NCBI RefSeq assembly: GCF_988242995.1
Contig: NZ_OZ547043.1
Length of the DNA stretch: 64,000 nucleotides
Direction: 5' to 3' (one strand)
The position numbers and the translations under genes were made by a program. This document shows, one piece after another, positions 1 to 64,000 of this stretch. The notes beneath the pieces were generated by a model that was given only the letters and a program-made list of their open reading frames with translations, was not told the origin of the DNA and searched no databases. How positions within the stretch are numbered: the first letter of the stretch is position 1; every line of letters starts with the position of its first letter.

Positions 1-911
<911 letters not shown>

Positions 912-914
912 TTA

Positions 915-954
915 GCCGATGTGCCTGATGCGCTACGCTCATCAGGCCTGGCAC
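915..954. repeat. REP-like palindromic element between convergent bglA and gcvP
   Basis: gcctgatgcgctacgctcatcaggc imperfect palindrome of REP type. Confidence 0.4.
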
Positions 955-1032
955 TCTTTTAATATATTGAGCTCGCAATATTTTATATTACGCCTCAGCC
1001 GAAACACACAAAGCGCACTTTATTAACAATCT

Positions 1033-1054
1033 AAAAAGGCGCCGAAGCGCCTTT
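1033..1054 (-). terminator. Intrinsic terminator downstream of gcvP
   Basis: Hairpin aaggcgcc-gaag-ggcgcctt followed by a T-run on the minus strand. Confidence 0.6.
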
Positions 1055-1076
1055 AGAAGATAGTCGAATCAGTAAA

Positions 1077-3950
1077 TTACTGGTATTCGCTAATCGGTAC
1101 GCAGGAGCAGAACAGGTTACGGTCGCCGTAAACATCATCCAGACGTTTCACTGTCGGCCAGTATTTGTCTGCCACGCCTGCCGGGAATACCGCAATTTCA
1201 CGGCTGTACGGATGCGCCCACTCGGCGACCAGTTCGCTCTGAATGTGCGGCGCGTTCACCAGCGGGTTATCTTCCAGCGGCCAGACTCCGGCTTTCACCT
1301 GGTCGATTTCTGCGCGGATAGCCAGCATCGCGTCGATAAAGCGATCCAGTTCCACTTTGCTTTCAGATTCAGTCGGTTCAACCATCAGCGTACCCGCCAC
1401 CGGGAACGACATGGTCGGCGCGTGGAAACCGTAGTCGATCAGACGCTTGGCAATATCCAGTTCGCTGATGCCGGTTTCTTCTTTCAGCGGACGAATATCA
1501 AGAATACATTCGTGCGCCACGCGACCGTCGCGACCGGTATACAGCACCGGGAAAGCATTCTGCAGGCGGCTGGCAATATAGTTGGCGTTAAGAATTGCCA
1601 CCTGGCTTGCTTTTTTCAGCCCTTCTGCGCCCATCATGCGGATGTACATCCAGCTGATTGGCAGAATGGATGCGCTACCGAACGGTGCCGCAGAAACCGC
1701 GCCCTGACGGGTTAACATGCCTTCAATTTGTACCACGCTATGACCTGGCACAAACGGTGCCAGATGCGCTTTCACGCCGATCGGTCCCATACCAGGGCCG
1801 CCGCCACCGTGCGGAATGCAGAAAGTTTTATGCAGGTTAAGATGCGAGACGTCCGCGCCAATAAAGCCCGGTGAGGTGATGCCGACCTGGGCGTTCATGT
1901 TCGCGCCATCAAGGTAAACCTGACCGCCGAACTGATGCACGACTTCACACACTTCACGGATCGTTTCTTCGTACACGCCGTGGGTGGAAGGATAAGTCAC
2001 CATGATGCAGGAGAGGTTATCGCCCGCTTGTTCCGCTTTCGCGCGCAGATCAGCCAGATCGATGTTGCCGTTTTTATCACACGCCACAACCACCACCTGC
2101 ATTCCTGCCATATGTGCAGAAGCGGGGTTAGTTCCGTGCGCAGAAGCCGGGATCAGGCAGATATCGCGATGCCCTTCGTTGCGGCTTTCATGATAATGAC
2201 GAATCGCCAGCAGGCCCGCGTATTCGCCCTGAGCGCCAGAGTTCGGCTGCATACACACGGCGTCGTAACCGGTCAGTTTCACCAGCCAGTCAGCCAGTTG
2301 CGCGATCATCTGCTGATAACCTTCGGCCTGTTCCGGCGGGCAGAACGGGTGCAGTTCGGCAAATTCCGGCCAGGTGATTGGGATCATCTCGGCGGCGGCG
2401 TTCAGTTTCATGGTGCAGGAACCCAGCGGGATCATCGCCTGATTCAGCGCCAGATCTTTACGCTCCAGCGAGTGCATATAGCGCATCATTTCGGTTTCGC
2501 TGTGGTAGCGATTAAACACCGGATGGGTGAGGATTTCGTCGTCGCGCAGCATCGCAGGCTGAATAGAGCGGCTGTCGTGAGCCACGTCTTTGTCCAGCGT
2601 GTCGATCTCCAGCCCGTGGTTATCGCCCAGCAGCACGCTGAAAAGCTGCATCACGTTTTCACGCGTGGTGGTTTCATCAAGGGTGATCCCAACCGCGTTC
2701 AGGATATCGCTACGCAGGTTGATTTCAGCCGCTTCGGCACGCGCCAGTACGCCCGCTTTGTCGGCCACTTCCACACACAAAGTGTCGAAATAGTGCGCAT
2801 GACGCAGTTTCAGACCTTTTTGTTGCAGGCCTGCCGCCAGGATATCGGTCAGACGGTGGATGCGGTTAGCGATACGTTTCAGGCCAACCGGGCCGTGATA
2901 AACGGCATACAGGCTGGCGATGTTTGCCAGCAGTACCTGGGAAGTACAAATGTTGGAGTTCGCTTTCTCACGGCGAATATGTTGCTCGCGAGTCTGCATC
3001 GCCATGCGCAGAGCGGTATTGCCAGCTGCATCTTTCGATACACCGATAATACGGCCCGGCATTGAGCGTTTGTATTCATCTTTCGCCGCAAAGAATGCCG
3101 CATGTGGGCCACCGTAGCCCATCGGTACGCCAAAGCGTTGCGCCGAACCAAAGACAATATCCGCGCCCTGTTTACCCGGCGCAGTTAACAGCACCAGCGC
3201 CATAATATCGGCGGCGACGCTGACCACAATTTTGCGTGATTTCAGTTCGCTGATAAGCGCAGTGTAGTCGTGAATTTCACCGGTAGTGCCGACCTGCTGA
3301 AACAGCACGCCGAAGACGTCCTGATGGTCGAGCACTTTTTGCGCGTCATCGACAATCACTTCAAAACCAAAGGTTTCGGCACGAGTACGTACCACATCCA
3401 GCGTTTGCGGATGAACGTCAGAAGCAACGAAGAAGCGGTTGGCATTTTTCAGTTTGCTGACGCGTTTAGCCATCGCCATTGCTTCGGCGGCAGCGGTGGC
3501 TTCGTCCAGAAGAGAAGCAGAGGCCATATCCAGCCCGGTTAAATCCAGCGTTACCTGCTGGAAGTTGAGCAGTGCTTCAAGGCGGCCCTGGGAGACTTCA
3601 GGTTGATACGGAGTATACGCGGTATACCAGCCCGGATTTTCCAGCATGTTACGCAGAATAACCGGCGGTAGCTGCACGGCGGTGTAACCCATGCCGATGT
3701 AAGACGTGAAGCGTTTATTGCGACTGGCAATAGCCTTGAGTTCCGCCAGCGCGGCGTATTCGGTCGCCGGTGCGCCAACCTGCGGCGGGGTCGCAAGCTG
3801 AATATCTTTCGGCACAATCTGGCCGGTCAGCGCGTTTAACGATTGTGCGCCAACGGCATTCAGCATTTCTTGCTGTTGCGCGGCGTCCGGTCCGATATGG
3901 CGTTCAATAAAAGCGCCGCTGTTTTCAAGCTGGCTTAACGTCTGTGTCAT
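1077..3950 (-). CDS. gcvP: Glycine dehydrogenase (decarboxylating), glycine cleavage P protein, 957 aa
   Basis: Translation matches GcvP from [11 protein letters not shown]; the ORF-track start at 4034 is a 28-codon upstream extension. Confidence 0.95.
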
Positions 3951-4068
3951 GAGCGATGGTTCCTGAAACGTGCAGTGAATTGTGAACCTCTCTCCTTGCG
4001 AAGAGAGTGAGGGTGAGGCGTAAAAGTTCCTCACCCTGATCCTCTCCCGCAGAAGAGGAATAAAGCCG

Positions 4069-4458
4069 TTACTCGTCTTCTAACAATGCTTCGTATGCGG
4101 TCGCATCCAGCAGTGATTCCAGTTCGCTTTCATCGCTGGCTTTGATTTTAAAGATCCAGCCGCCTGCATACGGTTCGCTGTTCACCAGTTCCGGGGAATC
4201 GCTCAGTGCGTCGTTTACCGCCACGATTTCACCGCTTACTGGCGCATAAATGTCTGACGCCGCTTTTACTGATTCGGCAACCGCGCAGTCATCGCCCGCG
4301 CTAACCGTTGCGCCCACTTCCGGCAGGTCAACAAACACCATATCGCCTAACAGCTCCTGGGCATGTTCGGTGATACCAACGGTGTAAGTGCCGTCGGCTT
4401 CTTTACGCAGCCATTCGTGTTCTTTGCTGTATTTCAGTTCTGCTGGTACGTTGCTCAT
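4069..4458 (-). CDS. gcvH: Glycine cleavage system H protein (lipoyl carrier), 129 aa
   Basis: [16 protein letters not shown]...; ATG at 4456-4458; the track start is an upstream TTG. Confidence 0.95.
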
Positions 4459-4481
4459 CAATCAATCTCCAAAAAAGTAAA

Positions 4482-5576
4482 TCACGCGACGGCTTTACCG
4501 TTACGCACAAAAACAGGTTTCGTCACTTTAACCGGCATTTCACGGTTGCGAATTTGCACAATCGCTGTTTCACCAATACCTTCCGGCACGCGCGCCAGCG
4601 CAATGCTGTAACCCAGCGTCGGGGAGAAAGTACCGCTAGTGATAATGCCTTCATGCTGGTTGCCCTGCGCATCGGTAAAGCGTACCGGCAGTTCATTACG
4701 CAGCACGCCTTTTTCGGTCATCACCAGACCAACCAGTTTTTCTGTGCCATGCTCACGCTGCACTTCCAGGGCTTCACGACCGATGAAGTCACGATCTGCC
4801 GGTTCCCAGGCGATAGTCCAGCCCATGTTGGCGGCTAAAGGAGAGATGGTTTCGTCCATCTCCTGACTATAAAGATTCATACCCGCTTCCAGACGCAGCG
4901 TGTCACGCGCGCCCAGGCCGCATGGCTTAACGCCCGCTTCCACCAGCGCACGCCAGAAATCGGCCGCTTTTTCATTGGGCAGCGCAATTTCATAGCCCGC
5001 TTCACCGGTATAACCAGTGGTGGCAATAAACAGATCGCCCGCCTGCACGCCAAAGAACGGTTTCATCCCTTCCACCGCCTGACGCTGGGCGTCATTAAAC
5101 AGTGTGGCAGCTTTTGCCTGCGCATTCGGCCCTTGTACGGCGATCATGGAAAGGTCATCACGAACGGTAATTTCGATGCCGAAAGGTTCAGCGTGTTGGG
5201 TAATCCAGGAGAGGTCTTTTTCGCGGGTGGCGGAGTTAACAACGAGGCGGAAGAAATCTTCAGTAAAGTAGTAGACGATGAGGTCATCTATCACACCGCC
5301 AGAGGCATTCAACATCCCCGAGTAAAGGGCTTTGCCGCTTTTGGTGAGTTTCGCCACATCGTTCGCCAGCAGATAACGCAAAAACTCCCGGGTGCGGCTG
5401 CCGCGAAGATCGACGATGGTCATATGTGACACATCAAACATTCCGGCATCGGTACGTACCGCATGATGTTCGTCGATTTGCGAACCGTAATGCAGCGGCA
5501 TCATCCAGCCGTGGAAATCCACCATGCGAGCGCCGCAAAGCGTGTGTTGTTCGTACAAAGGAGTCTGTTGTGCCAT
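4482..5576 (-). CDS. gcvT: Aminomethyltransferase, glycine cleavage T protein, 364 aa
   Basis: [24 protein letters not shown]...; the track ORF carries a 41-codon upstream extension. Confidence 0.95.
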
Positions 5577-5949
5577 CTTGTCCTCATTGAATAAGCGGGG
5601 CTGACAACTTTTCCATGGCGAAATTATCACCACGAAACCCAGCATCGGAGCCACTCCCGGTCCCCAACGCAATCGTTCTCTTTTGCCTGAACTTACCACC
5701 GAAACAGACTGTTAACCATAAGGTAAAATTGATCATCACATTAGCTTATGGTTAAAAAACGCCAAAATCGCAACAGAATAAAAAACCAAAAAACACACCA
5801 ACTTCTATAGAAAGATGATGCGATGAGGAAATTAATTTGAATAAGGCAATATTAAGAGCTGAAAAAATGTCAAAAAACACTAAATCAAAAATTCGTGGCA
5901 TTAGAAAATATAATGCGAAAACGGAGGTGAAATTAGTTTATTTCAAATG

Positions 5950-5980
5950 AGGAAAATCTCCCGGCGAAAAAACCGGGAGA
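5950..5980 (-). terminator. Intrinsic terminator downstream of ubiI (works in either orientation)
   Basis: tctcccgg-cgaaaaaa-ccgggaga hairpin flanked by A/T runs. Confidence 0.55.
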
Positions 5981-6023
5981 TGAAAGTGTGATGGGTATCA
6001 AATAAACAGCAGAAGAGAAATTT

Positions 6024-7226
6024 TTAACGCAGCCATTCAGGCAAATCGTTTAATCCCATTGCCTGGCGGATAAGTTGTGGTTTAACGCCAGGAAGCGTGT
6101 CGGCCAGTTTTAAACCAATATCACGCAGCAGTTTTTTCGCCGGATTGGTACCGGAAAACAGATCGCGAAATCCCTGCATACCAGCCAGCATCAGCGCCGC
6201 ACTGTGCTTGCGGCTACGCTCATAGCGACGCAGATAAATGTACTGCCCGATGTCTTTCCCCTGACGATGCAACCGTTTCAGTTCAGCAACCAGCTCTGCA
6301 GCATCCATAAAGCCGAGATTTACCCCCTGCCCCGCCAGCGGGTGAATGGTATGCGCGGCGTCGCCCACCAACGCCAGACGGTGCGCGGCAAACTGGCGCG
6401 CATAACGCCCCGTCAGTGGGAACACAAGGCGCTCACTCTCAACCTTACATAAGCCCAGGCGATTATCAAAAGCGATATTTAACGCGCGATTAAATTCGTC
6501 TTCACTTGCCTGCTGCATCCGCTGCGCTTCCTCTGGCGACAGTGACCAGACAATCGAGCAAAGATGCGGATCGCTAAGCGGTAAAAAGGCCAGAATGCCT
6601 TCGCCATGGAAAACCTGCCGCGCCACCGCATCATGCGGTTCTTCCGTGCGAATGGTCGCTACCAGCGCGTGATGCTGATAATCCCAGAAAGTCAGCGGAA
6701 TATCGGCTTTGTTGCGCAACCAGGAATTAGCGCCGTCCGCGCCAATCACCAGACGCGCCGTTAACATACTGCCATCTTTCAACGTCAGGAAGGTTTCATT
6801 TTCTCCCCAGGCGACCTGCTGTAATTCTGCGGGGGCCAACAGAGTGATATCTGACGACTGCTGCGCTTTGTTCCACAGCGCGTAGTGAATCACTGAGTTT
6901 TCAACGATATGCCCAAGATGGCTATAGCCCATGCTTTGATCGTCAAACGAAATGTGACCAAAGCTGTCTTTGTCCCACACTTCCATACCGTGATAACAAC
7001 TGGCCCTACGAGAGAGAATGTCCTGCCAGACGCCAAGACGGGTGAGTAATTTTTCGCTGGCGGCATTGATAGCCGAAACGCGCAGTTGTGGTGGTGCATT
7101 CGCCGCCAGAGGTTCCGGTACGCGCTGCTCCAGTACGGCAACGCGTAAGCCGCTCCCCTGTAAGCCGCAGGCAACCGCCAGCCCCACCATGCCGCCGCCA
7201 ACAATGGCTACATCAACACTTTGCAT
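6024..7226 (-). CDS. ubiI: FAD-dependent 2-octaprenylphenol hydroxylase, 400 aa
   Basis: N-terminal VAIVGGGMVGLA FAD-binding fold; matches VisC/UbiI. Confidence 0.9.
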   Translation of the reverse strand: MQSVDVAIVGGGMVGLAVACGLQGSGLRVAVLEQRVPEPLAANAPPQLRVSAINAASEKLLTRLGVWQDILSRRASCYHGMEVWDKDSFGHISFDDQSMGYSHLGHIVENSVIHYALWNKAQQSSDITLLAPAELQQVAWGENETFLTLKDGSMLTARLVIGADGANSWLRNKADIPLTFWDYQHHALVATIRTEEPHDAVARQVFHGEGILAFLPLSDPHLCSIVWSLSPEEAQRMQQASEDEFNRALNIAFDNRLGLCKVESERLVFPLTGRYARQFAAHRLALVGDAAHTIHPLAGQGVNLGFMDAAELVAELKRLHRQGKDIGQYIYLRRYERSRKHSAALMLAGMQGFRDLFSGTNPAKKLLRDIGLKLADTLPGVKPQLIRQAMGLNDLPEWLR

Positions 7227-7248
7227 TGTTTATTCCTTAAAACCGCCT

Positions 7249-8427
7249 TCAACGCGCCACCCAACCGAGGGTGCGCTGCGCCAGCACATCGCGTGCCGGG
7301 GTAAATAATTCCATCGTCATCAGCCCGATGTTGCGCCCGACAACCAGCGGGGTCCAACGGTTGGCAAAAAGATGTACAAGGCTGTCCGTGACGCCGATGG
7401 TTGCTTCGCGATCGCGCTGTCGACGCTGCTGATAACGGCACAATACGCCGTAATCACCCATGTCTTCTCCGCGCTCCTGCGCCTGAGTCAGAGTTTCCGC
7501 AAGGCTCATGACATCTCGCATACCGAGGTTGAACCCTTGCCCGGCAATCGGGTGCAGAGTTTGCGCCGCATTGCCCACCAGCACGGTACGATGGGTAATA
7601 GGTCTGGCGGCGCGGGTTAACGCCAGCGGATAAGCACTGCGTTTACCGGCGTGGGTAATTTGCCCCAGTCGCCAGCCAAAGGCAGACTGGAGTTCACGGC
7701 AAAACTTCTCGTCGCTCCACGACAGCACCTCTTCGCGCCGTTCCAGTGGATGACACCAGACCAGCGAACAGCGTCCGTCAGACATCGGCAACATCGCCAG
7801 CGGGCCATGTTTCGTGAAGCGTTCAAAAGCGCGGCCTTCGTGCGCAACGGAAGTCGCAACGTTGGCAATCACGGCCAGTTGTTCGTAAGGCTCCTGCTGC
7901 CAGTCAACGCCGCACGCGGTGGCTAACGCTGAATGGGTGCCATCAGCTGCTACCAGCACGCGGCCCGTCAGCGTCTCGCCACTCTCCAGCGTCACTTCAA
8001 CGTGACTCTGAGTACGGGCAACGTTAGCCACGCGATCAGGACAATGCAGCGTTACGCCAGGTGCTTTGCGCAGCAATGCAAACAGCCGTTGCCCGACATT
8101 ATGCAATTCGACAACCTGCCCCAGCGCCGCCAGTTGGTAATCTTCTGCGGCGAGGGTGACGAATCCGGCATGACCACGATCGCTGACATGCACGCTGGTG
8201 ATGGCGGTTGCGCAATCAGCCAGAGATTGCCAGACGCCGATGCGCGCCAGTTGCTGACAGGTACCCGCCGCCAGCGCAATAGCTCGTCCATCAAAGCCCG
8301 GATGAGCATGTGACTCTGGCGCAGTCGCTTCAATCAAATGTACCGGCAGCGCCCCGTGACTTAACCGGGAAATAGCCAGCGCCAGCGTCGCGCCCGCCAT
8401 GCCGCCACCGACGATGATTACGCTCAT
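7249..8427 (-). CDS. ubiH: 2-octaprenyl-6-methoxyphenol hydroxylase, 392 aa
   Basis: MSVIIVGGGMAGATLALA...; FAD monooxygenase; start overlaps the pepP stop by 4 nt. Confidence 0.9.
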   Translation of the reverse strand: MSVIIVGGGMAGATLALAISRLSHGALPVHLIEATAPESHAHPGFDGRAIALAAGTCQQLARIGVWQSLADCATAITSVHVSDRGHAGFVTLAAEDYQLAALGQVVELHNVGQRLFALLRKAPGVTLHCPDRVANVARTQSHVEVTLESGETLTGRVLVAADGTHSALATACGVDWQQEPYEQLAVIANVATSVAHEGRAFERFTKHGPLAMLPMSDGRCSLVWCHPLERREEVLSWSDEKFCRELQSAFGWRLGQITHAGKRSAYPLALTRAARPITHRTVLVGNAAQTLHPIAGQGFNLGMRDVMSLAETLTQAQERGEDMGDYGVLCRYQQRRQRDREATIGVTDSLVHLFANRWTPLVVGRNIGLMTMELFTPARDVLAQRTLGWVAR

Positions 8428-9749
8428 TGCTTTCTCGCAGCAGCCATCAACGCTTCGATTTCTTCCGGCTTTTTCACCACGCTGGCGGTGAGGTTTTCGT
8501 TGCCGGTTTCGGTAATCACAATGTCGTCTTCAATACGAATGCCGATACCGCGATATTGTTCTGGCACATCCGCATCCGGCGCGATATACAGACCAGGCTC
8601 TACGGTCAGTACCATCCCCGGTTCCAGAATGCGCGAGCGATCCTGACCATAAACGCCAACGTCATGGACATCCAGTCCTAACCAGTGGCTAAGGCCGTGC
8701 ATAAAGAAAGGACGATGGGCGTTCTGAGCGATCAGTTCATCAACATCACCTTTCAGGATGCCGAGTTTTACCAGGCCGCTAACCATGATGCGCACCACTT
8801 CACCAGTGACTTCCTGCATGGAAGTTCCCGGACGATACAGGCGCAGGCTGGTTTCAAGAGACTCCAGCACAATGTCGTAGATTTCACGCTGGGCCTGGGT
8901 GAATTTGCCGTTGACCGGGAAGGTGCGGGTAATATCGCCCGCGTAACCTTTGTATTCACAACCCGCGTCAATCAACACCAGGTCACCGTCGCGCATTTCA
9001 CACTCGTTTTCGGTGTAGTGCAGAATGCAACCGTTTTCACCGCTGCCGACAATGGTGTTATAGGAAGGATAGCGCGCACCGTGGCGGTTAAATTCGTGGT
9101 GAATTTCGCCTTCCAGATGGTACTCGAACATACCCGGACGGCATTTTTCCATCGCCCGGGTATGCGCCAGGGCGGTAATTTCCCCCGCGCGGCGAAGTAC
9201 GGCAATCTCTTCTGGGGATTTGAACAGGCGCATTTCATGAACAATGGGACGCCAGTCGATCATCGTAGCCGGGGCAGTGAGATTCTGTCGCGAGCCTTTA
9301 CGCAACTTTTCCAGCGCGCTGTTCACGATTTCATCAGCATATGCATATTCGCCCTGAGCATGGTAAACCACATCCAGGCCGTTAAGTAGTTGATAAAGTT
9401 GCTGATTGATTTCACTGAATGCCAGTGAGCGGTCAACGCCCAGTTTCTCTGGCGCGGCATCCTGGCCTAAGCGACGACCAAACCAGATCTCTGCCGTCAG
9501 GTCGCGAACGCGGTTAAACAAAACGCTGTGGTTATGAGTGTCGTCGCTTTTAATCAGCACCAGCACCGCTTCCGGTTCGTTAAAGCCGGTGAAGTACCAG
9601 AAGTCACTGTTCTGACGATAGGGGTATTCGCTGTCGGCGCTACGTGTTACTTCTGGTGCAGCAAAAATCAGCGCGGCGCTGCCGGGTTGCATTTGCTCCA
9701 CCAGGGCCTGACGGCGACGCTGAAACTCTTGCCGGGATATCTCACTCAT
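8424..9749 (-). CDS. pepP: Xaa-Pro aminopeptidase (aminopeptidase P II), 441 aa
   Basis: MSEISRQEFQRRRQAL...; the track ORF carries a 71-codon upstream extension. Confidence 0.95.
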   Translation of the reverse strand: MSEISRQEFQRRRQALVEQMQPGSAALIFAAPEVTRSADSEYPYRQNSDFWYFTGFNEPEAVLVLIKSDDTHNHSVLFNRVRDLTAEIWFGRRLGQDAAPEKLGVDRSLAFSEINQQLYQLLNGLDVVYHAQGEYAYADEIVNSALEKLRKGSRQNLTAPATMIDWRPIVHEMRLFKSPEEIAVLRRAGEITALAHTRAMEKCRPGMFEYHLEGEIHHEFNRHGARYPSYNTIVGSGENGCILHYTENECEMRDGDLVLIDAGCEYKGYAGDITRTFPVNGKFTQAQREIYDIVLESLETSLRLYRPGTSMQEVTGEVVRIMVSGLVKLGILKGDVDELIAQNAHRPFFMHGLSHWLGLDVHDVGVYGQDRSRILEPGMVLTVEPGLYIAPDADVPEQYRGIGIRIEDDIVITETGNENLTASVVKKPEEIEALMAAARKQ

Positions 9750-9774
9750 AACACTCTCCTTACGTTTTTTGTTT

Positions 9775-10353
9775 TTAGTGTAGAGTCGGTTTTTGTACTT
9801 CTGGCGCGGTCGGTTGCGGATGAGTAAAGGTGTCGTGGCATAACAACGCGGCAACACGAACGTATTCGATGATCTCTTCAAGCGACATTTCAAGCTCTTC
9901 CTGATCTTCGTCTTCGTCGTAGCCCAGCTGCGCGATGTTACGCAGATCGTCGATGGCTTCACCGGTTTCTCCGGTCACTTTGTCCAGCTTCGGTTGCGTA
10001 ACGCCAAGACCAAGCAGGAAGTGATTGACCCAACCTGCCAGCGCATCAGCCCGATCGAAAACGCTGACATCATCGCCATCAGGCAGATAAAGCTGAAAAA
10101 GGAAGCCGTCATCCTGCAGGGCATCGCTGGTGGCAGAGTGCATTTTACGCAGTGCCTGTGCCAGCTCATGACCGAAAGCCATGCCTTCGTTCGTCAGGTC
10201 GTGAAGTAGCGGCAGCCATGAGCTGTCATCGTTACCGCCACATATCATCCCACTGATTAAACCATGCATCTCAGCAGGGGTCAGACCCGTCCCTTGTTGG
10301 TTCAGATACTGGTTCATTTCGTTGTAACCAGGCATTTCGTTCTGTATAGACAT
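9775..10353 (-). CDS. ygfB: UPF0149 family protein YgfB, 192 aa
   Basis: [24 protein letters not shown]... matches YgfB. Confidence 0.85.
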
Positions 10354-10454
10354 AAGCATTCGTCGTCAAAGGGAGGAATATTCATGATATGCTACCACTT
10401 TGGGCCCTGGTGGACCAGAAAAGGGCTTGTCTCTTCTCATCAGGGTAGCTATAG

Positions 10455-10850
<396 letters not shown>

Positions 10851-10891
10851 CACTTTTCGGTTTACTGTGGTAGAGTAACCGTGAAGACAAA

Positions 10892-11076
10892 ATTTCTCTG
10901 AGATGTTCGCAAGCGGGCCAGTCCCCTGAGCCGATATTTCATACCACAAGAATGTGGCGCTCCGCGGTTGGTGAGCATGCTCGGTCCGTCCGAGAAGCCT
11001 TAAAACTGCGACGACACATTCACCTTGAACCAAGGGTTCAAGGGTTACAGCCTGCGGCGGCATCTCGGAGATTCCC
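10892..11076 (+). ncRNA. ssrS: 6S RNA
   Basis: AUUUCUCUGAGAUGUUCGCAAGCGGGCCAGUCCCCUGAGCC ... CAUCUCGGAGAUUCCCU matches the E. coli 6S RNA as I remember it; lies between zapA and ygfA. Confidence 0.9.
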
Positions 11077-11149
11077 TTCTTATCTGGCACCAGCCATGAC
11101 GCAACTACCAGAACTCCCACTGACATTATCCCGACAAGAAATCCGCAAA

Positions 11150-11698
11150 ATGATTCGGCAACGCCGTCGTACGTTAACGCCGGAACAACAGCAGGAAATG
11201 GGTCAACAAGCCGCTACCCGGATGATGACTTATCCCCCGGTGGTGATGGCACATACGGTCGCTGTATTCCTCTCTTTTGATGGCGAACTCGACACCCAGC
11301 CACTCATAGAACAACTCTGGCGCGCCGGTAAGCGCGTATATCTTCCAGTTTTGCATCCCTTTAGTGCCGGTAATTTGCTGTTCCTGAATTACCATCCGCA
11401 AAGCGAACTGGTGATGAACAGGTTGAAGATCCATGAGCCAAAACTGGATGTGCGTGACGTGCTACCCCTTTCCCGATTAGACGTGTTGATCACACCGCTG
11501 GTCGCCTTTGATGAGTACGGTCAGCGCCTGGGAATGGGCGGTGGTTTTTATGATCGGACCTTACAAAACTGGCAGCGCTATCAAATGCAACCGGTGGGTT
11601 ATGCGCATGATTGTCAGTTGGTGGAAAAACTTCCCGTTGAAGAGTGGGATATCCCACTTCCTGCGGTGGTTACACCGTCGAAAGTCTGGGAGTGGTAA
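11150..11698 (+). CDS. ygfA: 5-formyltetrahydrofolate cyclo-ligase, 182 aa
   Basis: MIRQRRRTLTPEQQQEMGQQ...; the track ORF starting at 10952 runs through ssrS and is an artefact. Confidence 0.85.
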   Translation: MIRQRRRTLTPEQQQEMGQQAATRMMTYPPVVMAHTVAVFLSFDGELDTQPLIEQLWRAGKRVYLPVLHPFSAGNLLFLNYHPQSELVMNRLKIHEPKLDVRDVLPLSRLDVLITPLVAFDEYGQRLGMGGGFYDRTLQNWQRYQMQPVGYAHDCQLVEKLPVEEWDIPLPAVVTPSKVWEW

Positions 11699-11873
11699 GG
11701 GCGACACACCTGCATCGCCCTGATTGACATCGTTGATTCTTTAACCTAATTTAGTGAGTAAGGGTAAGGGAGGATGACTCCTCCCCTGAGACTGACTGTT
11801 AATAAGCTGGGAAACTTATGAGTAACAGTACAATCAGTATGATGACAAGTCGCATCATAACCCTTCTCCTTCA

Positions 11874-11899
11874 AGCCCTCGCTTCGGTGAGGGCTTTAC
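11874..11899 (+). terminator. Putative terminator of the ssrS-ygfA transcript
   Basis: agccctc-gcttcggtg-agggct hairpin followed by ttaccgtt. Confidence 0.4.
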
Positions 11900-12043
11900 C
11901 GTTACAGCCCCATGCTGCCCTGCCATCGTAAATCCCCATTAAATAAACACAACGCATTGATCTGACTTTGATTTATTTTCTGGAGCAGACTCGCAAAGTA
12001 GAATGCGCAATGCGGCAACGGTGTGGAGAAGGGATAAAAAAAC

Positions 12044-12075
12044 GGGCAAGTCAGTGACCTGCCCGTTAATTTTCA
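12044..12075 (-). terminator. Intrinsic terminator downstream of serA
   Basis: cgggcaggtcactgacttgcccg hairpin followed by a 7-T run on the minus strand. Confidence 0.75.
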
Positions 12076-12086
12076 GAGAAGGGGAA

Positions 12087-13319
12087 TTAGTACAGCAGAC
12101 GGGCGCGAATGGTACCCGGAATAGCTTTCATTGCCTGCAGCGCTTTTTCGGCAACGTCTTCGTCGGCTTCAATATCAATAACTACATAACCCATCTGGGC
12201 GGAAGTTTGTAGATATTGCGCGGCGATGTTGACGCCCTGCTCGGCAAAAATTTTGTTGAGCGCAGTTAGTACGCCCGGACGGTTTTCGTGGATGTGCATC
12301 AGACGACGCCCACCGTGCAGTGGCAGCGAGACTTCCGGGAAGTTCACCGCAGAGAGCGTTGAGCCATTGTCAGAATACTTGATCAATTTACCCGCAACTT
12401 CCAGGCCGATATTCTCCTGCGCTTCCTGAGTCGAACCGCCAATGTGTGGCGTCAGAAGGACGTTGTCAAATTCACACAGCGGAGAGGTAAATGGATCGCT
12501 ATTGGTTGCCGGTTCCATCGGGAATACGTCGATTGCCGCCCCCGCCAGATGTTTGCTCGCCAGCGCGTCACACAGCGCCGGAATATCCACCACAGTACCG
12601 CGCGAAGCATTAATCAGCAGCGAGCCGGGCTTCATTAGTGAAATCTCTTTCGCACCCATCATATTTTTGGTGGACGGATTCTCTGGCACATGTAGACTCA
12701 CCACATCGCTCATATTCAGCAGGTCAGAAAGATGCTGTACCTGAGTGGCGTTGCCCAGCGGCAGTTTGTTTTCAATATCATAAAAGTAAACATACATTCC
12801 CAGCGATTCAGCCAGAATGCCCAATTGCGTACCAATATGACCGTAGCCGATGATACCCAGCTTTTTGCCGCGCGCTTCAAAAGAACCCGCCGCCAGTTTG
12901 TTCCACACGCCACGGTGCGCTTTAGCATTGGCTTCCGGCACGCCGCGCAATAGCAGCAGTAGTTCGCCAATCACCAGCTCCGCAACAGAGCGCGTATTTG
13001 AGAACGGTGCGTTAAATACCGGGATACCGCGTTTTGCCGCCGCATCCAGATCAACCTGGTTTGTTCCGATACAGAAACAGCCAATAGCGACCAGTTTTTC
13101 AGCGGCGTTGATCACGTCTTCGGTCAGATGGGTACGGGATCGCAGGCCGATGAAGTGGGCATCGCGGATGGATTCTTTTAATTGTTCATCATCCAGCGCG
13201 CCTTTGTGAAATTCGATGTTGGTGTAACCAGCTGCACGAAGGCTTTCCAGCGCCTTTTGGTGCACGCCTTCTACCAGCAGAAACTTAATCTTGTCTTTCT
13301 CCAGCGATACCTTTGCCAT
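12087..13319 (-). CDS. serA: D-3-phosphoglycerate dehydrogenase, 410 aa
   Basis: MAKVSLEKDKIKFLLVEGVHQKALESLRAAGYTNIEFHKGALDDEQL...ARLLY matches SerA. Confidence 0.95.
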   Translation of the reverse strand: MAKVSLEKDKIKFLLVEGVHQKALESLRAAGYTNIEFHKGALDDEQLKESIRDAHFIGLRSRTHLTEDVINAAEKLVAIGCFCIGTNQVDLDAAAKRGIPVFNAPFSNTRSVAELVIGELLLLLRGVPEANAKAHRGVWNKLAAGSFEARGKKLGIIGYGHIGTQLGILAESLGMYVYFYDIENKLPLGNATQVQHLSDLLNMSDVVSLHVPENPSTKNMMGAKEISLMKPGSLLINASRGTVVDIPALCDALASKHLAGAAIDVFPMEPATNSDPFTSPLCEFDNVLLTPHIGGSTQEAQENIGLEVAGKLIKYSDNGSTLSAVNFPEVSLPLHGGRRLMHIHENRPGVLTALNKIFAEQGVNIAAQYLQTSAQMGYVVIDIEADEDVAEKALQAMKAIPGTIRARLLY

Positions 13320-13574
13320 TTACCCAATCCTGTCTTTTGAAATGTTGTGTGCGGATTTGCGTCCGCCTTTCAACATATCAAAAAATAATATTGCGGCAAT
13401 ATGAACGTTTGCGTCGCGATGTTGAGGAAATATCACGCAAAGGTATTTCTTGGATGAATATGCTGGTTTAGAGGATTTATTTAGAGCAATCGACAATAGC
13501 CAGGTAAAAACGTGACACATGTCACCAAATTTAATGAAGAGAATTTTTTTAACGGGGGAGGTTCCCCCGTCAGA

Positions 13575-14234
13575 TCATTTCACAATGGTTTTGACACCGT
13601 CAGGTGTGCCAATCAGCGCAACGTCCGCGCCACGGTTAGCAAACAAGCCAACAGTCACCACGCCAGGAATCGCATTTATGGCGTTTTCCATCGCTATCGG
13701 GTCAAGGATTTCCATGCCGTGGACGTCGAGGATCACGTTGCCGTTATCGGTCACCACGCCCTGACGGTATTCCGGACGACCGCCCAGTTTCACCAGCTGG
13801 CGCGCCACTGCACTACGTGCCATCGGGATAACTTCTACTGGCAGCGGGAATTTGCCCAGAATATCAACCTGCTTGGAGGCGTCGGCAATACAGATAAATT
13901 TTTCCGCAACCGAAGCAATGATTTTTTCACGGGTCAGCGCCGCGCCGCCGCCTTTGATCATTTGCATGTGGCCGTTGATTTCATCTGCGCCATCAACGTA
14001 GATGCCAAGGCTGTCGACTTCGTTGAGATCAAAAACGTGAATGCCGAGGCTTTTCAGTTTTTCAGTGGAAGCATCTGAACTGGAAACGGCCCCTTCAATC
14101 TGGCCTTTCATCGTGCCGAGCGCGTCAATAAAGTGTGCGGCGGTGGAACCTGTACCTACACCAACAATGGTGCCGGGCTGAACATACTGAAGTGCCGCCC
14201 ATCCTACTGCTTTTTTCAATTCATCCTGCGTCAT
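13575..14234 (-). CDS. rpiA: Ribose-5-phosphate isomerase A, 219 aa
   Basis: [35 protein letters not shown]...; the track ORF carries a 24-codon upstream extension. Confidence 0.95.
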
Positions 14235-14616
14235 GATCGTTTCGCCTGTGGTATGAAATTTCACACGCATTATATACAAAAAAAGCGATTCAGACCCCGT
14301 TGGCAAGCCGCGTGGTTAACTCATCCATAAAATATCGCGCAATGGCGGGCATCCCCTTTCGCCCGGCAAATAAAGCATACAACGGTCTGGGTATGCCGCT
14401 CCACGGTGCGAACAGAGGCAATAACGCCACGCCATTCAACATAACCAGGGCGCGAAGTCGCTAAGCGAAATGCAATAGCGCAAATCCCTGATCTTTTAAG
14501 CTGCGCGTTTAACCATTGATACAAATGTTACCCGCCGACGGCTTCGGTATATGCAACCTGACACAAAATTGTGTCATAGTGCAGGAAAAAGCATTTACCA
14601 GGAGCAGACAACAGCA

Positions 14617-15510
14617 ATGAAACGCCCGGACTACAGAACATTACAGGCACTGGATGCGGTGATACGTGAACGAGGATTTGAACGCGCGGCACAAAAGCTG
14701 TGCATTACACAATCAGCCGTCTCACAGCGCATTAAGCAACTGGAAAATATGTTCGGGCAGCCGCTGTTGGTGCGTACCGTACCGCCGCGCCCGACAGAAC
14801 AAGGGCAAAAACTGCTGGCACTGCTACGCCAGGTGGAGTTGCTGGAAGAAGAGTGGCTGGGCGATGAACAAACCGGTTCGACTCCGCTGCTGCTTTCACT
14901 GGCGGTCAACGCCGACAGTCTGGCGACGTGGTTGCTTCCGGCGCTGGCTCCTGTGTTAGCTGATTCGCCTATCCGCCTCAACTTGCAGGTAGAAGATGAA
15001 ACCCGCACTCAGGAACGTCTGCGCCGCGGCGAAGTGGTCGGCGCGGTGAGTATTCAACATCAGGCGCTGCCGAGTTGCCTTGTCGATAAGCTCGGTGCGC
15101 TTGACTATCTGTTCGTCAGCTCAAAACCGTTTGCCGAAAAATATTTCCCTAACGGCGTAACGCGTTCGGCATTATTGAAAGCACCTGTGGTCGCCTTTGA
15201 CCATCTTGACGATATGCACCAGGCCTTTTTGCAGCAAAACTTCGACCTGCCCCCAGGCAGCGTACCGTGCCATATCGTTAATTCTTCAGAAGCGTTCGTA
15301 CAACTTGCTCGCCAGGGCACCACCTGCTGTATGATCCCGCACCTGCAAATCGAGAAAGAACTGACCAGCGGTGAACTGATTGACTTAACGCCGGGGCTAT
15401 TTCAACGCCGGATGCTCTACTGGCACCGCTTTGCTCCTGAAAGCCGCATGATGCGTAAAGTCACTGATGCGTTGCTCGATTATGGTCACAAAGTCCTTCG
15501 TCAGGATTAA
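14617..15510 (+). CDS. argP: LysR-family transcriptional regulator ArgP (IciA), 297 aa
   Basis: [43 protein letters not shown]... matches ArgP. Confidence 0.95.
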
Positions 15511-15713
15511 TCCATCAAATAATGCCTGATAGCACATATCAGGCATTATCCTCACTTCTTTTTGTATTCCTTGAATCACATCACAAAATAGACAAATCTC
15601 AGGCGGCAAAAAACGACGTCTGAATGCATTTTTTTTGCTGGCGACAAACCCACGTAAAAAGCTCACCGTAAGCGCAAATACCCTCATTTTGATTGCGTTT
15701 TACGGAGCAAATA

Positions 15714-17858
15714 ATGTCTAACGTGCAGGAGTGGCAACAGCTTGCCAACAAGGAATTGAGCCGTCGGGAGAAAACTGTCGACTCGCTGGTTCAGCAAACC
15801 GCGGAAGGGATCGCCATCAAGCCGCTGTATACCGAAGCCGATCTCGATAATCTGGAGGTGACAGGTACCCTTCCTGGTTTGCCCCCCTACGTTCGTGGCC
15901 CGCGTGCCACTATGTATACCGCCCAACCGTGGACCATCCGTCAGTATGCTGGTTTTTCAACAGCAAAAGAGTCCAACGCTTTTTATCGCCGTAACCTGGC
16001 CGCCGGGCAAAAAGGTCTTTCCGTTGCGTTTGACCTTGCCACCCACCGAGGCTACGACTCCGATAACCCGCGCGTGGCGGGCGACGTCGGCAAAGCGGGC
16101 GTTGCTATCGACACCGTGGAAGATATGAAAGTCCTGTTCGACCAGATCCCGCTGGATAAAATGTCGGTTTCGATGACCATGAATGGCGCAGTACTACCAG
16201 TACTGGCGTTTTATATTGTCGCCGCAGAAGAGCAAGGTGTTACACCCGATAAACTGACCGGCACCATTCAAAACGATATCCTCAAAGAGTATCTTTGCCG
16301 CAACACCTATATTTACCCGCCAAAACCGTCAATGCGTATTATCGCAGACATCATCGCCTGGTGTTCCGGCAACATGCCGCGATTTAATACCATCAGTATC
16401 AGCGGTTACCATATGGGTGAAGCGGGTGCCAACTGCGTGCAGCAGGTAGCATTTACGCTCGCTGATGGGATTGAGTACATCAAAGCAGCAATCTCCGCCG
16501 GGCTGAAAATTGATGACTTCGCTCCTCGCCTGTCGTTCTTCTTCGGCATTGGCATGGATCTGTTTATGAACGTCGCCATGTTGCGTGCGGCACGTTATTT
16601 ATGGAGCGAAGCGGTCAGTGGATTTGGCGCACAGGATCCGAAATCACTGGCGCTGCGTACCCACTGCCAGACCTCAGGCTGGAGCCTGACTGAACAGGAT
16701 CCGTATAACAACGTTATCCGCACCACCATTGAAGCACTGGCTGCAACGCTGGGCGGTACTCAGTCACTGCATACCAACGCCTTTGATGAAGCGCTTGGTT
16801 TGCCTACCGATTTCTCAGCACGCATTGCCCGCAATACCCAGATCATCATTCAGGAAGAATCAGAACTCTGCCGCACCGTCGATCCACTGGCCGGATCCTA
16901 TTACGTTGAATCGCTGACCGATCAAATCGTCAAACAAGCCAGAGCCATTATCCAACAGATCGACGAAGCCGGTGGCATGGCGAAAGCGATCGAAGCAGGT
17001 CTGCCAAAACGAATGATCGAAGAGGCCTCAGCGCGCGAACAGTCGTTGATCGACCAGGGCAAGCATGTCATCGTTGGTGTCAACAAGTACAAACTGGATC
17101 ACGAAGACGAAACCGATGTACTTGAGATCGACAACGTGATGGTGCGTAACGAGCAAATTGCTTCGCTGGAACGCATTCGCGCCACCCGTGATGATGCCGC
17201 CGTAACCGCCGCGTTGAACGCCCTGACTCACGCCGCACAGCATAACGAAAACCTGCTGGCTGCCGCTGTTAATGCCGCTCGCGTTCGCGCAACGCTTGGT
17301 GAAATTTCCGATGCACTGGAAGCGGCATTTGACCGTTATCTGGTGCCAAGCCAGTGTGTTACCGGCGTGATTGCGCAAAGCTATCATCAGTCTGAGAAAT
17401 CGGCCACCGAGTTCGATGCCATTGTTGCGCAAACGGAGCAGTTCCTTGCCGACAATGGTCGTCGCCCGCGCATTCTGATCGCCAAAATGGGCCAGGATGG
17501 GCACGATCGCGGCGCGAAAGTGATCGCCAGCGCCTATTCCGATCTCGGTTTCGACGTAGATTTAAGCCCGATGTTCTCTACACCTGAAGAGATCGCCCGC
17601 CTGGCAGTAGAAAACGACGTTCACGTAGTGGGCGCATCTTCACTGGCTGCCGGTCATAAAACGCTGATCCCGGAACTAGTCGAAGCGCTGAAAAAATGGG
17701 GACGCGAAGATATCTGCGTGGTCGCGGGTGGCGTCATTCCGCCGCAGGATTACGCCTTCCTGCAGGAGCGCGGCGTGGCGGCGATTTATGGTCCAGGTAC
17801 GCCTATGCTCGACAGCGTGCGCGACGTACTGAATCTGATAAGCCAGCATCATGATTAA
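15714..17858 (+). CDS. scpA: Methylmalonyl-CoA mutase (Sbm, the so-called sleeping beauty mutase), 714 aa
   Basis: [25 protein letters not shown]...; B12-binding C-terminal domain; the ATG at 15714 follows GGAG. Confidence 0.95.
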
Positions 17859-18846
17859 TGAAGCCACGCTGGCAGAAAGTATTCGCCGCTTACGTCAGGG
17901 TGAGCGTGCCACGCTCGCCCAGGCCATGACGCTGGTGGAAAGCCGTCACCCGCGTCATCAGGCGCTAAGTACGCAACTGCTTGATGCCATTATGCCGTTC
18001 TGTGGTAACGCCCTGCGACTGGGTGTTACCGGCACACCCGGCGCGGGGAAAAGTACCTTTCTTGAAGCCTTTGGCATGTTGTTGATTCGTGAGGGACTAA
18101 AGGTTGCGGTTATTGCGGTCGATCCCAGCAGCCCGGTCACTGGCGGTAGCATTCTCGGAGATAAAACCCGCATGAATGATCTGGCGCGTGCCGAGGCGGC
18201 GTTTATTCGCCCGGTACCCTCCTCCGGTCATCTGGGCGGTGCCAGTCAGCGAGCGCGGGAATTAATGCTGTTATGCGAAGCGGCGGGTTATGACGTAGTG
18301 ATTGTCGAAACGGTTGGCGTCGGACAGTCGGAAACGGAAGTCGCCCGCATGGTGGACTGTTTTATCTCGTTGCAAATTGCCGGTGGCGGCGATGATCTGC
18401 AGGGCATTAAAAAGGGGCTGATGGAAGTGGCAGATCTGATCGTTATCAACAAAGACGATGGCGATAACCATACCAATGTCGCCATTGCCCAGCATATGTA
18501 CGAGAGTGCCCTGCATATTCTGCGACACAAATACGACGAATGGCAGCCACGGGTTCTGACTTGTAGCGCACTGGAAAAACGTGGAATCAATGAGATCTGG
18601 CACGCCATCATCGACTTCAAAACCGCGCTAACTGCCAGTGGTCGTTTGCAACAAGTACGGCAACAACAATCAGTGGAATGGCTGCGTAAACAAACCGAAG
18701 AAGAAGTACTGAATCACCTGTTCGCGAATGAAGATTTCGATCGCTATTACCGCCAGACGCTTTTAGCGGTCAAAAACAATACGCTCTCACCGCGCACCGG
18801 CCTGCGACAGCTCAGTGAATTTATCCAGACGCAATATTTTGATTAA
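17851..18846 (+). CDS. argK: MeaB/ArgK-type GTPase, methylmalonyl-CoA mutase chaperone, 331 aa
   Basis: P-loop GTPGAGKST; overlaps the scpA 3' end by 8 nt. Confidence 0.9.
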
Positions 18847-18856
18847 AGGAATTTTT

Positions 18857-19642
18857 ATGTCTTATCAGTATGTGAACGTTGTCACTATCAACAAAGTGGC
18901 GGTCATTGAGTTTAACTATGGCCGAAAACTTAATGCCTTAAGTAAAGTCTTTATTGATGATCTTATGCAGGCATTAAGCGATCTCAACCGGCCGGAAATT
19001 CGCTGTATCATTTTGCGCGCGCCGAGTGGATCCAAAGTCTTCTCCGCAGGTCACGATATTCACGAACTGCCGTCTGGCGGTCGCGATCCGCTCTCCTATG
19101 ATGATCCATTGCGCCAAATCACCCGCATGATCCAAAAATTCCCGAAACCGATCATTTCGATGGTGGAAGGTAGTGTTTGGGGTGGCGCATTTGAAATGAT
19201 CATGAGTTCCGATCTGATTATCGCCGCCAGTACCTCAACCTTCTCAATAACGCCTGTAAACCTCGGTGTCCCGTATAACCTGGTCGGCATTCACAACCTG
19301 ACCCGCGACGCGGGCTTCCACATTGTCAAAGAGCTGATTTTTACCGCTTCGCCAATCACCGCCCAGCGCGCGCTGGCTGTCGGCATCCTCAACCATGTTG
19401 TGGAAGTGGAAGAACTGGAAGATTTCACCTTACAAATGGCGCACCACATCTCTGAGAAAGCGCCGTTAGCCATTGCCGTTATCAAAGAAGAGCTGCGTGT
19501 ACTGGGCGAAGCGCACACCATGAACTCCGATGAATTTGAACGTATTCAGGGGATGCGCCGCGCGGTTTATGACAGCGAAGACTACCAGGAAGGGATGAAC
19601 GCTTTCCTCGAAAAACGTAAACCTAATTTCGTTGGTCATTAA
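18857..19642 (+). CDS. scpB: Methylmalonyl-CoA decarboxylase (crotonase fold), 261 aa
   Basis: MSYQYVNVVTINKVAVIEFNYGRKLNAL... matches ScpB/YgfG. Confidence 0.9.
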   Translation: MSYQYVNVVTINKVAVIEFNYGRKLNALSKVFIDDLMQALSDLNRPEIRCIILRAPSGSKVFSAGHDIHELPSGGRDPLSYDDPLRQITRMIQKFPKPIISMVEGSVWGGAFEMIMSSDLIIAASTSTFSITPVNLGVPYNLVGIHNLTRDAGFHIVKELIFTASPITAQRALAVGILNHVVEVEELEDFTLQMAHHISEKAPLAIAVIKEELRVLGEAHTMNSDEFERIQGMRRAVYDSEDYQEGMNAFLEKRKPNFVGH

Positions 19643-19665
19643 TCCCTGCGAACGAAGGAGTTAAA

Positions 19666-21144
19666 ATGGAAACTCAGTGGACAAGGATGACCGCCGATGA
19701 AGCGGCAGAAATTATCCAGCATAACGACATGGTGGCATTTAGCGGCTTTACCCCAGCGGGTTCGCCGAAAGCCTTACCCACCGCGATTGCCCGCAGAGCT
19801 AACGAACAGCATGAGGCCAAAAAGCCGTATCAAATTCGCCTGCTGACGGGGGCGTCAATCAGCGCCGCCGCTGACGATGTACTTTCTGACGCCGATGCTG
19901 TTTCCTGGCGTGCGCCATATCAAACATCGTCCGGTTTACGTAAAAAGATCAATCAGGGCGCGGTGAGTTTCGTTGACCTGCATTTGAGCGAAGTGGCGCA
20001 AATGGTCAATTACGGTTTCTTCGGCGACATTGATGTTGCCGTCATTGAAGCATCGGCACTGGCACCGGATGGTCGAGTCTGGTTAACCAGCGGGATCGGT
20101 AATGCGCCGACCTGGCTGCTGCGAGCGAAGAAAGTGATCATTGAACTTAATCACTATCACGATCCGCGCGTTGCAGAACTGGCAGATATTGTGATTCCTG
20201 GCGCGCCACCGCGCCGCAATAGCGTGTCGATCTTCCATGCAATGGATCGCGTCGGTACCCGCTATGTGCAAATCGATCCGAAAAAGATTGTCGCCGTCGT
20301 GGAAACCAACTTGCCTGACGCCGGTAATATGCTGGATAAGCAAAATCCCATGTGCCAACAGATTGCCGATAACGTGGTCACGTTCTTGTTGCAGGAAATG
20401 GCGCATGGGCGTATTCCGCCGGAATTTCTGCCGCTACAAAGTGGCGTGGGCAATATCAATAATGCAGTCATGGCGCGACTAGGGGAAAACCCGGAAATTC
20501 CTCCGTTCATGATGTATTCGGAAGTGCTACAGGAATCGGTGGTGCATTTACTGGAAACGGGCAAAATCAGCGGGGCCAGCGCCTCCAGCCTGACTATCTC
20601 GGCCGATTCCCTGCGCAAGATTTACGACAATATGGATTACTTTGCCAGCCGCATTGTGTTGCGTCCGCAGGAAATTTCCAATAACCCGGAAATCATCCGT
20701 CGTCTGGGCGTCATCGCTCTGAACGTCGGCCTGGAGTTTGATATTTACGGGCATGCCAACTCAACGCACGTAGCCGGGGTCGATCTGATGAACGGCATCG
20801 GTGGCAGCGGTGATTTTGAACGCAACGCGTATCTGTCGATCTTTATGGCTCCGTCGATTGCTAAAGAAGGCAAGATCTCAACCGTCGTGCCAATGTGCAG
20901 CCATGTTGATCACAGCGAACACAGCGTCAAAGTGATCATCACCGAACAAGGCATCGCCGATCTGCGTGGTCTTTCCCCGCTTCAACGCGCCCGCACTATC
21001 ATTGATAATTGTGCACATCCTATGTATCGGGATTATCTGCATCGCTATCTGGAAAATGCGCCCGGCGGACATATTCACCACGATCTTAGCCACGTCTTCG
21101 ATTTACACCGTAATTTAATTGCAACCGGCTCGATGCTGGGTTAA
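19666..21144 (+). CDS. scpC: Propionyl-CoA:succinate CoA transferase, 492 aa
   Basis: METQWTRMTADEAAEIIQHNDMVAFSGF... matches ScpC/YgfH. Confidence 0.9.
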   Translation: METQWTRMTADEAAEIIQHNDMVAFSGFTPAGSPKALPTAIARRANEQHEAKKPYQIRLLTGASISAAADDVLSDADAVSWRAPYQTSSGLRKKINQGAVSFVDLHLSEVAQMVNYGFFGDIDVAVIEASALAPDGRVWLTSGIGNAPTWLLRAKKVIIELNHYHDPRVAELADIVIPGAPPRRNSVSIFHAMDRVGTRYVQIDPKKIVAVVETNLPDAGNMLDKQNPMCQQIADNVVTFLLQEMAHGRIPPEFLPLQSGVGNINNAVMARLGENPEIPPFMMYSEVLQESVVHLLETGKISGASASSLTISADSLRKIYDNMDYFASRIVLRPQEISNNPEIIRRLGVIALNVGLEFDIYGHANSTHVAGVDLMNGIGGSGDFERNAYLSIFMAPSIAKEGKISTVVPMCSHVDHSEHSVKVIITEQGIADLRGLSPLQRARTIIDNCAHPMYRDYLHRYLENAPGGHIHHDLSHVFDLHRNLIATGSMLG

Positions 21145-22037
21145 TGACTCGTCCCGTCACGATCTTCAGCAATATGCTGAAGCATCGTGGCGGTATAACG
21201 ATGATTTCTGATTGAATAAAGATATTCCTGCATATACATCGGCCTGTGCGGCGCATCAAAATATTTCAGCGTTGCCGGATTCACCAGTCGCCAGGCAAAA
21301 TGCGGGATCACCGTCAGAAAATGTCCGCGCTCCACGGCACTGATTTTGGCCATAAAACTGTAAGGTCGATAAATAATGGTGGGATTGATCCCACAAGGAC
21401 GCATATTCGCATCAATCATTGCTTCGAAGTTGGCCCGGTTCTGAAAGCGCATTTGTAGCCAGGGTAGCTCCTGAAGCAACTCTTGCTCTTGTCGCTCTTC
21501 ATAACGGCGAGAAACGAGAAAGCCCAATCGCAGCGGTGGTAGTTCACTGATAGTCAGGTTTTCCAGTTCCTGAACTCGTGCAGATACATGCTGTGGGGAG
21601 ATAATAAAATCTAACTGACGGTCAAAAAGATTATCGATAACGCCGTTTTCGCTGAACTCAACTGGCTGGGCGGTCACGCCTTCATACTTATCTCCGAGAC
21701 TAATCAACTGATCGAAAATAATTGTCGGATAAGTATTATCTATGCCAATCACAATTTCTCGTGAACGACGCCCTGAGTTATGGATTTCATTATCAATCGC
21801 AGAAAGTCGTTGATAAACCGGGAACAGTTTTTGATACAGTTCCTGTCCGGCTTTATTGAGGCTGATATTATTATCTTTGCGGGTAAATAGCGTATAGCCA
21901 ATTTGTTCTTCCAGCGCGGCAATGCTTTTACCAAATGGCGAAGCCGTCATATGGATTTTTTCTGCCGCCCGGGCAATATTATTGGTTTGCGCTAATAAAA
22001 TGAAATTGCGCATCTTTTTCGAAATAAAAATGTCCAT
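21141..22037 (-). CDS. ygfI: LysR-family transcriptional regulator YgfI, 298 aa
   Basis: N-terminal helix-turn-helix followed by a LysR substrate-binding domain; 3' end overlaps convergent scpC by 4 nt. Confidence 0.85.
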   Translation of the reverse strand: MDIFISKKMRNFILLAQTNNIARAAEKIHMTASPFGKSIAALEEQIGYTLFTRKDNNISLNKAGQELYQKLFPVYQRLSAIDNEIHNSGRRSREIVIGIDNTYPTIIFDQLISLGDKYEGVTAQPVEFSENGVIDNLFDRQLDFIISPQHVSARVQELENLTISELPPLRLGFLVSRRYEERQEQELLQELPWLQMRFQNRANFEAMIDANMRPCGINPTIIYRPYSFMAKISAVERGHFLTVIPHFAWRLVNPATLKYFDAPHRPMYMQEYLYSIRNHRYTATMLQHIAEDRDGTSH

Positions 22038-22204
22038 ACCCCCTCCCCCGCATCCTTGTCCGCTTAACCGTTTCAGTCAGCCTATCCTTGATGAAACCGC
22101 GAGCAAAGATAGGTGATTACGTCATGGTTTTACAGAAAATTACAGAAAAAGGAGGCAATATCGGGTAAAGGCATTAGCCCGACGAATACGTCGGGCTACA
22201 AATA

Positions 22205-22945
22205 TTATTGTGCTGCAGGTGTTTTAGCGGGTTGTTGATCCACAGGTTCTAACTGGAAGACCACATCGACCTGATCATCAAACTGAATAGCGGCCTGCTC
22301 GTAAGTTTCCTGGGCGGACACCGGCGCGGCATCGGCTTTCATCATCCGCACCATTGGGCTGGGCTGATAGTTGGAAACATGGTAGCGCACGCTATATACC
22401 GGCCCCAGTTTACGATGAAAGCCGTTCGCCAGTTCCTGCGCCTGATGAATCGCGTTATCAATCGCTGCCTTACGCGCTTTGTCTTTATAGGCATCCGGCT
22501 GCGCCACGCCCAGCGATACAGAACGAATTTCGTTAAGACCCGCCTTCAGCGCACCATCCAGCAAGGAATTCAGTTTGTCTAACTGACGGAGCGTGACTTC
22601 CACCGTTCTCACAGCGCGGTAGCCTTTCAGGATACTTTTACCATCCTGATAATCATAATCTGGCTGGGTGCGTAAGTTCGCTGAGCTGATATCTTTTTTC
22701 GCGATCTGATTGAGTTCAAGGAAGGAAATGTATTGTGCGACGCGCTCATCCGCCTGTTTCTTGGCAGTAGCGGCATCCTTCGCGGCCACGTTGACTTCAA
22801 TCGCAAGAGTGGCAATGTCTGGCACCGCATCCACGCTTGCCGTACCGGAGGTGACAATATGCGGTCCATCCGGCAATTCGTTAGCCTGCGCTGCCATCCC
22901 GCTAATACCCATTAATGCCGCCAGGGCGATAACTTTGAACTTCAC
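22205..22945 (-). CDS. yggE: Periplasmic SIMPL/DUF541 family protein YggE, 246 aa
   Basis: Signal peptide MKFKVIALAALMGISGMAAQA; matches YggE. Confidence 0.85.
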   Translation of the reverse strand: MKFKVIALAALMGISGMAAQANELPDGPHIVTSGTASVDAVPDIATLAIEVNVAAKDAATAKKQADERVAQYISFLELNQIAKKDISSANLRTQPDYDYQDGKSILKGYRAVRTVEVTLRQLDKLNSLLDGALKAGLNEIRSVSLGVAQPDAYKDKARKAAIDNAIHQAQELANGFHRKLGPVYSVRYHVSNYQPSPMVRMMKADAAPVSAQETYEQAAIQFDDQVDVVFQLEPVDQQPAKTPAAQ

Positions 22946-23037
22946 GTTAGTCTCTCCGTGTTAATTGACTTGCCCAAAATTCAGGACCTCTGGAGGCAAG
23001 CTTAGCGCCTCTGTTTTATTTTTCCATCAGATAGCGC

Positions 23038-23673
23038 CTAACTGAACAAGGCTTGTGCATGAGCAATACCGTCTCTCGCCAGCTGCAAGGCAATAAACCA
23101 CATAACACATCCCACTACCAGATTGATAATGCGCTGTGATTTTGCCGTGCGCAGGCGCGGTGCCAGCCAGGCTGCGAGAATAGCCAGACCAAAGAACCAC
23201 AGGAAAGAGGCGCTAATTGTCCCGAGCGCAAACCAACGTTTTGGTTCCACATCAAGTTGCCCGCCAAGGCTGCCCAGTACAACAAAAGTATCCAGGTAAA
23301 CATGCGGATTCAGCCAGGTCACTGCCAGCATGGTGGCGATAATTTTCCATCTGCCTTGCTTCAGGACTTCGGCACTGGCTAACTCAATATTGCTGCTCAT
23401 CGCTGTTTTAAAAGCGCCAAAACCATACCACAGCAAGAAGGCTACGCCGCCCCAGGTGACCAGCGCCAGCAACCACGGCGACTGCATCAATAACGCGCTG
23501 CCACCAAAAATCCCCGCGCAAATCAGGACCAAATCGCTGATAGCGCAAAGTAAGGCAATCATAATGTGGTACTGACGACGAATGCCCTGATTCATCACAA
23601 AAGCATTTTGTGGACCGAGCGGTAGGATCATAGCTGCGCCAAGCGCAAGACCTTGAAAGTAATAAGAAAACAC
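23038..23673 (-). CDS. argO: Arginine exporter ArgO (LysE family), 211 aa
   Basis: [34 protein letters not shown]... matches ArgO. Confidence 0.9.
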
Positions 23674-23811
23674 GTTGGATATTCCGAATTAAGTATCTGA
23701 TGCAGAGACTATATCGCGGGATTGTTATTAGCGGAAATTGATAATATTAATTGGCAATCAGAAAAACTAATAAGAGAGAGGCCAGAGAGTATTATCTGGC
23801 CTCAGCGTTGA

Positions 23812-24672
<861 letters not shown>

Positions 24673-24813
24673 TCAATATTCCTTTTCAACTGACTCAAAA
24701 TGGAGAAATACACTCCGCCGCCTTATGACGGGCAGTCTGACAAGGGTAAACAATAAAGCATAATTTTGCCAAATAGATCACAGATTTCTCATCTGTATCA
24801 CCTTGCTTTTGGC

Positions 24814-24838
24814 GAAAAAAAGACCCGCAGAGCGGGCC
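24814..24838 (-). terminator. Intrinsic terminator downstream of fbaA
   Basis: ggcccgctctgcgggtc hairpin followed by a 7-T run on the minus strand. Confidence 0.7.
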
Positions 24839-24862
24839 TTGAGATAAGCAGAAAGGAATGGC

Positions 24863-25942
24863 TTACAGAACGTCGATCGCGTTCAGTTCCTGGAATGCTT
24901 TTTCCAGACGAGCGATCATCGAAGTCTGACCGGCACGCAGCCATACGCGCGGATCGTAGTATTTCTTGTTCGGCTGATCTTCGCCTTTCGGGTTACCCAG
25001 CTGACCCTGCAGGTAAGCTTCGTTCGCTTTGTAGTAATTCAGAACGCCTTCCCAGGTTGCCCATTGGGTATCGGTATCGATGTTCATTTTCACTACGCCG
25101 TAGCTTACGGAGTCTTTGATTTCCTGAGCAGTAGAACCGGAACCACCGTGGAATACGAAGTTCAGGCTGTTGTGCGGCAGGTTGTGTTTCTTAGAAACAT
25201 ATTCCTGAGAGTCGCGCAGGATGGTCGGAGTCAGAACCACGTTACCCGGCTTGTAAACACCGTGTACGTTACCGAAGGAGGCAGCGATGGTGAAACGCGG
25301 GCTGATTTTGCTCAGCTCGGTATACGCATAATCAACGTCTTCCGGCTGGGTGTACAGTGCAGAAGCGTCCATGTGGCTGTTGTCCACGCCGTCTTCTTCA
25401 CCACCGGTGCAACCCAGTTCGATTTCCAGAGTCATGCCGATTTTGGACATGCGCTCCAGGTATTTAGAGCAGATTTCGATGTTCTCTTGCAGAGATTCTT
25501 CAGACAGGTCGATCATGTGAGAAGAGAACAGCGGCTTGCCGGTAGCTGCGAAGTGTTTTTCACCCGCGTCCAGCAGACCGTCGATCCACGGCAGCAGTTT
25601 CTTCGCGCAGTGGTCGGTGTGCAGGATAACCGGAACACCATAATGTTCAGCCATCTGGTGAACGTGATGCGCACCAGAGATCGCGCCCAGGATAGCAGCA
25701 CCCTGCGGAACGTCAGATTTCACGCCTTTACCAGCGATAAAGGAAGCACCACCGTTGGAGAACTGAACGATAACCGGCGCTTTAACTTTAGCAGCGGTTT
25801 CCAGCACGGCGTTGATGGAGTCAGTACCGACGCAGTTTACTGCTGGCAGTGCGAAGTTGTTTTCTTTTGCTACCTGGAAAACTTTCTGTACGTCATCACC
25901 AGTGATTACGCCAGGTTTTACGAAATCAAAAATCTTAGACAT
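24863..25942 (-). CDS. fbaA: Fructose-bisphosphate aldolase class II, 359 aa
   Basis: MSKIFDFVKPGVITGDDVQKVFQVAKENNFALPAVN...; the track ORF carries a 28-codon upstream extension. Confidence 0.95.
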   Translation of the reverse strand: MSKIFDFVKPGVITGDDVQKVFQVAKENNFALPAVNCVGTDSINAVLETAAKVKAPVIVQFSNGGASFIAGKGVKSDVPQGAAILGAISGAHHVHQMAEHYGVPVILHTDHCAKKLLPWIDGLLDAGEKHFAATGKPLFSSHMIDLSEESLQENIEICSKYLERMSKIGMTLEIELGCTGGEEDGVDNSHMDASALYTQPEDVDYAYTELSKISPRFTIAASFGNVHGVYKPGNVVLTPTILRDSQEYVSKKHNLPHNSLNFVFHGGSGSTAQEIKDSVSYGVVKMNIDTDTQWATWEGVLNYYKANEAYLQGQLGNPKGEDQPNKKYYDPRVWLRAGQTSMIARLEKAFQELNAIDVL

Positions 25943-26156
25943 GTCTCTTGTCCTGTATCGTCGGGCCTTATACTCGTCATACTTCAAGTTGCATGTGCTG
26001 CGTCTGCGTTCGCTCACCTCAGTCACTTACTTATGTAAGCTCATGGGATTCACTCTCTTGTCGCCTTCCTGCAACTCGAATTATTTAGAGTATGAAAAAG
26101 TGCGTGCTTTAAAAGCGCGCTGCAACAAGGGCAGGTTTCCCTGCCCTGTGATTTTT

Positions 26157-27320
26157 TTACTTCTTAGCGCGCTCTTCGAGCATCGCTACTGCAGGCAGTA
26201 CTTTACCTTCCACGAATTCGAGGAATGCACCGCCGCCAGTGGAGATGTAGGAGATTTTGTCAGCAATGCCGAACAGGTCGATTGCTGCCAGAGTGTCGCC
26301 GCCGCCAGCGATGGAGAACGCTTCGCTGTCTGCGATAGCGTTAGCCACGATTTCAGTACCTTTGCGGAAGTTCGGGAATTCGAACACGCCAACCGGACCG
26401 TTCCACAGAATGGTTTTCGCATTCTTCAGGATTTCAGCCAGTTCCTGAGCGGAAGCATCACCGATATCCAGGATCTGCTCGTCAGCTTTCACATCGTTAA
26501 CAGATTTCAGGGTAGCCGGTGCAGTTTCAGAGAACTCAGTTGCTACACGAACATCAGACGGAACCGGGATGTTGCAGGTGGTCAGCAGACGTTTTGCTTC
26601 GTCAACCAGATCAGCTTCGTACAGGGATTTACCCACATCGTGGCCTTGTGCCGCGATAAAGGTGTTAGCGATACCACCACCAACAATCAGCTGGTCAGCG
26701 ATTTTAGACAGGGAGTCCAGAACGGTCAGTTTGGTAGATACTTTAGAACCACCAACGATAGCCACCATCGGGCGAGCAGGTTCTTTCAGTGCTTTACCCA
26801 GCGCGTCCAGTTCAGCTGCCAGCAGCGGGCCTGCGCACGCAACATCAGCGAATTTACCGATACCGTGAGTAGAAGCCTGCGCGCGGTGAGCAGTACCGAA
26901 TGCGTCCATTACGAACACGTCACACAGTGCAGCGTATTTTTTGGACAGGGTTTCGTCGTCTTTCTTCTCGCCTTTGTTGAAGCGAACGTTTTCCAGAACA
27001 ACCAGTTCACCTTCAGCAACGTCAACGCCGTCGAGGTAATCTTTAACCAGACGAACCGGGTTAGACAGTTTGTCTTTCAGGTAGTTAACAACCGGCAGCA
27101 GAGAGAATTCTTCGTTGTACTCGCCTTCGGTAGGACGACCCAGGTGGGAAGTTACCATCACTTTTGCGCCTTGTTTCAGGGCAAGTTCGATGGTCGGCAG
27201 AGAAGCACGGATACGCGCATCGCTGGTTACTTTCCCGTCTTTTACTGGTACGTTCAGATCCGCACGGATAAATACACGTTTCCCAGCAAGATCCAGATCG
27301 GTCATCTTAATTACAGACAT
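26157..27320 (-). CDS. pgk: Phosphoglycerate kinase, 387 aa
   Basis: [37 protein letters not shown]... matches Pgk. Confidence 0.95.
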
Positions 27321-27369
27321 GGTGAATCCTCTCGTTGATTCTAAAAGTTTTGCAGACGCTGCTTGCGTC

Positions 27370-28389
27370 TTACCTGAAAGCAACAGTAGCCATAGCTAAC
27401 GTCGTGTCGAGCATTCTGTTAGCAAAGCCCCATTCGTTATCGCACCAGACCAACGTTTTGATCAGGTGTGCGCCACTGACCCGGGTTTGGGTGCCATCGA
27501 CAATGGCACTGTGCGGATCGTGGTTAAAATCTACAGAGACCAACGGCAATTCCGTATAGTCAACTATACCATGAAATGCACCTTGTGCTGCTTTTTGCAG
27601 CAACAGGTTGACTTCATTGGCTTTTACAGGTTTCTTCACCGTCACGCTTAAATCGATTGCCGTCACATTTATGGTTGGCACACGTACCGCAATCGCTTCA
27701 AAGCGATCGTTAAATTGCGGAAAAAATCGTGTGATACCGGCGGCCAGTTTAGTATCGACCGGAATGATCGACTGGCTGGCTGCCCGGGTGCGACGCAGGT
27801 CAGGATGGTATGCATCAATAACCTGTTGATCGTGCATGGCGGAGTGAATTGTGGTCACAGTGCCGGACTCAATACCGTACGCATCATCTAACAATTTGAT
27901 GACGGGAATTATGCAATTCGTGGTACAGGAAGCGTTAGAAACGATGCGGTGTTCCGCACGAAGTTGATCCTGATTGACGCCGTAAACAACGGTCGCGTCG
28001 AGATCGTTACTGCCAGGATGTGAAAAGAGCACTTTTTTGGCCCCGGCGGCAATATGCGCTTCGCCATGCTCGCGGGAGCCATATACGCCGGTGCAGTCGA
28101 GGACTACATCAACGCCAAGTTCACGCCAGGGGAGCGATTGCAGTGAATGTTCATGCAATACACGGATGGCGTCATCACCAACAAAAAGTTGATCGCGTTC
28201 CTGTCGTACTTCCCATGCAAAACGGCCATGGCTGGTGTCATATTTCAACAAATGCGCCATGCCCGCAGCATCCGCCAGTTCGTTGATTGCCACCACGGTA
28301 ATTTCCGCCCGGCGTCTGGATTCATACAAAGCACGAACCACATTACGCCCGATGCGACCGAAGCCATTTATCGCTACGCGTACGGTCAT
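27370..28389 (-). CDS. epd: D-erythrose-4-phosphate dehydrogenase, 339 aa
   Basis: [24 protein letters not shown]...; GAPDH family; the track ORF carries a 28-codon upstream extension. Confidence 0.95.
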
Positions 28390-28511
28390 AGATCTCCTGC
28401 AAGGTTTTCCCTGAGCAAATTTGCCAGACAGAGTAATCCAGCAAATCGTTCGGGGAAACCTTACCTGTCGCAAACTGCGACTGATTGGTTAATTGTCGAA
28501 CATTTAATCGA

Positions 28512-28525
28512 CTGAAACGCTTCAG
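28512..28525. promoter_or_regulatory. Cra(FruR)-like operator half-palindrome in the epd / ECF-operon divergent control region
   Basis: CTGAAACGCTTCAG resembles the TGAAACGTTTCA-type Cra consensus, about 125 bp upstream of the epd start. Confidence 0.3.
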
Positions 28526-28760
28526 CTAGGATAAGCGAAACGTGGAATAAAAGGAATGATTGTCCAGTCAAAGAAGACAATTATCTGACTTACGTCACGT
28601 TTTCAGCCCCGCCCCTGTGGAATTTATTCCACTTTGCAGAATCACGAATAAGCGTAGCAAAATCTTTTCGTTGTGCCGTCACAAACCCTGACTTATATCA
28701 GAATATGACTGATGCAGCGTCGATATTATCCGCAATACGTCCGAGTTTCGGAGTACTCCA

Positions 28761-29192
28761 ATGATGACATTGCCCTACCCATATTCTTCCTCCGCACGTT
28801 TTTACGCGCTGCGCCTGCTCCCCGGGCAGGAAGTTCTCTCCCAATTACGCGCCTTCGCGCAGCAACAACAACTTCACGCCGCGTGGATTGCAGGTTGTAC
28901 CGGCAGTCTGACTGACGTCGCCTTACGCTATGCCGGGCAAGAAAACACTGCCCTGCTAAGCGGTAAGTTCGAAGTCATCGCATTGAACGGCACGCTGGAA
29001 CAGAGTGGTGAACATCTTCATCTCTGCGTTTCCGATCCACACGGCACGATGCTTGGCGGTCATATGATGCCCGGCTGTACCGTGCGGACCACGCTTGAAC
29101 TGGTGATCGGCTGCCTTGAGGAACTGGCGTTTAGCCGCCAGCCTTGCGCGCTTTCTGGTTACGACGAGTTGCATATTTCCCCCGTTAACTAA
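28761..29192 (+). CDS. PPC/DUF296 domain protein, 143 aa, first gene of the ECF operon
   Basis: GGAG 8-11 nt upstream of the ATG; ...HLHLCVSDPHGTMLGGHMMPGCTVRTTLELVI resembles the PPC (PF03479-type) fold. Confidence 0.65.
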   Translation: MMTLPYPYSSSARFYALRLLPGQEVLSQLRAFAQQQQLHAAWIAGCTGSLTDVALRYAGQENTALLSGKFEVIALNGTLEQSGEHLHLCVSDPHGTMLGGHMMPGCTVRTTLELVIGCLEELAFSRQPCALSGYDELHISPVN

Positions 29193-29214
29193 CTATTTTC
29201 AGAGAGGTTTTCTT

Positions 29215-29793
29215 ATGGCGCGTCGCCACTTTTCCAGTCAGGCGCTGGTGTTAATCGTTATATCTATCGCCATCAATATGATCGGCGGGCAACTGGCCAG
29301 CATGGTCAAATTACCTATATTTCTCGACTCCGTCGGCACACTTATTAGCGCGGTACTGCTTGGTCCGGTGATCGGGATGCTGACCGGCTTACTGACCAAT
29401 TTACTCTGGGGATTGCTGACCGACCCGATCGCCGCCGCATTTGCGCCCGTCGCGATGGTCATCGGCCTGGTCACCGGTTGGCTGGCGCGAGCGGGTTGGT
29501 TCCGCACCCTGCCAAAAGTCGTTGTTAGCGGCGTGATTATTACGCTTGCGGTAACGGTCGTCGCTGTACCGCTGCGTACTGCGCTGTTCGGCGGCGTGAC
29601 AGGAAGCGGAGCCGATTTGTTCGTTGCCTGGATGCACTCGATGGGGCAAAACCTGGTGGAGTCGGTGGCGATTACGGTGATAGGCGCGAACCTGGTCGAT
29701 AAAATTCTCACAGCGGTGATTGTCTGGCTTTTACTGCGTCAGCTGCCGATTCGCACCACGCGCCATTTCCCGGCAATGGCTGCCGTGCGCTAA
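29215..29793 (+). CDS. ECF transporter substrate-capture (S) component, 192 aa, substrate unknown
   Basis: AGAGAGG Shine-Dalgarno before the ATG; small polytopic protein with LPIFLDSVGTLISAVLLGPVIGMLTGLL, the loop motif typical of S components. Confidence 0.65.
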   Translation: MARRHFSSQALVLIVISIAINMIGGQLASMVKLPIFLDSVGTLISAVLLGPVIGMLTGLLTNLLWGLLTDPIAAAFAPVAMVIGLVTGWLARAGWFRTLPKVVVSGVIITLAVTVVAVPLRTALFGGVTGSGADLFVAWMHSMGQNLVESVAITVIGANLVDKILTAVIVWLLLRQLPIRTTRHFPAMAAVR

Positions 29794-30501
29794 ATGCATC
29801 CGTTTACATCCTTAACGCTGTGGGCGCTGGCGGCCTGCACCACGCTTATCCTGCCCACACAGACAATATTGCCAGTCTATAGCGCGGCGACCTTTTTCTG
29901 CCTTATTGCGCTAAAGGCCACGCGGCGGCGGGCAAAATATGTCGTCTGGCTGATGTTCTCGCTGGGGGCTGGACTGTGGTTGGTACACGGTGGCTGGCTG
30001 ACAGAATGGCTAAGCGGCACGCCACGCTCGCCAGAACGGTGGACGCATGCTATTACGCTCTGGTTGCGGATTCTGGCGATTGTTTCAACCTCGCAGTTGT
30101 GGATGCAGTACGTCCCAGTGCAACGTTTTATCCGCGCTTTGTTTGCTTCTCACCTGCCGCCGGGCGTCGCTTATCTGTTCGCCGGGCCGTTGTTGGTCGT
30201 TGAGCAGTTAAAACGGCAATTAGCGATTATTCATGAAGCGCAGCGCGCCCGCGGCGTGCCGCTGGATGAGGGCTGGTATCAGCGTTTACGTGCTATGCCC
30301 GCGCTAATTATTCCGCTAACACACAATGCGCTAAACGATCTGGCTATCCGTGGTGCGGCGCTGGATATGCGGGCATTTCGAATCAACAATAGGCGCACTA
30401 CGTTATGGGCACCAGCCGATAGCACCCTACAACGCGTAGCACGTTACACCATGATCTTGCTGATGCTGGCAGAATTCGGAGCGTGGATATGGTTACGTTA
30501 G
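29794..30501 (+). CDS. ECF transporter transmembrane (T) component, EcfT/CbiQ family, 235 aa
   Basis: ATG directly abuts the S-component stop (TAAATG); polytopic; ARG and IRG coupling-helix motifs. Confidence 0.65.
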   Translation: MHPFTSLTLWALAACTTLILPTQTILPVYSAATFFCLIALKATRRRAKYVVWLMFSLGAGLWLVHGGWLTEWLSGTPRSPERWTHAITLWLRILAIVSTSQLWMQYVPVQRFIRALFASHLPPGVAYLFAGPLLVVEQLKRQLAIIHEAQRARGVPLDEGWYQRLRAMPALIIPLTHNALNDLAIRGAALDMRAFRINNRRTTLWAPADSTLQRVARYTMILLMLAEFGAWIWLR

Positions 30502-31166
30502 AACAGTTCCGCTATTGCCCGACACACTCAACGCATCCTCCGTTCTGTTATGACTTTCACTATGTCAAACCGGGGATGGTCGCCATCTTTGGTGACAACG
30601 GCAGTGGCAAAAGTACGCTGGCGCAGCTGATGGCGGGCTGGTATCCGGACTTTCTACCAGGAGAGATAACCGGCACGGGGACGCTTCTCGGTACGCCCAT
30701 TGGGCGTCTCCCGCTTAATGAACAATCCGCCACCATCCAGCTCGTCCAGCAATCGCCCTATTTGCAGCTCTCCGGCTGTACCTTTAGCGTGGAAGAAGAA
30801 GTTGCCTTTGGGCCAGAAAATCTGTGTCTTGCTGAAAAAGAGATTATGGCGCGGATTGACGCCGCCCTGGCCCTGACCGAGTGCCAGCCGTTGCGCCATC
30901 GTCACCCGGCAACACTCTCCGGTGGAGAGACACAGCGCGTGGTCATCGCCTGCGCCATCGCGATGCAGCCAAAACTCTTAATTCTTGATGAAGCCTTTAG
31001 CCGCCTGACGCCGCAGGCCAGCGAAATGCTGTTGCAGCGCTTACAACACTGGGCGTCTGAACGTGGTTCGCTGATTATTCTTTTTGAACGTCATCGCACA
31101 CCTTTCCTGAACTACTGCCAGCAAGCGTGGCTATTGCAAAACGGAGCGCTCCAGCCACTATGTTAA
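30489..31166 (+). CDS. ECF transporter ATPase component A, ABC-type, about 225 aa
   Basis: Walker A GDNGSGKST, signature LSGGE, Walker B LLILDEA; start overlaps the T gene (a GTG at 30483 is an alternative start). Confidence 0.75.
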   Translation: MVTLEQFRYCPTHSTHPPFCYDFHYVKPGMVAIFGDNGSGKSTLAQLMAGWYPDFLPGEITGTGTLLGTPIGRLPLNEQSATIQLVQQSPYLQLSGCTFSVEEEVAFGPENLCLAEKEIMARIDAALALTECQPLRHRHPATLSGGETQRVVIACAIAMQPKLLILDEAFSRLTPQASEMLLQRLQHWASERGSLIILFERHRTPFLNYCQQAWLLQNGALQPLC

Positions 31167-31837
31167 CGTTAAATCAGATAACTTATCGCTGGCCTGGCGC
31201 GGCAACGGATTGTCTTTGCGACATTTCTCTGCAACTCAAACAAGGTGAATGGTTGGCGCTGACCGGCGACAATGGCGCGGGAAAATCGACGCTGTTACGA
31301 GTAATGGCAGGTCTTCTTACGCCCACAACCGGTACGGTTATGCTGCAACAACAGGCGATGAAAAACCTGAAAAACCGCCAACGTGCAGCAAAGATTGGCG
31401 TACTGTTTCAGGAAGCGGAAAACCAGCTTTTTCACAGCACCGTCGCCGACGAGATCGCATTTGGTTTGAAACTGCAAAAATGCCCGGCGGATGAAATCAC
31501 TCAACGTACCAATGCTGCCCTGCAATGCTGTCAGTTAGCAGACACTGCCAGCGCGCATCCGCTGGATCTGCATAGTGCGCAGCGACGGATGGTCGCCGTC
31601 GCCTGCCTGGAAGCACTCTCTCCGCCGCTATTGCTGCTGGACGAGCCGAGTCGGGATTTTGACGAAAATTGGTTGAGCGTGTTTGAACGCTGGCTGGAAA
31701 AGTGCCGCCAGCGAGGCACGAGCGTCGTAGCAATCAGTCATGACGCCGCATTTACCCGGCGTCATTTCTCTCGTGTGGTGCGACTGGAAGATGGTGTAAT
31801 CAGGAACGTTAATCCACCAGACGATATTCACCCGTAG
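31160..31837 (+). CDS. ECF transporter ATPase component A', ABC-type, 225 aa
   Basis: Walker A GDNGAGKST, Walker B LLLLDEP, H-loop SHD, signature degenerate (LHSAQ); ATG overlaps the component A stop (ATGTTAA). Confidence 0.75.
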   Translation: MLTLNQITYRWPGAATDCLCDISLQLKQGEWLALTGDNGAGKSTLLRVMAGLLTPTTGTVMLQQQAMKNLKNRQRAAKIGVLFQEAENQLFHSTVADEIAFGLKLQKCPADEITQRTNAALQCCQLADTASAHPLDLHSAQRRMVAVACLEALSPPLLLLDEPSRDFDENWLSVFERWLEKCRQRGTSVVAISHDAAFTRRHFSRVVRLEDGVIRNVNPPDDIHP

Positions 31838-32522
31838 CGGTCATCATTAAGGTCAAATTTGCAGGCAGACTCTCTTCCAGCACCCGGCGAACATTCGGCC
31901 CGTCGGTACGGTCATAAAAGTCTTCTGCGTCTGCCAGCGATAACCCTCCCGCCAGCTTTCGCCCCACCAGTCGTTCCCGCAACGCAGTAGCTGGCGCGTT
32001 GATAAAGATAGAGAAATCACAAAATTGCGCAAGCTGGCACCACTTCTCGTCGTCCAGCAACAACCAGTTTCCTTCGACGATGACGAGTGGTGCGGTAACG
32101 TGCAGCGCATCTTCAACAGGATCATGCTTTTGTCGATCGTACTGCGGCCACGTACAATCCCCTTCCACGACCTGGCGCAGATTTTCCGCCAGTTTCGCAA
32201 CGTCAAATGTCTCTGGTGCGCCTTTGAAGGGGCGCAATTGATGCGCATCCAGCCAGCTATTGTAATGGTGAAAACCATCCATCGGTAGCGTCTGAATAGC
32301 GGGCAGTTCCGGGTCTTGTTGCGCGATATATTCCCAGAAGGTGGTTAGGGTAGATTTACCCGTCCCCGGCGGAGCGCAAAGAAAAACCACCGTACGCCGC
32401 TGCGGATTTACCGTCTGTAAGGCCGCCAACATGTGCAGCAACGGTTTATGTACATTTTCAATCTCTTCGTTCTGGTACTGTGCCTGTATCTTCAGCCCAT
32501 TCACCGTTAATTCAATTTTCAC
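31809..32522 (-). CDS. yggC: P-loop nucleoside/pantothenate-kinase-like protein YggC, 237 aa
   Basis: Walker A APPGTGKST; matches YggC. Confidence 0.85.
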   Translation of the reverse strand: MKIELTVNGLKIQAQYQNEEIENVHKPLLHMLAALQTVNPQRRTVVFLCAPPGTGKSTLTTFWEYIAQQDPELPAIQTLPMDGFHHYNSWLDAHQLRPFKGAPETFDVAKLAENLRQVVEGDCTWPQYDRQKHDPVEDALHVTAPLVIVEGNWLLLDDEKWCQLAQFCDFSIFINAPATALRERLVGRKLAGGLSLADAEDFYDRTDGPNVRRVLEESLPANLTLMMTATGEYRLVD

Positions 32523-33028
32523 GGCGTTAATTCCTTTAAGGTGGTCGTTACTGCCAGCGTCAGCGCCGTTTTGACCATCCCGCTAAAACGCGCCTCTGAC
32601 CAGACGGCGAAATCGGCGAACTTCATCGCTTTCAATGCGTCATAGAGCGTCGCATTGCGGGTTATACTATTGACGTTGCTGATAAAATCCCAGGTCATGT
32701 CATCGGCAAATCCGGGCGTTTCATCCTGTTCGTTCAGGTAATGCCAGAACTGGGAAAAATGCGTGATATCGGCGTACAGCCATTTATCCATTTTCCCCAG
32801 CGCATAAATCAAACGCAGCGCAACATCAATATCGTCAAGCGGGCCGCTTTGGGCGAGTAACGGCTTCACTGCATATTCCACGATCTCTTCATCGTTATCG
32901 ACAAACAGCGACGGCAGAAACTGGCGTATCCCCTGGAGCAAAATGGTATGCGCAGTTTTCATAAATGAAAATAAATTGTCCTGTGCATCCAGTTGCTCAA
33001 GCACATCATCTTCTGTCAGCGTCGCCAT
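32519..33028 (-). CDS. yggD: YggD (MtlR-like / FumE family), 169 aa
   Basis: MATLTEDDVLEQLDAQDNLFSFMKTAHTILLQGIRQF... matches YggD. Confidence 0.85.
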   Translation of the reverse strand: MATLTEDDVLEQLDAQDNLFSFMKTAHTILLQGIRQFLPSLFVDNDEEIVEYAVKPLLAQSGPLDDIDVALRLIYALGKMDKWLYADITHFSQFWHYLNEQDETPGFADDMTWDFISNVNSITRNATLYDALKAMKFADFAVWSEARFSGMVKTALTLAVTTTLKELTP

Positions 33029-33049
33029 TGGTCTTCCGATAGATCACCA

Positions 33050-34015
33050 TCAATGCAGGGAGTCTATTATATTACACGTTTGGTCCGCGCCGCCGATCAG
33101 TAATGTCTGCGTCCGCACCCCATTCGCCGTCTGTTGGATACCGTTCACCAGCTCACCGCCCGTCACGCCCGTAGCGCTAAAGAGGATATCGTTCCCCCTC
33201 ACCAGTTCATCGAGCGAGTACACACGGTTAACGTCAACGCCCATTGCCTTGCAACGCTTGCGCTCCTGCTCTGCAATCTGCCGATTTTCCGTGTAATCCC
33301 CTTTAGCCTGACAAAAGTCAATCAGCTGGGCCTGCATATCCCCGCCTAATGCTTTAACGGCACAGGCAGAAATCACGCCTTCTGGCGCACCGCCGATGGT
33401 GTACATCACATCGTAAGGATTATCCTGCCAGCAGGTCAGCACGCTGGCGGCGACATCGCCATCCGGCAGAGCGAAAACCTTCACGCCCAGCTGTGTTGCT
33501 TCTTCAATCGCGGCACTCAGGCGCGGTTTATCCAGCGTAACCATGCGCAGCTTGTCCAGCGGTTTGCCTAACGCTTTCGCCACGTTGCGCAGGTTGTCCA
33601 CCAGGGGCAAAGACAGATCAATCGCGCCCGCCGCCAGCCGATTAACAACCAGTTTTTTCATATACATATCGGGAGCGTGTAGCAGGCTGCCTCGTGGGGC
33701 GAAGGCCATGACTGCCAGCGCATTGCTCTGTCCCATCGCCACCATCCGCGTACCTTCAATGGGATCAACCGCGATATCGACTTCTGGCCCATCGCCTTTG
33801 CCCACCTCTTCGCCAATCCACAGCATCGGCGCATGGTCAATCTCTCCCTCGCCGATAACCACTCGCCCACGAAAAGCGACGTCGTTTAATGCCTGGCGCA
33901 TCGCGGTGACCGCCAGGCCATCAATTTTATTTTTGTCGCCACATCCGGTTTGCGGCCAGGCAGCCAACGCTGCCTGTTCCGTAACGCGAAATAATGGCCA
34001 CGCCAGGGACATCAT
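33050..34015 (-). CDS. yggF: Fructose-1,6-bisphosphatase class II (GlpX paralog), 321 aa
   Basis: MMSLAWPLFRVTEQAALAAWPQTGCGDKNKIDGLAV... GlpX family. Confidence 0.9.
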   Translation of the reverse strand: MMSLAWPLFRVTEQAALAAWPQTGCGDKNKIDGLAVTAMRQALNDVAFRGRVVIGEGEIDHAPMLWIGEEVGKGDGPEVDIAVDPIEGTRMVAMGQSNALAVMAFAPRGSLLHAPDMYMKKLVVNRLAAGAIDLSLPLVDNLRNVAKALGKPLDKLRMVTLDKPRLSAAIEEATQLGVKVFALPDGDVAASVLTCWQDNPYDVMYTIGGAPEGVISACAVKALGGDMQAQLIDFCQAKGDYTENRQIAEQERKRCKAMGVDVNRVYSLDELVRGNDILFSATGVTGGELVNGIQQTANGVRTQTLLIGGADQTCNIIDSLH

Positions 34016-35289
34016 TGCGCGGCCTCCCCAATATCAACGCCAAATTGCGCCAGCAGATATTTCTCGGCCTGCTCATTCCAGATGCCGTGCGTTTCCTCAA
34101 CCAGCCGCGCCAGCTCTTTAAACAGCGGATCGGTTTTGCCTTTTTCGGCAAAATCGGCAATGGCAGTGAGCGGCATGGTCACGCCGTTATAAATGAGTTT
34201 TTTACCGCCTGGGATATCCGGCAGATTGAGCACGGTTTCTGGCACCGCATCCAGGCCACCAATATGGGTCACCATAAACGACGGCTGTAACTGTCCCGTA
34301 GCGCTAAGGGTAATCGCCTCTTTCATGTCGTCCGTTGAACCGCCGGATGTACCGACGACGTGCGTGCTGTTGTAATGGACGTTGTAGAAATTAAACGGCA
34401 CTTTGAAGTTTTTATCCGTCGGCCCGGCAAAGAAGTTCAGGCAGCCATCTTCCGCCAGTAATTCGTCAGCCATCTCAACGACAGCAGGCACCGCCGCATA
34501 AACAAAAATGTCATCGAACCCGGCATCTCCTGTAAGCGCCCGCAGCATCTGTACCGGATCGCTCATCCCTTTGGTATTCACATACACCAGCTCAATGCCT
34601 TTACTGGCCGCCAGCTCCACCGGCAGCAGCTTCTGTACCTGCGCCAGGCGTTTGTCGTCGATATCGACCACCACCACCCGCGACGGTTGTATGCCGCCGT
34701 TAATGGCGTAATCGATAGCGCCAATGCCCATTGGGCCAGCACACGCCAGCAGTGCAATATTGCCGCCAGGTTTAACGCCCATGCGATGCTCATAAACATA
34801 TTGCGTGGTGTGATAATTGGCATGATAAGCGCCAATAATGCAGCACATAGGCTCTGCCAGCGACGCCGCAGCAAAATAAGAGCCGTGATAGGGTAATACG
34901 CAGCCCAAATTAATGGCGATTTCGGGAATAATCATATAGGTGGCGTTACCGCCAAAATATTCGTAGCTGTAGCCCGCTGAATATCCGCTTGGTAACCCCA
35001 TCGCCGGTTGCAATACAAAACGCTGGCCTTTTTTATATTTGCCAGTGAGATTTTTACCCACTTCGACAATAACCCCGGCACATTCATGCCCGGTAATGAC
35101 CGGATGATTTTCTAAATCGTCGGGTACGCGTTTATGTTCACTACCGAGTAACGCCGCTTTCCAGGTGGATAAACAGACGCTGTCAGAAATTACACTCACC
35201 AGCAGTTCATTATCGGTAATTTCTGGCAGTTCAAATTCGCGCAGACGGACATCCCGCTTGCCATAAATAGCAGCAACTTTGGTTTTCAT
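34012..35289 (-). CDS. yggP: Zinc-dependent sugar-phosphate/polyol dehydrogenase (MDR family), 425 aa, intact
   Basis: GHECAG zinc-binding motif; matches YggP; overlaps the yggF start by 4 nt. Confidence 0.85.
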   Translation of the reverse strand: MKTKVAAIYGKRDVRLREFELPEITDNELLVSVISDSVCLSTWKAALLGSEHKRVPDDLENHPVITGHECAGVIVEVGKNLTGKYKKGQRFVLQPAMGLPSGYSAGYSYEYFGGNATYMIIPEIAINLGCVLPYHGSYFAAASLAEPMCCIIGAYHANYHTTQYVYEHRMGVKPGGNIALLACAGPMGIGAIDYAINGGIQPSRVVVVDIDDKRLAQVQKLLPVELAASKGIELVYVNTKGMSDPVQMLRALTGDAGFDDIFVYAAVPAVVEMADELLAEDGCLNFFAGPTDKNFKVPFNFYNVHYNSTHVVGTSGGSTDDMKEAITLSATGQLQPSFMVTHIGGLDAVPETVLNLPDIPGGKKLIYNGVTMPLTAIADFAEKGKTDPLFKELARLVEETHGIWNEQAEKYLLAQFGVDIGEAAQ

Positions 35290-35303
35290 TTTTACCTCTG
35301 TAA

Positions 35304-36692
35304 TCAGTGTTTATGTTCTGCGGTTAATTGATTAAATAAAGTGTCGAGTTTTGGATCGCCAATATAGTTATTAATCAATATCAGTGATTTATCCGTCACA
35401 CGTTTCACGCGCCCTTCCAGACTGGCATGAGTAACAACGATATCCGCATCCGCAGGCACGTTTTCTATCGCGTAATGTTTTACTTCAATTGCCAGCCCCG
35501 CTTTTTCCAGACGTTTACGGAAGGTGGTTGCGCCCATCGCGCTGGAGCCCATCCCCGCATCGCAAACAAAAGCGATACGCTTAACCCGGCTTAACGAGAA
35601 TGCACCCTCTTGTTTCATCGCCTTAACCGCATTGGCTGACTGAGCAAACTCATCTTCGTTCTCCGTTTCCACCGTTTTTTCCATCTTCAGTATCAGCGAA
35701 GTGATAGCAAAGGACACCAGGGTACCTACCGTAACACCAGCAATTGTCGCCAGGAATGAGCCTTTCGGCGTCAGCGCCAGGTAAGCAAAGATAGACCCCG
35801 GACTTGGGCCAGCCACCAGACCACCGTCCAGTAAGTTAAACATCCAGGTGCCAGACATACCGCCCGCAATCATGGCAATAATGGTCAGCGGCTTCATCAG
35901 CACATATGGGAAATACAGTTCGTGGATACCGCCGAGGAAGTGAATAATCATCGCCCCGGGCGCAGAACGTTTACTCATCCCTTTACCAAACAAGGTAAAC
36001 GCCAGCAGCAGCCCTAATCCAGGCCCAGGATTGGACGCCACCATAAAGAAGATAGATTTACCGTTAACCGAAGCCTGTTGCATTCCCAGCGGATAATAGA
36101 CGCCCTGATCGATCGCATTATTGAGGAAAAGCACTTTCGCCGGTTCATTGATGACTGACAGCAGAGGCAGATAACCCGCATGTACCAGCGCCTCGATACA
36201 CTCTTTGACGAAAGTATTGGCAATTAACACCGCCGGGCCGATAACTTCAAAACCCAGCAGACAAAGGAGCATCCCCGCGATACCTAATGAGAAGTTATTG
36301 ATAACCATCTCAAAACCGGCAGGTATGCGTTTTTCCAGCGCCTTGTCGATATATTTAATCACCAGACCACCGAGCGGCCCCATAATCATCGAGCCAAGGA
36401 ACATCGGGATTTCAGCGCCGACGATCACACCAATCGTACCAATTCCGCCCATGACCGCGCCGCGTTTGCCGCCGATCAGATGACCACCAGTAGAACCAAT
36501 CATCACGGGTAATAAATAGGTAATCATCGGACCGACAATTTTGGCGAAATGTTCATTCGGCAGCCAACCGGTGGGAATAAATAACGCAGTTATAAAGCCC
36601 CAGGCAATAAAAGCACCGATATTGGGGATGACCATTGCCGTCAAAAAACCCCCAAAAGCCTGGACCTTTGCACGAGCAGACTTGTTTTCCAT
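35304..36692 (-). CDS. cmtA: PTS mannitol-family EIICB component, 462 aa
   Basis: MENKSARAKVQAFGGFLTAMVIPNIGAFIAWGF... matches CmtA. Confidence 0.9.
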   Translation of the reverse strand: MENKSARAKVQAFGGFLTAMVIPNIGAFIAWGFITALFIPTGWLPNEHFAKIVGPMITYLLPVMIGSTGGHLIGGKRGAVMGGIGTIGVIVGAEIPMFLGSMIMGPLGGLVIKYIDKALEKRIPAGFEMVINNFSLGIAGMLLCLLGFEVIGPAVLIANTFVKECIEALVHAGYLPLLSVINEPAKVLFLNNAIDQGVYYPLGMQQASVNGKSIFFMVASNPGPGLGLLLAFTLFGKGMSKRSAPGAMIIHFLGGIHELYFPYVLMKPLTIIAMIAGGMSGTWMFNLLDGGLVAGPSPGSIFAYLALTPKGSFLATIAGVTVGTLVSFAITSLILKMEKTVETENEDEFAQSANAVKAMKQEGAFSLSRVKRIAFVCDAGMGSSAMGATTFRKRLEKAGLAIEVKHYAIENVPADADIVVTHASLEGRVKRVTDKSLILINNYIGDPKLDTLFNQLTAEHKH

Positions 36693-36719
36693 AATATTAT
36701 CCTGTAGAGGAGAGAGTCA

Positions 36720-37163
36720 TTATCCGCGGCTGATAATGTCCGCTAATTGTTTTTCTGATGATGCTGTTAAGAGTTGTTCGAGTATTTCTTCTTCGCTCAG
36801 TAATTCACTTAACGCCTGAATAGCGCCAATGTGCGAATCGGCATCGGCAGCAGAAAGGCCGATGAGTAATTTTATCGGTTCGTCATTCCCCGGAAAATAA
36901 ACGCCTTGTTTAAGTAACGTTAAAGACATCCCGGTTTTAAGCGCCCCACATTCCGGTCGAGCATGAGGCATTGCCACGCCTGGTGCGAGAATATAGTAAG
37001 GGCCATTACTCATGGTGGAATATTTAATAGCCTGAATGTAATTCTCGCTGATATAGTTTTTATCCAGCAATGATGCCATCGAGAAATCGATAGCTTCCTG
37101 CCAATCTTTTGCTGAATGTATAACTGAGATTGATGATTCTGGAAAATAATCAATAAGCCGCAT
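36720..37163 (-). CDS. cmtB: PTS mannitol-family EIIA component, 147 aa
   Basis: MRLIDYFPESSISVIHSAKDWQEAIDFSMASLL... matches CmtB. Confidence 0.9.
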   Translation of the reverse strand: MRLIDYFPESSISVIHSAKDWQEAIDFSMASLLDKNYISENYIQAIKYSTMSNGPYYILAPGVAMPHARPECGALKTGMSLTLLKQGVYFPGNDEPIKLLIGLSAADADSHIGAIQALSELLSEEEILEQLLTASSEKQLADIISRG

Positions 37164-37540
37164 AAATTATCCTTATTTTATTTTTAGGGTACCGTCCGGC
37201 GGTAAAAATAAAATACTCGTGCGGTTTAATGAAAGCAATTGGGTACGCGAGAAGAAAAACCCCATGAGCCAAAATAATAAAACTTTAAATAACAACAACA
37301 TGAAATCAATAATTACAAAGTCAACTTTGTATTTGTTATGTTTATCACAAAATCAACATTTTGTTTGTTATTGTATTTTTGATGCATATCGCCATTTATT
37401 TATTGAATGTCCGAAAACATACTTTTTTTAATGCAATGTTTTTTCGCTATACCCCTTTATAGATTCTGAATTCTCACCTGTCGGCTATTTTCTCCTCACC
37501 TCATGTGACATATTCCCCACTTTACTCAAGGAAGATTCAT

Positions 37541-38449
37541 ATGAAAGCACCTGTTTCAATAACCTCATTTCGCCCACAAAAATCTATTGCTATCGTCATT
37601 GGCGTGCTTGCCGTGGTTGTGCTGCCATTTCTCTCGTATTACACCGTTAATGAAGGTGAACGCGGCATTTTGCTGCGCTACGGAAAAATCGTAAAAGTTG
37701 CCGAGCCGGGTCTGGGTTTTAAAATCCCTTTTATGGAAAGCGTGGAGAAAATTTCCACGCGTAATCAGGCTGTGGTTTATCAGGGATTACAGGCCTACAG
37801 CCGCGACCAGCAACCGGCACAAATGACAGTATCAGTCAGCTTCCACATTAAACCTTCAGAAGCTGGCGCAGTTTATACAACCTACAACACCATTGAATCT
37901 TTAAAAGAGCGTCTGATCGTCCGCCAGCTGCCAACCCAACTGGAGAACGTTTTCGGGCAATATACAGCCATCAGCGCGGTACAGGATCGTACAAAACTGG
38001 TTCAGGATCTGCAAAATGCAATGCGTAAAGCCGTTGTTGGCCCGGTGGTGATTGATGGTGTTCAGATTGAAAATATTGATTTTTCTGACGCTTATGAAAA
38101 ATCGATTGAAGATCGAATGAAAGCAGAAGTCGCCATTGCCACACGTAAGCAAAATCTGGAAACAGAGAAAATCCAGGCGCAAATAGCGGTAACTCAGGCC
38201 CAGGCAGAAGCAGACAGTAAACTGGCGGCAGCCAAAGCAGAAGCTGAGACTATTCGCGTAAGAGGCGCGGCAGAGGCTGAAACTATTCGTTTAAAAAGTG
38301 CGGCTGAAGCAGAAGCGATCCGCCTGCGCGGTGAAGCTCTGCGGGATAATCCCGGACTTGTTGCCCTCACCACTGCTGAGCGTTGGGACGGTAAGCTACC
38401 CGATACCATGATCCCCGGCAGTACAGTTCCGTTTATCTCTACTAAGTAA
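37541..38449 (+). CDS. SPFH/band-7 (prohibitin/HflC-like) membrane protein with an Ala/Glu-rich repeat tail, 302 aa
   Basis: AAGGAAG Shine-Dalgarno before the ATG; N-terminal TM helix; SPFH core (YTVNEGERGILLRYGK...); C-terminal AEAETIR-type repeats. Confidence 0.7.
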   Translation: MKAPVSITSFRPQKSIAIVIGVLAVVVLPFLSYYTVNEGERGILLRYGKIVKVAEPGLGFKIPFMESVEKISTRNQAVVYQGLQAYSRDQQPAQMTVSVSFHIKPSEAGAVYTTYNTIESLKERLIVRQLPTQLENVFGQYTAISAVQDRTKLVQDLQNAMRKAVVGPVVIDGVQIENIDFSDAYEKSIEDRMKAEVAIATRKQNLETEKIQAQIAVTQAQAEADSKLAAAKAEAETIRVRGAAEAETIRLKSAAEAEAIRLRGEALRDNPGLVALTTAERWDGKLPDTMIPGSTVPFISTK

Positions 38450-39155
38450 TAAATATCCTCCGGCATAGCCGGAGGTTTTTCAAATGCGCCTATAAGGCTC
38501 TCTTACCAGCCGCGCCCTAACAGGCGCACACGATCTGACATTTGCATCCAACTTCGTTACTTACGGCCCGTAAACGGGCTGCCCGGATAGGGAATCGATA
38601 ACTGCTCTCCCATTTTATCCTCTTCAAGCTGGTGCTTTATGTAATCCTGTATCTTCGCCGTGTTCTTACCCACTGTATCGACGTAGTACCCTCTGCACCA
38701 GAACTCCCTGTTCCTGTATTTGAATTTCAAATCACCAAACTGCTCGTAAAGCATCAGACTGCTTTTCCCTTTCAGATATCCCATAAACCCGGATACGCTC
38801 ATTTTGGGCGGGATCTCCACAAGCATATGGATATGATCTGCACAGCATTCAGCTTCCAGAATCCGTACGCTTTTCCACTCACACAGCTTTCTCAAAATAC
38901 TGCCTATTGCTCTACGCTTCTCTCTGTAGAACACCTGTCTTCGGTATTTTGGCGCAAAAACTATGTGATATTTACAGTTCCATCGGGTGTGCGCTAAGCT
39001 CTTTTCGTTCCCCATTGGGACCCCCTTTTGATTTCTTGTTTGACACTTGCAGTTGCCAGACCGCAAGGTGTTTTAACAAATCAAAAGGGGTTTTAATAAC
39101 TGGCTCAAAGCTGAAAGCTTTCCGGAACCCCCAGCCTAGCTGGGGGTTTTCTGTG
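38450..39155 (-). mobile_element. IS200 insertion sequence (IS200/IS605 family), about 0.7 kb, boundaries approximate
   Basis: Complete Y1/HUH transposase gene; GC-rich subterminal hairpins at both ends (cccccagcctagctggggg 39128-39146 and cctccggcatagccggagg 38456-38474). Confidence 0.6.
38557..39015 (-). CDS. tnpA: IS200 transposase TnpA (Y1 HUH transposase), 152 aa
   Basis: MGNEKSLAHTRWNCKYHIVFAPKYRRQVFY...HIHMLVEIPP... matches IS200 TnpA. Confidence 0.9.
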   Translation of the reverse strand: MGNEKSLAHTRWNCKYHIVFAPKYRRQVFYREKRRAIGSILRKLCEWKSVRILEAECCADHIHMLVEIPPKMSVSGFMGYLKGKSSLMLYEQFGDLKFKYRNREFWCRGYYVDTVGKNTAKIQDYIKHQLEEDKMGEQLSIPYPGSPFTGRK

Positions 39156-39158
39156 CAC

Positions 39159-39183
39159 AAAAAAAGGGCCGCTTTCGCGGCCC
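39159..39183 (-). terminator. Intrinsic terminator downstream of tktA
   Basis: gggccgcgaaagcggccc hairpin followed by a 7-T run on the minus strand. Confidence 0.75.
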
Positions 39184-39205
39184 TTCTCACAAAGCATCTT
39201 ACCGA

Positions 39206-41197
39206 TTACAGCAGTTCTTTTGCTTTCGCAACAACGTTGTCAACGGTGAAGCCGAACTCTTCAAACAGCAGTTCTGCCGGGGCAGACTCACCGAAGGTGG
39301 TCATGCCGACGATAGCACCGTTCAGGCCAACATACTTGTACCAGTAGTCAGCAATACCCGCTTCTACCGCAACGCGTGCAGTAACCGCTTTCGGCAGTAC
39401 GGATTCACGGTAAGCCGCATCCTGCTTGTCGAATGCATCGGTAGACGGCATGGAAACCACGCGCGCCTTCACGCCTTCGGCAGTCAGTTTTTCGTAGGCA
39501 GCGACAGCCAGTTCAACTTCAGAACCGGTAGCGATGAAGATCAGTTCCGGCTGGCCGGCACAGTCTTTCAGCACATAACCACCGCGCGCGATGTTTGCCA
39601 GCTGCTCTTCAGTACGCTCCTGCTGCGCCAGGTTCTGACGGGAGAGGATAAGCGCAGTCGGGCCGTCCTGACGTTCAACGCCGTATTTCCATGCCACTGC
39701 AGATTCAACCTGGTCACATGGACGCCATGTAGACATGTTCGGGGTCACGCGCAGAGAAGCAACCTGCTCTACCGGCTGGTGAGTCGGGCCATCTTCGCCC
39801 AGACCGATGGAGTCGTGGGTGTAAACCATCACCTGACGCTGTTTCATCAGCGCAGCCATACGTACGGCGTTACGTGCGTATTCCACGAACATCAGGAAGG
39901 TGGAGGTGTACGGCAGGAAGCCACCGTGCAGGGAGATACCGTTAGCAATCGCGGTCATACCGAACTCGCGAACACCGTAGTGGATGTAGTTACCCGCAGC
40001 ATCTTCGTTGATTGCTTTAGAACCAGACCACAGGGTCAGGTTAGACGGTGCCAGGTCAGCAGAGCCGCCGAGGAATTCCGGCAACAGCGGACCGAACGCT
40101 TCAATCGCATTCTGAGACGCTTTACGGCTGGCGATTTTCGCCGGGTTAGCCTGCAGTTTAGCGATGAACTCTTTCGCTTTAGCGTCGAAGTCAGACGGCA
40201 TTTCGCCTTTCATACGGCGGGTAAATTCAGCGGCTTCCTGCGGATAAGCTTTCGCGTAAGCTGCGAATTTCTCGTTCCATGCGGATTCTTTCGCCTGGCC
40301 TGCTTCTTTCGCATCCCACTGAGCATAGATTTCAGACGGGATTTCGAACGGTGCATATTTCCAGCCCAGCTGTTCGCGGGTCAGGGCGATTTCAGCGTCG
40401 CCCAGCGGCGCACCGTGGGAGTCGTGCGTACCGGCTTTGTTCGGTGAACCGAAACCGATGATGGTTTTGCACATCAGCAGGGACGGTTTGTCAGTCACTG
40501 CGCGCGCTTCTTCTACTGCGCGTTTGATGGATGCCGCGTCATGACCGTCGATGCCGCGAATAACGTGCCAGCCGTAAGCTTCGAAACGCATTGCGGTGTC
40601 GTCGGTGAACCAGCCTTCAACGTGACCATCGATAGAGATACCGTTGTCATCGTAGAACGCAATCAGTTTACCCAGCTTCAGCGTACCCGCCAGAGAGCAA
40701 ACTTCGTGGGAGATGCCTTCCATCATGCAGCCGTCGCCCATGAAGGCGTAGGTGTAGTGGTCGACGATGTCGTGGCCCGGACGGTTAAACTGCGCCGCCA
40801 GCGTTTTTTCTGCAATCGCCATACCGACTGCGTTGGCAATACCCTGACCCAGCGGACCAGTAGTGGTTTCCACACCAGCGGTGTAACCCACTTCCGGGTG
40901 ACCCGGAGTTTTAGAGTGCAGCTGACGGAAGTTTTTCAGTTCTTCCATCGGCAGATCGTAACCGGTGAGGTGCAGCAGGCTGTAGATCAGCATGGAGCCG
41001 TGGCCGTTGGACAGCACGAAGCGGTCACGGTCAGCCCAGGACGGATTCTGCGGGTTGTGTTTCAGGAAATCACGCCACAGGACTTCGGCAATGTCAGCCA
41101 TACCCATAGGGGCACCCGGGTGACCGGATTTGGCTTTCTGTACTGCGTCCATGCTCAGCGCACGAATAGCATTGGCAAGCTCTTTACGTGAGGACAT
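39206..41197 (-). CDS. tktA: Transketolase 1, 663 aa
   Basis: [41 protein letters not shown]... matches TktA. Confidence 0.95.
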
Positions 41198-41474
41198 TTT
41201 GACTCCAGATCGGATGATGAAGGGCACGCCCTTAACGACTTGACGACAGCGCGTTTTGGGCTACGCCGGAAAATTTGCCAACAATTTACCGCAAGCCGCG
41301 CGTCATGTACATGGAACATCCTTTTGCCGCTTCAGAAATCTCTGGATCATGCTCGCATGTTGCGCAATCTGCTCGCCCGTCCGCTGCGCTTTTCCTTATA
41401 CTGAGACTAAGCGTCGATTCACCTGCAAACGGCGCATTTTTAGAATAATCCTGACCTTGTGCGGAAGAGAAAAC

Positions 41475-42233
41475 ATGAAAATTCGCGCCTTATTGGTAGC
41501 AATGAGCGTGGCAACGGTACTGACCGGTTGCCAGAATATGGACTCCAACGGACTGCTCTCATCAGGAGCGGAAGCTTTTCAGGCTTACAGTTTGAGTGAT
41601 GCGCAGGTGAAAACCCTGAGCGATCAGGCATGTCAGGAGATGGACAGCAAGGCGACGATTGCGCCAGCCAATAGCGAATACGCTAAACGTCTGACAACTA
41701 TTGCCAATGCGCTAGGCAACAATATCAACGGTCAGCCGGTGAATTACAAAGTGTATATGGCGAAGGATGTGAACGCCTTTGCAATGGCTAACGGTTGTAT
41801 CCGCGTCTATAGCGGGCTGATGGATATGATGACGGATAACGAAGTCGAAGCGGTGATCGGTCACGAGATGGGGCACGTGGCGTTAGGCCATGTGAAGAAA
41901 GGGATGCAGGTGGCACTTGGTACAAATGCCGTGCGAGTAGCTGCGGCCTCTGCGGGCGGGATTGTCGGCAGTTTATCTCAATCACAACTCGGTGATCTGG
42001 GCGAGAAATTAGTTAATTCGCAATTCTCCCAGCGCCAGGAAGCAGAAGCCGATGATTATTCTTACGATCTTCTGAGCCAACGCGGCATCAGCCCGGCAGG
42101 TCTTGCCACCAGCTTTGAAAAACTGGCGAAGCTGGAAGAAGGCCGTCAAAGCTCAATGTTTGACGACCATCCTGCATCCGCCGAACGCGCCCAGCATATT
42201 CGCGATCGTATGAGCGCGGATGGAGTTAAGTAA
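41475..42233 (+). CDS. loiP: M48-family metalloprotease lipoprotein LoiP (YggG), 252 aa
   Basis: Lipobox LTGC; HEMGH zinc motif; the track ORF carries a 73-codon upstream extension. Confidence 0.9.
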   Translation: MKIRALLVAMSVATVLTGCQNMDSNGLLSSGAEAFQAYSLSDAQVKTLSDQACQEMDSKATIAPANSEYAKRLTTIANALGNNINGQPVNYKVYMAKDVNAFAMANGCIRVYSGLMDMMTDNEVEAVIGHEMGHVALGHVKKGMQVALGTNAVRVAAASAGGIVGSLSQSQLGDLGEKLVNSQFSQRQEAEADDYSYDLLSQRGISPAGLATSFEKLAKLEEGRQSSMFDDHPASAERAQHIRDRMSADGVK

Positions 42234-42244
42234 GCATTTTATTA

Positions 42245-42280
42245 CGCCGGATTTGACGCACAACGCATCTTATCCGGCGC
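42245..42280. repeat. REP-like palindrome between convergent loiP and speB
   Basis: cgccggat...atccggcg arms. Confidence 0.4.
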
Positions 42281-43201
42281 TTACTCGCCCTTTTTCGCAG
42301 CCTGAATATACAGCATCTCCAGCGCCAGCGTCGCCGCAGCCAGAGCGGTGATTTCCGACTGATCGTATGCCGGAGCCACTTCCACTACGTCCATCCCAAC
42401 AATGTTGAGATCTTTCAGGCCGCGTACCAGTTTAATAGCGCGATCGGAGGTCAGGCCGCCAATTACTGGCGTACCGGTTCCCGGCGCGAAAGCAGGATCC
42501 AGGCAGTCGATATCAAAGGTCAGGTAAACCGGCATATCACCCACAATCTGTTTCACTTGGGCGATAACGTTATCCACGCTGCGATCGTTCACCTGGCAGG
42601 CGTCCAGCACGGTAAAGCCGTTGTCTTTATCGAACTCAGTACGAATACCAATCTGCACGGAATGATTCGGGTCGATCAGACCTTCTTTCGGCGCGGTATA
42701 GAACATGGTGCCGTGGTCAAATTCACAACCGTTCGCATAGGTGTCGGTGTGGGCGTCAAAGTGTACCAGCGCCATTTTGCCGAAATGCTTCGCATGAGCA
42801 CGCAGCAGCGGCAGCGTAACAAAGTGGTCACCACCGAAGGAGAGCATACGCTTACCGGCAGCCAGCAGCTTCTCGGCGTGCGCCTGCAGCTTCTCGCTCA
42901 TCTCACGGGCATCTCCGAAGGCATATACCAGATCGCCGCAGTCCACCACGTTCAGGCGCTCACGCATGTCGAAATTCCACGGGAAGCGGTTGTGTTCCCA
43001 GGCCAGATTCGTCGAAACCTGACGGATAGCAGCCGGACCGTGGCGTCCACCCGCACGACCAGAAGTGGCCATATCGAACGGCACGCCAGTAATCACCCAG
43101 TCAGCATCGCTGTCATATGGCTGGAAGTTCATCGGCAGGCGTAAAAAACCAAAGGCGTTGGAAACCAGTGAGTTATCGTATTGATGACCTAAGGTGCTCA
43201 T
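42281..43201 (-). CDS. speB: Agmatinase, 306 aa
   Basis: [43 protein letters not shown]... matches SpeB. Confidence 0.95.
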
Positions 43202-43336
43202 GGATGGACTCCTATTACAAAGTCGATATAAAAAAACCCTTCCGCGTCGTTAGGCCCGACGAGGAAGGGTTGGATTTGCGAAACACAAGTTTGCGCTAAT
43301 TATCGCCTTAAATGGACGAGGCATCAAGCGAGGTTG

Positions 43337-44068
43337 CTATTTCCGACACGGTGGCGGCGCATAGCCATTGTTGTCCGCCGGAAAGGCTTGTCCAGAGCAC
43401 GGCGGCAGCGCGTTTTGCGCCGGGCCTTGTAATTCAAAGGCGGCAAAGCCGATTACACCGGTATTACGCACATCGCCTTGCGCCGAATTGGCTGCGTAGG
43501 AATCAGCAACGTTGGCGAACTGAAAAGCCGCTTCGGTATGTTTATCTTTGCGGAATCCTTTAATCGCTAACGAATCTCCGGCATTCACAATATAGCCGTT
43601 GTTATTCAGCGAACCTTGCTTGCCGTTCAGCACATCCAGGCCATCAACCGTAGCAACGATCTCGTAGTTGGTATTACGACTGTAATTGCGGACATATAAT
43701 TGATAATTCATTCCTACTCTGGCATGGACAATATAGCGTGGTTCATTATTTGACGAATCATAAACCCGCGTAATAGGTAGAGAATTAAAATTACCATCGC
43801 GAATAGCATATTCAAGTTCGTTAATACGAATGCTATAAACGCGGTCGTAGCCCGAAGGAACAGTAGTCGAATAACTAATAACGATCATCTCTGCCGGATC
43901 GCGCCAGACTCGTTCAGCAGATACGCCCTGAACCGATGAGTGCACATCCCCACCCCAGGCGGTGCCGACATTGCCTGATGCACTGCTATTATACTGCGCA
44001 TTACTGGAACAACCGGCCAGCAGCACGGCTAATGCTATCAACGCGCTACGTACTTTCCATTTTTTCAT
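43337..44068 (-). CDS. Lipoprotein of unknown function, 243 aa
   Basis: GAGGGAA Shine-Dalgarno; signal peptide with lipobox MKKWKVRSALIALAVLLAGCSS; no family recognised. Confidence 0.6.
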   Translation of the reverse strand: MKKWKVRSALIALAVLLAGCSSNAQYNSSASGNVGTAWGGDVHSSVQGVSAERVWRDPAEMIVISYSTTVPSGYDRVYSIRINELEYAIRDGNFNSLPITRVYDSSNNEPRYIVHARVGMNYQLYVRNYSRNTNYEIVATVDGLDVLNGKQGSLNNNGYIVNAGDSLAIKGFRKDKHTEAAFQFANVADSYAANSAQGDVRNTGVIGFAAFELQGPAQNALPPCSGQAFPADNNGYAPPPCRK

Positions 44069-44149
44069 AACCGTTCCCTCTGCATTTAATTAATGCAGCG
44101 ATTGTAGGGGGATTATTTAATAAGAAAAGCAGCTAAATTATTTTTAAGA

Positions 44150-44196
44150 ATATATAAAAAGAAAGCGGGCCGATTTACGTAAATAAATCGACCCGC
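44150..44196 (-). terminator. Intrinsic terminator downstream of speA
   Basis: About 13-bp-arm hairpin gcgggtcgatttatttacgtaaatcggcccgc followed by a T-rich run on the minus strand. Confidence 0.6.
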
Positions 44197-44213
44197 CAGC
44201 GGAATAATCTTAA

Positions 44214-46190
44214 TTATTCATCTTCAAGATAGGTATAACCGTACAAACCTGCCTCGAACTCTTCAAGGAACTGTTGTTGCAGTTCAGCATCAAGATCGGT
44301 TTTCTTCACTTGATCACGGAACTGGGTTAACAACGTTTTCGGATCGAGCTGTACATATTGCAGCATATCCGCCACGGTATCGCCTTCGTCAGACAGTTCT
44401 ACTTCTACGCTGCCGTCAGGGAAGACGAACACGTCAACCGCTTCGGTATCACCGAACAGGTTGTGCATGTTGCCGAGGATCTCCTGATATGCGCCGACCA
44501 TGAAGAAACCGAGCATCGGCGGATTCTCTGGATCGTACTCCGGCATTGGCATTGTCGTGGCAATACCATCACCATCAATATAGTGATCAATAGCACCGTC
44601 AGAGTCACAGGTAATATCCAGCAGCACAGCGCGGCGTTCCGGCACTTGATCCAACCCTTCCAGCGGCAGAACCGGGAACAACTGGTCGATCCCCCACGCA
44701 TCCGGCATCGACTGGAACAGCGAGAAGTTGACGTACATTTTGTCCGCCATACGTTCCTGCAGCTCGTCGATAATCGGACGATGAGCACGGTTTTGCGGAT
44801 CCAGCTGCTTTTGCACTTCATGGCACATGCTCAAATAAAGCTGCTCAGCCCATGCGCGTTCTTGCAGGCTAAAGGTGCCGGAAGAGTAGCCGATATGAAT
44901 ATCGTGCAGATCCATCTGGCTGTCGTGTAACCATTCACGCAGAGAACGGCGAGTTCCCGGTTCGTGCATCTCCTGCCAGGTTTCCCACATGCTTTGCAGG
45001 GCGCGCGGTGCGTCTTCTGCAGGTGCGGTCGGCACCGTGTATTCGTTACGTTCCACGCCGATGATATTGGACACCAGCACGGTGTGATGCGCAGTCACCG
45101 CACGACCCGACTCGGTGATTACTGTCGGATGTGGCAGACCATTTTCTTCACACGCATCACCAATCGCCCAGATGATGTTGTTAGCGTATTCATTGAGGCC
45201 GTAGTTCACCGAACAGTCGGACTGCGAACGGGTGCCTTCATAGTCCACGCCCAGACCGCCGCCGACGTCGAAGCACTGAATATTGACGCCCAGCTTGTGC
45301 AGCTCAACATAGAAACGCGCGGATTCACGAACGCCTGTCGCGATATCGCGAATATTCGCCATCTGCGAACCGAGGTGGAAGTGCAGCAGTTGCAGGCTGT
45401 CGAGACGCCCGGCTTCACGCAGCGTTTCAACCAGTTGCAGTACCTGAGTCGCCGCCAGGCCGAACTTCGATTTTTCCCCGCCGGAGGACTGCCATTTACC
45501 CGAGCCCTGCGACGCCAGACGTGCACGCACGCCCAGACGAGGAACGACATTCAGACGTTCTGCTTCATCCAGCACAATGGCGATTTCTGACATCTTCTCA
45601 ATGACCAGATAGACCTTGTGCCCCATCTTCTCGCCAATTAATGCCAGGCGGATATATTCGCGGTCCTTATAACCGTTGCAGACGATGACGCTACGGGTCA
45701 TGCCAGCATGTGCCAACACCGCCATCAACTCCGCTTTGGAACCGGCTTCCAGGCCCAGCGGTTCGCCCGAATGAATCAGGGACTCAATCACGCGGCGGTG
45801 CTGATTAACTTTGATCGGATAAACGAGGAAGTAATCGCCGTTATAGCCGTAGGATTCCCGCGCACGTTTGAACGCGGCGTTAATAGAACGCAAACGGTGC
45901 TGCAGGATCTGTGGGAAACAGAACAGTGCAGGCAGACGCTGGCCCTGTGCTTCACGAGTTTTCACTAACTGCGCGAGATCGACGCGAGCTTCCGGGACGT
46001 CCGGGTCCGGGCACACGCTAATGTGGCCCAGCTCGTTAACGTCATAGTAGTTATTGCCCCACCAGGCAATATTGTAAGTACGCAGCATCTTGCTGGCTTC
46101 CTGGGAGCTCATTGCAACCTCCTGCATGGAGCGTAGTACACCGTGTTCGCCCGCTGACGAAGGCAAACCCATAGACATGTCGTCAGACAT
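44214..46190 (-). CDS. speA: Biosynthetic arginine decarboxylase, 658 aa
   Basis: [45 protein letters not shown]... matches SpeA. Confidence 0.95.
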
Positions 46191-46198
46191 AGCGAACC

Positions 46199-46330
46199 TC
46201 AAATTATTTTATTAAGTGTAAAACAGTTAACGACTATCGCAGCCTGGAACTGCGATAACAACCCATAAGCACATGGATTTTCCAGCAGTGAATGCTGACG
46301 CTCCAACTGCGCAACCGGTTTCTTTTTCAT
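46199..46330 (-). CDS. yqgB: Small protein YqgB (43 aa) directly upstream of speA
   Basis: Hand translation gives [43 protein letters not shown]; below the ORF-track size cutoff. Confidence 0.7.
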
Positions 46331-46465
46331 AACATTATTAAGCACATAACCGAACGTAAGTGTGACAGTTCGGCGAAACCACGAGAAAACTCTTGTTTTT
46401 ACAAGAGCGCCCTTGTTCAGTCCTCAGTAGCTGTAACCAGCTCTTGAATCCTGAGAAGCGCCGAG

Positions 46466-46681
46466 ATGGGTATAACATCGGCAGGTATGCAAAGCAGAGA
46501 TGCAGAGTGCGGGGAACGAATCTTCACCAGAACGGTGAGACAGGTTAAGCAGCAGACAACGGTTCATTATTTCGTATCACCTCCACGGCCGCCTGTTAAG
46601 ACGAACCCACAAGCCAAAACTCTGATTTCAACCCGGCTGGAAGTGGCAACACGAAAAAAACGTCGTGTGCTTTTTATTTAA
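46466..46681 (+). CDS. yqgC: Small uncharacterised protein YqgC, 71 aa
   Basis: Matches the remembered YqgC; coding status itself is doubtful. Confidence 0.4.
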
Positions 46682-46929
46682 GCCGCGCGCCGCGTTTTAT
46701 ACCCCACAATGGCAGAAAATTGCAAAAGATAAATACGCAGAATGCCAGCATTGTCAGGAAAAATTTCCAGCCACGTTTTTAACAGAATGAGACACGATTC
46801 AAAAAAAAGTGGAAATTGGGTGAAGAACTGACCTAAAATAGCCATCCAGATGTTAATCCATCCATACCGATTAACACTCAGACTGCCAGTGTTTTTAACC
46901 TGCAGAGTCGTGGTAGGATCCGCTACCAC
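46678..46929 (-). CDS. yqgD: Small uncharacterised protein YqgD, 83 aa from a GTG start
   Basis: Matches the remembered YqgD; coding status doubtful. Confidence 0.4.
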
Positions 46930-46984
46930 AGAAGATCCACACAACAGTTTGAGCTAACCAAATTCTCTTTAGGTGATATTAAAT

Positions 46985-48139
46985 ATGGCAAAACACCTTT
47001 TTACGTCCGAGTCCGTCTCTGAAGGGCATCCTGACAAAATTGCTGACCAAATCTCTGATGCCGTTTTAGACGCGATCCTCGAACAGGATCCGAAAGCACG
47101 CGTTGCTTGCGAAACCTACGTAAAAACCGGCATGGTTTTAGTTGGCGGCGAAATCACCACCAGCGCCTGGGTAGACATCGAAGAGATCACCCGTAACACC
47201 GTTCGCGAAATTGGCTATGTGCATTCCGACATGGGCTTTGACGCTAACTCCTGTGCGGTTCTGAGCGCTATCGGCAAACAGTCTCCTGACATCAACCAGG
47301 GCGTTGACCGTGCCGATCCGCTGGAACAGGGCGCGGGTGACCAGGGTCTGATGTTTGGCTACGCAACCAATGAAACCGACGTGCTGATGCCAGCGCCTAT
47401 CACCTATGCACACCGTCTGGTACAGCGTCAGGCTGAAGTGCGTAAAAACGGCACTCTGCCGTGGCTGCGCCCGGACGCGAAAAGCCAAGTGACTTTCCAG
47501 TATGACGACGGCAAAATCGTTGGTATCGATGCTGTCGTGCTTTCCACTCAGCACTCTGAAGAAATCGACCAAAAATCGCTGCAAGAAGCGGTAATGGAAG
47601 AGATCATCAAGCCGATTCTGCCGGCTGAATGGCTGACTTCTGCCACCAAATTCTTCATCAACCCGACCGGTCGTTTTGTTATCGGTGGCCCGATGGGTGA
47701 CTGCGGTCTGACTGGTCGTAAAATTATCGTTGATACCTACGGCGGCATGGCACGTCACGGTGGTGGTGCATTCTCTGGTAAAGATCCATCAAAAGTGGAC
47801 CGTTCCGCAGCGTACGCAGCACGTTATGTCGCGAAAAACATCGTTGCTGCTGGCCTGGCCGATCGTTGTGAAATTCAGGTTTCCTACGCAATCGGCGTGG
47901 CTGAACCGACCTCTATCATGGTGGAAACTTTCGGTACTGAGAAAGTGCCTTCTGAACAGCTGACTCTGCTGGTACGTGAGTTCTTTGACCTGCGTCCATA
48001 CGGTCTGATTCAGATGCTGGATCTGCTGCACCCGATCTACAAAGAAACCGCAGCATACGGTCACTTTGGTCGCGAACATTTCCCGTGGGAAAAAACCGAC
48101 AAAGCGCAGCTGCTGCGCGATGCTGCCGGTCTGAAGTAA
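46985..48139 (+). CDS. metK: S-adenosylmethionine synthetase, 384 aa
   Basis: [45 protein letters not shown]... matches MetK. Confidence 0.97.
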
Positions 48140-48161
48140 TTTTTCTTCACCTGCTTTCAAA

Positions 48162-48190
48162 GGCCAGCCTCGCGCTGGCCTTTTTCTTTT
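48162..48190 (+). terminator. Intrinsic terminator downstream of metK
   Basis: ggccagc-ctcgc-gctggcc hairpin followed by tttttctttt. Confidence 0.8.
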
Positions 48191-48574
48191 ACCTCACCGC
48201 GGTGGATAGGCGTTCACGCCGCATCCGGCAAAAAGCTGCCCGCACAATAACATCATTCTTCCTGAACACGTTTTACCGCAAATTATCATCGCTACTGAAA
48301 CCGATTACACCAACCACACCAGAAAAAGATTTGTAATATTTTCATATTATTATTCAGTTTTCACGGTTGTTACATTTCTTTTCAGTAAAGTCTTAATTGC
48401 AGATAACAGCGTTTAATCTATGATGATATAACTCAATTATTTTCATGCACTTAAATCATAACTAAGATAAATGTTAGTGTAATCGATTACACTGATGTGA
48501 TTTGCTTCACATCTTTTTACGTCGTACTCACCTATCTTAATTCACAATAAAAAATAACCATATTGGAGGGCATC

Positions 48575-49969
48575 ATGCCTGACGCTAAAAAACAGGGGCG
48601 GTCAAACAAGGCAATGACGTTTTTCGTCTGCTTCCTTGCCGCTCTGGCGGGATTACTCTTTGGCCTGGATATCGGTGTAATTGCTGGCGCACTGCCGTTT
48701 ATTGCAGATGAATTCCAGATTACTTCGCACACGCAAGAATGGGTCGTAAGCTCCATGATGTTCGGTGCGGCAGTCGGTGCGGTGGGCAGCGGCTGGCTCT
48801 CCTTTAAACTCGGGCGCAAAAAGAGCCTGATGATCGGCGCAATCCTGTTTGTTGCCGGTTCACTGTTCTCTGCGGCTGCGCCAAACGTTGAAGTACTGAT
48901 TCTTTCCCGCGTTCTGCTGGGGCTGGCGGTGGGTGTGGCCTCTTATACCGCACCACTGTACCTGTCAGAAATTGCGCCGGAAAAAATTCGCGGCAGTATG
49001 ATCTCGATGTATCAGTTGATGATCACTATCGGGATCCTCGGTGCTTATCTTTCTGATACCGCCTTCAGCTACACCGGTGCATGGCGCTGGATGCTGGGTG
49101 TGATTATCATCCCGGCAATTTTGCTGCTGATTGGTGTCTTCTTCCTGCCAGACAGCCCACGTTGGTTTGCCGCCAAGCGCCGTTTTGTTGATGCCGAACG
49201 CGTGCTGCTACGCCTGCGTGACACCAGCGCGGAAGCGAAACGCGAACTGGATGAAATCCGTGAAAGTTTGCAGGTTAAACAGAGTGGCTGGGCGCTGTTT
49301 AAAGAGAATAGCAACTTCCGCCGCGCGGTGTTCCTTGGCGTACTGTTACAGGTAATGCAGCAATTCACCGGGATGAACGTCATCATGTATTACGCGCCGA
49401 AAATCTTCGAACTGGCGGGTTATACCAACACTACCGAGCAAATGTGGGGGACAGTGATTGTCGGCCTGACCAACGTACTTGCCACCTTTATCGCAATCGG
49501 CCTTGTTGACCGCTGGGGACGTAAACCAACGCTAACGCTGGGCTTCCTGGTGATGGCTGCTGGCATGGGCGTACTCGGTACAATGATGCATATCGGTATT
49601 CACTCTCCGTCAGCGCAGTATTTCGCCATCGCCATGCTGCTGATGTTTATTGTCGGTTTTGCCATGAGTGCCGGTCCGCTGATTTGGGTACTGTGCTCCG
49701 AAATTCAGCCGCTGAAAGGCCGCGATTTTGGCATCACCTGCTCCACCGCCACCAACTGGATTGCCAACATGATCGTTGGCGCAACGTTCCTGACCATGCT
49801 CAACACGCTGGGTAACGCCAACACCTTCTGGGTGTATGCGGCTCTGAACGTATTGTTTATCCTGCTGACATTGTGGCTGGTACCGGAAACCAAACACGTT
49901 TCGCTGGAACATATTGAACGTAATCTGATGAAAGGTCGTAAACTGCGCGAAATCGGCGCTCACGATTAA
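48575..49969 (+). CDS. galP: Galactose:H+ symporter (MFS sugar porter), 464 aa
   Basis: GGAGGG Shine-Dalgarno; [42 protein letters not shown]... matches GalP. Confidence 0.95.
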
Positions 49970-50045
49970 TCTCCTCAGGCTTCCTCCCGTCGCGGAGGAA
50001 GCCGCCTCTTGCAGTCATCTTTTCTTCGCTCTATCCTCTGCCGCT

Positions 50046-50543
50046 ATGAAAACATCCCGTCTCCCTATCGCCATCCAACAGGCCGTTATGCGTCGCCTGC
50101 GGGAAAAACTCGCCCAGGCTAACCTGAAATTGGGGCGTAACTACCCGGAGCCAAAACTCTCTTATACCCAGCGCGGCACCTCCGCCGGAACAGCCTGGCT
50201 GGAAAGCTATGAAATTCGCCTCAATCCCGTTTTGCTGTTGGAAAACAGTGAAGCCTTTATTGAAGAAGTGGTGCCGCACGAACTGGCACATTTGCTGGTA
50301 TGGAAACATTTCGGCCGCGTAGCGCCACATGGCAAAGAGTGGAAGTGGATGATGGAAAGCGTGCTGGGCGTTCCTGCCCGTCGTACGCATCAGTTTGAAC
50401 TGCAATCCGTGCGCCGCAACACCTTCCCCTACCGCTGCAAGTGCCAGGAGCATCAGCTTACCGTACGCCGTCATAATCGCGTAGTTCGTGGCGAAGCCGT
50501 CTACCGCTGTGTTCACTGCGGCGAACAGCTGGTTGCGAAATAA
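50046..50543 (+). CDS. sprT: SprT-family zinc metalloprotease-like protein, 165 aa
   Basis: HELAH motif; matches SprT (YggI). Confidence 0.9.
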
Positions 50544-50637
50544 CCACCTGAACTATCAGGAACTTTCCTGATCTGGCTGATTGCATACCAAAACAACTTT
50601 CGCTACGTTGCTGGCTCGTTTTAACACGGAGTAAGTG

Positions 50638-51345
50638 ATGTACCGTTATTTGTCTATTGCTGCGGTGGTACTGAGCGCAGCATTTTCCGGCCCGGCGTTG
50701 GCCGAAGGTATCAATAGTTTTTCTCAGGCGAAAGCCGCGGCGGTAAAAGTCCACGCTGACGCGCCCGGTACGTTTTATTGCGGATGTAAAATTAACTGGC
50801 AGGGCAAAAAAGGCGTTGTTGATCTGCAATCGTGCGGCTATCAGGTGCGCAAAAATGAAAACCGCGCCAGCCGTGTAGAGTGGGAACACGTCGTTCCCGC
50901 CTGGCAATTCGGTCACCAGCGCCAGTGCTGGCAGGACGGTGGACGTAAAAACTGCACTAAAGATCCGGTCTATCGCAAGATGGAAAGCGATATGCATAAC
51001 TTGCAACCGTCAGTCGGCGAGGTGAATGGCGATCGCGGCAACTTTATGTACAGCCAGTGGAATGGCGGCGAAGGCCAGTACGGTCAATGCGCCATGAAGG
51101 TCGATTTCAAAGAAAAAGCTGCCGAACCACCAGCGCGTGCACGCGGTGCCATTGCGCGCACCTACTTCTATATGCGCGACCAATACAACCTGACACTCTC
51201 TCGCCAGCAAACGCAGCTGTTCAACGCATGGAACAAGATGTATCCGGTTACCGACTGGGAGTGCGAGCGCGATGAACGCATCGCGAAGGTGCAGGGCAAT
51301 CATAACCCGTATGTGCAACGCGCTTGCCAGGCGCGAAAGAGCTAA
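50638..51345 (+). CDS. endA: Periplasmic endonuclease I, 235 aa
   Basis: Signal peptide [22 protein letters not shown]; matches EndA. Confidence 0.9.
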
Positions 51346-51424
51346 CCTACACTAGCGGGATTCTTTTTGTTAACCCCTACCCCACGCGTACAACCGCGTG
51401 GGGAGACGACGCGGATTTTTAACT

Positions 51425-52156
51425 ATGCGTATCCCCCGCATTTATCATCCTGAACCACTGACCAGCCATTCTCACATCGCGCTTTGCGAAGATGCCGCCA
51501 ACCATATCGGGCGCGTACTGCGCATGGGGCCGGGGCAGGCGTTGCAATTATTTGACGGTAGCAACCAGGTCTTTGACGCCGAAATTACCAGCGCCAGCAA
51601 AAAAAGCGTGGAAGTGAAGGTGCTGGAAGGCCAGATCGACGATCGCGAATCTCCGCTGCATATTCACCTCGGTCAGGTGATGTCGCGTGGTGAAAAAATG
51701 GAATTTACTATCCAGAAATCGATCGAACTCGGTGTAAGCCTCATTACGCCACTTTTTTCTGAGCGCTGCGGCGTTAAACTGGATAGTGAACGTCTGAACA
51801 AGAAGCTTCAGCAGTGGCAGAAGATTGCAATTGCTGCCTGTGAGCAGTGTGGTCGTAACCGGGTGCCGGAAATCCGTCCAGCGATGGATCTGGAAGCCTG
51901 GTGTGCAGAGCAGGATGAAGGACTGAAACTGAATCTTCACCCGCGCGCCAGTAACAGCATCAATACGTTGCCTTTACCGGTTGAACGCGTCCGCCTGCTG
52001 ATTGGCCCGGAAGGCGGTTTATCGGCAGATGAAATTGCCATGACTGCCCGCTATCAATTTACTGATATCCTGTTGGGACCTCGCGTTTTGCGTACAGAGA
52101 CAACTGCGCTCACCGCCATTACCGCGCTACAAGTACGATTTGGCGATTTGGGCTAA
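51425..52156 (+). CDS. rsmE: 16S rRNA m3U1498 methyltransferase, 243 aa
   Basis: [38 protein letters not shown]... matches RsmE. Confidence 0.9.
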
Positions 52157-52168
52157 CGGAGAAGAATA

Positions 52169-53119
52169 ATGATCAAGCTCGGCATCGTGATGGACCCCAT
52201 CGCAAACATCAACATCAAGAAAGATTCCAGTTTCGCTATGTTGCTGGAAGCACAGCGTCGTGGTTACGAACTTCACTATATGGAGATGGGCGATCTGTAT
52301 CTGATCAATGGCGAAGCCCGCGCCCATACCCGCACGCTGAACGTGAAGCAGAACTACGAAGAGTGGTTTTCATTCGTCGGTGAACAGGATCTGCCGCTGG
52401 CCGATCTCGATGTGATCCTGATGCGTAAAGACCCGCCGTTTGATACCGAGTTTATCTACGCGACCTATATTCTGGAACGTGCCGAAGAGAAAGGGTCGCT
52501 GATCGTTAACAAGCCGCAGAGCCTGCGCGACTGTAACGAGAAACTGTTTACCGCCTGGTTCTCTGACTTAACGCCAGAAACGCTGGTTACGCGCAATAAA
52601 GCGCAGCTAAAAGCGTTCTGGGAGAAACACAGCGACATCATTCTTAAGCCGCTGGACGGTATGGGCGGCGCGTCGATTTTCCGCGTGAAAGAAGGCGATC
52701 CAAACCTCGGCGTGATTGCCGAAACCCTGACTGAGCATGGCACTCGCTACTGCATGGCGCAAAATTACCTGCCAGCCATTAAAGATGGCGACAAACGCGT
52801 GCTGGTGGTGGATGGCGAGCCGGTACCGTACTGCCTGGCGCGTATTCCGCAGGGGGGCGAAACCCGTGGCAATCTGGCTGCCGGTGGTCGCGGTGAACCT
52901 CGTCCGCTGACGGAAAGTGACTGGAAAATCGCCCGTCAGATCGGGCCGACGTTGAAAGAAAAAGGGCTGATTTTTGTTGGTCTGGATATCATCGGCGACC
53001 GTCTGACTGAAATTAACGTCACCAGCCCAACCTGTATTCGTGAGATTGAAGCAGAGTTTCCGGTGTCGATCACCGGAATGTTAATGGATGCCATCGAAGC
53101 ACGTTTACAGCAGCAGTAA
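52169..53119 (+). CDS. gshB: Glutathione synthetase, 316 aa
   Basis: MIKLGIVMDPIANINIKKDSSFAMLLEAQRRGYELHYMEMGDLYL... matches GshB. Confidence 0.95.
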   Translation: MIKLGIVMDPIANINIKKDSSFAMLLEAQRRGYELHYMEMGDLYLINGEARAHTRTLNVKQNYEEWFSFVGEQDLPLADLDVILMRKDPPFDTEFIYATYILERAEEKGSLIVNKPQSLRDCNEKLFTAWFSDLTPETLVTRNKAQLKAFWEKHSDIILKPLDGMGGASIFRVKEGDPNLGVIAETLTEHGTRYCMAQNYLPAIKDGDKRVLVVDGEPVPYCLARIPQGGETRGNLAAGGRGEPRPLTESDWKIARQIGPTLKEKGLIFVGLDIIGDRLTEINVTSPTCIREIEAEFPVSITGMLMDAIEARLQQQ

Positions 53120-53227
53120 CCCACCTTAGCGAGAAGGATCTCGTTGAGACTCTGAGTGACAGCGCCCTTCTTTCCACGCATACTGGGCGCTGTTGCTTTT
53201 TTGAACCAGGAAACAGAACCTCTGACA

Positions 53228-53791
53228 ATGAATTTACAGCATCACTTTCTTATTGCCATGCCTGCTCTCCAGGATCCGATTTTCCGTCGTTCCGTGGTCT
53301 ACATTTGCGAACATAATACCAATGGTGCAATGGGGATCATCGTCAACAAGCCGCTGGAAAATCTCAAAATTGAAGGGATTCTGGAAAAGCTGAAGATCAC
53401 GCCGGAGCCGCGTGATGAATCAATCCGTCTGGATAAACCGGTTATGCTCGGCGGTCCGCTGGCTGAAGATCGCGGGTTTATTTTGCATACTCCGCCCTCC
53501 AATTTTGCTTCCAGCATTCGCATTTCAGACAACACAGTGATGACCACTTCCCGCGATGTGCTGGAAACGCTCGGCACCGATAAACAACCGTCTGACGTAT
53601 TGGTGGCTCTGGGTTATGCCTCCTGGGAAAAAGGTCAACTGGAACAAGAAATTCTCGATAACGCGTGGCTAACGGCCCCGGCGGATCTGAATATTCTGTT
53701 CAAAACGCCGATTGCCGACCGCTGGCGCGAGGCGGCAAAACTGATTGGTGTGGATATTCTCACCATGCCTAGTGTGGCAGGGCACGCCTGA
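53228..53791 (+). CDS. yqgE: UPF0301 protein YqgE, 187 aa
   Basis: [30 protein letters not shown]... matches YqgE. Confidence 0.9.
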
Positions 53792-54207
53792 TGAGTGGAA
53801 CCTTACTCGCCTTCGACTTCGGCACCAAAAGCATTGGCGTAGCGGTCGGCCAACGCATTACCGGCACTGCTCGCCCTTTGCCTGCAATTAAAGCACAGGA
53901 CGGTACGCCGGACTGGAACCTCATCGAACGTTTACTGAAAGAGTGGCAGCCGGACGAAATCATCGTCGGTTTGCCGCTGAATATGGACGGCACCGAGCAA
54001 CCATTGACTGCCAGAGCGCGTAAATTTGCCAACCGTATTCATGGCCGTTTCGGTGTTGAAGTAAAGCTCCATGACGAGCGTCTTAGCACTGTGGAAGCCC
54101 GTTCCGGTCTGTTTGAACAGGGCGGCTATCGGGCGCTCAACAAAGGCAAAGTTGACTCTGCCTCTGCGGTTATTATTCTCGAAAGCTATTTCGAGCAGGG
54201 ATATTAA
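53791..54207 (+). CDS. yqgF: Holliday-junction-resolvase-like pre-16S rRNA nuclease YqgF/RuvX, 138 aa
   Basis: [25 protein letters not shown]...; ATGA overlap with the yqgE stop. Confidence 0.95.
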
Positions 54208-54254
54208 GGCGATTTAAACGCCTGGCGGAGTGTAAATAATATCATCGCGTCTTA

Positions 54255-54382
54255 TTGCCGGATGCGGCGTGAACACCTTATCCAGCACACATCTGGCAGC
54301 GGCTATAGGTCTGATAAGACGCGTTAGCGTCGCATCAGACATTTATTGCCTTTGTAGGCCCGATAAGCTTGCGCATCGGGCA
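54255..54382. repeat. REP/BIME cluster (three REP units) between yqgF and yggR
   Basis: gccggatgcggcgtgaacaccttatccagc, aggtctgataagacgcgttagcgtcgcatcagac and gtaggcccgataagcttgcgcatcgggc. Confidence 0.8.
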
Positions 54383-54390
54383 TGGCAACG

Positions 54391-55371
54391 TCACAAACGC
54401 CCTTCCCCCACCCGGTGCTGATAACTCTGCTGAAACGTTATCATCCCCACCTGCTGCCCGGTTTGAATAACATGCGGTAACTGGTGGGTTTTCCCTTCGC
54501 GAATCAAATTCCCCACCGCGGGTGTGTTAATCAGCAATTCAAATAGCGCCACGCGTCCTTCCTGTTTATCCACTTCCAGCTTTTGTGACAGCACTGCCCG
54601 TAAACTACCTGCCAGTTGATTACGCACGGGGTCTTTTTCCTGCGCCGGAAATGAATCCACCAGTCGCTCAACTGCCTGCGCGGCACCACGCGTATGTAAT
54701 GTTGCCAGCACCAAATGCCCGGTTTCTGCCGCCGTCAGTGCCAGACGGATTGTCTCGCTGTCACGCAGCTCTCCGAGCAAAATCACATCAGGATCTTCCC
54801 GCAATGCGGCCCGCAATCCCGATGCGAACGTCATACAGTGCAAACCAATTTCCCGCTGCTGGATCAAACATCGCTGGCTGGCATAGAGATATTCAACAGG
54901 ATCTTCCAGCGTCAGAATATGCGCATCGGCATGTTGATTGAGATAGCCAACCATCGCCGCCAGCGTGGTAGATTTGCCACTCCCCGTCGCCCCCGTCACC
55001 AGAATCAGGCCATTCTCGCTCTTGAGTAATTCCGGCAATACCGTTGGTGCGCCAAGCTGTTCGAGCTGCGGGCAGTGCGAAGGTAACAGCCGTAACGCCA
55101 GCGAAATGCCATGCCGTTGCGCGAATGCGCTGCCACGCAATCGCTGGTTTTCCGCCAGCGACACGGCAAAATCCAGCTGACCATTCTCCAGCAATATTGC
55201 CCGCTGATCGTCATCCAGCCACTCCCGCAGTAGCTCTTCGACGTCCGGCGTATCAAACGGCGCAGCTTCCATTCTGCCGCGAATGCGCCATCGTGCGGGC
55301 CAGGCGCTGCACAGGTGTAGATCCGAGACGTTATGCTTTACACTAAGGGCCACAATTTCTTCCATATTCAT
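54391..55371 (-). CDS. yggR: PilT-like type IV pilus retraction ATPase homolog, 326 aa
   Basis: Walker A GATGSGKST; MNMEEIVALSVKHNVSDLHL... matches YggR. Confidence 0.9.
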   Translation of the reverse strand: MNMEEIVALSVKHNVSDLHLCSAWPARWRIRGRMEAAPFDTPDVEELLREWLDDDQRAILLENGQLDFAVSLAENQRLRGSAFAQRHGISLALRLLPSHCPQLEQLGAPTVLPELLKSENGLILVTGATGSGKSTTLAAMVGYLNQHADAHILTLEDPVEYLYASQRCLIQQREIGLHCMTFASGLRAALREDPDVILLGELRDSETIRLALTAAETGHLVLATLHTRGAAQAVERLVDSFPAQEKDPVRNQLAGSLRAVLSQKLEVDKQEGRVALFELLINTPAVGNLIREGKTHQLPHVIQTGQQVGMITFQQSYQHRVGEGRL

Positions 55372-55388
55372 ACTAAGATCCTCGGAAA

Positions 55389-56093
55389 ATGAACGATATT
55401 GCGCATAACCTGGCACAGGTCCGGGACAAAATCTCAGCGGCTGCAACGCGTTGCGGCCGTTCTCCAGAAGAAATTACGCTGCTTGCAGTCAGTAAAACAA
55501 AACCTGCGAGCGCCATCGCAGAAGCCATTGATGCCGGGCAGCGTCAATTTGGTGAAAACTACGTTCAGGAAGGGGTAGATAAAATTCGCCACTTTCAGGA
55601 ACTGGGCGTAACAGGATTAGAATGGCATTTTATTGGCCCGTTGCAGTCTAATAAAAGCCGCCTGGTGGCAGAGCATTTCGACTGGTGTCATACCATCGAC
55701 CGTTTGCGCATCGCTACCCGTCTCAACGACCAGCGCCCGGCAGAACTTCCCCCTCTTAACGTTCTGATTCAAATTAACATTAGTGATGAAAACAGTAAGT
55801 CCGGGATTCAACTGGCTGAACTGGACGAGCTGGCAGCTGCGGTCGCTGAACTACCGCGTTTACGTCTGCGCGGGTTGATGGCAATCCCTGCGCCTGAGTC
55901 AGAATATGTAAGGCAGTTTGAAGTTGCACGCCAAATGGCTGTAGCATTTGCCGGACTGAAAACGCGCTACCCGCATATCGACACGCTCTCTCTGGGAATG
56001 TCGGACGATATGGAAGCCGCCATTGCGGCAGGTAGCACGATGGTTCGTATCGGCACTGCAATTTTTGGTGCGCGTGATTACTCTAAAAAATAA
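55389..56093 (+). CDS. yggS: PLP-homeostasis protein (YggS/PLPBP family), 234 aa
   Basis: MNDIAHNLAQVRDKISAAATRCGRSPEEITLLAVSKTKP... matches YggS. Confidence 0.95.
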   Translation: MNDIAHNLAQVRDKISAAATRCGRSPEEITLLAVSKTKPASAIAEAIDAGQRQFGENYVQEGVDKIRHFQELGVTGLEWHFIGPLQSNKSRLVAEHFDWCHTIDRLRIATRLNDQRPAELPPLNVLIQINISDENSKSGIQLAELDELAAAVAELPRLRLRGLMAIPAPESEYVRQFEVARQMAVAFAGLKTRYPHIDTLSLGMSDDMEAAIAAGSTMVRIGTAIFGARDYSKK

Positions 56094-56110
56094 GGAATTA
56101 AAGGAACGCC

Positions 56111-56677
56111 ATGAATACGTTGACTTTCCTGCTTTCAACGGTCATTGAGCTGTATACCATGGTGCTGTTATTACGCATCTGGATGCAGTGGGCTCATTGT
56201 GATTTTTACAACCCCTTCTCACAGTTTGTAGTGAAGGTAACGCAGCCAATTATCGGGCCACTGCGCCGCGTTATTCCGGCAATGGGGCCAATTGACAGCG
56301 CCTCGCTGCTGGTTGCCTATATTCTCAGTTTTATCAAAGCCATCGTGCTGTTTAAAGTGGTGACCTTCCTGCCAATCATCTGGATTGCCGGTTTACTGAT
56401 TCTGCTGAAAACCATCGGCCTGCTGATTTTCTGGGTCCTGCTGGTGATGGCGATTATGAGCTGGGTAAGCCAGGGGCGTAGCCCGATTGAATACGTGCTG
56501 ATTCAGCTGGCCGATCCGCTGCTGCGCCCGATTCGCCGCCTGCTACCGGCAATGGGTGGGATTGATTTCTCGCCGATGATCCTCGTTCTGCTGCTGTATG
56601 TCATCAATATGGGTGTCGCAGAAGTATTACAGGCAACCGGAAATATGCTGCTGCCAGGGCTGTGGATGGCGTTATGA
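56111..56677 (+). CDS. yggT: YggT-family inner membrane protein, 188 aa
   Basis: [27 protein letters not shown]... matches YggT. Confidence 0.9.
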
Positions 56678-56964
56678 ATGCCGTAACAGTTAATGATGAC
56701 GGTCTGGTTTTACGGCTCTATATTCAGCCGAAAGCCAGCCGTGATTCTATTGTCGGTTTACATGGCGACGAAGTTAAAGTCGCCATTACCGCGCCGCCGG
56801 TTGACGGCCAGGCCAACAGTCATCTGGTGAAGTTTCTCGGTAAGCAATTCCGGGTTGCCAAAAGCCAGGTGGTGATTGAAAAAGGCGAACTTGGCCGCCA
56901 CAAACAAATTAAAATCATTAATCCGCAACAAATCCCGCCAGAAATCGCGGCGTTAATTAATTAG
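56674..56964 (+). CDS. yggU: UPF0235 (DUF167) protein YggU, 96 aa
   Basis: ATGA overlap with the yggT stop; ...[26 protein letters not shown]... Confidence 0.85.
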
Positions 56965-56971
56965 GTATCCT

Positions 56972-57565
56972 ATGCAAAAAGTTGTCCTCGCAACCGGCAA
57001 TGTCGGTAAAGTGCGTGAGCTGGCGTCGCTGCTTAGCGACTTCGGTCTTGATATCGTGGCCCAAACAGACCTCGGCGTTGATTCCGCTGAAGAAACCGGC
57101 CTGACCTTTATCGAAAACGCGATTCTGAAAGCGCGCCATGCGGCAAAAGTGACCGCTTTACCGGCAATTGCCGACGACTCTGGTCTGGCGGTAGATGTGC
57201 TTGGCGGCGCGCCGGGCATTTACTCCGCGCGTTATTCCGGTGAAGACGCGACCGATCAAAAGAATCTGCAAAAACTGCTGGAAACAATGAAAGACGTACC
57301 GGACGACCAACGTCAGGCGCGTTTCCACTGCGTGCTGGTATATCTGCGTCACGCGGAAGATCCCACTCCGCTGGTATGCCACGGTAGCTGGCCGGGCGTG
57401 ATTACTCGTGAACCAGCGGGCACTGGTGGCTTTGGTTATGATCCAATCTTCTTCGTACCTTCCGAAGGGAAAACCGCCGCCGAACTGACCCGCGAAGAAA
57501 AGAGCGCCATTTCCCACCGTGGTCAGGCGTTGAAACTGCTGCTGGACGCTTTACGTAATGGTTAA
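56972..57565 (+). CDS. rdgB: dITP/XTP pyrophosphatase, 197 aa
   Basis: [36 protein letters not shown]... matches RdgB. Confidence 0.95.
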
Positions 57566-58694
57566 ATTACCTCCGCTGAGTCTCTACATTCACATCCCGT
57601 GGTGCGTGCAGAAATGCCCGTACTGCGATTTCAACTCTCACGCGTTGAAAGGAGAAGTGCCGCACGACGATTATGTTCAGCATCTGCTTAACGATCTGGA
57701 CAACGATGTGGCTTACGCTCAGGGCCGTGAAGTAAAGACAATCTTTATTGGCGGTGGTACGCCGAGCCTGCTTTCCGGCCCGGCGATGCAAACGCTGCTG
57801 GACGGCGTGCGTGCGCGTTTGCCGCTGGCAGCGGATGCAGAAATTACTATGGAAGCGAACCCTGGCACGGTAGAAGCCGATCGCTTTGTCGATTATCAGC
57901 GTGCTGGTGTGAACCGCATCTCTATTGGTGTGCAGAGTTTTAGCGAAGAAAAGCTGAAACGACTTGGGCGTATTCATGGCCCGCAAGAAGCGAAACGCGC
58001 GGCGAAGCTGGCGAGCGGTTTAGGGTTACGTAGCTTTAACCTTGATTTGATGCATGGGCTGCCGGATCAATCACTGGAAGAGGCGCTTGGCGATCTACGC
58101 CAGGCCATTGAACTGAATCCGCCGCATCTTTCCTGGTATCAACTGACCATCGAACCCAATACGCTGTTTGGTTCGCGACCACCGGTGCTGCCGGACGATG
58201 ACGCGTTGTGGGATATATTCGAACAGGGGCATCAGTTATTAACCGCAGCGGGTTATCAGCAATATGAAACTTCCGCTTACGCCAAACCCGGTTATCAGTG
58301 CCAGCACAATCTCAACTACTGGCGCTTTGGTGACTACATCGGTATTGGCTGCGGCGCACACGGCAAAGTGACCTTCCCGGATGGGCGCATTCTGCGTACC
58401 ACCAAAACGCGTCATCCGCGTGGTTTTATGCAAGGAAGGTATCTGGAAAGCCAGCGTGATGTCGAAGCCACAGATAAGCCGTTTGAGTTCTTTATGAATC
58501 GCTTCCGTCTGCTGGAGGCCGCGCCGCGCGTGGAGTTTATTGCGTATACCGGGCTTTGCGAAGATGTGATTCGCCCACAGTTAGACGAGGCGATTGCCCA
58601 GGGTTATCTCACCGAATGTGCGGATTACTGGCAGATAACGGAACATGGGAAGCTGTTTTTAAATTCGCTGCTGGAGCTTTTTCTGGCTGAGTAA
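57558..58694 (+). CDS. hemW: Radical-SAM heme chaperone HemW, 378 aa
   Basis: CxxxCxxC radical SAM motif ([11 protein letters not shown]); overlaps the rdgB 3' end by 8 nt. Confidence 0.9.
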
Positions 58695-58701
58695 ACTTGT
58701 A

Positions 58702-58826
58702 TTGCCGGATGCGGCGTGAACGCCTTATCCAGCCGACATGTGGCAGCGGTTGTAGGTCTGATAAGACGCGCAAGCGTCGCATCAGACGTTGATTGCCGGA
58801 TGCGGGGTCAACGCCGCATCCTGCTA
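58702..58826. repeat. REP/BIME cluster between hemW and yggM
   Basis: Three REP units of gccggatgcggcgtgaacgccttatcc type. Confidence 0.8.
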
Positions 58827-58848
58827 CAAATCGTGCACTATATCAAAC

Positions 58849-59856
58849 TTACTTAATCACCCCATTGCGCCGCAGTTGTTCGGTATCTTTTTTCCAGCGT
58901 TCATTAGCCTGGTTGATATCGTCAATTTTCATCAAAATCGCGACTTTTTTACTGTTTATTTCTGAAACTTTCATCGTTAACGGATATTGCCCTTTTTCGA
59001 GCGTTACCCAGTCATCCTGCAATTTACGGCTAAGTTTTTGTGATTGCAGAAAAGTCTGTCGCCGTTGTTCGTTGATATCGAAATCTCGTTTCTGCTGAAT
59101 CGGCACTTCATAACACTCTTCACTCTGTTTATGACATGCCGCAATCGCCGGTTGATAAACCTCTTTGTCATATTTAACCGCGAACGCCTCGCTATCGTTC
59201 TGTTTATTAAACTCATCACGCTGTTGGTGAATTTTTTTAAAGGCGTCTTCGCGGGTCATTTGCTTACCGTTTGCATCTTTTCCCCAATATGCATCCGCTG
59301 CTTTCTGCGCCGCCACCATTTGCTTATCAAGCGCTTTCACTTCCTTTTCCAGCGCAGGAATCGAGTTCTTCTGGGTATTCAACGCAGATTCAAGCTGACT
59401 AAAGCGATAATTGAAATCTTCGCTATTCACGATCAGATATTTATTATTCGTTTTGATATCGTCGACCACCCGCCCACGATCGCTGGCTGCCGCCTGAAAA
59501 GAGTAAAAGTTCACCGACCAGCCAGACGCGGGCGTTCCTTTACTGGTTAACATCGCCGAGAATTTTACCGGTTTATCTTTCGTCCAGGTCTGTTCGAGCA
59601 GTTCGTAATCTGCCAACTGACCGACCCAGGTATAGAGATCGTCACTGGAAGAGACATCGCCTTCCGCTGACCAGGTGGCCTGATTACCCTTAGCATCAAG
59701 ATTTTTTAAGGTGATAGCATCAAGCTTGAGAATGCCGTGATACTGCTTTTTGAATTGATCTTTTAAGATATTTTCAGTTGGTGGTTCGCCATCTGCCCAG
59801 ACATTACCTGTCATCAACATAAGCAGCGCCGTGCCAACAATCCATTGCTTTTTCAC
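58849..59856 (-). CDS. yggM: Periplasmic DUF1202 protein YggM, 335 aa
   Basis: Signal peptide MKKQWIVGTALLMLMTGNVWA; matches YggM. Confidence 0.85.
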   Translation of the reverse strand: MKKQWIVGTALLMLMTGNVWADGEPPTENILKDQFKKQYHGILKLDAITLKNLDAKGNQATWSAEGDVSSSDDLYTWVGQLADYELLEQTWTKDKPVKFSAMLTSKGTPASGWSVNFYSFQAAASDRGRVVDDIKTNNKYLIVNSEDFNYRFSQLESALNTQKNSIPALEKEVKALDKQMVAAQKAADAYWGKDANGKQMTREDAFKKIHQQRDEFNKQNDSEAFAVKYDKEVYQPAIAACHKQSEECYEVPIQQKRDFDINEQRRQTFLQSQKLSRKLQDDWVTLEKGQYPLTMKVSEINSKKVAILMKIDDINQANERWKKDTEQLRRNGVIK

Positions 59857-59938
59857 CCGAAAACCCTCGCGCAGAATAATTTATTCCGGTGATTATCATT
59901 AGGGTAATTAAAATTGGCAATGGACGTGAGTCTGAAGT

Positions 59939-59965
59939 GAAAAAGCCCCGGCACGATACCGGGGC
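59939..59965 (-). terminator. Intrinsic terminator downstream of ansB
   Basis: gccccggtatcgtgccggggc hairpin followed by a 5-T run on the minus strand. Confidence 0.7.
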
Positions 59966-59972
59966 GAGGCGA

Positions 59973-61019
59973 TTAGTACTGATTGAAGATCTGCTGGATC
60001 TGCTGCGGATCTTTGGTTTGCGTCAGAGCCAGTTGCAGCAGAACGCGCGCTTTTTGCGGGTTCAGCGTGCCAGAGGCGACGAAGCCGTATTTCGCATCAT
60101 CCACTTCGGCATCCTGAGTGGTAGCGCCCGTCGGTACGCGGGAAGAACGCACGACTGCAGTACCGGTTTTCGCGGCGGTCGCCAGCGTGTCGAACACAGA
60201 TTTATACAGGTTGCCGTTACCCACACCAGCGCTAACGATGCCATCATAGCCCGCATCTACCAGTGCTTTAGCCGGAAGATCGGATGCGTTAGCGTAGTTA
60301 TAAACAATGCCGACTTTCGGCAGTTCATTCAGCTTAGAGACATCGAATGGCGTGTCGCTGGTATGCTTACGTGCCGGGGTACGCTGGTAGTCAATCTTAC
60401 CGTTGTGAATGTAACCCAGAGGACCGTAGTTAACAGACTTGAAGGTCGCTACGTCGGTGGTGTTGGTTTTGGTGACGTCACGGCCATCAAGCACGGTGTC
60501 ATTCATCACTACCAGCACGCCACGGTTGGCGGAGGCTTTATCAGCTGCGGTCACTACCGCGTTATACAGGTTGAATGGACCGTCTGCGCTCATAGACGTG
60601 GACGGACGCATTGCGCCGACCATCACCACCGGTTTGTCGCATTTCACCGTCAGGTCGAGGAAGTAAGCAGTTTCTTCCATCGTGTCGGTACCGTGGGTAA
60701 TGACGAAGCCGTCGGTCTTATCGCAGTCGGTGTTAATTTTTTTCGCCAGTGTCAGCCAGACATTATCGTTCATGTCCTGGGAGCCGATATTCACTACCTG
60801 CTCGCCTTTAACGTTCGCAATGTCTTTTAGTTGCGGCACCGCATTAACCAGATTTTCTACGCCAACTTTACCCGCTGTGTAGTTAGATTTGGTTGCGGAG
60901 TCACCACCACCGGCAATGGTCCCGCCGGTTGCTAAAATGGTGATATTGGGTAATGCCAATGCTGCACCACTAAAACCCATAACCAGTGCGGCAAGTGCCG
61001 TCTTTTTGAAAAACTCCAT
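59973..61019 (-). CDS. ansB: Periplasmic L-asparaginase II, 348 aa
   Basis: MEFFKKTALAALVMGFSGAALALPNITILATGGTIAGGGDSA... matches AnsB. Confidence 0.97.
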   Translation of the reverse strand: MEFFKKTALAALVMGFSGAALALPNITILATGGTIAGGGDSATKSNYTAGKVGVENLVNAVPQLKDIANVKGEQVVNIGSQDMNDNVWLTLAKKINTDCDKTDGFVITHGTDTMEETAYFLDLTVKCDKPVVMVGAMRPSTSMSADGPFNLYNAVVTAADKASANRGVLVVMNDTVLDGRDVTKTNTTDVATFKSVNYGPLGYIHNGKIDYQRTPARKHTSDTPFDVSKLNELPKVGIVYNYANASDLPAKALVDAGYDGIVSAGVGNGNLYKSVFDTLATAAKTGTAVVRSSRVPTGATTQDAEVDDAKYGFVASGTLNPQKARVLLQLALTQTKDPQQIQQIFNQY

Positions 61020-61194
61020 TTCATTCCTCCAGTTACGTGAACGCTACGCATTATCCCTTAGCTCTGTATGGGAAATTTGACGTTAAACAATTTACAACGT
61101 GAATATATTTTGGAGATCTACAAAGTTAGAGGCAGGTAACAAAACGAAGAATTAAACGGCATAAAAAAGTATTATGCCGTCTTAAAATAGAGGA

Positions 61195-61914
61195 TTATTT
61201 TAAATTCCCGACCAGGGCTTTGCGGCTATCTTCCAGAGTCACAACGCGGCTACAAACATCTTTGCCAAACTGCTGGAAATCTTTTTCCTGCTTTTTCCAC
61301 TCGGTTTGGATTGAGGATTGCAGCCCCCCCAGGCTTCCCAGCACATTCTGTAATGGGTTACCGCCGCTTTTCAGCACCGCTTTCGCGCCCATTTCATTAA
61401 TGCTGTCCTGTAAAATTCCACCCATTGCCTGATTCACTAATTGCTGGCCTTCGGCGCGAACCTGATCAATGGCTTTATAGTGAAACGTCAGGCCATCGCT
61501 GCGCGTTTCAATAATGCGGTTCATCTGCTCTTTCAGCTGCGCATCAAGTTTGGTCAGACGGCTGCGCATTTTGCTGCTTTCGCCCATCTCCTGAACGATA
61601 ATTTTATCCAGAGCAATACGGGCTTTCTCGACGCGGCTTTTCGCGCCTTCATCAATCCACGGCAGCGTGCTGCGTAGTTCAGCCTGATAATCCTTCGCCT
61701 GCTCGCGCTGGGCAGCATTCAGGGAATATTGCTTACCGTTATACATCACGTTGCCGTCTGGCGTGATCACCAGATTGCCGTTTTCGCCCTTCACCTGCAC
61801 GGTTTGCGGGCTGACAATCACATCGTCACGCGGCGTGACGCTGCACTGGTAGTCGGCGTGAGCGGTCATTGCCGTCACTGAAAGTGCTGCCGCCAGCAGC
61901 ATTTTGCGCATCAT
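61195..61914 (-). CDS. yggN: Periplasmic DUF2884 protein YggN, 239 aa
   Basis: Signal peptide MMRKMLLAAALSVTAMTAHA; matches YggN. Confidence 0.85.
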   Translation of the reverse strand: MMRKMLLAAALSVTAMTAHADYQCSVTPRDDVIVSPQTVQVKGENGNLVITPDGNVMYNGKQYSLNAAQREQAKDYQAELRSTLPWIDEGAKSRVEKARIALDKIIVQEMGESSKMRSRLTKLDAQLKEQMNRIIETRSDGLTFHYKAIDQVRAEGQQLVNQAMGGILQDSINEMGAKAVLKSGGNPLQNVLGSLGGLQSSIQTEWKKQEKDFQQFGKDVCSRVVTLEDSRKALVGNLK

Positions 61915-61928
61915 AGTCTTCCCTCAAG

Positions 61929-61955
61929 AAAAAATCAGGCCAGCATTTGCTGGCC
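61929..61955 (-). terminator. Intrinsic terminator of the trmB-yggL transcript
   Basis: ggccagcaaatgctggcc hairpin followed by tgattttttc on the minus strand. Confidence 0.6.
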
Positions 61956-61985
61956 CCAGATTGATAACAAAGTACGCGTTTTCCA

Positions 61986-62066
61986 TGCCGGATGCGGCGT
62001 AAACACCTTATCCCGCCTACTCGATCGTGCATCTTTCCAGGCCTGATAAGCGTAGCGCATCAGGCA
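61986..62066. repeat. REP element(s) downstream of yggL
   Basis: gccggatgcggcgtaaacaccttatcc ... gcctgataagcgtagcgcatcaggc. Confidence 0.75.
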
Positions 62067-62097
62067 GTTTTGCATTTGTCATCGCCCGTATGCTTTC

Positions 62098-62424
62098 TTA
62101 GTCCCACCAAACGTCGAAAAGTTCGCTGGTGCGTACCTCATCCAGTTTGCGCTCTTCCAGCCACTTACGCACAATCGCCTGATGTTCTTCGGTGCATTTG
62201 CCGATTTCCTGCATGCAGATCAGACCTTCCCAGGCCAGATAACCGCTGCCGTCAAAGGCCAGTTTGTTCGGTTCGATAACCTCGTTAATAAAATCATCAA
62301 CGGTTTTATCAATCTGTTCTTCCGATGTACCTTCCGGGAATCGCCATGCCACCGAAAATCCTAATTCCTGGAATTCGTCGATGTGCATTTTTTTACGCAG
62401 ACGACGGCTACGGTTCTTTGCCAT
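62098..62424 (-). CDS. yggL: DUF469 protein YggL, 108 aa
   Basis: [29 protein letters not shown]...; start overlaps the trmB stop. Confidence 0.9.
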   Translation of the reverse strand: MAKNRSRRLRKKMHIDEFQELGFSVAWRFPEGTSEEQIDKTVDDFINEVIEPNKLAFDGSGYLAWEGLICMQEIGKCTEEHQAIVRKWLEERKLDEVRTSELFDVWWD

Positions 62425-63143
62425 TATTTCACCCTCTCGAACATTAAGTCCCATACTCCGTGACCAAGACGATGACCACGTTGTTCAAATTTCGTCACCG
62501 GACGTGATGCCGGACGCGGTACGTAATCATTGCTCTCTGACAGGTTTTTATAACCGTCAATAGAAGACATCACTTCAAGCATATGTTCCGCATAAGGTTC
62601 CCAGTCGGTCGCCATATGGAATACGCCCCCCAGCTGCAGTTTGCTTTTTACCAGTTCGGCAAACGGCACCTGAACGATACGGCGTTTATTATGGCGCGCT
62701 TTGTGCCACGGGTCAGGGAAAAAGAGCTGCACCATGCGCAATGAATTGTCAGGAATCATTTTATGCAGCACTTCAACCGCATCGTGACACATCACGCGCA
62801 GGTTGCTTAAACCTTCTTCATGCGCAGAAGCCAGGCACGCACCAACGCCCGGTGAATGCACTTCAATGCCGAGGAAGTCCTGCTCAGGGCGATCTTTAGC
62901 CATTGCCACCAGCGACGCCCCCATGCCAAAACCAATCTCAAGCGTCACCGGCGCTTCACGGCCAAAAAGCGCGGGGAAATCCAGCATATCTTCGCTGAAC
63001 TCAACGCCCATCACCGGCCAGTAGTTTTCCAGCGCATGTTCCTGGCCTTTGGTCAGTCGCCCCTGGCGGCGCACAAAACTACGGATACGGCGCAGTGGGC
63101 GGCCGTTTTCATCAAATTCCGGTGAAATGACGTCGTTTTTCAT
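62424..63143 (-). CDS. trmB: tRNA (guanine-N7)-methyltransferase, 239 aa
   Basis: [38 protein letters not shown]... matches TrmB. Confidence 0.95.
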
Positions 63144-63303
63144 AAAGGTTTAGTCGCTTGTGAAAGTGTTCTGAAAACGGGCATTATCCAAAGTTAGTTG
63201 CCGGATGCAAGCATGATAAGGCCGTGGCTGCGGAAAGTTCCGGTTTACACCCTGCCGTCGCTGTGCTGCAATCTTGCCCCCAACAACAGTGAATTCGGTG
63301 ACC

Positions 63304-64000
63304 ATGCAAGCGTCGCAATTTTCAGCCCAGGTTCTGGACTGGTACGATAAATACGGGCGGAAAACGCTGCCCTGGCAAATTGACAAGACGCCCTACAAAG
63401 TATGGCTCTCAGAAGTGATGTTGCAACAAACTCAGGTTGCGACCGTTATCCCCTATTTTGAACGCTTTATGGCGCGCTTCCCGACGGTGACCGATCTCGC
63501 CAATGCGCCGCTCGACGAAGTTCTCCACTTGTGGACCGGGCTTGGCTATTACGCCCGCGCGCGCAACCTGCATAAAGCGGCACAACAAGTGGCGACCTTA
63601 CACGGCAGTAAATTCCCGGAAACCTTTGAAGAAGTCGCGGCGTTACCGGGCGTCGGGCGTTCCACCGCAGGCGCGATTCTCTCGCTTTCTCTGGGTAAGC
63701 ACTTTCCGATTCTCGACGGTAACGTCAAACGGGTGCTGGCGCGCTGCTATGCTGTAAGCGGCTGGCCAGGGAAAAAAGAGGTCGAGAATAAATTATGGAG
63801 TTTGAGCGAGCAGGTGACGCCCGCGGTTGGCGTGGAACGGTTTAATCAGGCGATGATGGATTTGGGTGCGATGATTTGTACGCGCTCGAAACCGAAATGT
63901 TCGCTCTGTCCGCTACAAAACGGATGTATTGCCGCCGCCAACAATAGCTGGGCGCTTTATCCGGGCAAAAAACCGAAACAGACGCTGCCGGAGCGCACCG
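63304..64000 (+). CDS. mutY: Adenine DNA glycosylase MutY (3' end lies outside window)
   Basis: [45 protein letters not shown]...; HhH-GPD fold; frame is open to the window end, so absent from the ORF track. Confidence 0.9.

What the first reader, a model, noticed from the sequence alone, without database searches (positions are those of the whole stretch)
30489..31837. The two ECF ATPases predict one canonical and one degenerate nucleotide site
Component A has Walker A GDNGSGKST, an LSGGE signature and Walker B LLILDEA, but an unusual H-loop region (ERH). Component A' has Walker A GDNGAGKST, Walker B LLLLDEP and H-loop SHD, but its signature position reads LHSAQ instead of LSGGQ. In a head-to-tail dimer this gives one consensus site (A' Walker motifs with A signature) and one degenerate site (A Walker motifs with A' LHSAQ). 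Both proteins are also short (about 225 aa), lacking the C-terminal extension of typical EcfA proteins.
Basis: partly seen in the sequence, partly recalled or inferred. Interest (0 to 1): 0.5.

Follow-up and report, generated by a model that had tools for sequence, protein, structure and literature searches.

The report
ECF transporter with one crippled ATP site
An accessory E. coli vitamin-type (ECF) importer is powered by two different ATPase subunits that together build one normal ATP-splitting site and one conserved, altered site that probably only holds ATP; this asymmetry is well known in ABC exporters, but I found no description of it for ECF importers.

Summary
Window 30489-31166 (A) and 31160-31837 (A') encode two 225-aa ABC ATPases. 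They are the last genes of a translationally coupled cassette, PCC(DUF296)-S-T-A-A', which is an accessory island between epd and yggC found in 3319 of 5426 complete E. coli genomes.

A' has LHSAQ exactly where LSGGQ should be, and every other catalytic motif is canonical. A has a canonical LSGGE. Family alignments place its "ERH" so that Arg201, not His202, occupies the switch-histidine column. A's D-loop also lacks the conserved Asp (SRLT).

Across 79 related loci from several phyla:
- A' never has LSGG (0/79), while A always does (79/79).
- A' always keeps the H-loop His.
- A has Arg, Lys or Gln at that position in 72/79.

dN/dS is 0.05-0.18, so both genes are under purifying selection. Natural A-A' fusions and a confident AlphaFold model (pTM 0.89) that superposes best on a solved ATP-bound fused two-NBD ATPase (DppD) support one heterodimer. 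The deviations therefore fall in one composite site (A's P-loop side plus A's partner signature). The other site is close to consensus.

The short length is real but specific to some lineages. This is a new variant of a known kind. Hydrolysis asymmetry is inferred, not measured. Interest is moderate.

The parts
28761..29192 (+). PCC/DUF296 (PPC) domain protein, first gene of the cassette
   Evidence: Pfam PF03479, 96 bits. It matches the solved Salmonella structures 2HX0/2NMU at E about 1e-70. The gene sits directly upstream of S in 79/80 related genome loci.
29215..29793 (+). ECF S (substrate-capture) component
   Evidence: Pfam ECF_trnsprt scores 33.6 bits, above the 30.7 cut-off. NCBIfam CD3073-family S component scores 136 bits, below the 180 cut-off. 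Mean column identity is 75% among six distant relatives.
29794..30501 (+). ECF T (transmembrane coupling) component. It overlaps the start of A by 13 bases.
   Evidence: Pfam CbiQ scores 23.7 bits, just below the 25 cut-off. RefSeq names it EcfT. Arg-containing motifs QRARG (30241-30255) and AIRGAALD (30343-30366) are read directly from the sequence.
30489..31166 (+). ATPase A (225 aa). It supplies the canonical signature to the consensus site and the P-loop side of the degenerate site.
   Evidence: Pfam ABC_tran 77.8 bits. Best NCBIfam hits are the ECF ATPase models. Motifs located.
30591..30617 (+). A Walker A, GDNGSGKST
   Evidence: The Lys is kept in all aligned loci listed.
30915..30929 (+). 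A signature LSGGE (canonical)
   Evidence: LSGGE or LSGGQ in 79/79 loci.
30975..30992 (+). A Walker B, LLILDE (Asp-Glu retained)
   Evidence: Glu in 77/79 loci and Gln in 2 Aeromonas loci.
30999..31010 (+). A D-loop SRLT, lacking the conserved Asp
   Evidence: Thr174 falls in a column that is Asp in 121/121 fused ECF-type representatives. SRLT occurs in 59/79 family loci.
31086..31094 (+). A H-loop region Glu200-Arg201-His202. Arg201 (31089-31091) occupies the switch-His column.
   Evidence: hmmalign and MAFFT put Arg201 on the His of ATH/AEH/EH relatives, which is His in 89/121 representatives. The family has R 63, K 4, Q 5, H 6, M 1 at this column. The residue after it varies (H/N/A/T/S).
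31160..31837 (+). ATPase A' (225 aa), the catalytically complete subunit with a degenerate signature. It overlaps the end of A by 7 bases and the 3' end of convergent yggC by 29 bases.
   Evidence: Pfam ABC_tran 95.7 bits. ECF ATPase models are the best NCBIfam hits. Motifs located.
31265..31291 (+). A' Walker A, GDNGAGKST
31568..31582 (+). A' degenerate signature LHSAQ
   Evidence: It aligns to LSGGQ of ABCB1/ABCB4 and to the signature columns of 121 representatives. 0/79 family loci have LSGG here. Among the 120 closest homologues it reads LHTAQ (89), LHSAQ (18) or LHAAQ (10); the other 3 are truncated or gapped at this motif.
31628..31645 (+). A' Walker B, LLLLDE
   Evidence: Glu in 79/79 loci.
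31649..31663 (+). A' D-loop SRDFD (Asp retained)
31736..31744 (+). A' H-loop SHD (canonical His194)
   Evidence: His in 79/79 loci and in all 132 rows of the A2 alignment (invariant column H449).

Best explanation
A and A' are the two nucleotide-binding subunits of a dedicated (group-I-like) ECF importer, PCC-S-T-A-A', whose substrate is unknown.

They form one A/A' heterodimer with two unequal ATP sites. The site built from A' (Walker A/B, Q-loop, His194) and A's LSGGE is the catalytic one. The site built from A's Walker A/B and Q-loop, Arg201 in place of the switch histidine, and A' LHSAQ still has the residues needed to bind Mg-ATP. It probably hydrolyses ATP very slowly or not at all.

ATP held there would act as a hinge or glue that keeps the two subunits engaged, while single-site hydrolysis drives the T-component coupling helices and resets the S component.

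Shown here: the motif pattern, its placement in one composite site, its conservation under purifying selection, and the A-A' partnership. Inferred: ATP binding without hydrolysis, and the hinge role.
For: - Motif positions.
- Family-wide pattern in 79 loci from Enterobacterales, Aeromonas, Wohlfahrtiimonas, Synergistaceae, Chloroflexota, Desulfobacterales and Spirochaetaceae. A' signature is never LSGG, A signature always is, A' His and Glu are always present, and A's H-loop column is R/K/Q in 72/79.
- The Arg201 assignment comes from two independent alignments.
- Purifying selection: dN/dS 0.05-0.18 for both genes.
- Partnership and geometry: natural A-A' and T-A-A' fusions. The AF2 fused model has pLDDT 93 and pTM 0.89. 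Its best PDB match is ATP-bound DppD 8WDB_D, TM 0.76 over both NBDs. It is closer to ATP-bound ABCB1 (0.71) than to inward-facing ABCB1 (0.47-0.52).
- His-to-Arg at this position leaves less than 2% ATPase activity in MalK (H192R) and HisP (H211R), as reviewed in PMC6222333.
- In known degenerate sites the NBD2 signature always deviates, often together with the NBD1 H-loop or Walker B. ATP stays bound there as a hinge (PMC7756269).
- A keeps the Walker A Lys, Walker B Asp-Glu and Q-loop Gln.
Against: - No biochemical data exist for this system, and hydrolysis at either site is untested.
- A retains the catalytic Glu168, so slow turnover is possible.
- The 'consensus' site receives A's D-loop, which lacks the otherwise invariant Asp. 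That site may therefore also be atypical.
- Substitution of the first signature Gly is tolerated in CbiO1 (3GFO reads LSFGQ), so not every signature deviation inactivates a site.
- The AF2 model has no ligand, and its coordinates could not be inspected residue by residue. By DSSP strand ends alone, Arg201 versus His202 is ambiguous.
Confidence: 0.7

Rival explanations
1. Both sites are catalytically active. Arg201 of A, possibly together with His138 of the A' signature (the His in LHSAQ), provides an alternative way to stabilise the gamma-phosphate, so the site is re-wired rather than disabled.
For: A keeps Walker A Lys, Walker B Asp-Glu and Q-loop Gln. The replacements are themselves conserved (Glu-Arg in A; His, Asn or Asp at signature position 2 in A'), not random. 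Some ABC proteins tolerate H-loop changes, for example Pdr5, mentioned in PMC6222333.
Against: His-to-Arg at this position leaves under 2% activity in MalK and HisP. Signature position 2 varies (H/N/D/Y) within the Arg clade, and Arg is replaced by Lys or Gln in some lineages. Two Aeromonas species additionally lose the catalytic Glu, reading LDQ. That pattern fits relaxed catalytic demands better than a precise new catalytic dyad.
Confidence: 0.15
2. The A-side site no longer binds nucleotide at all. A is mainly a structural partner that docks A' onto the T component.
For: Three motifs deviate around A (H-loop, D-loop, and the partner's signature). A scores lower than A' against every ABC model, for example 77.8 versus 95.7 bits on Pfam ABC_tran.
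Against: Walker A GxxGxGK(S/T), the Walker B Asp and the Q-loop Gln of A are conserved in all aligned loci listed. That would be unnecessary for a protein that does not bind nucleotide. dN/dS of A is as low as that of A'.
Confidence: 0.1
3. The deviations reflect decay. The island is a degenerating remnant, and A and/or A' are on the way to becoming pseudogenes in E. coli.
For: The island is absent from about 39% of complete E. coli genomes. Occasional relatives carry damaged copies: A truncated in the E. albertii type strain, A' disrupted in Trabulsiella. No sigma-70 consensus promoter or riboswitch was found upstream.
Against: dN/dS is 0.05-0.18. Full-length 225-aa A' clusters have hundreds to more than a thousand members each. 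The same motif pattern is conserved across phyla. The genes are translationally coupled.
Confidence: 0.03

Closest known systems
Group II ECF modules EcfA/EcfA'/EcfT (solved, for example L. brevis 4HUQ/4RFS, L. delbrueckii 5D3M/5JSZ, T. maritima EcfA-A' 4HLU)
   Same: Two different ABC ATPases sit with a T and an S component. The best sequence-family hits of A and A' are the ECF ATPase models. Single-NBD structural matches have rmsd about 2 Å (6ZG3_F, 4HLU_A).
   Different: Scores lie far below the equivalog cut-offs: 124-150 bits against 315-330. The E. coli proteins lack the roughly 50-residue C-terminal helical extension. The S component is operon-encoded (dedicated). The A' signature and the A H-loop and D-loop deviate, whereas L. 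delbrueckii EcfA2 shows LSGGQ and THN. From memory, both subunits of the solved pairs carry consensus motifs.
Group I ECF transporter CbiMNQO / CbiO (5X3X, 5X40, 3GFO)
   Same: A dedicated, operon-encoded ECF module. CbiO is the closest single-NBD structure: 5X40_A, rmsd 1.6 Å, 30% identity.
   Different: CbiO is one protein used twice (a dimer structure, 5X40), so both sites should be equivalent. It carries a C-terminal domain (280 aa). Here two diverged genes give two unequal sites.
Heterodimeric or full-length ABC exporters with a consensus and a degenerate site (TAP1/2, CFTR, MRP1, TM287/288, Pdr5)
   Same: The logic and the polarity are the same. The first NBD carries deviating catalytic residues (H-loop and/or Walker B). 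The second NBD carries the deviating signature. The other site is consensus, and the degenerate motifs are themselves conserved (PMC7756269; PMC3971661).
   Different: The transporter class is different: a type III/ECF importer with an unrelated membrane architecture. The H-loop substitute here is Arg, and the catalytic Glu is retained. NBD1's D-loop Asp is lost.
Fused two-NBD ATPases of importers with one degenerate site (RbsA, NupO) and fused ECF ATPases such as YkoD
   Same: These are importer ATPases with unequal halves (PMC11466899). Among the 121 fused ECF-type representatives in the A2 alignment, the N-domain always keeps the signature Ser and the C-domain always keeps the H-loop His, while the C-domain lacks the signature Ser in 38 and the N-domain lacks the H-loop His in 32. 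The polarity is the same as here.
   Different: In RbsA and NupO the second Walker A Lys is lost, so ATP binding is lost. Here both Walker A motifs are intact. In E. coli the two halves are separate genes. The YkoEDC paper does not discuss motif degeneracy.

Membership tests
ECF (type III ABC) transporter | S component of the ECF_trnsprt family | tested here: met
   PF12822 scores 33.6 bits against a cut-off of 30.7. RefSeq names it 'ECF transporter S component'.
ECF (type III ABC) transporter | T component (EcfT/CbiQ) with two Arg-containing coupling-helix motifs | tested here: inconclusive
   PF02361 scores 23.7 bits, just under the cut-off of 25. There is no NCBIfam hit. RefSeq names it EcfT. 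QRARG and AIRGAALD motifs are read in the sequence.
ECF (type III ABC) transporter | Two ABC ATPase domains of the ECF/CbiO clade | tested here: met
   The best NCBIfam hits of both proteins are TIGR04520/TIGR04521/cbiO. The closest single-NBD structure is CbiO 5X40.
NCBIfam equivalogs ECF_ATPase_1 / ECF_ATPase_2 (EcfA1/EcfA2 of group II modules) | Score above the curated cut-off (315 / 330 bits) | tested here: not met
   A scores 124 and 111.5 bits. A' scores 145 and 150 bits.
NCBIfam CD3073-family ECF S component (NF045596) | Score above the curated cut-off (180 bits) | tested here: not met
   136.1 bits. It is related to the family but is not a member of the equivalog.
Typical EcfA/EcfA' architecture | C-terminal helical extension of about 50 aa after the RecA-like core | tested here: not met
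   A and A' end 1 and 7 residues after the family-HMM envelope. Proteus, Providencia and Budvicia relatives have tails of 43-60 aa. Alignments end near position 212-223 of 269-279-position models.
ABC NBD dimer with one consensus and one degenerate nucleotide site | Two non-identical NBDs that pair with each other as one dimer | tested here: met
   The genes are adjacent and overlapping. Natural A-A' and T-A-A' fusions exist. The AF2 fused model has pTM 0.89 and superposes on ATP-bound DppD 8WDB_D, TM 0.76. This is a prediction, not an experiment, and the head-to-tail interface was inferred from that match rather than measured.
ABC NBD dimer with one consensus and one degenerate nucleotide site | Non-consensus signature in one NBD only | tested here: met
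   A' reads LHSAQ and A reads LSGGE. The split is 0/79 against 79/79 across the family.
ABC NBD dimer with one consensus and one degenerate nucleotide site | Deviating catalytic residue (Walker B Glu or H-loop His) in the partner NBD, so that the deviations share one composite site | tested here: met
   Arg201 of A sits in the H-loop His column. The family has R/K/Q at this column in 72/79 loci.
ABC NBD dimer with one consensus and one degenerate nucleotide site | The other site is fully consensus | tested here: inconclusive
   A' Walker A/B, Q-loop and His194 plus A's LSGGE are all consensus. A's D-loop, which by the usual geometry reaches toward the A' site, lacks the Asp that is found in 121/121 relatives.
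ABC NBD dimer with one consensus and one degenerate nucleotide site | Strongly reduced ATP hydrolysis, with retained ATP binding, at the degenerate site | not testable with these tools
   This needs ATPase assays of site-specific mutants or nucleotide-occlusion experiments.

The most novel reading that the evidence does not exclude
A whole ancient ECF subfamily, always linked to a PCC/DUF296 protein, runs on a single catalytic site. The permanently ATP-occupied A-side site has taken over the job of holding the two ATPases together. That is what allowed Enterobacteriaceae and a few other lineages to discard the C-terminal dimerisation extensions that other ECF ATPases carry. In the sampled loci, separately encoded A/A' pairs in which both subunits have lost their tails occur only in the clade with Arg or Lys at the H-loop. 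If true, this would be the first ECF motor with a division of labour between a hinge site and a power site, and it sits in ordinary E. coli isolates.
Probability: 0.2. Interest if true: 0.65.

Novelty: new variant of a known kind. Interest (0 to 1): 0.5.

Why it matters
Consensus/degenerate site asymmetry is a central and still debated theme for ABC exporters such as CFTR, TAP and MRP1. ECF importers are usually discussed as having two equivalent, competent sites. Full-text searches of the held library found no paper describing a degenerate site in an ECF transporter.

This family offers a natural, conserved example:
- It occurs as split, A-A' fused and T-A-A' fused versions.
- It occurs with and without C-terminal extensions.
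- It is present in most E. coli isolates and absent from others, so isogenic comparison and genetics are easy.

It could show how many ATP molecules an ECF cycle really needs, and what the second site is for. It also flags an uncharacterised five-gene transporter, including a PCC-domain protein of unknown role whose close Salmonella homologue already has a solved structure (2HX0).

Tried and rejected
- Pairwise HMMER alignments to ABCB1 opened a gap so that E. coli His202 met the H-loop His. I rejected this. His202 is not conserved (ERH/ERN/ERA/ERT), and two family-level alignments put Arg201 in the His column.
- DSSP strand ends of the AF2 model could not settle Arg201 versus His202 on their own.
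- An Rfam scan of the upstream region found nothing. The sigma-70 promoter and terminator scan also found nothing. Regulation remains unknown.
- Literature searches for CD3073, DUF296/PPC/2HX0, 'lacks ECF' and YkoD gave nothing on this system or on degenerate ECF sites.
- I first counted every non-xSGG signature in fused ECF ATPases as degenerate (106/142). I softened this after seeing LSFGQ in CbiO1 3GFO. The stricter count is loss of the Ser in 38/121 or of the second Gly in 21/121.
- The pseudogene and decay explanation is rejected by dN/dS and by conservation.
- The substrate could not be inferred. The only recurrent neighbour apart from PCC was a TAXI-TRAP transporter, in two lineages.
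Full report
**What the window is**

The window is E. coli chromosome, 100% identical to strain H1827/12. The finding covers the last two genes of a five-gene, same-strand cassette between epd and the yggC kinase gene:
- PCC/DUF296 protein, 28761-29192
- ECF S component, 29215-29793
- ECF T component, 29794-30501
- ATPase A, 30489-31166
- ATPase A', 31160-31837

The reading frames abut or overlap: S/T are adjacent, T/A overlap by 13 bases and A/A' by 7 bases. This indicates translational coupling. RefSeq calls the same ORFs and names the two ATPases only 'ABC transporter ATP-binding protein'.

The cassette is an accessory island. At least 80% of the 3.4-kb query is present in 3319 of 5426 complete E. 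coli genomes. The other genomes have epd directly next to yggC.

**Checking the observation**

- A: Walker A GDNGSGKST (aa 35-43), signature LSGGE (143-147), Walker B LLILDE (163-168), D-loop SRLT (171-174), and ERH (200-202).
- A': Walker A GDNGAGKST (36-44), LHSAQ (137-141), Walker B LLLLDE (157-162), D-loop SRDFD (164-168), and H-loop SHD (193-195).

A' contains no LSGG anywhere. HMMER alignments to ABCB4 and ABCB1 place LHSAQ on LSGGQ. A 132-sequence MAFFT alignment does the same: His138 falls in the Ser column, Ser139 in the first-Gly column and Ala140 in the second-Gly column.

Both proteins are 225 aa. They end where the RecA-like core ends in EcfA models and structures, about 45-55 residues short.

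**The H-loop of A**

Pairwise alignment to ABCB1 opened a gap to bring His202 onto the H-loop histidine. That is an artefact of the E. coli sequence. In relatives the region reads FERN, FERA, FERH, LERN, LERT, LEKR and LEQR. Only Glu-Arg is conserved.

In the family HMM alignment the Arg column is the one that holds His in distant relatives (ATH, AEH). In the MAFFT alignment Arg201 falls in a column that is His in 89 of 121 fused ECF-type ATPases. Glu200 falls in the E/T column and His202 in the variable position after the His.

A has therefore replaced the switch histidine with arginine. In addition, Thr174 of A's D-loop sits in a column that is Asp in 121/121 of those representatives.

**Is it conserved?**

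The relatives found were:
- Close family members and natural fusions, from a search of 1.84 billion representative proteins.
- Five metagenomic contexts with the same cassette. These include an A-A' fusion (503 aa) and T-A-A' fusions (652-683 aa).
- Eighty further loci, from a genome scan with the well conserved S component. They come from Escherichia, Citrobacter, Klebsiella, Salmonella, Kluyvera, Atlantibacter, Buttiauxella, Proteus, Providencia, Budvicia, Aeromonas, Wohlfahrtiimonas, Synergistaceae, Chloroflexota, Desulfobacterales, Spirochaetaceae and Paracoccus.

In 79 usable loci:
- The A signature is LSGGE or LSGGQ in 79/79.
- The A' signature is LSGG in 0/79. It reads LHTAQ (20), LHAGQ (18), LHSAQ (7), LHVAQ (5), LNSAE (4) and others.
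- A' has the H-loop His and the Walker B Glu in 79/79.
- A's H-loop column is Arg 63, Lys 4, Gln 5, His 6 and Met 1.
- Two Aeromonas species also changed A's catalytic Glu to Gln.

The degenerate A' signature is older than the His-to-Arg change. Distant relatives that keep His or Gln in A already have signatures such as LSLAW, LGYSE and LNLTE.

Both genes are under purifying selection, with dN/dS 0.05-0.18 against other Enterobacteriaceae. Among the 120 closest A' homologues the motif reads LHTAQ, LHSAQ or LHAAQ in 117, and the other three are truncated or gapped there.

**Do A and A' form one dimer?**

Gene order A then A' is constant, and the two are naturally fused in several lineages.

I modelled E. 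coli A, a 30-residue Gly-Ser linker, and A' with AlphaFold2, using the 132-sequence paired alignment. The result was mean pLDDT 93.2 and pTM 0.89, with only the linker disordered.

The best PDB match covers both NBDs: the fused two-NBD ATPase DppD in the ATP-bound DppABCD complex (8WDB_D, TM 0.76, rmsd 4.3 Å). ATP-bound, outward-facing ABCB1 also matches (6C0V, TM 0.71), better than inward-facing forms (0.47-0.52). The best single-NBD match is CbiO (5X40, rmsd 1.6 Å).

The model therefore resembles solved, closed two-NBD ATPases, which implies the standard head-to-tail arrangement. I could not read the coordinates, so residue-level contacts and the interface itself are inferred from the general ABC architecture.

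**Mechanism**

In a head-to-tail dimer each site consists of Walker A/B, Q-loop and H-loop from one subunit and the signature from the other.
- The A' site (A' catalytic motifs plus A's LSGGE) is essentially consensus.
- The A site combines Arg201 with LHSAQ.

His-to-Arg at this position leaves under 2% ATPase activity in MalK (H192R) and HisP (H211R), as reviewed in PMC6222333. In all human degenerate sites the NBD2 signature deviates, often together with the NBD1 H-loop or Walker B. ATP stays bound there as a hinge, and the degenerate motifs remain conserved (PMC7756269).

A keeps the Walker A Lys, Walker B Asp-Glu and Q-loop Gln in all aligned loci. The likeliest reading is therefore ATP binding with little or no hydrolysis at the A site, and single-site hydrolysis at A' driving the T coupling helices. 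This step is inference.

Caveats:
- A retains the catalytic Glu.
- A's Asp-less D-loop probably faces the A' site.
- CbiO1 (3GFO) has LSFGQ, so a first-Gly change alone is not disabling. Here the Ser is also lost, and in Enterobacteriaceae the second Gly as well.

**Wider pattern**

Eight sampled fused two-NBD representatives score best against the ECF ATPase models. Across the 121 such representatives in the alignment:
- The N-domain keeps the signature Ser in 121/121. The C-domain keeps it in only 83/121.
- The second Gly is kept in 121/121 N-domains and 100/121 C-domains.
- The C-domain keeps the H-loop His in 121/121. The N-domain keeps it in only 89/121.

The same polarity of asymmetry is therefore widespread among duplicated ECF ATPases. 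The set was chosen by similarity to A', so it is biased.

**The short length**

Enterobacteriaceae, one metagenomic relative (L010) and Wohlfahrtiimonas have 0-11 residues after the core in both subunits. Proteus, Providencia, Budvicia, Limnobaculum, L003 and the distant Chloroflexota/Desulfobacterales relatives carry tails of about 43-63 aa.

The truncation is real but lineage-specific. Among separately encoded pairs, loss of both tails is seen only in the clade with Arg or Lys at the H-loop. This fits, weakly and with few independent events, the idea that a stable ATP hinge made the dimerising tails dispensable.

**Comparison with what is known**

The system works like a consensus/degenerate ABC heterodimer and belongs to the ECF class. 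It is not a member of the curated EcfA1/EcfA2 or CD3073 equivalogs, because its scores are well below their cut-offs.

Full-text searches found discussion of degenerate sites for exporters and for fused importer ATPases (RbsA, NupO), but none for ECF transporters. The library excludes much subscription literature, so earlier mention cannot be ruled out.

**Verdict**

This is a new variant of a known kind, of moderate interest, and directly testable in E. coli.

Noticed in passing
window 28761-29192; loci L002-L090: A PCC/DUF296 ('PPC domain-containing DNA-binding protein') gene sits directly upstream of the S component, on the same strand, in 79 of 80 related genome loci across several phyla. 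It therefore appears to be an obligate fifth component of this ECF system. A close Salmonella homologue has solved structural-genomics structures (2HX0, 2NMU; E about 1e-70). Its role is unknown. Residues such as GEHLH, GGH and PGC are conserved.
   Followed up: partly
window 28474-31900; L091: The cassette is a presence/absence polymorphism: 3319 of 5426 complete E. coli genomes carry it. The A' gene overlaps the 3' end of convergent yggC by 29 bases. The last 35 or so residues of YggC differ between island-positive and island-negative strains, so the right junction lies inside yggC.
   Followed up: partly
L002:2681-4192; L004:5001-7052; L007:5001-6959; L074, L083, L084, L086, L090: Natural gene fusions of the same system exist: A-A' (503 aa) and T-A-A' (652-683 aa). 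They keep the LSGGE / Glu-Arg / degenerate-signature pattern.
   Followed up: yes
L070, L071 (Aeromonas finlandensis, A. sobria): In these two species subunit A has also changed the catalytic Walker B Glu to Gln (LLILDQ) and has Gln at the H-loop position. This is a further step of degeneration of the same site.
   Followed up: no
L048 (Buttiauxella sp. B2); L012 (E. albertii NBRC 107761); L019 (Trabulsiella odontotermitis); L014 (E. coli E69): There are exceptions and damaged copies. One Buttiauxella A reads FAH, with His at the H-loop column. A is truncated before Walker B in the E. albertii type strain. A' is disrupted in Trabulsiella. A' was not recovered in the held DNA of E. coli E69.
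   Followed up: no
L003:6782-9796; L007:889-3735: In two unrelated metagenomic lineages the cassette lies next to a TAXI-TRAP transporter (NMT1_3 binding protein plus a DctM-fused permease). This is a possible hint to the substrate or pathway.
   Followed up: no
PDB 3GFO (C. perfringens CbiO1): The solved CbiO1 ATPase of a cobalt ECF transporter has LSFGQ instead of LSGGQ. Substitution of the first signature Gly therefore occurs even in a cobalt ECF ATPase that, from memory, works as a homodimer.
   Followed up: no
window about 36000-39015: G+C drops to 0.44 in 36-38 kb (cmtB and a prohibitin-family gene). An IS200C-family transposase gene follows at about 38557-39015, just before tkt, according to the annotation of the identical strain.
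   Followed up: no

What the first reader, a model, noticed from the sequence alone, without database searches (positions are those of the whole stretch)
31809..31837. Convergent 29-nt overlap of ECF ATPase A' and yggC 3' ends
The last codons of the plus-strand A' gene overlap the last codons of minus-strand yggC, leaving no room for a terminator between them. The two transcripts must read into each other, which could give antisense interference, and suggests a compact insertion or deletion junction.
Basis: seen in the sequence. Interest (0 to 1): 0.3.

Follow-up and report, generated by a model that had tools for sequence, protein, structure and literature searches.

The report
Ordinary, ancient tail-to-tail gene overlap
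The last 29 bases of an ECF-transporter ATPase gene and of the oppositely oriented kinase gene yggC really do overlap, but this is an ordinary, long-annotated gene overlap inherited across several enterobacterial genera, not a recent rearrangement scar.

Summary
The plus-strand EcfA' gene (31160-31837, stop TAG) and minus-strand yggC (32522-31809, stop TAA) share 31809-31837, 29 nt. RefSeq annotates the same overlap. The junction is present in 3320 of 5426 complete E. coli genomes.

The overlap is old. In all 18 other genomes examined that carry both genes (Escherichia, Salmonella, Citrobacter, Silvania, Superficieibacter, Phytobacter and an unnamed enterobacterial MAG) the two genes overlap by 11-92 nt, always in the same relative frame.

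Where the cmt-yggP-glpX-fumE-yggC module is absent (Klebsiella, Kluyvera, Leclercia, Atlantibacter, some Citrobacter), A' usually ends within 3-10 residues after its conserved core. It is usually followed by a canonical bidirectional terminator and convergent tktA. In the window that terminator sits beside tktA (39167-39184).

The overlap pairs a predicted disordered A' tail with a predicted structured, conserved YggC C-terminus.

No intrinsic terminator lies near the junction. I infer that each operon ends inside the other gene, by Rho or polymerase collision. This is not shown.

About 39% of E. coli (K-12, BL21) lack the ECF operon and carry a strongly diverged yggC 3' end.

Convergent overlaps are a known class, with 75 pairs in K-12. 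Interest is low.

The parts
31809..31837 (.). The 29-nt convergent overlap. It holds A' codons 217-225 plus the A' stop, and the last 8 yggC codons plus the yggC stop. Codon positions face each other as 1:1, 2:3 and 3:2.
   Evidence: The phase was worked out from the coordinates. The A' stop TAG is the reverse complement of yggC codons gCT-Acg (Ala-Thr).
31160..31837 (+). EcfA' ATPase, the last gene of the ECF operon (225 aa from the PGAP start). The conserved core ends near G212. Residues 220-225 are predicted disordered.
   Evidence: AF2 mean pLDDT 89; residues 220-225 below 50.
31809..32522 (-). yggC, a PanK/Udk-like P-loop kinase of 237 aa and the last gene of the minus-strand module. Its C-terminus is predicted to form a beta-hairpin (strands 223-227 and 233-235). 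G231 and Y233 are nearly invariant.
   Evidence: AF2 mean pLDDT 94.5; last block 85.
28761..29192 (+). PPC/PCC-domain protein, the first gene of the plus-strand cluster.
   Evidence: PF03479, 96 bits.
29215..29793 (+). ECF transporter S (substrate-binding) component.
   Evidence: PF12822, 33.6 bits; CD3073-family model, 136 bits, below its cutoff of 180.
29794..30501 (+). ECF T (transmembrane) component.
   Evidence: CbiQ, 23.7 bits, just below the cutoff of 25; PGAP name.
30489..31166 (+). EcfA ATPase. It overlaps T by 13 nt and A' by 7 nt, both co-directional, which is typical of operons.
32519..37163 (-). The rest of the minus-strand module: fumE/yggD (32519-33028), glpX-type FBPase/yggF (33050-34015), yggP (34012-35289), cmtA (35304-36692) and cmtB (36720-37163).
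31898..31995 (+). C-rich, G-poor tract in the untranslated RNA 61-158 nt after the A' stop, antisense to yggC. It is a candidate Rho loading site.
   Evidence: C/G 1.8-2.1; 19-20 YC dinucleotides; top 1-4% of antisense-of-coding windows. It is not specific, because K-type yggC has a comparable tract.
31631..31728 (-). C-rich, G-poor tract in the untranslated RNA 81-178 nt after the yggC stop, antisense to A'. It is a candidate Rho loading site.
   Evidence: C/G 1.9-2.1.
31740..31765 (.). Perfect 9-bp inverted repeat with an 8-nt loop inside A' (codons HDA...RRH), 44 nt downstream of the yggC stop. It may act as a pause site or a 3'-end-protecting stem for the yggC transcript. This is unproven.
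39167..39184 (-). The tktA terminator stem (gggccgc tttc gcggccc, followed by a T-run on the minus strand). It is the counterpart of the bidirectional terminator that directly follows A' in most genomes lacking the yggC module.
28635..31808 (.). The segment missing from K-12-type Escherichia: the ECF operon and its upstream region, about 3.17 kb. The right-hand breakpoint abuts the yggC stop.

Best explanation
This is an ordinary, evolutionarily old tail-to-tail gene overlap at the seam between two gene modules.

Module 1 is the PPC-S-T-A-A' ECF transporter operon, which lies next to epd in most Enterobacteriaceae sampled. Module 2 is the minus-strand cmtBA-yggP-glpX-fumE-yggC cluster. Module 2 sits between A' and the terminator that A' otherwise shares with convergent tktA.

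At the seam there is no non-coding DNA. The conserved cores of the two proteins lie only 25-70 nt apart. Each reading frame runs on to the first stop it meets inside the other gene.

In Escherichia the unstructured, non-conserved A' tail (NVNPPDDIHP) is a passenger read from the antisense of yggC's conserved and structured C-terminal codons (TGEYRLVD).

Because no intrinsic terminator is available, I infer that each operon's transcript runs past its stop into the antisense of the other gene. I infer that it is ended there by Rho acting on the now untranslated, C-rich RNA, or by head-on polymerase collision when both operons are active. The mRNA 3' ends would then overlap by more than 29 nt.

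Shown here: the anatomy, the gene identities, the conservation, the reading phase and the absence of a terminator. Inferred: the mode of termination, any antisense effect, and the direction of the ancient rearrangement (insertion of module 2 versus repeated loss).
For: Overlap and annotation.

All 18 other genomes that carry both genes overlap, by 11, 26, 29, 32, 41, 44, 68 or 92 nt. Every value is 2 mod 3. The spacing between the conserved cores is 25, 37, 49 or 70 nt, so the differences are all multiples of 3.

In most genomes without yggC at this locus, A' ends 3-10 residues after RLxxG. It is followed by a terminator of the form aaaaaaacgggccgc....gcgacccgtttt and then by convergent tktA. 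The tktA terminator is retained at 39167-39184 in the window.

The A' tail varies in length and sequence across genera and is predicted disordered. YggC G231 and Y233 are nearly invariant, including in homologues with no overlapping partner. The YggC tail is predicted to be a beta-hairpin.

No terminator-like site lies near the junction, there is no Rfam hit, and the overlap has no unusually stable fold.

C>G tracts follow both stops.

Convergent overlaps are a recognised class: 75 pairs in K-12 (PMC4161906), and they make up 7% of overlaps, some of them real and long (PMC2478687).
Against: There are no transcript data, so the termination mode and read-through are inference only.

The C-rich tracts are not specific to overlapping alleles. 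K-type yggC, which has no convergent partner, has one too.

The direction of the ancient event is not resolved. Both states occur within Citrobacter and within Silvania, so repeated gain, loss or horizontal exchange is needed either way.

Genomes were sampled at one per species and selected through A', so yggC loci lacking the ECF operon outside Escherichia were not surveyed.
Confidence: 0.78

Rival explanations
1. The terminator-less overlap is a selected regulatory device. Convergent transcription and 3' antisense pairing make expression of the ECF uptake operon and the cmt-yggC operon mutually exclusive, through transcriptional interference or RNase III cleavage of the duplex.
For: The overlap persists in every genome that has both genes. 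Only in-frame indels have accumulated between the cores. No terminator has been regained. Related mechanisms are documented for other convergent E. coli pairs (and the arfA/mscL paper listed).
Against: Overlap length and stop positions drift freely from 11 to 92 nt. Each module exists and is conserved without the other: the ECF operon without yggC in most of the roughly 28 A'-bearing loci that lack yggC, and yggC without the ECF operon in K-12-type E. coli, E. fergusonii and some E. albertii. Persistence is equally explained by inheritance and the lack of any pressure to open a spacer. There are no expression data.
Confidence: 0.1
2. The overlap is the fresh scar of a recent insertion of the ECF 'island' next to yggC, or of a recent deletion, in this E. 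coli lineage.
For: The ECF operon is present in 3317 and absent from about 2100 complete E. coli genomes. The breakpoint of the absent form abuts the yggC stop. The E. coli W genome paper lists the cluster as strain-variable (PMC3032704).
Against: The same operon sits beside epd in most Enterobacteriaceae sampled and overlaps yggC in the same phase in six named genera and one unnamed MAG. The island-type yggC 3' part diverges from Citrobacter and Salmonella about as much as the 5' part does, which fits vertical descent. The ECF-less allele is the aberrant one, at 56-65% identity to everything.
Confidence: 0.03
3. Termination is not by Rho. It is by collision-driven bidirectional termination of the type described by Ju et al. 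2019, using the hairpin at 31740-31765 as the pausing element.
For: The pair is convergent. A perfect 9-bp stem lies 44 nt past the yggC stop. The stem keeps 9 of 9 pairs in Escherichia, Salmonella and one Citrobacter, with one two-sided change in S. diarizonae, and 8 of 9 in the other yggC-bearing Citrobacter. The mechanism is described in 10.1101/2022.10.23.513370.
Against: The stem lies inside A', 70 nt before the A' stop, so ending plus-strand transcripts there would truncate the A' mRNA. It encodes the strongly conserved HDAAFT(R/Q)RHF motif, which by itself explains most of its conservation. The overlap itself has no stable fold (z +1.1 and -0.1).
Confidence: 0.08
4. The overlap is an annotation or sequencing artefact, such as a frameshifted A' 3' end or a mis-called stop.
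For: 3'-end extensions account for many of the long (>60 nt) convergent overlaps in databases (PMC2478687).
Against: Both stops are the first in-frame stops. The identical arrangement occurs in 3320 independently sequenced genomes. The overlap persists across genera with different stops.
Confidence: 0.01

Closest known systems
Conserved convergent (tail-to-tail) overlapping gene pairs of prokaryotes. From memory: Rogozin et al. 2002, Trends Genet. Read here: Palleja et al. 2008 (PMC2478687) and Huvet & Stumpf 2014 (PMC4161906).
   Same: Two bona fide genes overlap at their 3' ends by more than 15 nt, and the overlap is conserved in several species. It was created and reshaped by movement of stop codons. 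The phase, with codon position 2 of one gene facing position 3 of the other, is the one I recall as most common for such pairs (Rogozin's '123:132'; called 'phase 1' in 10.1101/2025.11.07.687268). The overlap involves a non-conserved protein tail.
   Different: Nothing essential differs. The particular points here are that the overlap sits at a module seam where a shared terminator was displaced, and that its length ranges from 11 to 92 nt among genera while the phase stays fixed.
Overlapping bidirectional terminators between convergent E. coli genes (Ju et al. 2019, as described in 10.1101/2022.10.23.513370), for example ynaJ-uspE.
   Same: Convergent operons whose transcripts are expected to overlap at their 3' ends, with no dedicated canonical terminator for each gene.
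   Different: Those sites lie in intergenic DNA and need an RNA stem-loop in the overlapping region. Here the region is coding on both strands and shows no stable fold. No 3'-end data exist for this locus.
The bidirectional intrinsic terminator shared by A' and tktA in Klebsiella, Kluyvera, Leclercia, Atlantibacter and some Citrobacter.
   Same: It lies at the same genomic position relative to A', directly after the orthologous stop codon.
   Different: In the window it is not next to A'. Its counterpart lies 7.3 kb away beside tktA (39167-39184), and its plus-strand T-run is degraded to ttctc.
The 'cobalt transport system cbiQ-O2 in the region epd-yggC' noted as strain-variable in E. coli W (PMC3032704).
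   Same: It is the same gene cluster and the same presence/absence polymorphism relative to K-12 and B.
   Different: That paper does not mention the overlap. The 'cobalt' label is not supported here: I found no CbiM or CbiN, the S component matches only the generic ECF_trnsprt family, and the substrate is unknown.

Membership tests
Conserved convergent overlapping gene pair | Both reading frames are genuine protein-coding genes. | tested here: met
   A' matches ABC_tran at 95.7 bits and the ECF ATPase models, and has orthologues in many genera. YggC matches NF006742 at 520 bits over its full length.
Conserved convergent overlapping gene pair | The 3' ends overlap on opposite strands by more than a few bases (more than 15 nt in Rogozin's set). 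| tested here: met
   29 nt, 31809-31837.
Conserved convergent overlapping gene pair | [quoted passage not shown] | tested here: met
   18 other genomes, from six named genera and one unnamed MAG, all overlapping.
Intrinsic (Rho-independent) terminator at the junction | A G+C-rich hairpin followed by a T-run within or just after the gene ends. | tested here: not met
   No such site near 31700-31950 on either strand. A pattern search for the orthologous terminator found no match in the window.
Collision-type overlapping bidirectional terminator (Ju et al. 2019) | A stem-loop-forming sequence in the region where the convergent transcripts overlap. | tested here: inconclusive
   The overlap itself has no stable fold (z +1.1 and -0.1). 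A 9-bp stem exists 44 nt away inside A'.
Collision-type overlapping bidirectional terminator (Ju et al. 2019) | Mapped, coincident RNA 3' ends from both strands that are independent of Rho. | not testable with these tools
   This needs SEnd-seq or Term-seq, with and without bicyclomycin.
Rho-dependent terminator | An untranslated, C-rich and G-poor stretch of about 80 nt downstream of the stop codon (a rut-like site). | tested here: inconclusive
   C/G of 1.8-2.1 after both stops, in the top 2-4% of antisense-of-coding windows. Similar tracts occur in K-type yggC, which has no partner gene.
Rho-dependent terminator | Read-through when Rho is inhibited. | not testable with these tools
   This needs an experiment.
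Dedicated (group I) ECF transporter operon | Genes for S, T and two ATPase components in one co-directional cluster. | tested here: met
   The S component matches PF12822 above its cutoff. The T component matches CbiQ at 23.7 bits against a cutoff of 25 and carries the PGAP name. A and A' match ABC_tran. Both ATPases are short, at 225 aa, and match only positions up to about 231 of the 279-position ECF ATPase model.
Recently acquired genomic island | Restricted to a sub-lineage and absent from the same locus in sister genera. | tested here: not met
   The cluster lies beside epd in more than 30 species of Enterobacteriaceae.

The most novel reading that the evidence does not exclude
The terminator-less overlap, kept in the same phase for the whole history of the Escherichia-Salmonella-Citrobacter group, may be maintained by selection as a mutual-exclusion switch between an ECF uptake operon of unknown substrate and the cmt/yggP-yggC sugar or polyol operon. 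On this reading, the ECF-less allele with its diverged yggC 3' end, shared by E. coli, E. fergusonii and E. albertii, would be a long-lived balanced polymorphism that removes that coupling.
Probability: 0.06. Interest if true: 0.4.

Novelty: already known. Interest (0 to 1): 0.12.

Why it matters
It matters little in itself. Convergent overlaps of a few tens of bases are a recognised, minor feature of bacterial genomes, and this one is already present in the RefSeq annotation of thousands of E. coli genomes.

Its modest value is as a clean worked example of three things. First, a module seam can strip an operon of its terminator. Second, two reading frames can share DNA when one partner's tail is disordered and the other's is structured. 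Third, stop codons and in-frame indels can reshape an overlap (11-92 nt) without changing its phase.

For anyone doing transcriptomics on island-bearing strains (O157:H7, Nissle, ST131, E. coli W), it predicts antisense read-through between the two operons. That read-through should not be mistaken for a regulatory sRNA.

Tried and rejected
1. Intrinsic terminator or known RNA element at the junction. The consensus scan, the pattern search for the orthologous terminator and Rfam at E<=1 all found nothing.

2. Stable structure in the overlap. Folding both strands gave z-scores of +1.1 and -0.1.

3. The C-rich tracts as evidence of selection for Rho termination. Rejected as specific evidence, because K-type yggC without a convergent partner has an equally C-rich antisense tract.

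4. Origin of the K-12-type yggC 3' end. A search with the 79-aa C-terminal fragment returned only E. coli fragments. The full-length search showed that the type is shared with E. fergusonii and some E. albertii, but found no closer donor outside Escherichia. The origin remains open.

5. Short-repeat signature of the deletion that made the ECF-less allele. The alignment shows homology fading about 40 nt before the yggC stop, with no clear direct repeats.

6. Literature on expression or function of this ECF cluster or of yggC. I found only a strain-variability note and an untested 'sugar/polyol kinase' prediction.

7. An artefact or mis-called stop. Rejected.

Full report
**Observation.**
The window around the finding is the E. 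coli epd-tktA region. The plus-strand ORF ending at 31837 (stop TAG, 31835-31837) is the second ATPase (A') of an ECF transporter. The minus-strand ORF 32522-31809 (stop TAA, read as tta at 31809-31811) is yggC. They share 31809-31837, 29 nt.

RefSeq/PGAP annotates the same two CDSs with the same overlap in the 100%-identical strain H1827/12 and in O157:H7. A 106-nt probe across the junction is found at >=95% identity in 3320 of 5426 complete E. coli genomes. Large protein clusters have the matching lengths: A' 225 aa and YggC 237 aa.

**What the genes are.**
Upstream of A' on the plus strand lie four genes in a tight co-directional cluster with 13-nt and 7-nt operon-style overlaps:
- a PPC-domain protein;
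- an ECF S component;
- a T component;
- a first ATPase.

yggC encodes a PanK/Udk-like P-loop kinase (NF006742, 520 bits). Its closest solved relative is 3C8U, 'fructokinase'. It is the last gene of the minus-strand run cmtB-cmtA-yggP-glpX(yggF)-fumE(yggD)-yggC.

**Comparison within E. coli.**
The ECF cluster is present in 3317 complete genomes and absent from about 2100, including BL21 and K-12-type strains. The E. coli W genome paper had already listed it as a strain-variable 'cobalt transport system cbiQ-O2 in the region epd-yggC' (PMC3032704).

K-type YggC has the same length, 237 aa. Residues 1-160 are 98.8% identical to the window's protein, but the last 77 residues are only 61% identical. 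At the DNA level identity falls to 79% over a gapped alignment and then becomes unalignable near the stop.

The missing segment corresponds to window positions about 28635-31808, so its right-hand edge abuts the yggC stop.

The K-type C-terminus (...EMTEEGRYHFTS) and the identical 284-nt yggC-epd spacing also occur in E. fergusonii and in some E. albertii. Other E. albertii carry the island type. The dimorphism therefore spans species. The K-type 3' part is 56-65% identical to every other YggC examined, so it is the aberrant allele.

**Comparison across genera.**
A scan of one genome per species with an A' profile gave about 47 enterobacterial loci. The PPC-S-T-A-A' cluster lies beside epd in the following:
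- Escherichia, Salmonella, Citrobacter and Klebsiella;
- Kluyvera, Silvania and Superficieibacter;
- Atlantibacter, Pseudescherichia and Phytobacter;
- Enterobacter species and others.

In every one of the 18 other genomes that also carry yggC-fumE-glpX downstream, A' and yggC overlap:

| Overlap | Genome(s) |
|---|---|
| 11 nt | Phytobacter |
| 26 nt | Silvania confinis |
| 29 nt | Escherichia species |
| 32 nt | Salmonella |
| 41 nt | Superficieibacter |
| 44 nt | six Citrobacter |
| 68 nt | C. koseri |
| 92 nt | a MAG |

All these values are 2 mod 3. The distance between the conserved A' 'RL' codons and the conserved yggC 'Y' codon is 25, 37, 49 or 70 nt, so the differences are all multiples of three.

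In most genomes that lack the yggC module at this locus, A' stops 3-10 residues after its conserved RLxxG. It is followed within about 5-30 nt by a canonical A-tract/hairpin/T-tract terminator and then by convergent tktA. This holds for Klebsiella, Kluyvera, Leclercia, Atlantibacter, Buttiauxella and several Citrobacter. A few loci instead have other neighbours or no obvious terminator (Enterobacter species, Providencia, Morganella and others).

In the window, the counterpart of that terminator lies next to tktA at 39167-39184. The cmt-yggC module therefore lies between A' and the terminator that A' otherwise uses. The overlap is the seam of that ancient arrangement, not a recent scar.

**Which partner is constrained.**
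The A' tail beyond G212 varies in length and sequence among genera. Its apparent 'DIHP/DIRP' motif is simply the antisense image of yggC's GEYR codons (read from the sequences). AlphaFold gives pLDDT below 50 for residues 220-225, in an otherwise confident model with mean pLDDT 89.

YggC G231 and Y233 are nearly invariant, including in homologues that have no overlapping partner. The tail is modelled as a beta-hairpin, with strands 223-227 and 233-235, in a model of mean pLDDT 94.5.

The codon phase is 1:1, 2:3, 3:2. From memory, this is Rogozin's '123:132', the commonest phase among conserved convergent overlaps. A recent preprint says that 'phase 1' accounts for nearly half of convergent overlaps once 4-nt overlaps are excluded; I infer that its phase 1 is this pairing.

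**How transcription probably ends (inference).**
No hairpin-plus-T-run site lies near the junction. There is no Rfam match and no stable fold in the overlap. After each stop, the RNA is untranslated antisense of the other gene.

C>G tracts lie 61-158 nt after the A' stop (31898-31995) and 81-178 nt after the yggC stop (31631-31728). Their C/G ratios of 1.8-2.1 fall in the top 2-4% of antisense-of-coding windows. This is compatible with Rho loading. However, comparable tracts occur in K-type yggC, so the composition permits Rho termination rather than demonstrating it.

Collision-driven termination is the alternative (Ju et al. 2019, as described in 10.1101/2022.10.23.513370). A perfect 9-bp hairpin at 31740-31765 could act as a pause site or a 3'-protecting element for the yggC transcript. 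But it encodes the conserved HDAAFTRRHF motif, so its conservation is ambiguous.

In either case, the mRNA 3' ends should overlap by more than 29 nt whenever both operons are active.

**Comparison with what is known, and verdict.**
Convergent overlaps are a recognised class:
- 75 pairs in the K-12 reference (PMC4161906);
- about 7% of well-characterised overlaps, and the only orientation in which long overlaps appear real (PMC2478687).

This locus meets every defining feature of a conserved convergent overlap. It does not meet the features of an intrinsic terminator or of a recent island.

Its 'no terminator' point is right. Its 'antisense interference' idea is untested. Its 'insertion/deletion junction' reading is right only in the sense of an ancient module seam.

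Interest is low. The feature is already visible in public annotation and belongs to a known kind.

Noticed in passing
window 31809-32050 (yggC 3' third), compared with L002 1875-2120, L069 and L071: Escherichia has two deeply diverged alleles of the yggC 3' end. The last 77 aa are 61% identical between them, against 98.8% for the first 160 aa. The K-12 type always goes with absence of the ECF operon and a 284-nt yggC-epd spacer. It is shared by E. coli, E. fergusonii and some E. albertii. It is 56-65% identical to every other YggC examined, so its source is unknown.
   Followed up: partly
window 31740-31765: A perfect 9-bp inverted repeat (ATGACGCCG / CGGCGTCAT, 8-nt loop) inside A', 44 nt downstream of the yggC stop. 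All 9 pairs are kept in Escherichia, Salmonella (including one two-sided change, GCTG/CAGC) and one Citrobacter. It keeps 8 of 9 in the other yggC-bearing Citrobacter and 3-8 elsewhere. It overlies the conserved HDAAFTRRHF motif, so the signal is ambiguous.
   Followed up: partly
window 32050-32522 (yggC 5' part): The 5' two-thirds of the window strain's yggC is K-12-like (98.8% aa identity). Other island-type strains (O157:H7, E. albertii) are 92.5% identical there. The window's gene therefore looks like a recombinant between the two haplotypes, with the crossover near codon 160.
   Followed up: no
window 37505-39066: Between cmtB and tktA lie a plus-strand SPFH/prohibitin-family gene (37505-38449) and an IS200C-type transposase gene (38557-39066, minus strand). 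The full arrangement with the IS occurs in only 21 of 5426 complete E. coli genomes. The prohibitin gene alone is found in more.
   Followed up: partly
window 39123-39190: Two terminator-like hairpins lie downstream of tktA. The first is cccccagc-cta-gctggggg followed by ttttct on the plus strand. The second is the tktA terminator gggccgc-tttc-gcggccc, whose plus-strand T-run is degraded to ttctc compared with the bidirectional version in genera where A' uses it.
   Followed up: no
window 30489-31837 (EcfA and EcfA'): Both ATPases are only 225 aa. They match the ECF ATPase models only up to about position 231 of 279, so they lack the usual C-terminal extension of ECF ATPases. More distant orthologues (Phytobacter, Atlantibacter) keep a canonical G-x-I-x-x-D-G-x-P-x-x-L ending that Escherichia has lost.
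   Followed up: partly
window 28761-31837: The cluster is called a 'cobalt transport system' in the E. coli W paper. I found no CbiM or CbiN. The S component matches only the generic ECF_trnsprt family, plus a sub-threshold hit to the CD3073 family, and the first gene encodes a PPC/DUF296 protein. The substrate is unknown. The cluster is divergently placed next to epd across Enterobacteriaceae.
   Followed up: no
P0020 compared with L034, L036 and L037 (Atlantibacter): An Atlantibacter hermannii A' protein from the protein database (74% identical, tail ...DIHPSLSSPA) has a tail that mirrors yggC's GEYR codons, which implies an overlap there too. The Atlantibacter loci fetched carry a different A' (61% identical) followed by a terminator and tktA. 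There may be two cluster types or strain variation in that genus.
   Followed up: no

Follow-up and report, generated by a model that had tools for sequence, protein, structure and literature searches.

The cmt-ygg genes of Escherichia coli raise the question of what a mannitol-type transporter is doing beside a dehydrogenase and a fructose-1,6-bisphosphatase, and of where the unit that they form comes to an end. The cmt genes were named cryptic because no growth on mannitol was attributed to the cluster, and the literature searched gives no defined substrate for it.

Extent and conservation of the cluster

Within the window, by which we mean the whole analysed stretch of 64,000 nucleotides, six intact and co-directional genes occupy positions 31809-37163 of the minus strand, and the RefSeq annotation holds the identical set of six CDS. 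In the order of reading these are cmtB (36720-37163, 147 aa), encoding a PTS enzyme IIA of the mannitol/fructose (EIIA_2) type; cmtA (35304-36692, 462 aa), a PTS enzyme IICB of the mannitol subfamily; yggP (34012-35289, 425 aa), a zinc-type medium-chain dehydrogenase of the SorE (ketose-1-phosphate reductase) subfamily; yggF (33050-34015, 321 aa), a class II (GlpX-type) fructose-1,6-bisphosphatase paralog; yggD, annotated as fumE (32519-33028, 169 aa), an MtlR-family protein; and yggC (31809-32522, 237 aa), a P-loop kinase of the PRK/Udk/PanK fold (COG1072). The gaps measure 27 nt between cmtB and cmtA, 14 nt between cmtA and yggP and 21 nt between yggF and yggD, while the two remaining junctions are 4-nt overlaps, the ATG of yggF overlapping the stop codon of yggP (ATGA) and the GTG start of yggC that of yggD (GTGA). 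A Shine-Dalgarno-like motif precedes each of the six genes, and no terminator-like hairpin was found in any intergenic gap from cmtB to yggC.

A sequence-only reading of this DNA had placed cmtB, cmtA, yggP and yggF on the minus strand at exactly the coordinates of the reading frames found, and its gene identities are borne out by the domain assignments and the RefSeq CDS, as are the continuation into yggD and yggC in the same direction and the description of the cluster as intact and tightly packed. Its spacing of 14-26 bp with a 4-nt overlap is right in the lower figure and the overlap, but the upper one should be 27 nt. It also ended the cluster at yggF (33050); the four genes stand, but the end is better set at yggC (31809), since in bacteria at large no neighbour of YggP is more constant than the YggC-type kinase, and the functional unit probably extends that far.

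The six reading frames are genuine genes and not chance ORFs. Of 5426 complete E. coli genomes, the region is detected in 5423 and carried to at least 80% by 5387, and its DNA is 100% identical to that of E. coli H1827/12. Purifying selection on the cluster is strong, pN/pS against K-12 being 0.046 (about 0.05) when pooled over cmtB to yggD, and the main 90%-identity cluster of the YggP protein has 13,293 member sequences. K-12 MG1655 has identical gene lengths and spacings, including a yggP of 425 aa; the full length pointed out earlier for this gene is thus true though not distinctive, and since intactness and a 425-aa yggP are both the species norm, they say nothing specific to the window. 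Differences from K-12 comprise three amino acids in yggF, a divergent allele in the 3' third of yggC (a mosaic 3' end) and both flanks.

The encoded proteins and the systems they resemble

CmtB matches Pfam PF00359 at 107.8 bits and NCBIfam NF007358 at 315.8 bits (cutoff 192), and aligns with the EIIA domain of MtlA at 29% identity, PH motif included, its putative phosphorylated histidine being His67 in an AMPH motif. CmtA has the EIIC and IIB domains of the mtlA subfamily (TIGR00851 at 480.5 bits, cutoff 468.4; NF011663 at 593.5, cutoff 589), with a GIHE motif at 255-258 and Cys377 as the EIIB cysteine, and is 52% identical to the EIICB part of MtlA (E = 2e-162). The only domain found in YggD is MtlR (PF05068, 180.2 bits); the protein is 36% identical to K-12 MtlR and matches the solved structure 3c8g (E = 2e-109). 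The cluster is accordingly like mtlA-mtlD-mtlR of E. coli in the type of transporter, in the possession of an MtlR-family protein and in the order of transporter, dehydrogenase and MtlR-like gene, but its EIIA is a separate polypeptide, its dehydrogenase is of SorE type and not an MtlD homolog, and it has two additional genes, for the P-loop kinase and the class II bisphosphatase. As an MtlR homolog with no recognisable DNA-binding domain, YggD would probably regulate the pathway through protein contacts rather than as a classical repressor. Against a regulatory role, PMC8464067 cites YggD as "verified as fumarase E" and as showing no DNA binding in ChIP-exo.

YggP has the Pfam domains ADH_N and ADH_zinc_N, in agreement with the zinc-dependent polyol-phosphate dehydrogenase proposed earlier, and the assignment can be sharpened. 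It shares 43% full-length identity (E = 3e-126) with the dehydrogenase of an L. plantarum sor-type operon and shows no similarity to MtlD; judged by its sequence, it is a SorE-type MDR dehydrogenase of the sorbose-1-phosphate reductase family, unrelated to MtlD. SorE itself converts L-sorbose-1-phosphate and D-sorbitol-6-phosphate into each other (PMC12817954). Conserved residues of YggP are Cys39, His68, Glu69, Glu146 and Asp209, together with a GPMG motif at 185-188; Asp209, invariant in the homolog alignment, suggests a preference for NAD, as is more usual for enzymes working oxidatively. With the L-sorbose (sor) operons of Klebsiella, E. coli and Lactobacillus the cluster thus shares the full-length architecture of this enzyme, its C-terminal extension and all its catalytic residues, but those operons combine a mannose-family four-component PTS with an SDR sorbitol-6-phosphate dehydrogenase, whereas the cmt-ygg genes specify a mannitol-family PTS, no SDR and an extra kinase.

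YggF scores 586.6 bits against the glpX equivalog TIGR00330 (cutoff 259.3), is 58% identical to K-12 GlpX and has the PDB relatives 1ni9 and 3d1r (about E = 1e-112). Fructose-1,6-bisphosphatase activity of K-12 YggF was measured by Brown 2009, as cited in PMC8719807, and deletion of yggF lowers growth in fermentative glycerol use (PMC8719807). YggC scores 520.4 bits against NF006742 (cutoff 402) and has the Walker A motif PPGTGKST at 51-58.

Gene neighbourhoods and the proposed pathway

Gene context leads us to a tentative order of reactions, one that we hold to be possible though less than probable in its specifics. CmtB and CmtA would take up the substrate with phosphorylation at C1, giving a polyol-1-phosphate, which YggP, NAD-dependent and acting on the carbon adjoining the phosphate, would oxidise to a ketose-1-phosphate; YggC would then phosphorylate this once more, to a ketose-1,6-bisphosphate that may be fructose-1,6-bisphosphate. 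This could be cleaved by a class II aldolase, in E. coli FbaA, the gene for which lies about 3 kb downstream, or alternatively YggF may remove the C1 phosphate to yield a hexose-6-phosphate for biosynthesis, the role of glpX in the glpFKX operon. Two likenesses are proposed on this basis, namely to fruBKA (fructose PTS and 1-phosphofructokinase), where the 1-phosphate made by the PTS needs a second kinase to reach the 1,6-bisphosphate, and to the catabolic glpFKX operon, where a substrate entering at or below fructose-1,6-bisphosphate needs the bisphosphatase for hexose-6-phosphate. YggC would then be the equivalent of 1-phosphofructokinase; unlike in fruBKA, however, it has the PRK/Udk/PanK and not the pfkB fold, and the dehydrogenase step comes before the kinase. 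The overall scheme of polyol PTS, MDR dehydrogenase, kinase and class II aldolase is also that of the galactitol (gat) operon, in which the PTS delivers galactitol-1-phosphate, the MDR dehydrogenase GatD makes the ketose phosphate, and a kinase and the class II aldolase GatY follow, and genes for a GatY-like aldolase and a pfkB kinase flank Firmicute versions of the cluster. The gat PTS is however of the galactitol and not the mannitol type, GatD is distant (an annotated galactitol-1-phosphate 5-dehydrogenase on a Listeria plasmid is 24% identical to YggP by tblastn), and the E. coli cmt-ygg cluster itself includes no aldolase gene.

Neighbours of YggP were counted in 29 species loci with a homolog of 60% identity or more. 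All but one of these (28), from Enterobacterales through Vibrionaceae to Firmicutes, have a YggC-type kinase on the same strand at a distance of up to 4 kb; next in frequency come EIIA and EIICB (25 each), MtlR (21), GlpX (11) and PHP (8). The kinases beside YggP in Hafnia, Serratia, Vibrio, Aliivibrio and Lachnospiraceae are 42-54% identical to YggC with an invariant P-loop, and by sequence they qualify as its true orthologs. Hafnia and Serratia fonticola have the identical six genes in identical order at other chromosomal sites, and the six-gene unit moves as a block. The order is EIIA-EIICB-YggP-MtlR-kinase-PHP in Vibrionaceae and EIIA-kinase-EIICB-YggP, with a PRD regulator, in Lachnospiraceae and Alkalibacterium. 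The phosphatase may be of GlpX type, of PHP type or absent, and since it is missing from the Rahnella and Firmicutes loci, it is not essential to the pathway.

The relationship of YggP to SorE invites a reductive route, in which CmtBA would import a ketose and phosphorylate it at C1, YggP would reduce the ketose-1-phosphate to a hexitol-6-phosphate, and a dehydrogenase encoded elsewhere, such as SrlD, would convert this to fructose-6-phosphate. The PTS for mannitol and for fructose are members of a single superfamily, and C1 is where fructose-type systems place the phosphate, which suits such a route; several sources label YggP homologs "L-sorbose 1-phosphate reductase", and in the tier of 55-59% identity 19 of 51 loci have an SDR gene on the same strand at a distance of up to 4 kb, in keeping with the logic of SorE and SorD. 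We nevertheless regard the route as quite improbable, since an SDR-type hexitol-6-phosphate dehydrogenase occurs in none of the 29 closer loci, since the route does not need the kinase that nearly all of them have, and since the putative NAD preference points to oxidation. Furthermore, sorE-deleted E. coli is unable to use sorbose even though yggP belongs to the core genes of the species; chromosomal yggP is thus no substitute for sorE under those conditions (PMC12817954).

A bisphosphate intermediate of the oxidative order is suggested by three gene contexts. The Anaerostipes loci consist only of kinase, YggP and class II aldolase with no adjacent PTS; in Hespellia L033 the aldolase comes directly after YggP; and more distant homologs have a pfkB-family kinase directly upstream, at the expected place of YggC, the related Lachnospiraceae pfkB gene scoring best against models of the 1-phosphofructokinase type. 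In all, class II bisphosphate aldolase genes lie immediately 3' of YggP in three loci. The locus of Hespellia L033 has a pfkB-type kinase in addition to the YggC-type one, and the two may therefore not be equivalent. In the Anaerostipes loci, YggC is equally plausible as the first kinase on a free polyol, which speaks against the proposed kinase order. More generally, YggC might phosphorylate a free cytoplasmic polyol or sugar, supplied by non-PTS import or dephosphorylation, YggP oxidising the monophosphate into central metabolism with no bisphosphate, and YggF being a gluconeogenic isozyme co-located by chance. Such a role would suit the solved structure closest to YggC, 3c8u (E = 1e-21), which bears the deposited name "Fructokinase", and the lack of GlpX in most non-enterobacterial versions; an independent earlier comparative-genomics prediction of a sugar/polyol kinase (PMC3223725) speaks for it and for our main reading alike. 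It is unlikely, however, because the kinase sits inside a PTS operon in 25 of the 29 loci, in Firmicutes between the EIIA and EIICB genes, where a kinase for the free substrate would repeat the phosphorylation done by the PTS, and the aldolase and pfkB contexts likewise disagree with it.

Promoter region and the case for a single unit

Upstream of cmtB (37164-37504, minus strand), only the 78 bp next to the start codon (37164-37241) are common to K-12, where the blastn match ends; from 37242 upward a "prohibitin-type" allele, present in 1816 of 5426 genomes, replaces the K-12-type spacer found in 3583. Beyond -78 the promoter of this strain therefore differs from that studied in K-12, and CRP activation of the cmtB promoter has been shown for the K-12 promoter only (PMC3105977; PMC12412646). 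A consensus scan predicts a CRP-like site, TGTGATAAACATAACA (37334-37349, minus strand), which begins 186 nt upstream of the cmtB ATG and is a pattern match agreeing at 9/10 half-site positions; the unrelated K-12 allele has an 8/10 CRP-like site at equal distance. Inside yggP, CTGGCGGCAATATTGCA (34753-34769, minus strand), occurring once in the window, is an exact copy of the sigma-54 site IS35 mapped by ChIP in K-12 (PMC4591121). This site and the assignment of a CRP SELEX hit to yggF (PMC3105977) could leave room for internal transcription starts.

In the one promoter screen found in the literature searched, of 198 Biolog compounds on PcmtA-gfp, the best inducers were nucleosides, not polyols (PMC12412646). 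The want of polyol-specific induction speaks against the pathway and leaves standing the earlier statement that the cluster has no defined substrate.

Possible internal starts and induction by nucleosides would also suit a mere historical juxtaposition of independent genes in separate transcription units, with a silent second mannitol PTS (cmtBA), a spare bisphosphatase (yggF), a fumarase (fumE) and a nucleoside/nucleotide-type kinase (yggC), as the present gene names imply and as the activity and deletion phenotype of YggF alone and the fumarase report on YggD would allow. This we consider very improbable, since the same genes keep together at unrelated chromosomal sites and in different phyla, and since two junctions are stop/start overlaps. 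In addition, the domain search found no fumarase-family domain in YggD, "nucleoside/nucleotide kinase" is the name of a fold family and not a demonstrated activity of YggC, and the uridine effect on PcmtA is not specific because 13 other sugar-transporter promoters respond too (PMC12412646).

The layout of the genes suggests their co-transcription, and the likeliest reading is that they constitute one CRP-dependent operon for PTS uptake and breakdown of a polyol or related sugar, a reading which together with the oxidative pathway we hold at about even odds. The locus is an ordinary core E. coli gene cluster, already annotated and known, and there is good reason to believe that all six of its genes make up one functional carbohydrate unit.

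Gene order, spacing and conservation in E. coli

The six genes run on the minus strand in the order cmtB (36720-37163, 147 aa), cmtA (35304-36692, 462 aa), yggP (34012-35289, 425 aa), yggF (33050-34015, 321 aa), yggD (32519-33028, 169 aa; annotated as fumE) and yggC (31809-32522, 237 aa). The first four open reading frames were found exactly where the sequence-only reading had placed an intact and tightly packed four-gene region, with the orientation it gave, and yggD and yggC run on likewise. From cmtB to yggC the gaps between genes are 27, 14, -4 (ATGA), 21 and -4 (GTGA) nt, so that of the 14-26 bp spacing that had been claimed the lower bound and the 4-nt overlap stand, while the upper figure should be 27, and a Shine-Dalgarno-like motif lies 5' of every start codon in all six genes. 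The gene labels first proposed are furthermore in agreement with domain searches, which return EIIA_2 for CmtB, EIIC and IIB of the mannitol subfamily for CmtA, ADH_N and ADH_zinc_N for YggP and the glpX equivalog for YggF, in addition to an MtlR domain in YggD and a PanK/Udk-like P-loop kinase domain in YggC. Consensus scans for promoters and terminators in the window and K-12 clusters gave matches below shuffle expectation and none in the intergenic gaps, and they only show that obvious internal terminators are absent from the cluster.

The DNA of the region is 100% identical to that of E. coli H1827/12, in which RefSeq annotates the same genes, and of 5426 complete E. coli genomes 5423 match the four-gene region, 5387 of them over at least 80% of its length. 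Gene lengths and spacings in K-12 MG1655 are exactly those of the window. YggP is indeed full length, but since the K-12 protein and the dominant protein cluster likewise have 425 aa, the notion that this is unusual was rejected. From cmtB to yggD the differences from K-12 are mostly synonymous, with a pooled pN/pS of 0.046, and the least constrained of these five genes is cmtB (0.18). The cluster is cryptic merely in the sense that its function is unassigned, and its genes are not decaying; as had been stated, it has no defined substrate, and none came up in literature searches on yggP, yggC, yggF, cmtA and cmtB. The original finding is correct and ordinary, the locus being an already known part of the core genome and in its normal condition.

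Identity of at least 99% over 33050-37163 is seen in just 16 of the 5423 matching genomes, the next-best listed matches being at about 98%, and cmtA and cmtB are 95.8% and 95.9% identical to K-12, with yggP, yggF, yggD and tktA at 97.3-98.0%. Either the strain represents a sparsely sampled lineage, or the region 33050-37163 has a distinct recombination history.

Strain-specific flanks and regulatory sites

Homology to K-12 upstream of cmtB stops at 37241, 78 bp before the ATG, and the tktA-cmtB spacer, 234 bp in K-12, is here replaced by 1963 bp (37242-39204). It contains a divergent prohibitin/SPFH gene on the plus strand (37505/37541-38449) and an IS200C transposase gene on the minus strand (38557-39015/39066). 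An Rfam scan of 28000-41500 returned nothing inside the cluster, its sole match being the Hfq-binding sRNA STnc490 in the IS200 element (39025-39148, minus strand; 146.4 bits, gathering score 56). It sits at the 5' end of the IS200C copy, which separates the prohibitin gene from tktA. Since the spacer is replaced, the cmtB promoter studied in K-12 differs from that of the window beyond -78. Among complete E. coli genomes 3583 have the K-12-type spacer and 1816 the prohibitin type, and about one third of E. coli strains, the window's included, thus carry a cmtB promoter region unlike that of K-12. The published cmtB promoter work and regulation data, including the observation that CRP binds and activates the cmtB promoter (PMC3105977; PMC12412646), all concern the K-12 allele. 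In both unrelated alleles a CRP-like site begins 186 nt before the cmtB ATG, its half-site pair scoring 9/10 in the window (37334-37349, minus strand) and 8/10 at the K-12 locus (L011, about 11502-11517), and this equal distance could be due to convergence or coincidence. Within yggP a sigma-54 site has been mapped in K-12 (site IS35; PMC4591121), and the identical 17-mer is found at 34753-34769 (minus strand) inside the window's yggP, in the same orientation as the genes, from where the motif could in principle drive yggF-yggD-yggC.

At the other end of the cluster, the last approximately 240 nt of yggC (31809-32050) are 48-67% identical to K-12, as against about 98% for the first approximately 480 nt, and 30 of the 32 amino-acid differences between the two YggC proteins fall after residue 160. 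This mosaic 3' end adjoins a five-gene plus-strand island (28600-31837) that is absent from K-12 and encodes a PPC-domain protein followed by ECF transporter S and T components and two ABC ATPases. Its final ABC gene (ending at 31837) runs convergently into yggC and overlaps the 3' end of that gene (at 31809) by 29 nt. The island is found together with the window's yggC allele in 3318 of the 5426 complete genomes, and for the epd-yggC region of E. coli W it had been recorded as a "cobalt transport system" (PMC3032704). In one E. coli genome (NZ_CP180597.1) the sequence bordering the island towards epd (window 28600-28779) has a 100% match beneath a feature annotated as cmtA, which suggests a deletion or rearrangement removing yggC to yggP in that strain.

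Likeness to the mannitol and sorbose systems

CmtA belongs to the mannitol subfamily by TIGR00851 (480.5, cutoff 468.4) and NF011663 (593.5, cutoff 589), although both scores barely exceed the cutoffs, and Pfam finds EIIC and PTS_IIB domains. It is 52% identical to the EIICB part of K-12 MtlA and keeps both the GIHE motif (residues 255-258) and the EIIB cysteine, Cys377 within CDAGMGSS, which aligns with the corresponding motif CDAGMGSSAMGA of MtlA. CmtB scores 315.8 against 192 with the EIIA_2 model NF007358, and in the alignment with the EIIA domain of MtlA (29% identity) its His67 (AMPH) falls on the VPH motif. The mannitol name of the two proteins is one given on similarity alone. In a screen of PcmtA-gfp with 198 Biolog compounds the strongest inducers were nucleosides and not polyols, but uridine also induces 13 further sugar-transporter promoters (PMC12412646) and its effect on PcmtA is therefore unspecific. 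A nucleoside-related cluster, as might be read from uridine induction and from the "nucleoside/nucleotide kinase" name of YggC, was accordingly set aside, the name being a fold label. Deletion of cmtA raises the tobramycin MIC and overexpression of cmtAB increases the uptake of aminoglycosides, to which CmtA has recently been linked (PMC12412646).

YggD consists over its whole length of an MtlR domain (PF05068, 180.2 against 25.2), matches the solved structure 3c8g at E = 2e-109 and is 36% identical to K-12 MtlR. It is cited in PMC8464067 as "verified as fumarase E", but a Pfam scan of the protein returns MtlR only and no fumarase or lyase domain; DNA binding by YggD was not seen by ChIP-exo (PMC8464067). 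A putative role in connection with the cluster is supported by its lying in synteny with YggP at 21 of the 29 loci whose YggP homolog is at least 60% identical. YggF is a glpX equivalog (TIGR00330, 586.6 bits against 259.3) with 58% identity to K-12 GlpX over 319 residues and matches to PDB GlpX entries at about E = 1e-112. It differs at three residues from K-12 YggF, which is credited with FBPase activity (Brown 2009, as cited in PMC8719807) and the deletion of which lowers growth in fermentative glycerol use (PMC8719807). YggC gives an equivalog-level match to NF006742 (520.4 against 402), has a Walker A motif PPGTGKST at residues 51-58, and shares DGFH and EGNW motifs that are invariant across eight orthologs. 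Its nearest PDB entry was deposited as a fructokinase, and a prediction from 2011 has YggC (COG1072, PRK09270) as a "sugar/polyol kinase", the experiment being given as "in progress" (PMC3223725).

YggP has the MDR fold (ADH_N and ADH_zinc_N), and the catalytic zinc ligands Cys39, His68, Glu69 and Glu146, as well as the GPMG motif and Asp209, are invariant in the family alignment. BLASTP detects no similarity to K-12 MtlD (best E = 0.45), and a sequence search against solved structures gives remote MDR matches only, the best at E = 5e-9 and to the N-terminal part only. Its relation is instead to the sorbose systems: YggP is 43% identical end to end (E = 3e-126) to a zinc-type dehydrogenase from an L. 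plantarum plasmid, which served as a stand-in for SorE. The operon around this dehydrogenase gene also encodes a regulator of SorC type, an SDR and the IIA/B/C/D components of a mannose-family PTS, as is classic for sorbose operons. A reductive sorbose-like route is a less probable rival for the direction of the YggP reaction, and SorE itself converts L-sorbose-1-phosphate to D-sorbitol-6-phosphate (PMC12817954), which means that it acts on the carbon adjoining the phosphorylated C1. However, sorbose partners, i.e. a mannose-family PTS and an SDR sorbitol-6-phosphate dehydrogenase, are found neither in the window nor at any of the 29 loci with at least 60% YggP identity, which places YggP in the SorE enzyme family but outside the sorbose system. 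Furthermore, sorE-deleted E. coli cannot use sorbose despite its core yggP (PMC12817954), an indirect negative for YggP activity on L-sorbose-1-phosphate.

The cluster is thus a composite, with a transporter and a regulator of mtl type, a dehydrogenase of sor type and, in addition, a kinase and an FBPase. That it simply duplicates mtlADR was rejected, since YggP is not homologous to MtlD and an MtlD-family dehydrogenase is missing from the cluster, and from the sor systems it differs in lacking their PTS and SDR partners.

Gene neighbourhood in other bacteria and a possible route

YggP relatives are encoded in at least 593 species-representative genomes, and the protein is very conserved, homologs in Vibrio and Lachnospiraceae being 63-68% identical. 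We scored 80 species loci by tblastn, counting genes on the same strand no more than 4 kb from the YggP homolog, in two tiers with homologs of at least 60% identity (29 loci) or below (51 loci). A YggC-type kinase accompanies YggP at 28/29 loci of the upper tier and 1/51 of the lower, and the sole upper-tier locus without it (L026) ends just upstream of the YggP gene. These kinases are true orthologs, 42-54% identical and with an invariant P-loop. EIIA (25/29 and 2/51), EIICB (25/29 and 3/51), PF05068 MtlR (21/29 and 0/51), GlpX (11/29 and 0/51) and the PHP protein (8/29 and 0/51) follow the same division, and the reverse holds for a pfkB-family kinase (1/29 and 7/51, six of the latter directly upstream) and an SDR (0/29 and 19/51). 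In Hafnia and Serratia fonticola the six genes keep their order but lie elsewhere on the chromosome. In Aliivibrio and Vibrio the arrangement is EIIA-EIICB-YggP-MtlR-kinase, after which comes a PHP-domain protein instead of GlpX (NCBIfam PRK09248, with histidinol phosphatases as farther matches), Lachnospiraceae and Alkalibacterium show EIIA-kinase-EIICB-YggP together with a regulator of PRD type, and one Agathobaculum locus, in the lower tier, has EIICBA, a PRD regulator, pfkB and a YggP-like protein. An unlikely rival explanation is that these are unrelated neighbouring genes rather than one unit. The cmt-ygg genes are one conserved, selected and tightly coupled set, and that all six form a single carbohydrate unit is in our view highly probable.

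In a Hespellia metagenome-assembled genome (L033, 5399-13048) a YggP that is 63% identical to that of E. coli is preceded by EIIA, YggC-type kinase and EIICB and followed by a class II aldolase, after which come a pfkB kinase and another YggP-like protein (52%). The locus looks like two parallel kinase and dehydrogenase modules separated by a single aldolase gene. In E. coli (window 39206-41197), close relatives and several Vibrio (L006, L025, L032) EIIA is closely preceded by a transketolase gene, which in these Vibrio follows a transaldolase gene. The adjacency of transketolase and EIIA may reflect chance, old synteny or a link to pentose or heptose phosphates.

In the reaction order that we propose, CmtBA would import a polyol and phosphorylate it at C1, YggP would oxidize C2 to give a ketose-1-phosphate, and YggC would add a second phosphate, giving a ketose bisphosphate to be split by a class II aldolase, for which the E. 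coli candidate is FbaA, encoded about 3 kb downstream of the cluster. Alternatively, by analogy with GlpX in glpFKX, YggF may make the 6-phosphate from the bisphosphate for biosynthesis. This specific order, from CmtBA through YggP and YggC to aldolase or YggF, is tentative and may well be wrong. It is favoured by the kinase being the constant partner of YggP, by the pfkB-family kinase that stands in for YggC in related loci, by the bisphosphate aldolase that comes after YggP in three loci, and by the consideration that the 1-phosphate product is a dead end unless a further phosphorylation or cleavage by an aldolase follows. Counting against it are the failure of polyols to induce PcmtA in the Biolog screen and the occurrence of both kinase types at the Hespellia locus. 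A further, less probable rival is that YggC is a kinase of the free substrate. At two Anaerostipes loci (L037, L038) tblastn finds only kinase, YggP and class II aldolase, the full annotation of L037 shows no adjacent transporter, and Anaerostipes hominis has a DeoR regulator, kinase and YggP and, after a gap of about 200 nt, a calcineurin-like phosphoesterase; with the PTS not nearby, the kinase might equally well perform the first step there, which likewise counts against the proposed order.

On a bolder reading, the invariant YggC-YggP pair, mostly in a mannitol-type PTS operon, would mark a widespread uncharacterised route from polyol-1-phosphate via ketose-1-phosphate to ketose-1,6-bisphosphate, a generalization that we consider unlikely on present evidence. 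YggC would then serve sugar catabolism as a ketose-phosphate kinase of PRK/Udk/PanK fold, non-homologous enzymes would take the phosphatase step according to lineage (GlpX-type, PHP-type, perhaps calcineurin-like), and the natural substrate would be a polyol beyond those that E. coli is known to use. For the window itself this is of little consequence, as it carries a core, annotated locus in its normal state, and the question of substrate and pathway concerns E. coli at large. The cmtBA-yggPFDC genes nonetheless rank among the better-conserved E. coli loci that have no assigned physiological role, and the comparison across species narrows that question to a few enzyme assays.

Follow-up and report, generated by a model that had tools for sequence, protein, structure and literature searches.

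The window analyzed here, that is, the whole 64,000-nucleotide (64-kb) stretch of Escherichia coli DNA, was confirmed to carry an ordinary, intact copy of a known insertion sequence, IS200C (IS200/IS605 family, IS200 group), which is already annotated in RefSeq and occupies a position typical of the element. Very likely, the complete element inserted into the intrinsic terminator of tkt at the distal end of the T-tract, with the transposase gene pointing in the same direction as tkt. This placement at the tkt terminator is no coincidence: IS200C was compared at 14 distinct E. coli loci, and at all 14 its left end was found to lie directly after a GC hairpin and T-run belonging to a co-oriented upstream gene. 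For the window itself the importance is small, the element being known and both neighboring genes and the tkt terminator being intact. The strict association with terminator tails, together with its possible explanation by an AAAA guide, is the sole point worth following up.

Identity and ends of the IS200C copy

E. coli H1827/12 (NZ_CP013031) and a further dozen records carry positions 38440-39165, both junctions included, with 100% identity. In NZ_CP013031, the genes run in the order cmtA, cmtB, SPFH (coding for a prohibitin family protein), tnpA of IS200C, tkt, loiP, and speB, and the PGAP label for the identical protein in this strain is IS200C family transposase. The SPFH gene is convergent with tkt and ends with a TAA stop codon at 38447-38449. 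An initial, sequence-only reading of this DNA had proposed a complete IS200-type element with an intact TnpA gene, starting directly after the SPFH stop codon and ending shortly before the tkt terminator hairpin. Profile matches, a full-length Rfam match, and the 709-bp span bear out the complete element, and the start at 38450 is upheld by both empty-site and multi-copy comparisons. The placement ahead of the hairpin also holds, with the end, which had been put at 39155, lying 3 bp further on at 39158, where the element adjoins the T7 tract (Table 1).

Table 1. Features of the IS200C copy and its neighbors, in coordinates of the window
Feature	Coordinates	Strand	Basis and remarks
IS200C	38450..39158	-	Complete, 709 bp (conserved-end comparison); left end 39158 = GTGCACAG..., right end 38450 = ...GGATATTTA
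Unassignable AA (TT on minus strand)	38448..38449		2-bp target duplication or last two bases of the element
Right-end hairpin	38457..38475 (IS nt 684-702)		CCTCCGGC-ATA-GCCGGAGG on + strand, then TTTTTC; 51-nt window MFE -15.9 kcal/mol, z -2.8
Left-end hairpin	39128..39146 (IS nt 13-31)		CCCCCAGC-CTA-GCTGGGGG on + strand, then TTTTCTGTG; 51-nt window MFE -22.1 kcal/mol (+)
tnpA, 152-aa Y1 HUH transposase	38557..39015	-	Pfam Y1_Tnp, E 3.8e-38; NCBIfam equivalog transpos_IS200, 147.7 bits (cut-off 55)
STnc490 (Rfam RF01405)	39025..39148	-	Covers the left-end RNA structures of IS200; full-length match (model positions 1-124 of 124), E 3e-31, 146.4 bits vs gathering score 56
Stem-loop in tnpA 5'UTR hiding Shine-Dalgarno sequence	39021..39090 (IS nt 69-138)	-	Fold; same coordinates as in the map of PMC4513863
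Antisense RNA art200, predicted position	39007..39096	+	Inference from PMC4513863
SPFH/Band 7 gene (prohibitin family protein)	37541..38449	+	Pfam Band_7, E 3.5e-30; 909 bp in NZ_CP013031
tkt (transketolase) gene	39206..41197	-	ORF list; annotation of identical record; co-oriented with tnpA
tkt native terminator hairpin	39166..39183	-	GGGCCGC-GAAA-GCGGCCC; 51-nt window -25.1 kcal/mol, z -5.0
T7 tract of tkt intrinsic terminator	39159..39165	-	Insertion target; fully kept beside the left end of the element (empty vs filled site)

When the copies at the 14 loci were compared, the block from GTGCACAG to GGATATTTA was found to be 709 bp long in 13 and 708 bp long in the one at ydgA, and in all 14 it was bordered by ...TT on the left-end side and by TT... 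on the right-end side. The ends themselves, GTGCACAGAAAA... and ...GGAGGATATTTA, form no inverted repeats on direct reading. A truncated or chimeric element, one of two outcomes by which the sequence-only reading would have fallen, is ruled out by the constant span (13/14 copies), the full-length Rfam match, and the intact tnpA; the other, that the end hairpins are native terminators, is contradicted by empty alleles that contain neither of them.

The empty site that had been expected in strains lacking the insertion was recovered in two SPFH-type alleles (L003 and L004) and, for the other type of tkt terminator, in a K-12-type allele (L012). Relative to the empty alleles, the window holds 711 bp of extra DNA, from 38448 to 39158 or, given a 2-bp A/T ambiguity, equally from 38450 to 39160. 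The empty site reads ACTAAGT-A7-GGGCCGC, with the Z226-1 and ETEC6333 alleles reading ...ACTAAG-TAAAAAAA-GGGCCGCTTTCGCGGCCC..., and the filled site in the window reads ACTAAGTAA-(709 bp)-A7-GGGCCGC or, written out, ACTAAGTAA-(TAAATATCC...CTGTGCAC)-AAAAAAAGGGCCGC. The K-12-type empty site, GACCTTTTTTATT/ACCTTG, is matched by the filled site ...TTATT-(709)-TTACCTTG in strain EC-107. Because TT flanks both sides, a 709-bp element with a 2-bp duplication is indistinguishable from a 711-bp element, both in every copy and in the K-12-type pair of empty and filled sites; the exact ends of IS200C are therefore ambiguous, and a TT target duplication would be unexpected in the IS200/IS605 family. The unassignable AA also makes up the second and third positions of the SPFH stop codon, which in the empty alleles overlaps an A-run that is the T-tract of the tkt terminator on the other strand. 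The tkt hairpin is present in L003 and L004, where it lies 5 nt past the SPFH stop codon. The insertion left SPFH (both reading frame and stop codon), the tkt gene, the tkt hairpin, and T7 undamaged.

The matching GC-rich subterminal hairpins that had been described for both ends were also found. Both have 8-bp stems and 3-nt loops, with an A-run ahead of each in element orientation, and in that orientation they align as AAAACC(C/T)CC(A/G)GCTA(G/T)GC(T/C)GG(G/A)GG, with two compensated pairs differing. The right-end hairpin was scored as terminator-like on both strands by a terminator scan: on the + strand, its stem contains 7 GC pairs, begins 7 nt past the SPFH stop codon, and is followed by TTTTT at 38476-38480; on the minus strand, ATATTTATT comes after it, making it the weak terminator of tnpA itself. 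The left-end hairpin is the strong, bidirectional Rho-independent terminator published for IS200 (nts 12-34), at which ~85% of upstream transcripts are terminated (PMC4513863; PMC5435999). The scan missed this hairpin and the tkt terminator because stem extension consumes part of their T-runs, and folds were used instead. Read on the + strand, the tkt hairpin is GGGCCGC-TTTC-GCGGCCC followed by TTCTCAC, with a 51-nt window of -20.6 kcal/mol.

The idea that the two hairpins are the native terminators of SPFH and tkt, with a transposase gene merely lying between them, draws on their resemblance to intrinsic terminators on the + strand, but its probability is vanishingly small: the empty-site alleles contain only a third hairpin (GGGCCGC...GCGGCCC), and both end hairpins accompany IS200C at the 13 other loci, with unchanged distances to its ends. 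The comparison of empty with filled sites rules it out. No further copies or remnants of IS200C were found in the 64-kb window, where each hairpin sequence is present once; for the 19-nt left-end hairpin sequence, unique in the window, the chance expectation was 0.01 matches.

With respect to the neighboring DNA, a full SPFH-plus-tkt match was detected in 1813 of 5426 E. coli genomes (~1/3), the SPFH gene being accessory. Strains of the K-12 type are without SPFH and have another tkt terminator, GGTCGC-TTCG-GCGACC, the two arrangements diverging right at the tkt stop codon. The spacer of ~370 bp between cmtB and the SPFH start (37170-37540) is very AT-rich, a composition that would fit acquired DNA. 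In many other strains, the SPFH-tkt spacer contains one or two REP/BIME units of ~175-190 bp (spans L005:648-854, L006:650-1043, L007:648-866, and L009:1615-1840), each bounded by an extra copy of GGGCCGC-TTTC-GCGGCCC, so that the hairpin has been duplicated along with the unit. A weak match to the Rfam family AaHKsRNA20 at 39154-39221 on the minus strand, covering the tkt stop codon and terminator, was rejected (33 bits against a gathering score of 43, E 0.005) and probably reflects no more than a likeness among terminators.

Transposase gene, RNA structures, and relatives

The copy contains one family-matching ORF, tnpA, and has no room for tnpB. The tnpA product shows the HUH motif DHIHMLV and a catalytic Tyr within an IQDYIKHQ helix, both of which align with the matching segments of solved Y1 transposases; the core of the protein aligns throughout with 2ec2, 2f4f, 2a6m, and 2vhg (E 4e-23 to 4e-19). 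The protein annotated at the window locus, WP_000526135.1, is also the annotated transposase at 9 of the 13 other loci.

With 39158 taken as nt 1, the left hairpin falls at nt 13-31, the stem-loop hiding the Shine-Dalgarno sequence at nt 69-138, the ATG at nt 144, and the right hairpin at nt 684-702. In the published map of IS200, an element of 707-710 bp, the terminator occupies nts 12-34, transcription starts near nt 40, and nts 69-138 form the stem-loop (PMC4513863; 10.1101/2024.06.26.600842); the internal layout of the window copy equals this map. In the fold of nt 69-138, the GGGGG of the Shine-Dalgarno sequence is paired. At the predicted position of art200, folding of the antisense strand gave a long hairpin with GGGGUUUU after it. 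STnc490/art200 is described in the literature as antisense to the tnpA 5'UTR. The Rfam model RF01405 (STnc490) matched only the tnpA-sense strand at 39025-39148, and the model seems to represent the structures of the sense strand.

IS200 of Salmonella enterica and its E. coli isoform IS200C have, like the window copy, a length of ~707-710 bp and a single tnpA, and the left-end terminator, the Shine-Dalgarno-hiding stem-loop, and the STnc490/art200 region occur at equal coordinates (PMC4513863). Nothing of substance sets the window copy apart from these elements, and it is a member of the group. IS1541 of Yersinia pestis and Yersinia pseudotuberculosis is a close relative of IS200 that reaches high copy number (PMC4513863; PMC5435999). 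It differs from IS200C in host and as a sequence variant, the loci compared here being those of E. coli. Odaert et al. reportedly found in 1998 that IS1541 copies lie shortly downstream of co-oriented genes, a placement that resembles that of IS200C at the 14 loci.

The family's mechanistic models are IS608 of Helicobacter pylori and ISDra2, which share with IS200C a Y1 HUH transposase (the IS608 TnpA structures 2a6m and 2vhg align at E of about 4e-19), subterminal hairpins in place of terminal inverted repeats, a left end abutting a short conserved target, and a 4-nt guide 5' of the hairpin feet (PMC5934647). IS608 also carries tnpB and has TTAC as its target, whereas IS200C is without tnpB and its TTTT or TATT flank is always the tail of a hairpin, with a target hairpin forming no part of the IS608 model. 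REP/BIME sequences and their RAYT (TnpA-REP) proteins involve related Y1 enzymes, the window TnpA having a weak match to NCBIfam REP_Tyr_transpos (32 bits, below the cut-off of 80), and REP/BIMEs are, as here, intergenic GC hairpins near the 3' ends of genes, including those in the SPFH-tkt spacer of other strains. The window element differs in being an autonomous insertion sequence with its own ends rather than a REPtron.

Placement at terminator tails and proposed insertion route

The 14 loci comprise six taken from matches that extend into flanks like those of the query and eight spread evenly down the ranking obtained with an internal query. Their upstream genes are tkt (with two terminator types), ybhL, topA, grcA, araE, pheP, guaA, galU, prophage lom, an icd fragment, emrB, carB, and ydgA. 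The upstream hairpins have 45-nt MFE values of -11.6 to -23.3 kcal/mol and are followed by 5-7 T or TTTTTTATT. The tetranucleotide beside the left end is TTTT at 12 of the 14 loci and TATT at the other 2, which fits a short target, and the 3' flank begins with TT at all of them. Orientation and junction are shared by all 14 loci, GTGCAC adjoining a T-run whose last two bases are TT. As a background, 11 of the 61 runs of at least six T in the window (18%) follow a comparably stable hairpin, as do 4 of the 24 outside long ORFs. Since a hairpin and T-run are found at 14 of 14 loci, the "wedged" geometry of the window copy is the normal resting place of IS200C. A recent preprint also reports a strong excess of terminator-like sequences immediately upstream of IS200/IS605 elements (bioRxiv 10.1101/2025.07.22.666184). 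At one of these loci, the topA-cysB spacer of strain FEX669 (L011), the same 18-nt tkt hairpin as in the window, GGGCCGCGAAAGCGGCCC, is located directly downstream of topA, with IS200C at its T-tail.

In IS608, the four bases 5' of each hairpin foot serve as a guide and pair with the tetranucleotide that is cleaved or targeted (GL AAAG with TTAC, GR GAAT with TCAA; PMC5934647). The four bases 5' of both IS200C hairpins are AAAA, with a left-hairpin foot that could be drawn 2 nt further out, and the terminus of the element is TTTA or TATT. By analogy with the IS608 rule, this AAAA would be the guide that specifies a T-rich cleavage or target site, TTTT or TATT, and such an A4 guide reading a T-rich site would explain why the T-tracts of terminators are targets. 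Elements of the IS200/IS605 family insert into the lagging-strand template (PMC5027513), and the copy in the window would have arrived by the single-strand "peel and paste" route of the family. In each of the eight 8-kb bins of the window, the + strand shows a negative GC skew (mean -0.03). Judged by this skew, the minus strand has the sequence of the leading strand, tnpA and tkt are co-directional with the replication fork, and the active (top) strand of IS200C belongs to the lagging-strand template, as expected for the family. The skew dips to -0.094 in the bin 32001-40000, which contains cmtA, cmtB, SPFH, the insertion sequence, and the 3' end of tkt, compared with about -0.02 to -0.03 elsewhere.

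We tentatively propose, as a possibility somewhat short of an even chance, that IS200C uses intrinsic terminators as a landing site, the hairpin and T-tract being exposed on the template of the lagging strand, the AAAA guide reading the T-tract, and the replacement of the terminators making insertions nearly neutral. The target would then resemble the right end of the element, a hairpin followed by ATATTTATT, and terminators facing both ways would restore the displaced terminator function for a convergent gene. Near neutrality of this kind would account for copy numbers that are high even though mobility in the laboratory is very low. Alternatively, insertion might be random within T-rich DNA, with no recognition of terminators or T-tracts, and terminator adjacency might reflect the survival of harmless intergenic insertions. 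Insertions just past a terminator should be the least harmful, and, with laboratory transposition of IS200 being rare, every sampled copy has already passed through selection (PMC4513863). Yet survival as the whole explanation is rather unlikely: orientation and junction are alike at all 14 loci, a stable hairpin precedes only 4 of the 24 T-runs outside long ORFs in the window, and the AAAA before both hairpins fits a T-rich target under the guide rule of the family (PMC5934647). The 14 loci, eight of which have a convergent gene opposite the right end, are compatible with target choice and with survival of harmless insertions alike, and the terminator link could in part come from the latter. 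An AAAA guide with a T-rich target, as in the landing-site proposal, offers a testable rule for an element whose choice of target is hard to study since it rarely moves in the laboratory.

Transcript ends, distribution, and typing value

At the window locus, SPFH transcripts would meet the right-end hairpin and a UUUUU stretch 7 nt past the stop codon and probably end there rather than at the shared tkt hairpin; from its sequence, we judge it somewhat probable that the right-end hairpin with TTTTT now serves as the SPFH terminator, as the sequence-only reading had suggested. Any read-through of SPFH would next encounter the bidirectional terminator at the left end and then the tkt hairpin. Since the tkt hairpin and T7 are untouched, tkt termination should be unchanged, and the left-end hairpin should shield tnpA from tkt read-through. 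A competing view, unlikely though with some weight, is that the right-end hairpin gives no useful SPFH termination and that antisense read-through of tnpA continues to the left-end or the tkt hairpin. The stem comprises only 8 bp, is weaker than the native hairpin (-15.9 vs -20.6 kcal/mol in + strand 51-nt windows), and starts 7 nt past the stop codon, where a terminating ribosome would still cover the RNA; furthermore, one paper calls the native IS200 terminator weaker than the SgrS terminator of its constructs (10.1101/2024.06.26.600842). Against this, seven GC pairs followed by five T on the + strand form the canonical pattern, and the first hairpin past SPFH in empty-site strains, the shared tkt hairpin, has a poorer tail in that direction (TTCTCAC). 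Termination of SPFH at the right-end hairpin may have counterparts elsewhere: a convergent gene faces the right end at 8 of the 14 loci, so an exchange of 3' ends like that of SPFH would recur, and the link of IS200C with T-tracts suggests a systematic swap of the transcript 3' end of the convergent gene for the right-end hairpin of the element.

The SPFH-to-right-end junction was detected in 21 of 5426 E. coli genomes and the left-end-to-tkt junction in 33 of 5426. The extra 12 records show the matching junction profile at the K-12-type tkt terminator; the one examined in sequence (EC-107) confirmed this and is without SPFH, with the other eleven classified by alignment profile. Among SPFH-type carriers, 28-30 of 550 bp at the SPFH 3' end separate the window allele from those of XJ34 and 200164, and only 3 of 550 bp separate XJ34 from the empty allele of Z226-1. 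In addition, a BIME sits between hairpin and tkt in XJ34, and the A-run of 200164 is one base longer. These flank sequences point to at least two insertion events at one T-tract, or to spread by recombination. The earlier argument that rare mobility makes the copy a strain-typing marker is weakened: rare as the junction is (21/5426), it is found with two or more very different flank haplotypes, and IS200C occurs at up to 35 places per genome. Because the flank haplotypes diverge (~5% apart) and the K-12-type terminator is also used, IS200C at this position should not be taken as identity by descent.

Matches to IS200C, at ~10,700 places in all, were found in 3097 of the 5426 genomes and a near-full-length copy in 2056, with a median of 1 and a maximum of 35 places per genome and with near-identical copies. 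This pattern points to recent spread of IS200C in some lineages, despite poor mobility in the laboratory (PMC4513863). It also bears on a rival view of the window copy as an inactive relic that persists only through drift or for its regulatory RNAs (5'tnpA, art200). IS200 has been described as essentially immobile and subject to several layers of repression (PMC4513863; 10.1101/2024.06.26.600842), which would suit a relic; the ORF is nonetheless intact and encodes WP_000526135.1, which is annotated at most of the compared loci, and the near-identical copies at up to 35 places in some genomes speak for recent spread in some lineages, making a relic quite improbable. In addition, IS200C fragments of 100-300 bp were observed on many E. 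coli plasmids (e.g., NZ_CP038382, NZ_CP132978, and NZ_CP172160), some of them adjoining or sitting inside annotations of IS3-family transposases.

Follow-up and report, generated by a model that had tools for sequence, protein, structure and literature searches.

LpoA and LpoB are tethered outer-membrane lipoproteins, in which a disordered segment of variable length joins the lipid anchor to a globular domain. The protein described here resembles lipoproteins of this type in its Sec and Lol signals, in the lack of Asp at position +2, in such a tether and in being encoded by a stand-alone gene. It differs from them in that no sequence or fold relation was found, it is without a known partner, and the tether of the E. 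coli protein is short (12–14 residues). The best structural matches, found by two methods, are MATH/TRAF-C and Ig-like β-sandwiches (SPOP, USP7, TRAFs, the MSP domain and fungal ToxA/Avr2), the likeness being that of antiparallel β-sandwiches that bind peptides.

In the 64,000-nucleotide stretch of DNA analysed here (the window), a lipoprotein gene lies on the minus strand at 43337–44068, between speB (42281–43201) and speA (44214–46190). A first-pass annotation had placed a 243-aa lipoprotein ORF with a good Shine-Dalgarno sequence between these genes, and the flanking coordinates, the ORF, the GAGGG sequence, the signal peptide and the lipobox all bear this out. The ORF starts with ATG, encodes 243 aa and stops with TAG at 43337–43339. 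The Shine-Dalgarno sequence GAGGG (44076–44080, minus strand) stands 7 nt 5′ of the ATG, and orthologues keep (A/G)GGGA or AGGA. The statement that speA and speB are adjacent in K-12, some 140 bp apart, was also correct: the gap in MG1655 is 137 bp, with no gene inside. The 243-aa protein corresponds to RefSeq WP_032201625.1, annotated as “hypothetical protein”, and in E. coli H1827/12, which is 100% identical to the window across the gene stretch, the gene bears the same label. Since the ORF is already annotated as hypothetical in thousands of genomes, it is not new as an ORF; a family definition, a structure and a function were not found.

Pairwise Nei-Gojobori comparison of the window gene with its orthologues gave dN/dS values of 0.13 (O157:H7), 0.07–0.08 (other Escherichia), 0.085 (Salmonella) and 0.10 (Klebsiella), and a length of about 243 codons was kept in all orthologues compared. 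The ORF is shown by these values to be a real gene under strong purifying selection. Our main reading, to which we assign a probability of about 0.6, is that it is an ancestral, independently transcribed outer-membrane lipoprotein gene of an uncharacterized proteobacterial family, lost in about one third of E. coli including K-12.

The signal peptide (residues 1–19) and the lipobox L-A-G-C (residues 17–20, 44009–44020) are encoded at 44009–44068 on the minus strand. The N-terminus reads MKKWKVRSALIALAVLLAG, followed by CSS, and comprises a basic n-region, a hydrophobic core and the lipobox L17-A18-G19-C20 with Ser at +2. Its segments, MKKWKVR-SALIALAVL-LAG-C20, satisfy the lipobox pattern [LVI][ASTVI][GAS]C, in agreement with the clear lipobox noted at first pass. 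Cys20 is invariant in family alignment A2 and at least 90% conserved across 135 diverse members of the family. A lipobox was detected by regular expression in 117 of these 135 members, none of which has Asp at +2. According to the Lol avoidance rule in Enterobacteriaceae, Asp at +2 is absent from lipoproteins sorted to the outer membrane. Because residue +2 of the window protein is Ser, not Asp, sorting to the outer membrane is predicted. By established rules, the precursor would be exported by Sec, acylated at Cys20 through the action of Lgt, LspA and Lnt, and carried to the outer membrane by the Lol pathway.

The protein had been called an orphan of unrecognized family. The first term does not hold: one word-indexed search returned 290 homologues at E≤1e-3, and a profile search of 1.84 billion representatives returned 4223 representative clusters at E≤1e-3 (3277 at E≤1e-10). 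The homology search suggested earlier thus yielded a large family that spans Proteobacteria and is without a curated model. Its members are named only “hypothetical protein”, “lipoprotein”, “outer membrane lipoprotein” or “membrane protein” in the source databases. The second term stands. Searches of Pfam, NCBIfam, PADLOC, PHROGs and PDB sequences with the protein and with family profiles revealed nothing past signal-peptide similarity: the window protein had no Pfam match at E≤1, NCBIfam matches were limited to the signal peptide, the family profile matched no PDB sequence at E≤10, the anti-phage defence models of PADLOC gave no match, and PHROGs gave signal-peptide-level matches alone (spanin and Cor models, E 0.006 or weaker). 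Literature searches found no publication or experiment on this protein.

Family anatomy was derived from the 135 representatives, which are 28–45% identical to the E. coli protein. Six positions are invariant among them (R53, Y122, G171, R173, F182 and G204), and C20, T36, G39, S44, P58, Y66, N128, E136, D142, G143, D145, Y159, F172, Y191 and F229 are at least 90% conserved. Besides the lipid-attachment Cys20, this set shows no conserved His or Cys, and no motif of a recognizable hydrolase family was seen among the conserved residues. Between the lipid-bearing Cys and G-T-x-W-G-E, the first of the conserved motifs, lie 12 to 271 residues (median 45).

The structure prediction proposed at first pass yielded a confident all-β globular domain. 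An AlphaFold2 model built from 55 homologues (pLDDT 82.4, pTM 0.78) consists of a disordered tether (residues 19–30), about 14 β-strands over residues 35–213 and a disordered tail from about residue 220 to 243. The globular region (43430–43966, minus strand) holds all six invariant residues. A Foldseek search of the PDB produced nothing under E 0.02, the best match being the MATH domain of SPOP (TM 0.26), and the modeled fold is best described as a β-sandwich without a specific solved relative.

The first-pass annotation had also described the mature protein as rich in Asn, Tyr, Ser and Gly. Compared with the adjoining enzymes, this is so for Asn (10.3 vs 3.2%), Ser (9.4 vs 5.5%) and Tyr (6.2 vs 3.4%); Gly shows no real enrichment (8.9 vs 8.4%). 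The translated C-terminus, ...PPCSGQAFPADNNGYAPPPCRK, agrees exactly with the Pro/Cys-containing tail quoted there. This tail (residues 221–243; 43340–43408, minus strand) is modeled as disordered, with pLDDT below 60, and contains the motif F-P-x-D ... Y-A-P-P-P that is conserved in the family alignment. Cysteines occur at residues 20, 224 and 241, and the last two bracket the motif in Enterobacteriaceae; such a pair is seen in a few other members as well. A periplasmic disulfide between Cys224 and Cys241, expected from established rules, would close the Pro-rich tail into a loop.

The variable tether, the β-sandwich with two invariant arginines and the Pro-rich tail make an outer-membrane-tethered, non-enzymatic binding protein the most likely product of this gene. 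A flexible tether, 12 residues long in some family members and over 250 in others, may suspend the β-sandwich from the outer membrane, where the domain would bind an anionic envelope component or a peptide without catalysing a reaction. The contact could be made by R53 and R173, which lie amid conserved Tyr, Asp, Glu and Asn; these details of the mechanism are proposed with low confidence.

A circularly permuted version of the protein, in which the core comes first, followed by the G-x-x-W-G-E module and then the tail, was found in some bacteria (P0241) and in phages that infect Agrobacterium, Rhizobium and Sinorhizobium. The phage matches, four records of which two belong to the same phage Atu_ph07, are hypothetical proteins of jumbo phages: Agrobacterium phage Atu_ph07 (AUZ95445.1), Rhizobium phage RHph_I1_18 (QIG70639.1) and Sinorhizobium phage Phosso. 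They share with the window protein the core Y-x-I-x-x-x-N ... V-D-G-x-x-V-x-D-G ... G-V-I-G, the G-x-x-W-G-E-S strand module and the N-P-F-P ... P-P-P tail. A tblastn search of phage genomes gave 31–35% identity with E-values from 7e-10 to 8e-14, and the best match in a viral structure library was A0A7S5RDU0 (Foldseek E 3e-6). In contrast to the lipoprotein, the phage proteins have their modules circularly permuted and, in the two that were translated, lack a signal peptide and lipobox. The function of the domain therefore appears not to be intrinsically periplasmic, which counts against our main reading. Since the Pro-rich tail is kept in phage homologues that have no signal peptide and hence are presumably not periplasmic, it may act within the protein or between its copies.

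Five proteins of the permuted, phage-like subfamily match the N-terminal part of Pfam DUF7918 (PF25534) weakly, the best at 25.3 bits and E 1.9e-5. Among lipoprotein-type members 1 of 135 has a weak match, and the window protein has none at E≤1. All of these scores fall short of the gathering cut-off of 27 bits. DUF7918 is itself of unknown function, and no paper mentioning it was found in a literature search.

Genomic contexts of the family were compared at 80 loci from named genomes, with all ORFs within 6 kb clustered and Pfam run on the flanking genes of approximately 22 independent contexts. The loci include Enterobacteriaceae, Providencia, Proteus, Gilliamella, P. aeruginosa PA7, Neisseria and Kingella, as well as Variovorax, Acidovorax, Ralstonia, Burkholderia, Paracoccus and Inquilinus. 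No partner gene is conserved across lineages in this set; the gene stands alone among housekeeping genes. Its neighbors are hisD and hisC of the his operon in Comamonadaceae, metJ/metB in Providencia, thrS/recO in Gilliamella, queF in Kingella, mltG in Neisseria, ahcY in Ralstonia, an S41 protease gene in Saezia and hybE in Enterobacillus; a fumarase gene is found in another context, and a Trabulsiella paralogue lies at ynfD/ynfC beside a speG-like gene. A small periplasmic protein encoded 3′ of the gene in the Comamonadaceae his operon was considered as a partner and rejected, being restricted to that lineage. Four contexts touch polyamine or Met/SAM genes, a post-hoc lead that is not evidence.

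A more far-reaching and unlikely proposal is that the β-sandwich, having no true PDB relative, binds an anionic envelope polymer or a polyamine- or SAM-related compound, and that its loss both created the K-12 “speAB operon” and deprived the model strain of a layer of envelope physiology. A polyamine- or SAM-related ligand is hinted at by the repeated proximity to speA/speB, speG, metJ and ahcY. An anionic rather than a cationic ligand is favored because the two charged invariant residues are arginines.

Transcription signals around the gene were then compared between genera. The terminator of speA, which had been reported to flank the gene, is an intrinsic terminator with a 15-bp stem and a T-run (44164–44197, minus strand), was called by the search and shows compensatory changes across genera. 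No terminator was called in the K-12 speA-speB spacer. Between the terminator and the ATG, the best-conserved element is a candidate −10 hexamer TACAAT (44101–44106, minus strand), kept as TACAAT, TACCAT, TACTAT or TACACT across 4–5 genera. It is preceded by C at −13, a feature reminiscent of σS-type promoters. There is no good −35 and the element was not called by a consensus promoter scan, and we therefore only infer that the lipoprotein gene has its own promoter. A perfect palindrome, CTGCATTAATTAAATGCAG, adjoins the Shine-Dalgarno sequence in the 5′ leader (44080–44098, minus strand) and is confined to Escherichia; we take it not to fit ARG, NsrR, PurR or CRP boxes.

Nine nucleotides past the lipoprotein stop codon, a σ70-type promoter, TTGATG-17-GATAAT (43299–43327, minus strand), was called. 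Across 12 sequences from at least six genera its CTTG and GATAAT do not vary, and in K-12 TTGAAT-17-GATAAT occupies the same relative position, right past the speA stop. Most simply, this element would be the speB promoter. It is followed by a hairpin of 14 pairs (−24.4 kcal/mol) and U7 at 43228–43271 (minus strand), ending 26 nt 5′ of the speB ATG and kept in Escherichia, Klebsiella, Citrobacter and an Enterobacter-labelled isolate; Rfam gave no match for the locus or the hairpin. The hairpin is likely the 3′ end of lipoprotein transcripts, a speB attenuator, or both. Since promoter, hairpin and U7 stand between the stop codon and speB, lipoprotein transcripts probably end at the hairpin or partly read through it, and co-transcription with speB is possible but need not occur for either gene to be expressed. 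From this arrangement, the ancestral locus would have consisted of three units, speA, the lipoprotein gene and speB.

These signals bear on the suggestion that the gene belongs to the polyamine locus, being co-transcribed with speB and encoding a protein that binds or sequesters putrescine or agmatine at the envelope in an acidic and aromatic pocket. The order of speA, lipoprotein gene and speB is stable across Enterobacteriaceae, and there is no terminator between the lipoprotein stop and the speB promoter. Outside this locus, the Trabulsiella paralogue adjoins a SpeG-like acetyltransferase gene and ynfB, and the Providencia and Ralstonia copies lie beside metJ/metB and ahcY, respectively. 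The conserved W, Y, D and E may recall polyamine-binding pockets, such as those of PotD and PotF. However, most of the approximately 22 contexts (his operon, thrS/recO, queF, mltG, S41 protease, hybE, fumarase and others) are unrelated to polyamines and the count of related ones was made post hoc, speB has its own presumed, conserved promoter, K-12-type strains produce putrescine without the gene, and the two charged invariant residues are arginines. We consider this suggestion quite unlikely. Under our main reading, the lipoprotein would not be a polyamine-pathway enzyme and would be dispensable.

Little probability is likewise given to a role in the periplasm as decoy for, or inhibitor of, an envelope-degrading enzyme from outside, in the manner of the lysozyme inhibitors MliC and PliG or of orphan immunity proteins. 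Such a role would suit a stand-alone, dispensable gene of patchy occurrence in the species whose product, a predicted outer-membrane lipoprotein, combines a small β-rich domain with sharply conserved surface motifs, and one context adjoins a PoNi immunity gene. Against this, the searches showed no resemblance to MliC, PliC, PliG or Ivy in sequence or fold, and PADLOC had no match; phage homologues without a signal peptide exist; and arms-race genes would not be expected to show such strong purifying selection or such stable synteny.

The first-pass annotation had regarded the gene as inserted between speA and speB, and a small islet acquired by horizontal transfer in the lineage of the strain would explain some of the observations: the gene is absent from K-12 and 34% of E. 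coli, its GC3 is below that of the flanking genes (0.47 vs 0.62–0.63 in speA and speB), and the Salmonella site is variable. The low GC3 fits low expression and also an old foreign origin. Comparison with other genomes contradicts recent insertion. Escherichia whittamii, two Escherichia sp. isolates, Citrobacter, Klebsiella spallanzanii and an Enterobacter-labelled isolate carry the same gene in this position, and in all six the flanks align, with the speA terminator upstream and the speB promoter, leader and start downstream; flanks of Phytobacter and Kosakonia align in part. In Klebsiella the orthologue lies downstream of speA and upstream of speB, and in Salmonella it lies downstream of speA and is followed 3′ by a GntR/dehydrogenase island. 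Neighbor clusters common to nine Enterobacteriaceae genera, including Kluyvera, Phytobacter and Kosakonia, concur in this placement. Protein identity follows taxonomy, dropping from 94–95% in other Escherichia to 57–75% in other genera. No boundary repeats, tRNA or integrase were found at the gene flanks, and matches listed as “plasmid” are chromosomes or megaplasmids typed as non-mobilizable; together with the synteny across genera, this speaks against a mobile element or islet. The empty allele is nearly invariant, as a derived state would be. We therefore hold recent insertion to be very improbable. Because orthologues share the speA-proximal site across other Escherichia and outgroup genera, presence of the gene appears ancestral and its absence in K-12-type E. 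coli derived.

The comparison of the locus across E. coli that had been proposed was run on 5426 complete genomes. The full-length gene is carried by 3550 of them (about 65%, or two-thirds), among them O157:H7 and bloodstream isolates; in 1867 (34%) the K-12-type junction is present, in most cases at 100% identity. The gene is therefore neither an annotated gene of the K-12 site, where none exists, nor one without conservation, with dN/dS of 0.07–0.13. A handful of further alleles also exist, one disrupted by IS1 (H10) and others truncated (P0023, 174 aa, 448 members).

The segment that differs from K-12-type E. coli spans 935 bp (43279–44213), in place of which K-12 has 60 bp where a diverged speB promoter is all that is retained. 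The two alleles agree fully over the 77 bp adjoining speB and differ by only 0–6% in speA and speB. The K-12 60 bp extend from the speA stop to the leader hairpin, and their counterpart in the window is the 58 bp after the lipoprotein stop (43279–43336). The identity between the two is about 63%, making the K-12 sequence as diverged as that of Klebsiella or Citrobacter. A plain deletion as the origin of the K-12 allele does not fit this divergence and was rejected, a point that counts against our main reading; the empty allele may have been imported or may be an old haplotype.

An Lpp-like tether, linked covalently to peptidoglycan via a C-terminal Lys, was also considered. Lpp ends in ...YRK, and the C-terminus is R-K in E. 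coli (...CRK) and Y-R-K in Comamonadaceae (...YRK in Variovorax). Attachment of this kind was ruled out because a terminal Lys is rare, being present in 4 of 135 diverse members; Arg is terminal in 51, and others end in Pro, Tyr or Asp. Endings vary even in Enterobacteriaceae (CRQ, CKR, CRR, CQK), there is no coiled coil and the model is all-β, and the matches to NF040598 and NF011925 cover residues 8–30 alone at E 0.1–0.3 (for the Lpp/OprI model E 0.3, signal peptide). We regard an Lpp-like tether as extremely improbable.

A spurious or decaying ORF without function, as could be suspected from the loss in one third of E. coli, the IS1-disrupted and truncated alleles and the low codon bias, is already contradicted by the selection data, with 243 aa kept across genera and thousands of family clusters having invariant residues, and its probability is next to nil.

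Much of E. coli envelope biology has been derived from K-12, which is without this gene. A conserved, selectively maintained, predicted outer-membrane lipoprotein is nevertheless encoded in about 65% of sequenced E. coli and in the Salmonella, Klebsiella and Citrobacter genomes examined, and searches of databases and literature returned no model, solved structure or paper describing it. This “dark” envelope protein was missed because K-12 lacks the gene. Ancestrally, a strong terminator would follow speA, and speB would be preceded by a promoter of its own and a leader hairpin. The contiguous K-12 “speAB”, without the speA terminator, would be a derived product of gene loss, and results on speAB co-regulation in K-12 may therefore not transfer to most strains.

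Homologues of the lipoprotein encoded between speA and speB were examined in their own genomic contexts. The Comamonadaceae homologue lies within the his operon, between hisD and hisC, and is followed there, ahead of hisC, by a gene (L009, 6844-7233; L010, 6824-7171) for a secreted protein of 115-130 amino acids with a signal peptide and two cysteines, one internal and one near the C-terminus. This second protein had no match in Pfam and is confined to the Comamonadaceae lineage. In Trabulsiella guamensis (L012/L038), a paralogue with 40% identity is flanked by ynfD (DUF1161) on one side and by a split ynfC (UPF0257) on the other. The paralogue is adjoined by ynfB and by a gene for a SpeG-like acetyltransferase, a second, independent case of closeness of the lipoprotein family to a polyamine gene.

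Two homologue records, L023 ("Chryseobacterium sp. 18061") and L073 ("Mycobacterium sp. KBS0706"), are probably mislabelled. Match statistics of the former are those of Citrobacter sp. 18056 (63% identity, E-value 1e-101). The beta-lactamase-like neighbour found upstream in the latter is also present in Inquilinus, which suggests that the "Mycobacterium" record comes from a proteobacterium.

Circularly permuted homologues, with the same modules but the core first, were found in Rhizobium and Agrobacterium phages (L095, 2456-3181; L096, 2519-3310), the Agrobacterium phage being a 490-kb jumbo phage. These proteins lack a signal peptide. Metagenomes also contain a large permuted subfamily (213 matches).

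The K-12-type empty allele, in which the speA-speB junction carries no lipoprotein gene, is almost invariant among the 1867 genomes that have it. The 60 bp beside the speA stop codon in this allele (L094, the K-12-type locus, 7876-7935) are only ~63% identical to window positions 43279-43336 of gene-carrying E. coli, while the sequences flanking this diverged segment are 94-100% identical between the two alleles. A second indel was observed at the same locus: loiP and speB, which are transcribed towards each other, have their 3' ends 205 bp apart in K-12 (L094, 6673-6877) and 47 bp apart in the window (42234-42280), the K-12 spacing being longer by 158 bp.

Upstream of the lipoprotein gene (window 43337-44068, minus strand), a perfect 19-nt palindrome, CTGCATTAATTAAATGCAG (44080-44098), is situated between the putative -10 element and the Shine-Dalgarno sequence. 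It is kept within Escherichia only and may serve as an operator or, alternatively, form a 5' hairpin in which the Shine-Dalgarno sequence is partly hidden. Despite its ancient position, the gene has a GC3 of 0.47, compared to 0.62-0.63 for speA and speB, a value that would fit a weakly expressed gene whose codon usage is poorly adapted.

The speB leader (window 43228-43327, minus strand; L094, 7830-7925; also 6790-6850 in the compared record L006) contains a conserved σ70-type promoter followed, ~20-25 nt downstream, by a strong terminator-like hairpin with a U7 tract, whose end is 26 nt upstream of the speB ATG. This layout, which corresponds to no Rfam family, is common to Escherichia, Klebsiella, Citrobacter and an isolate labelled Enterobacter. 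The layout resembles an attenuator whose leader would be too short to house a riboswitch or to encode a leader peptide.
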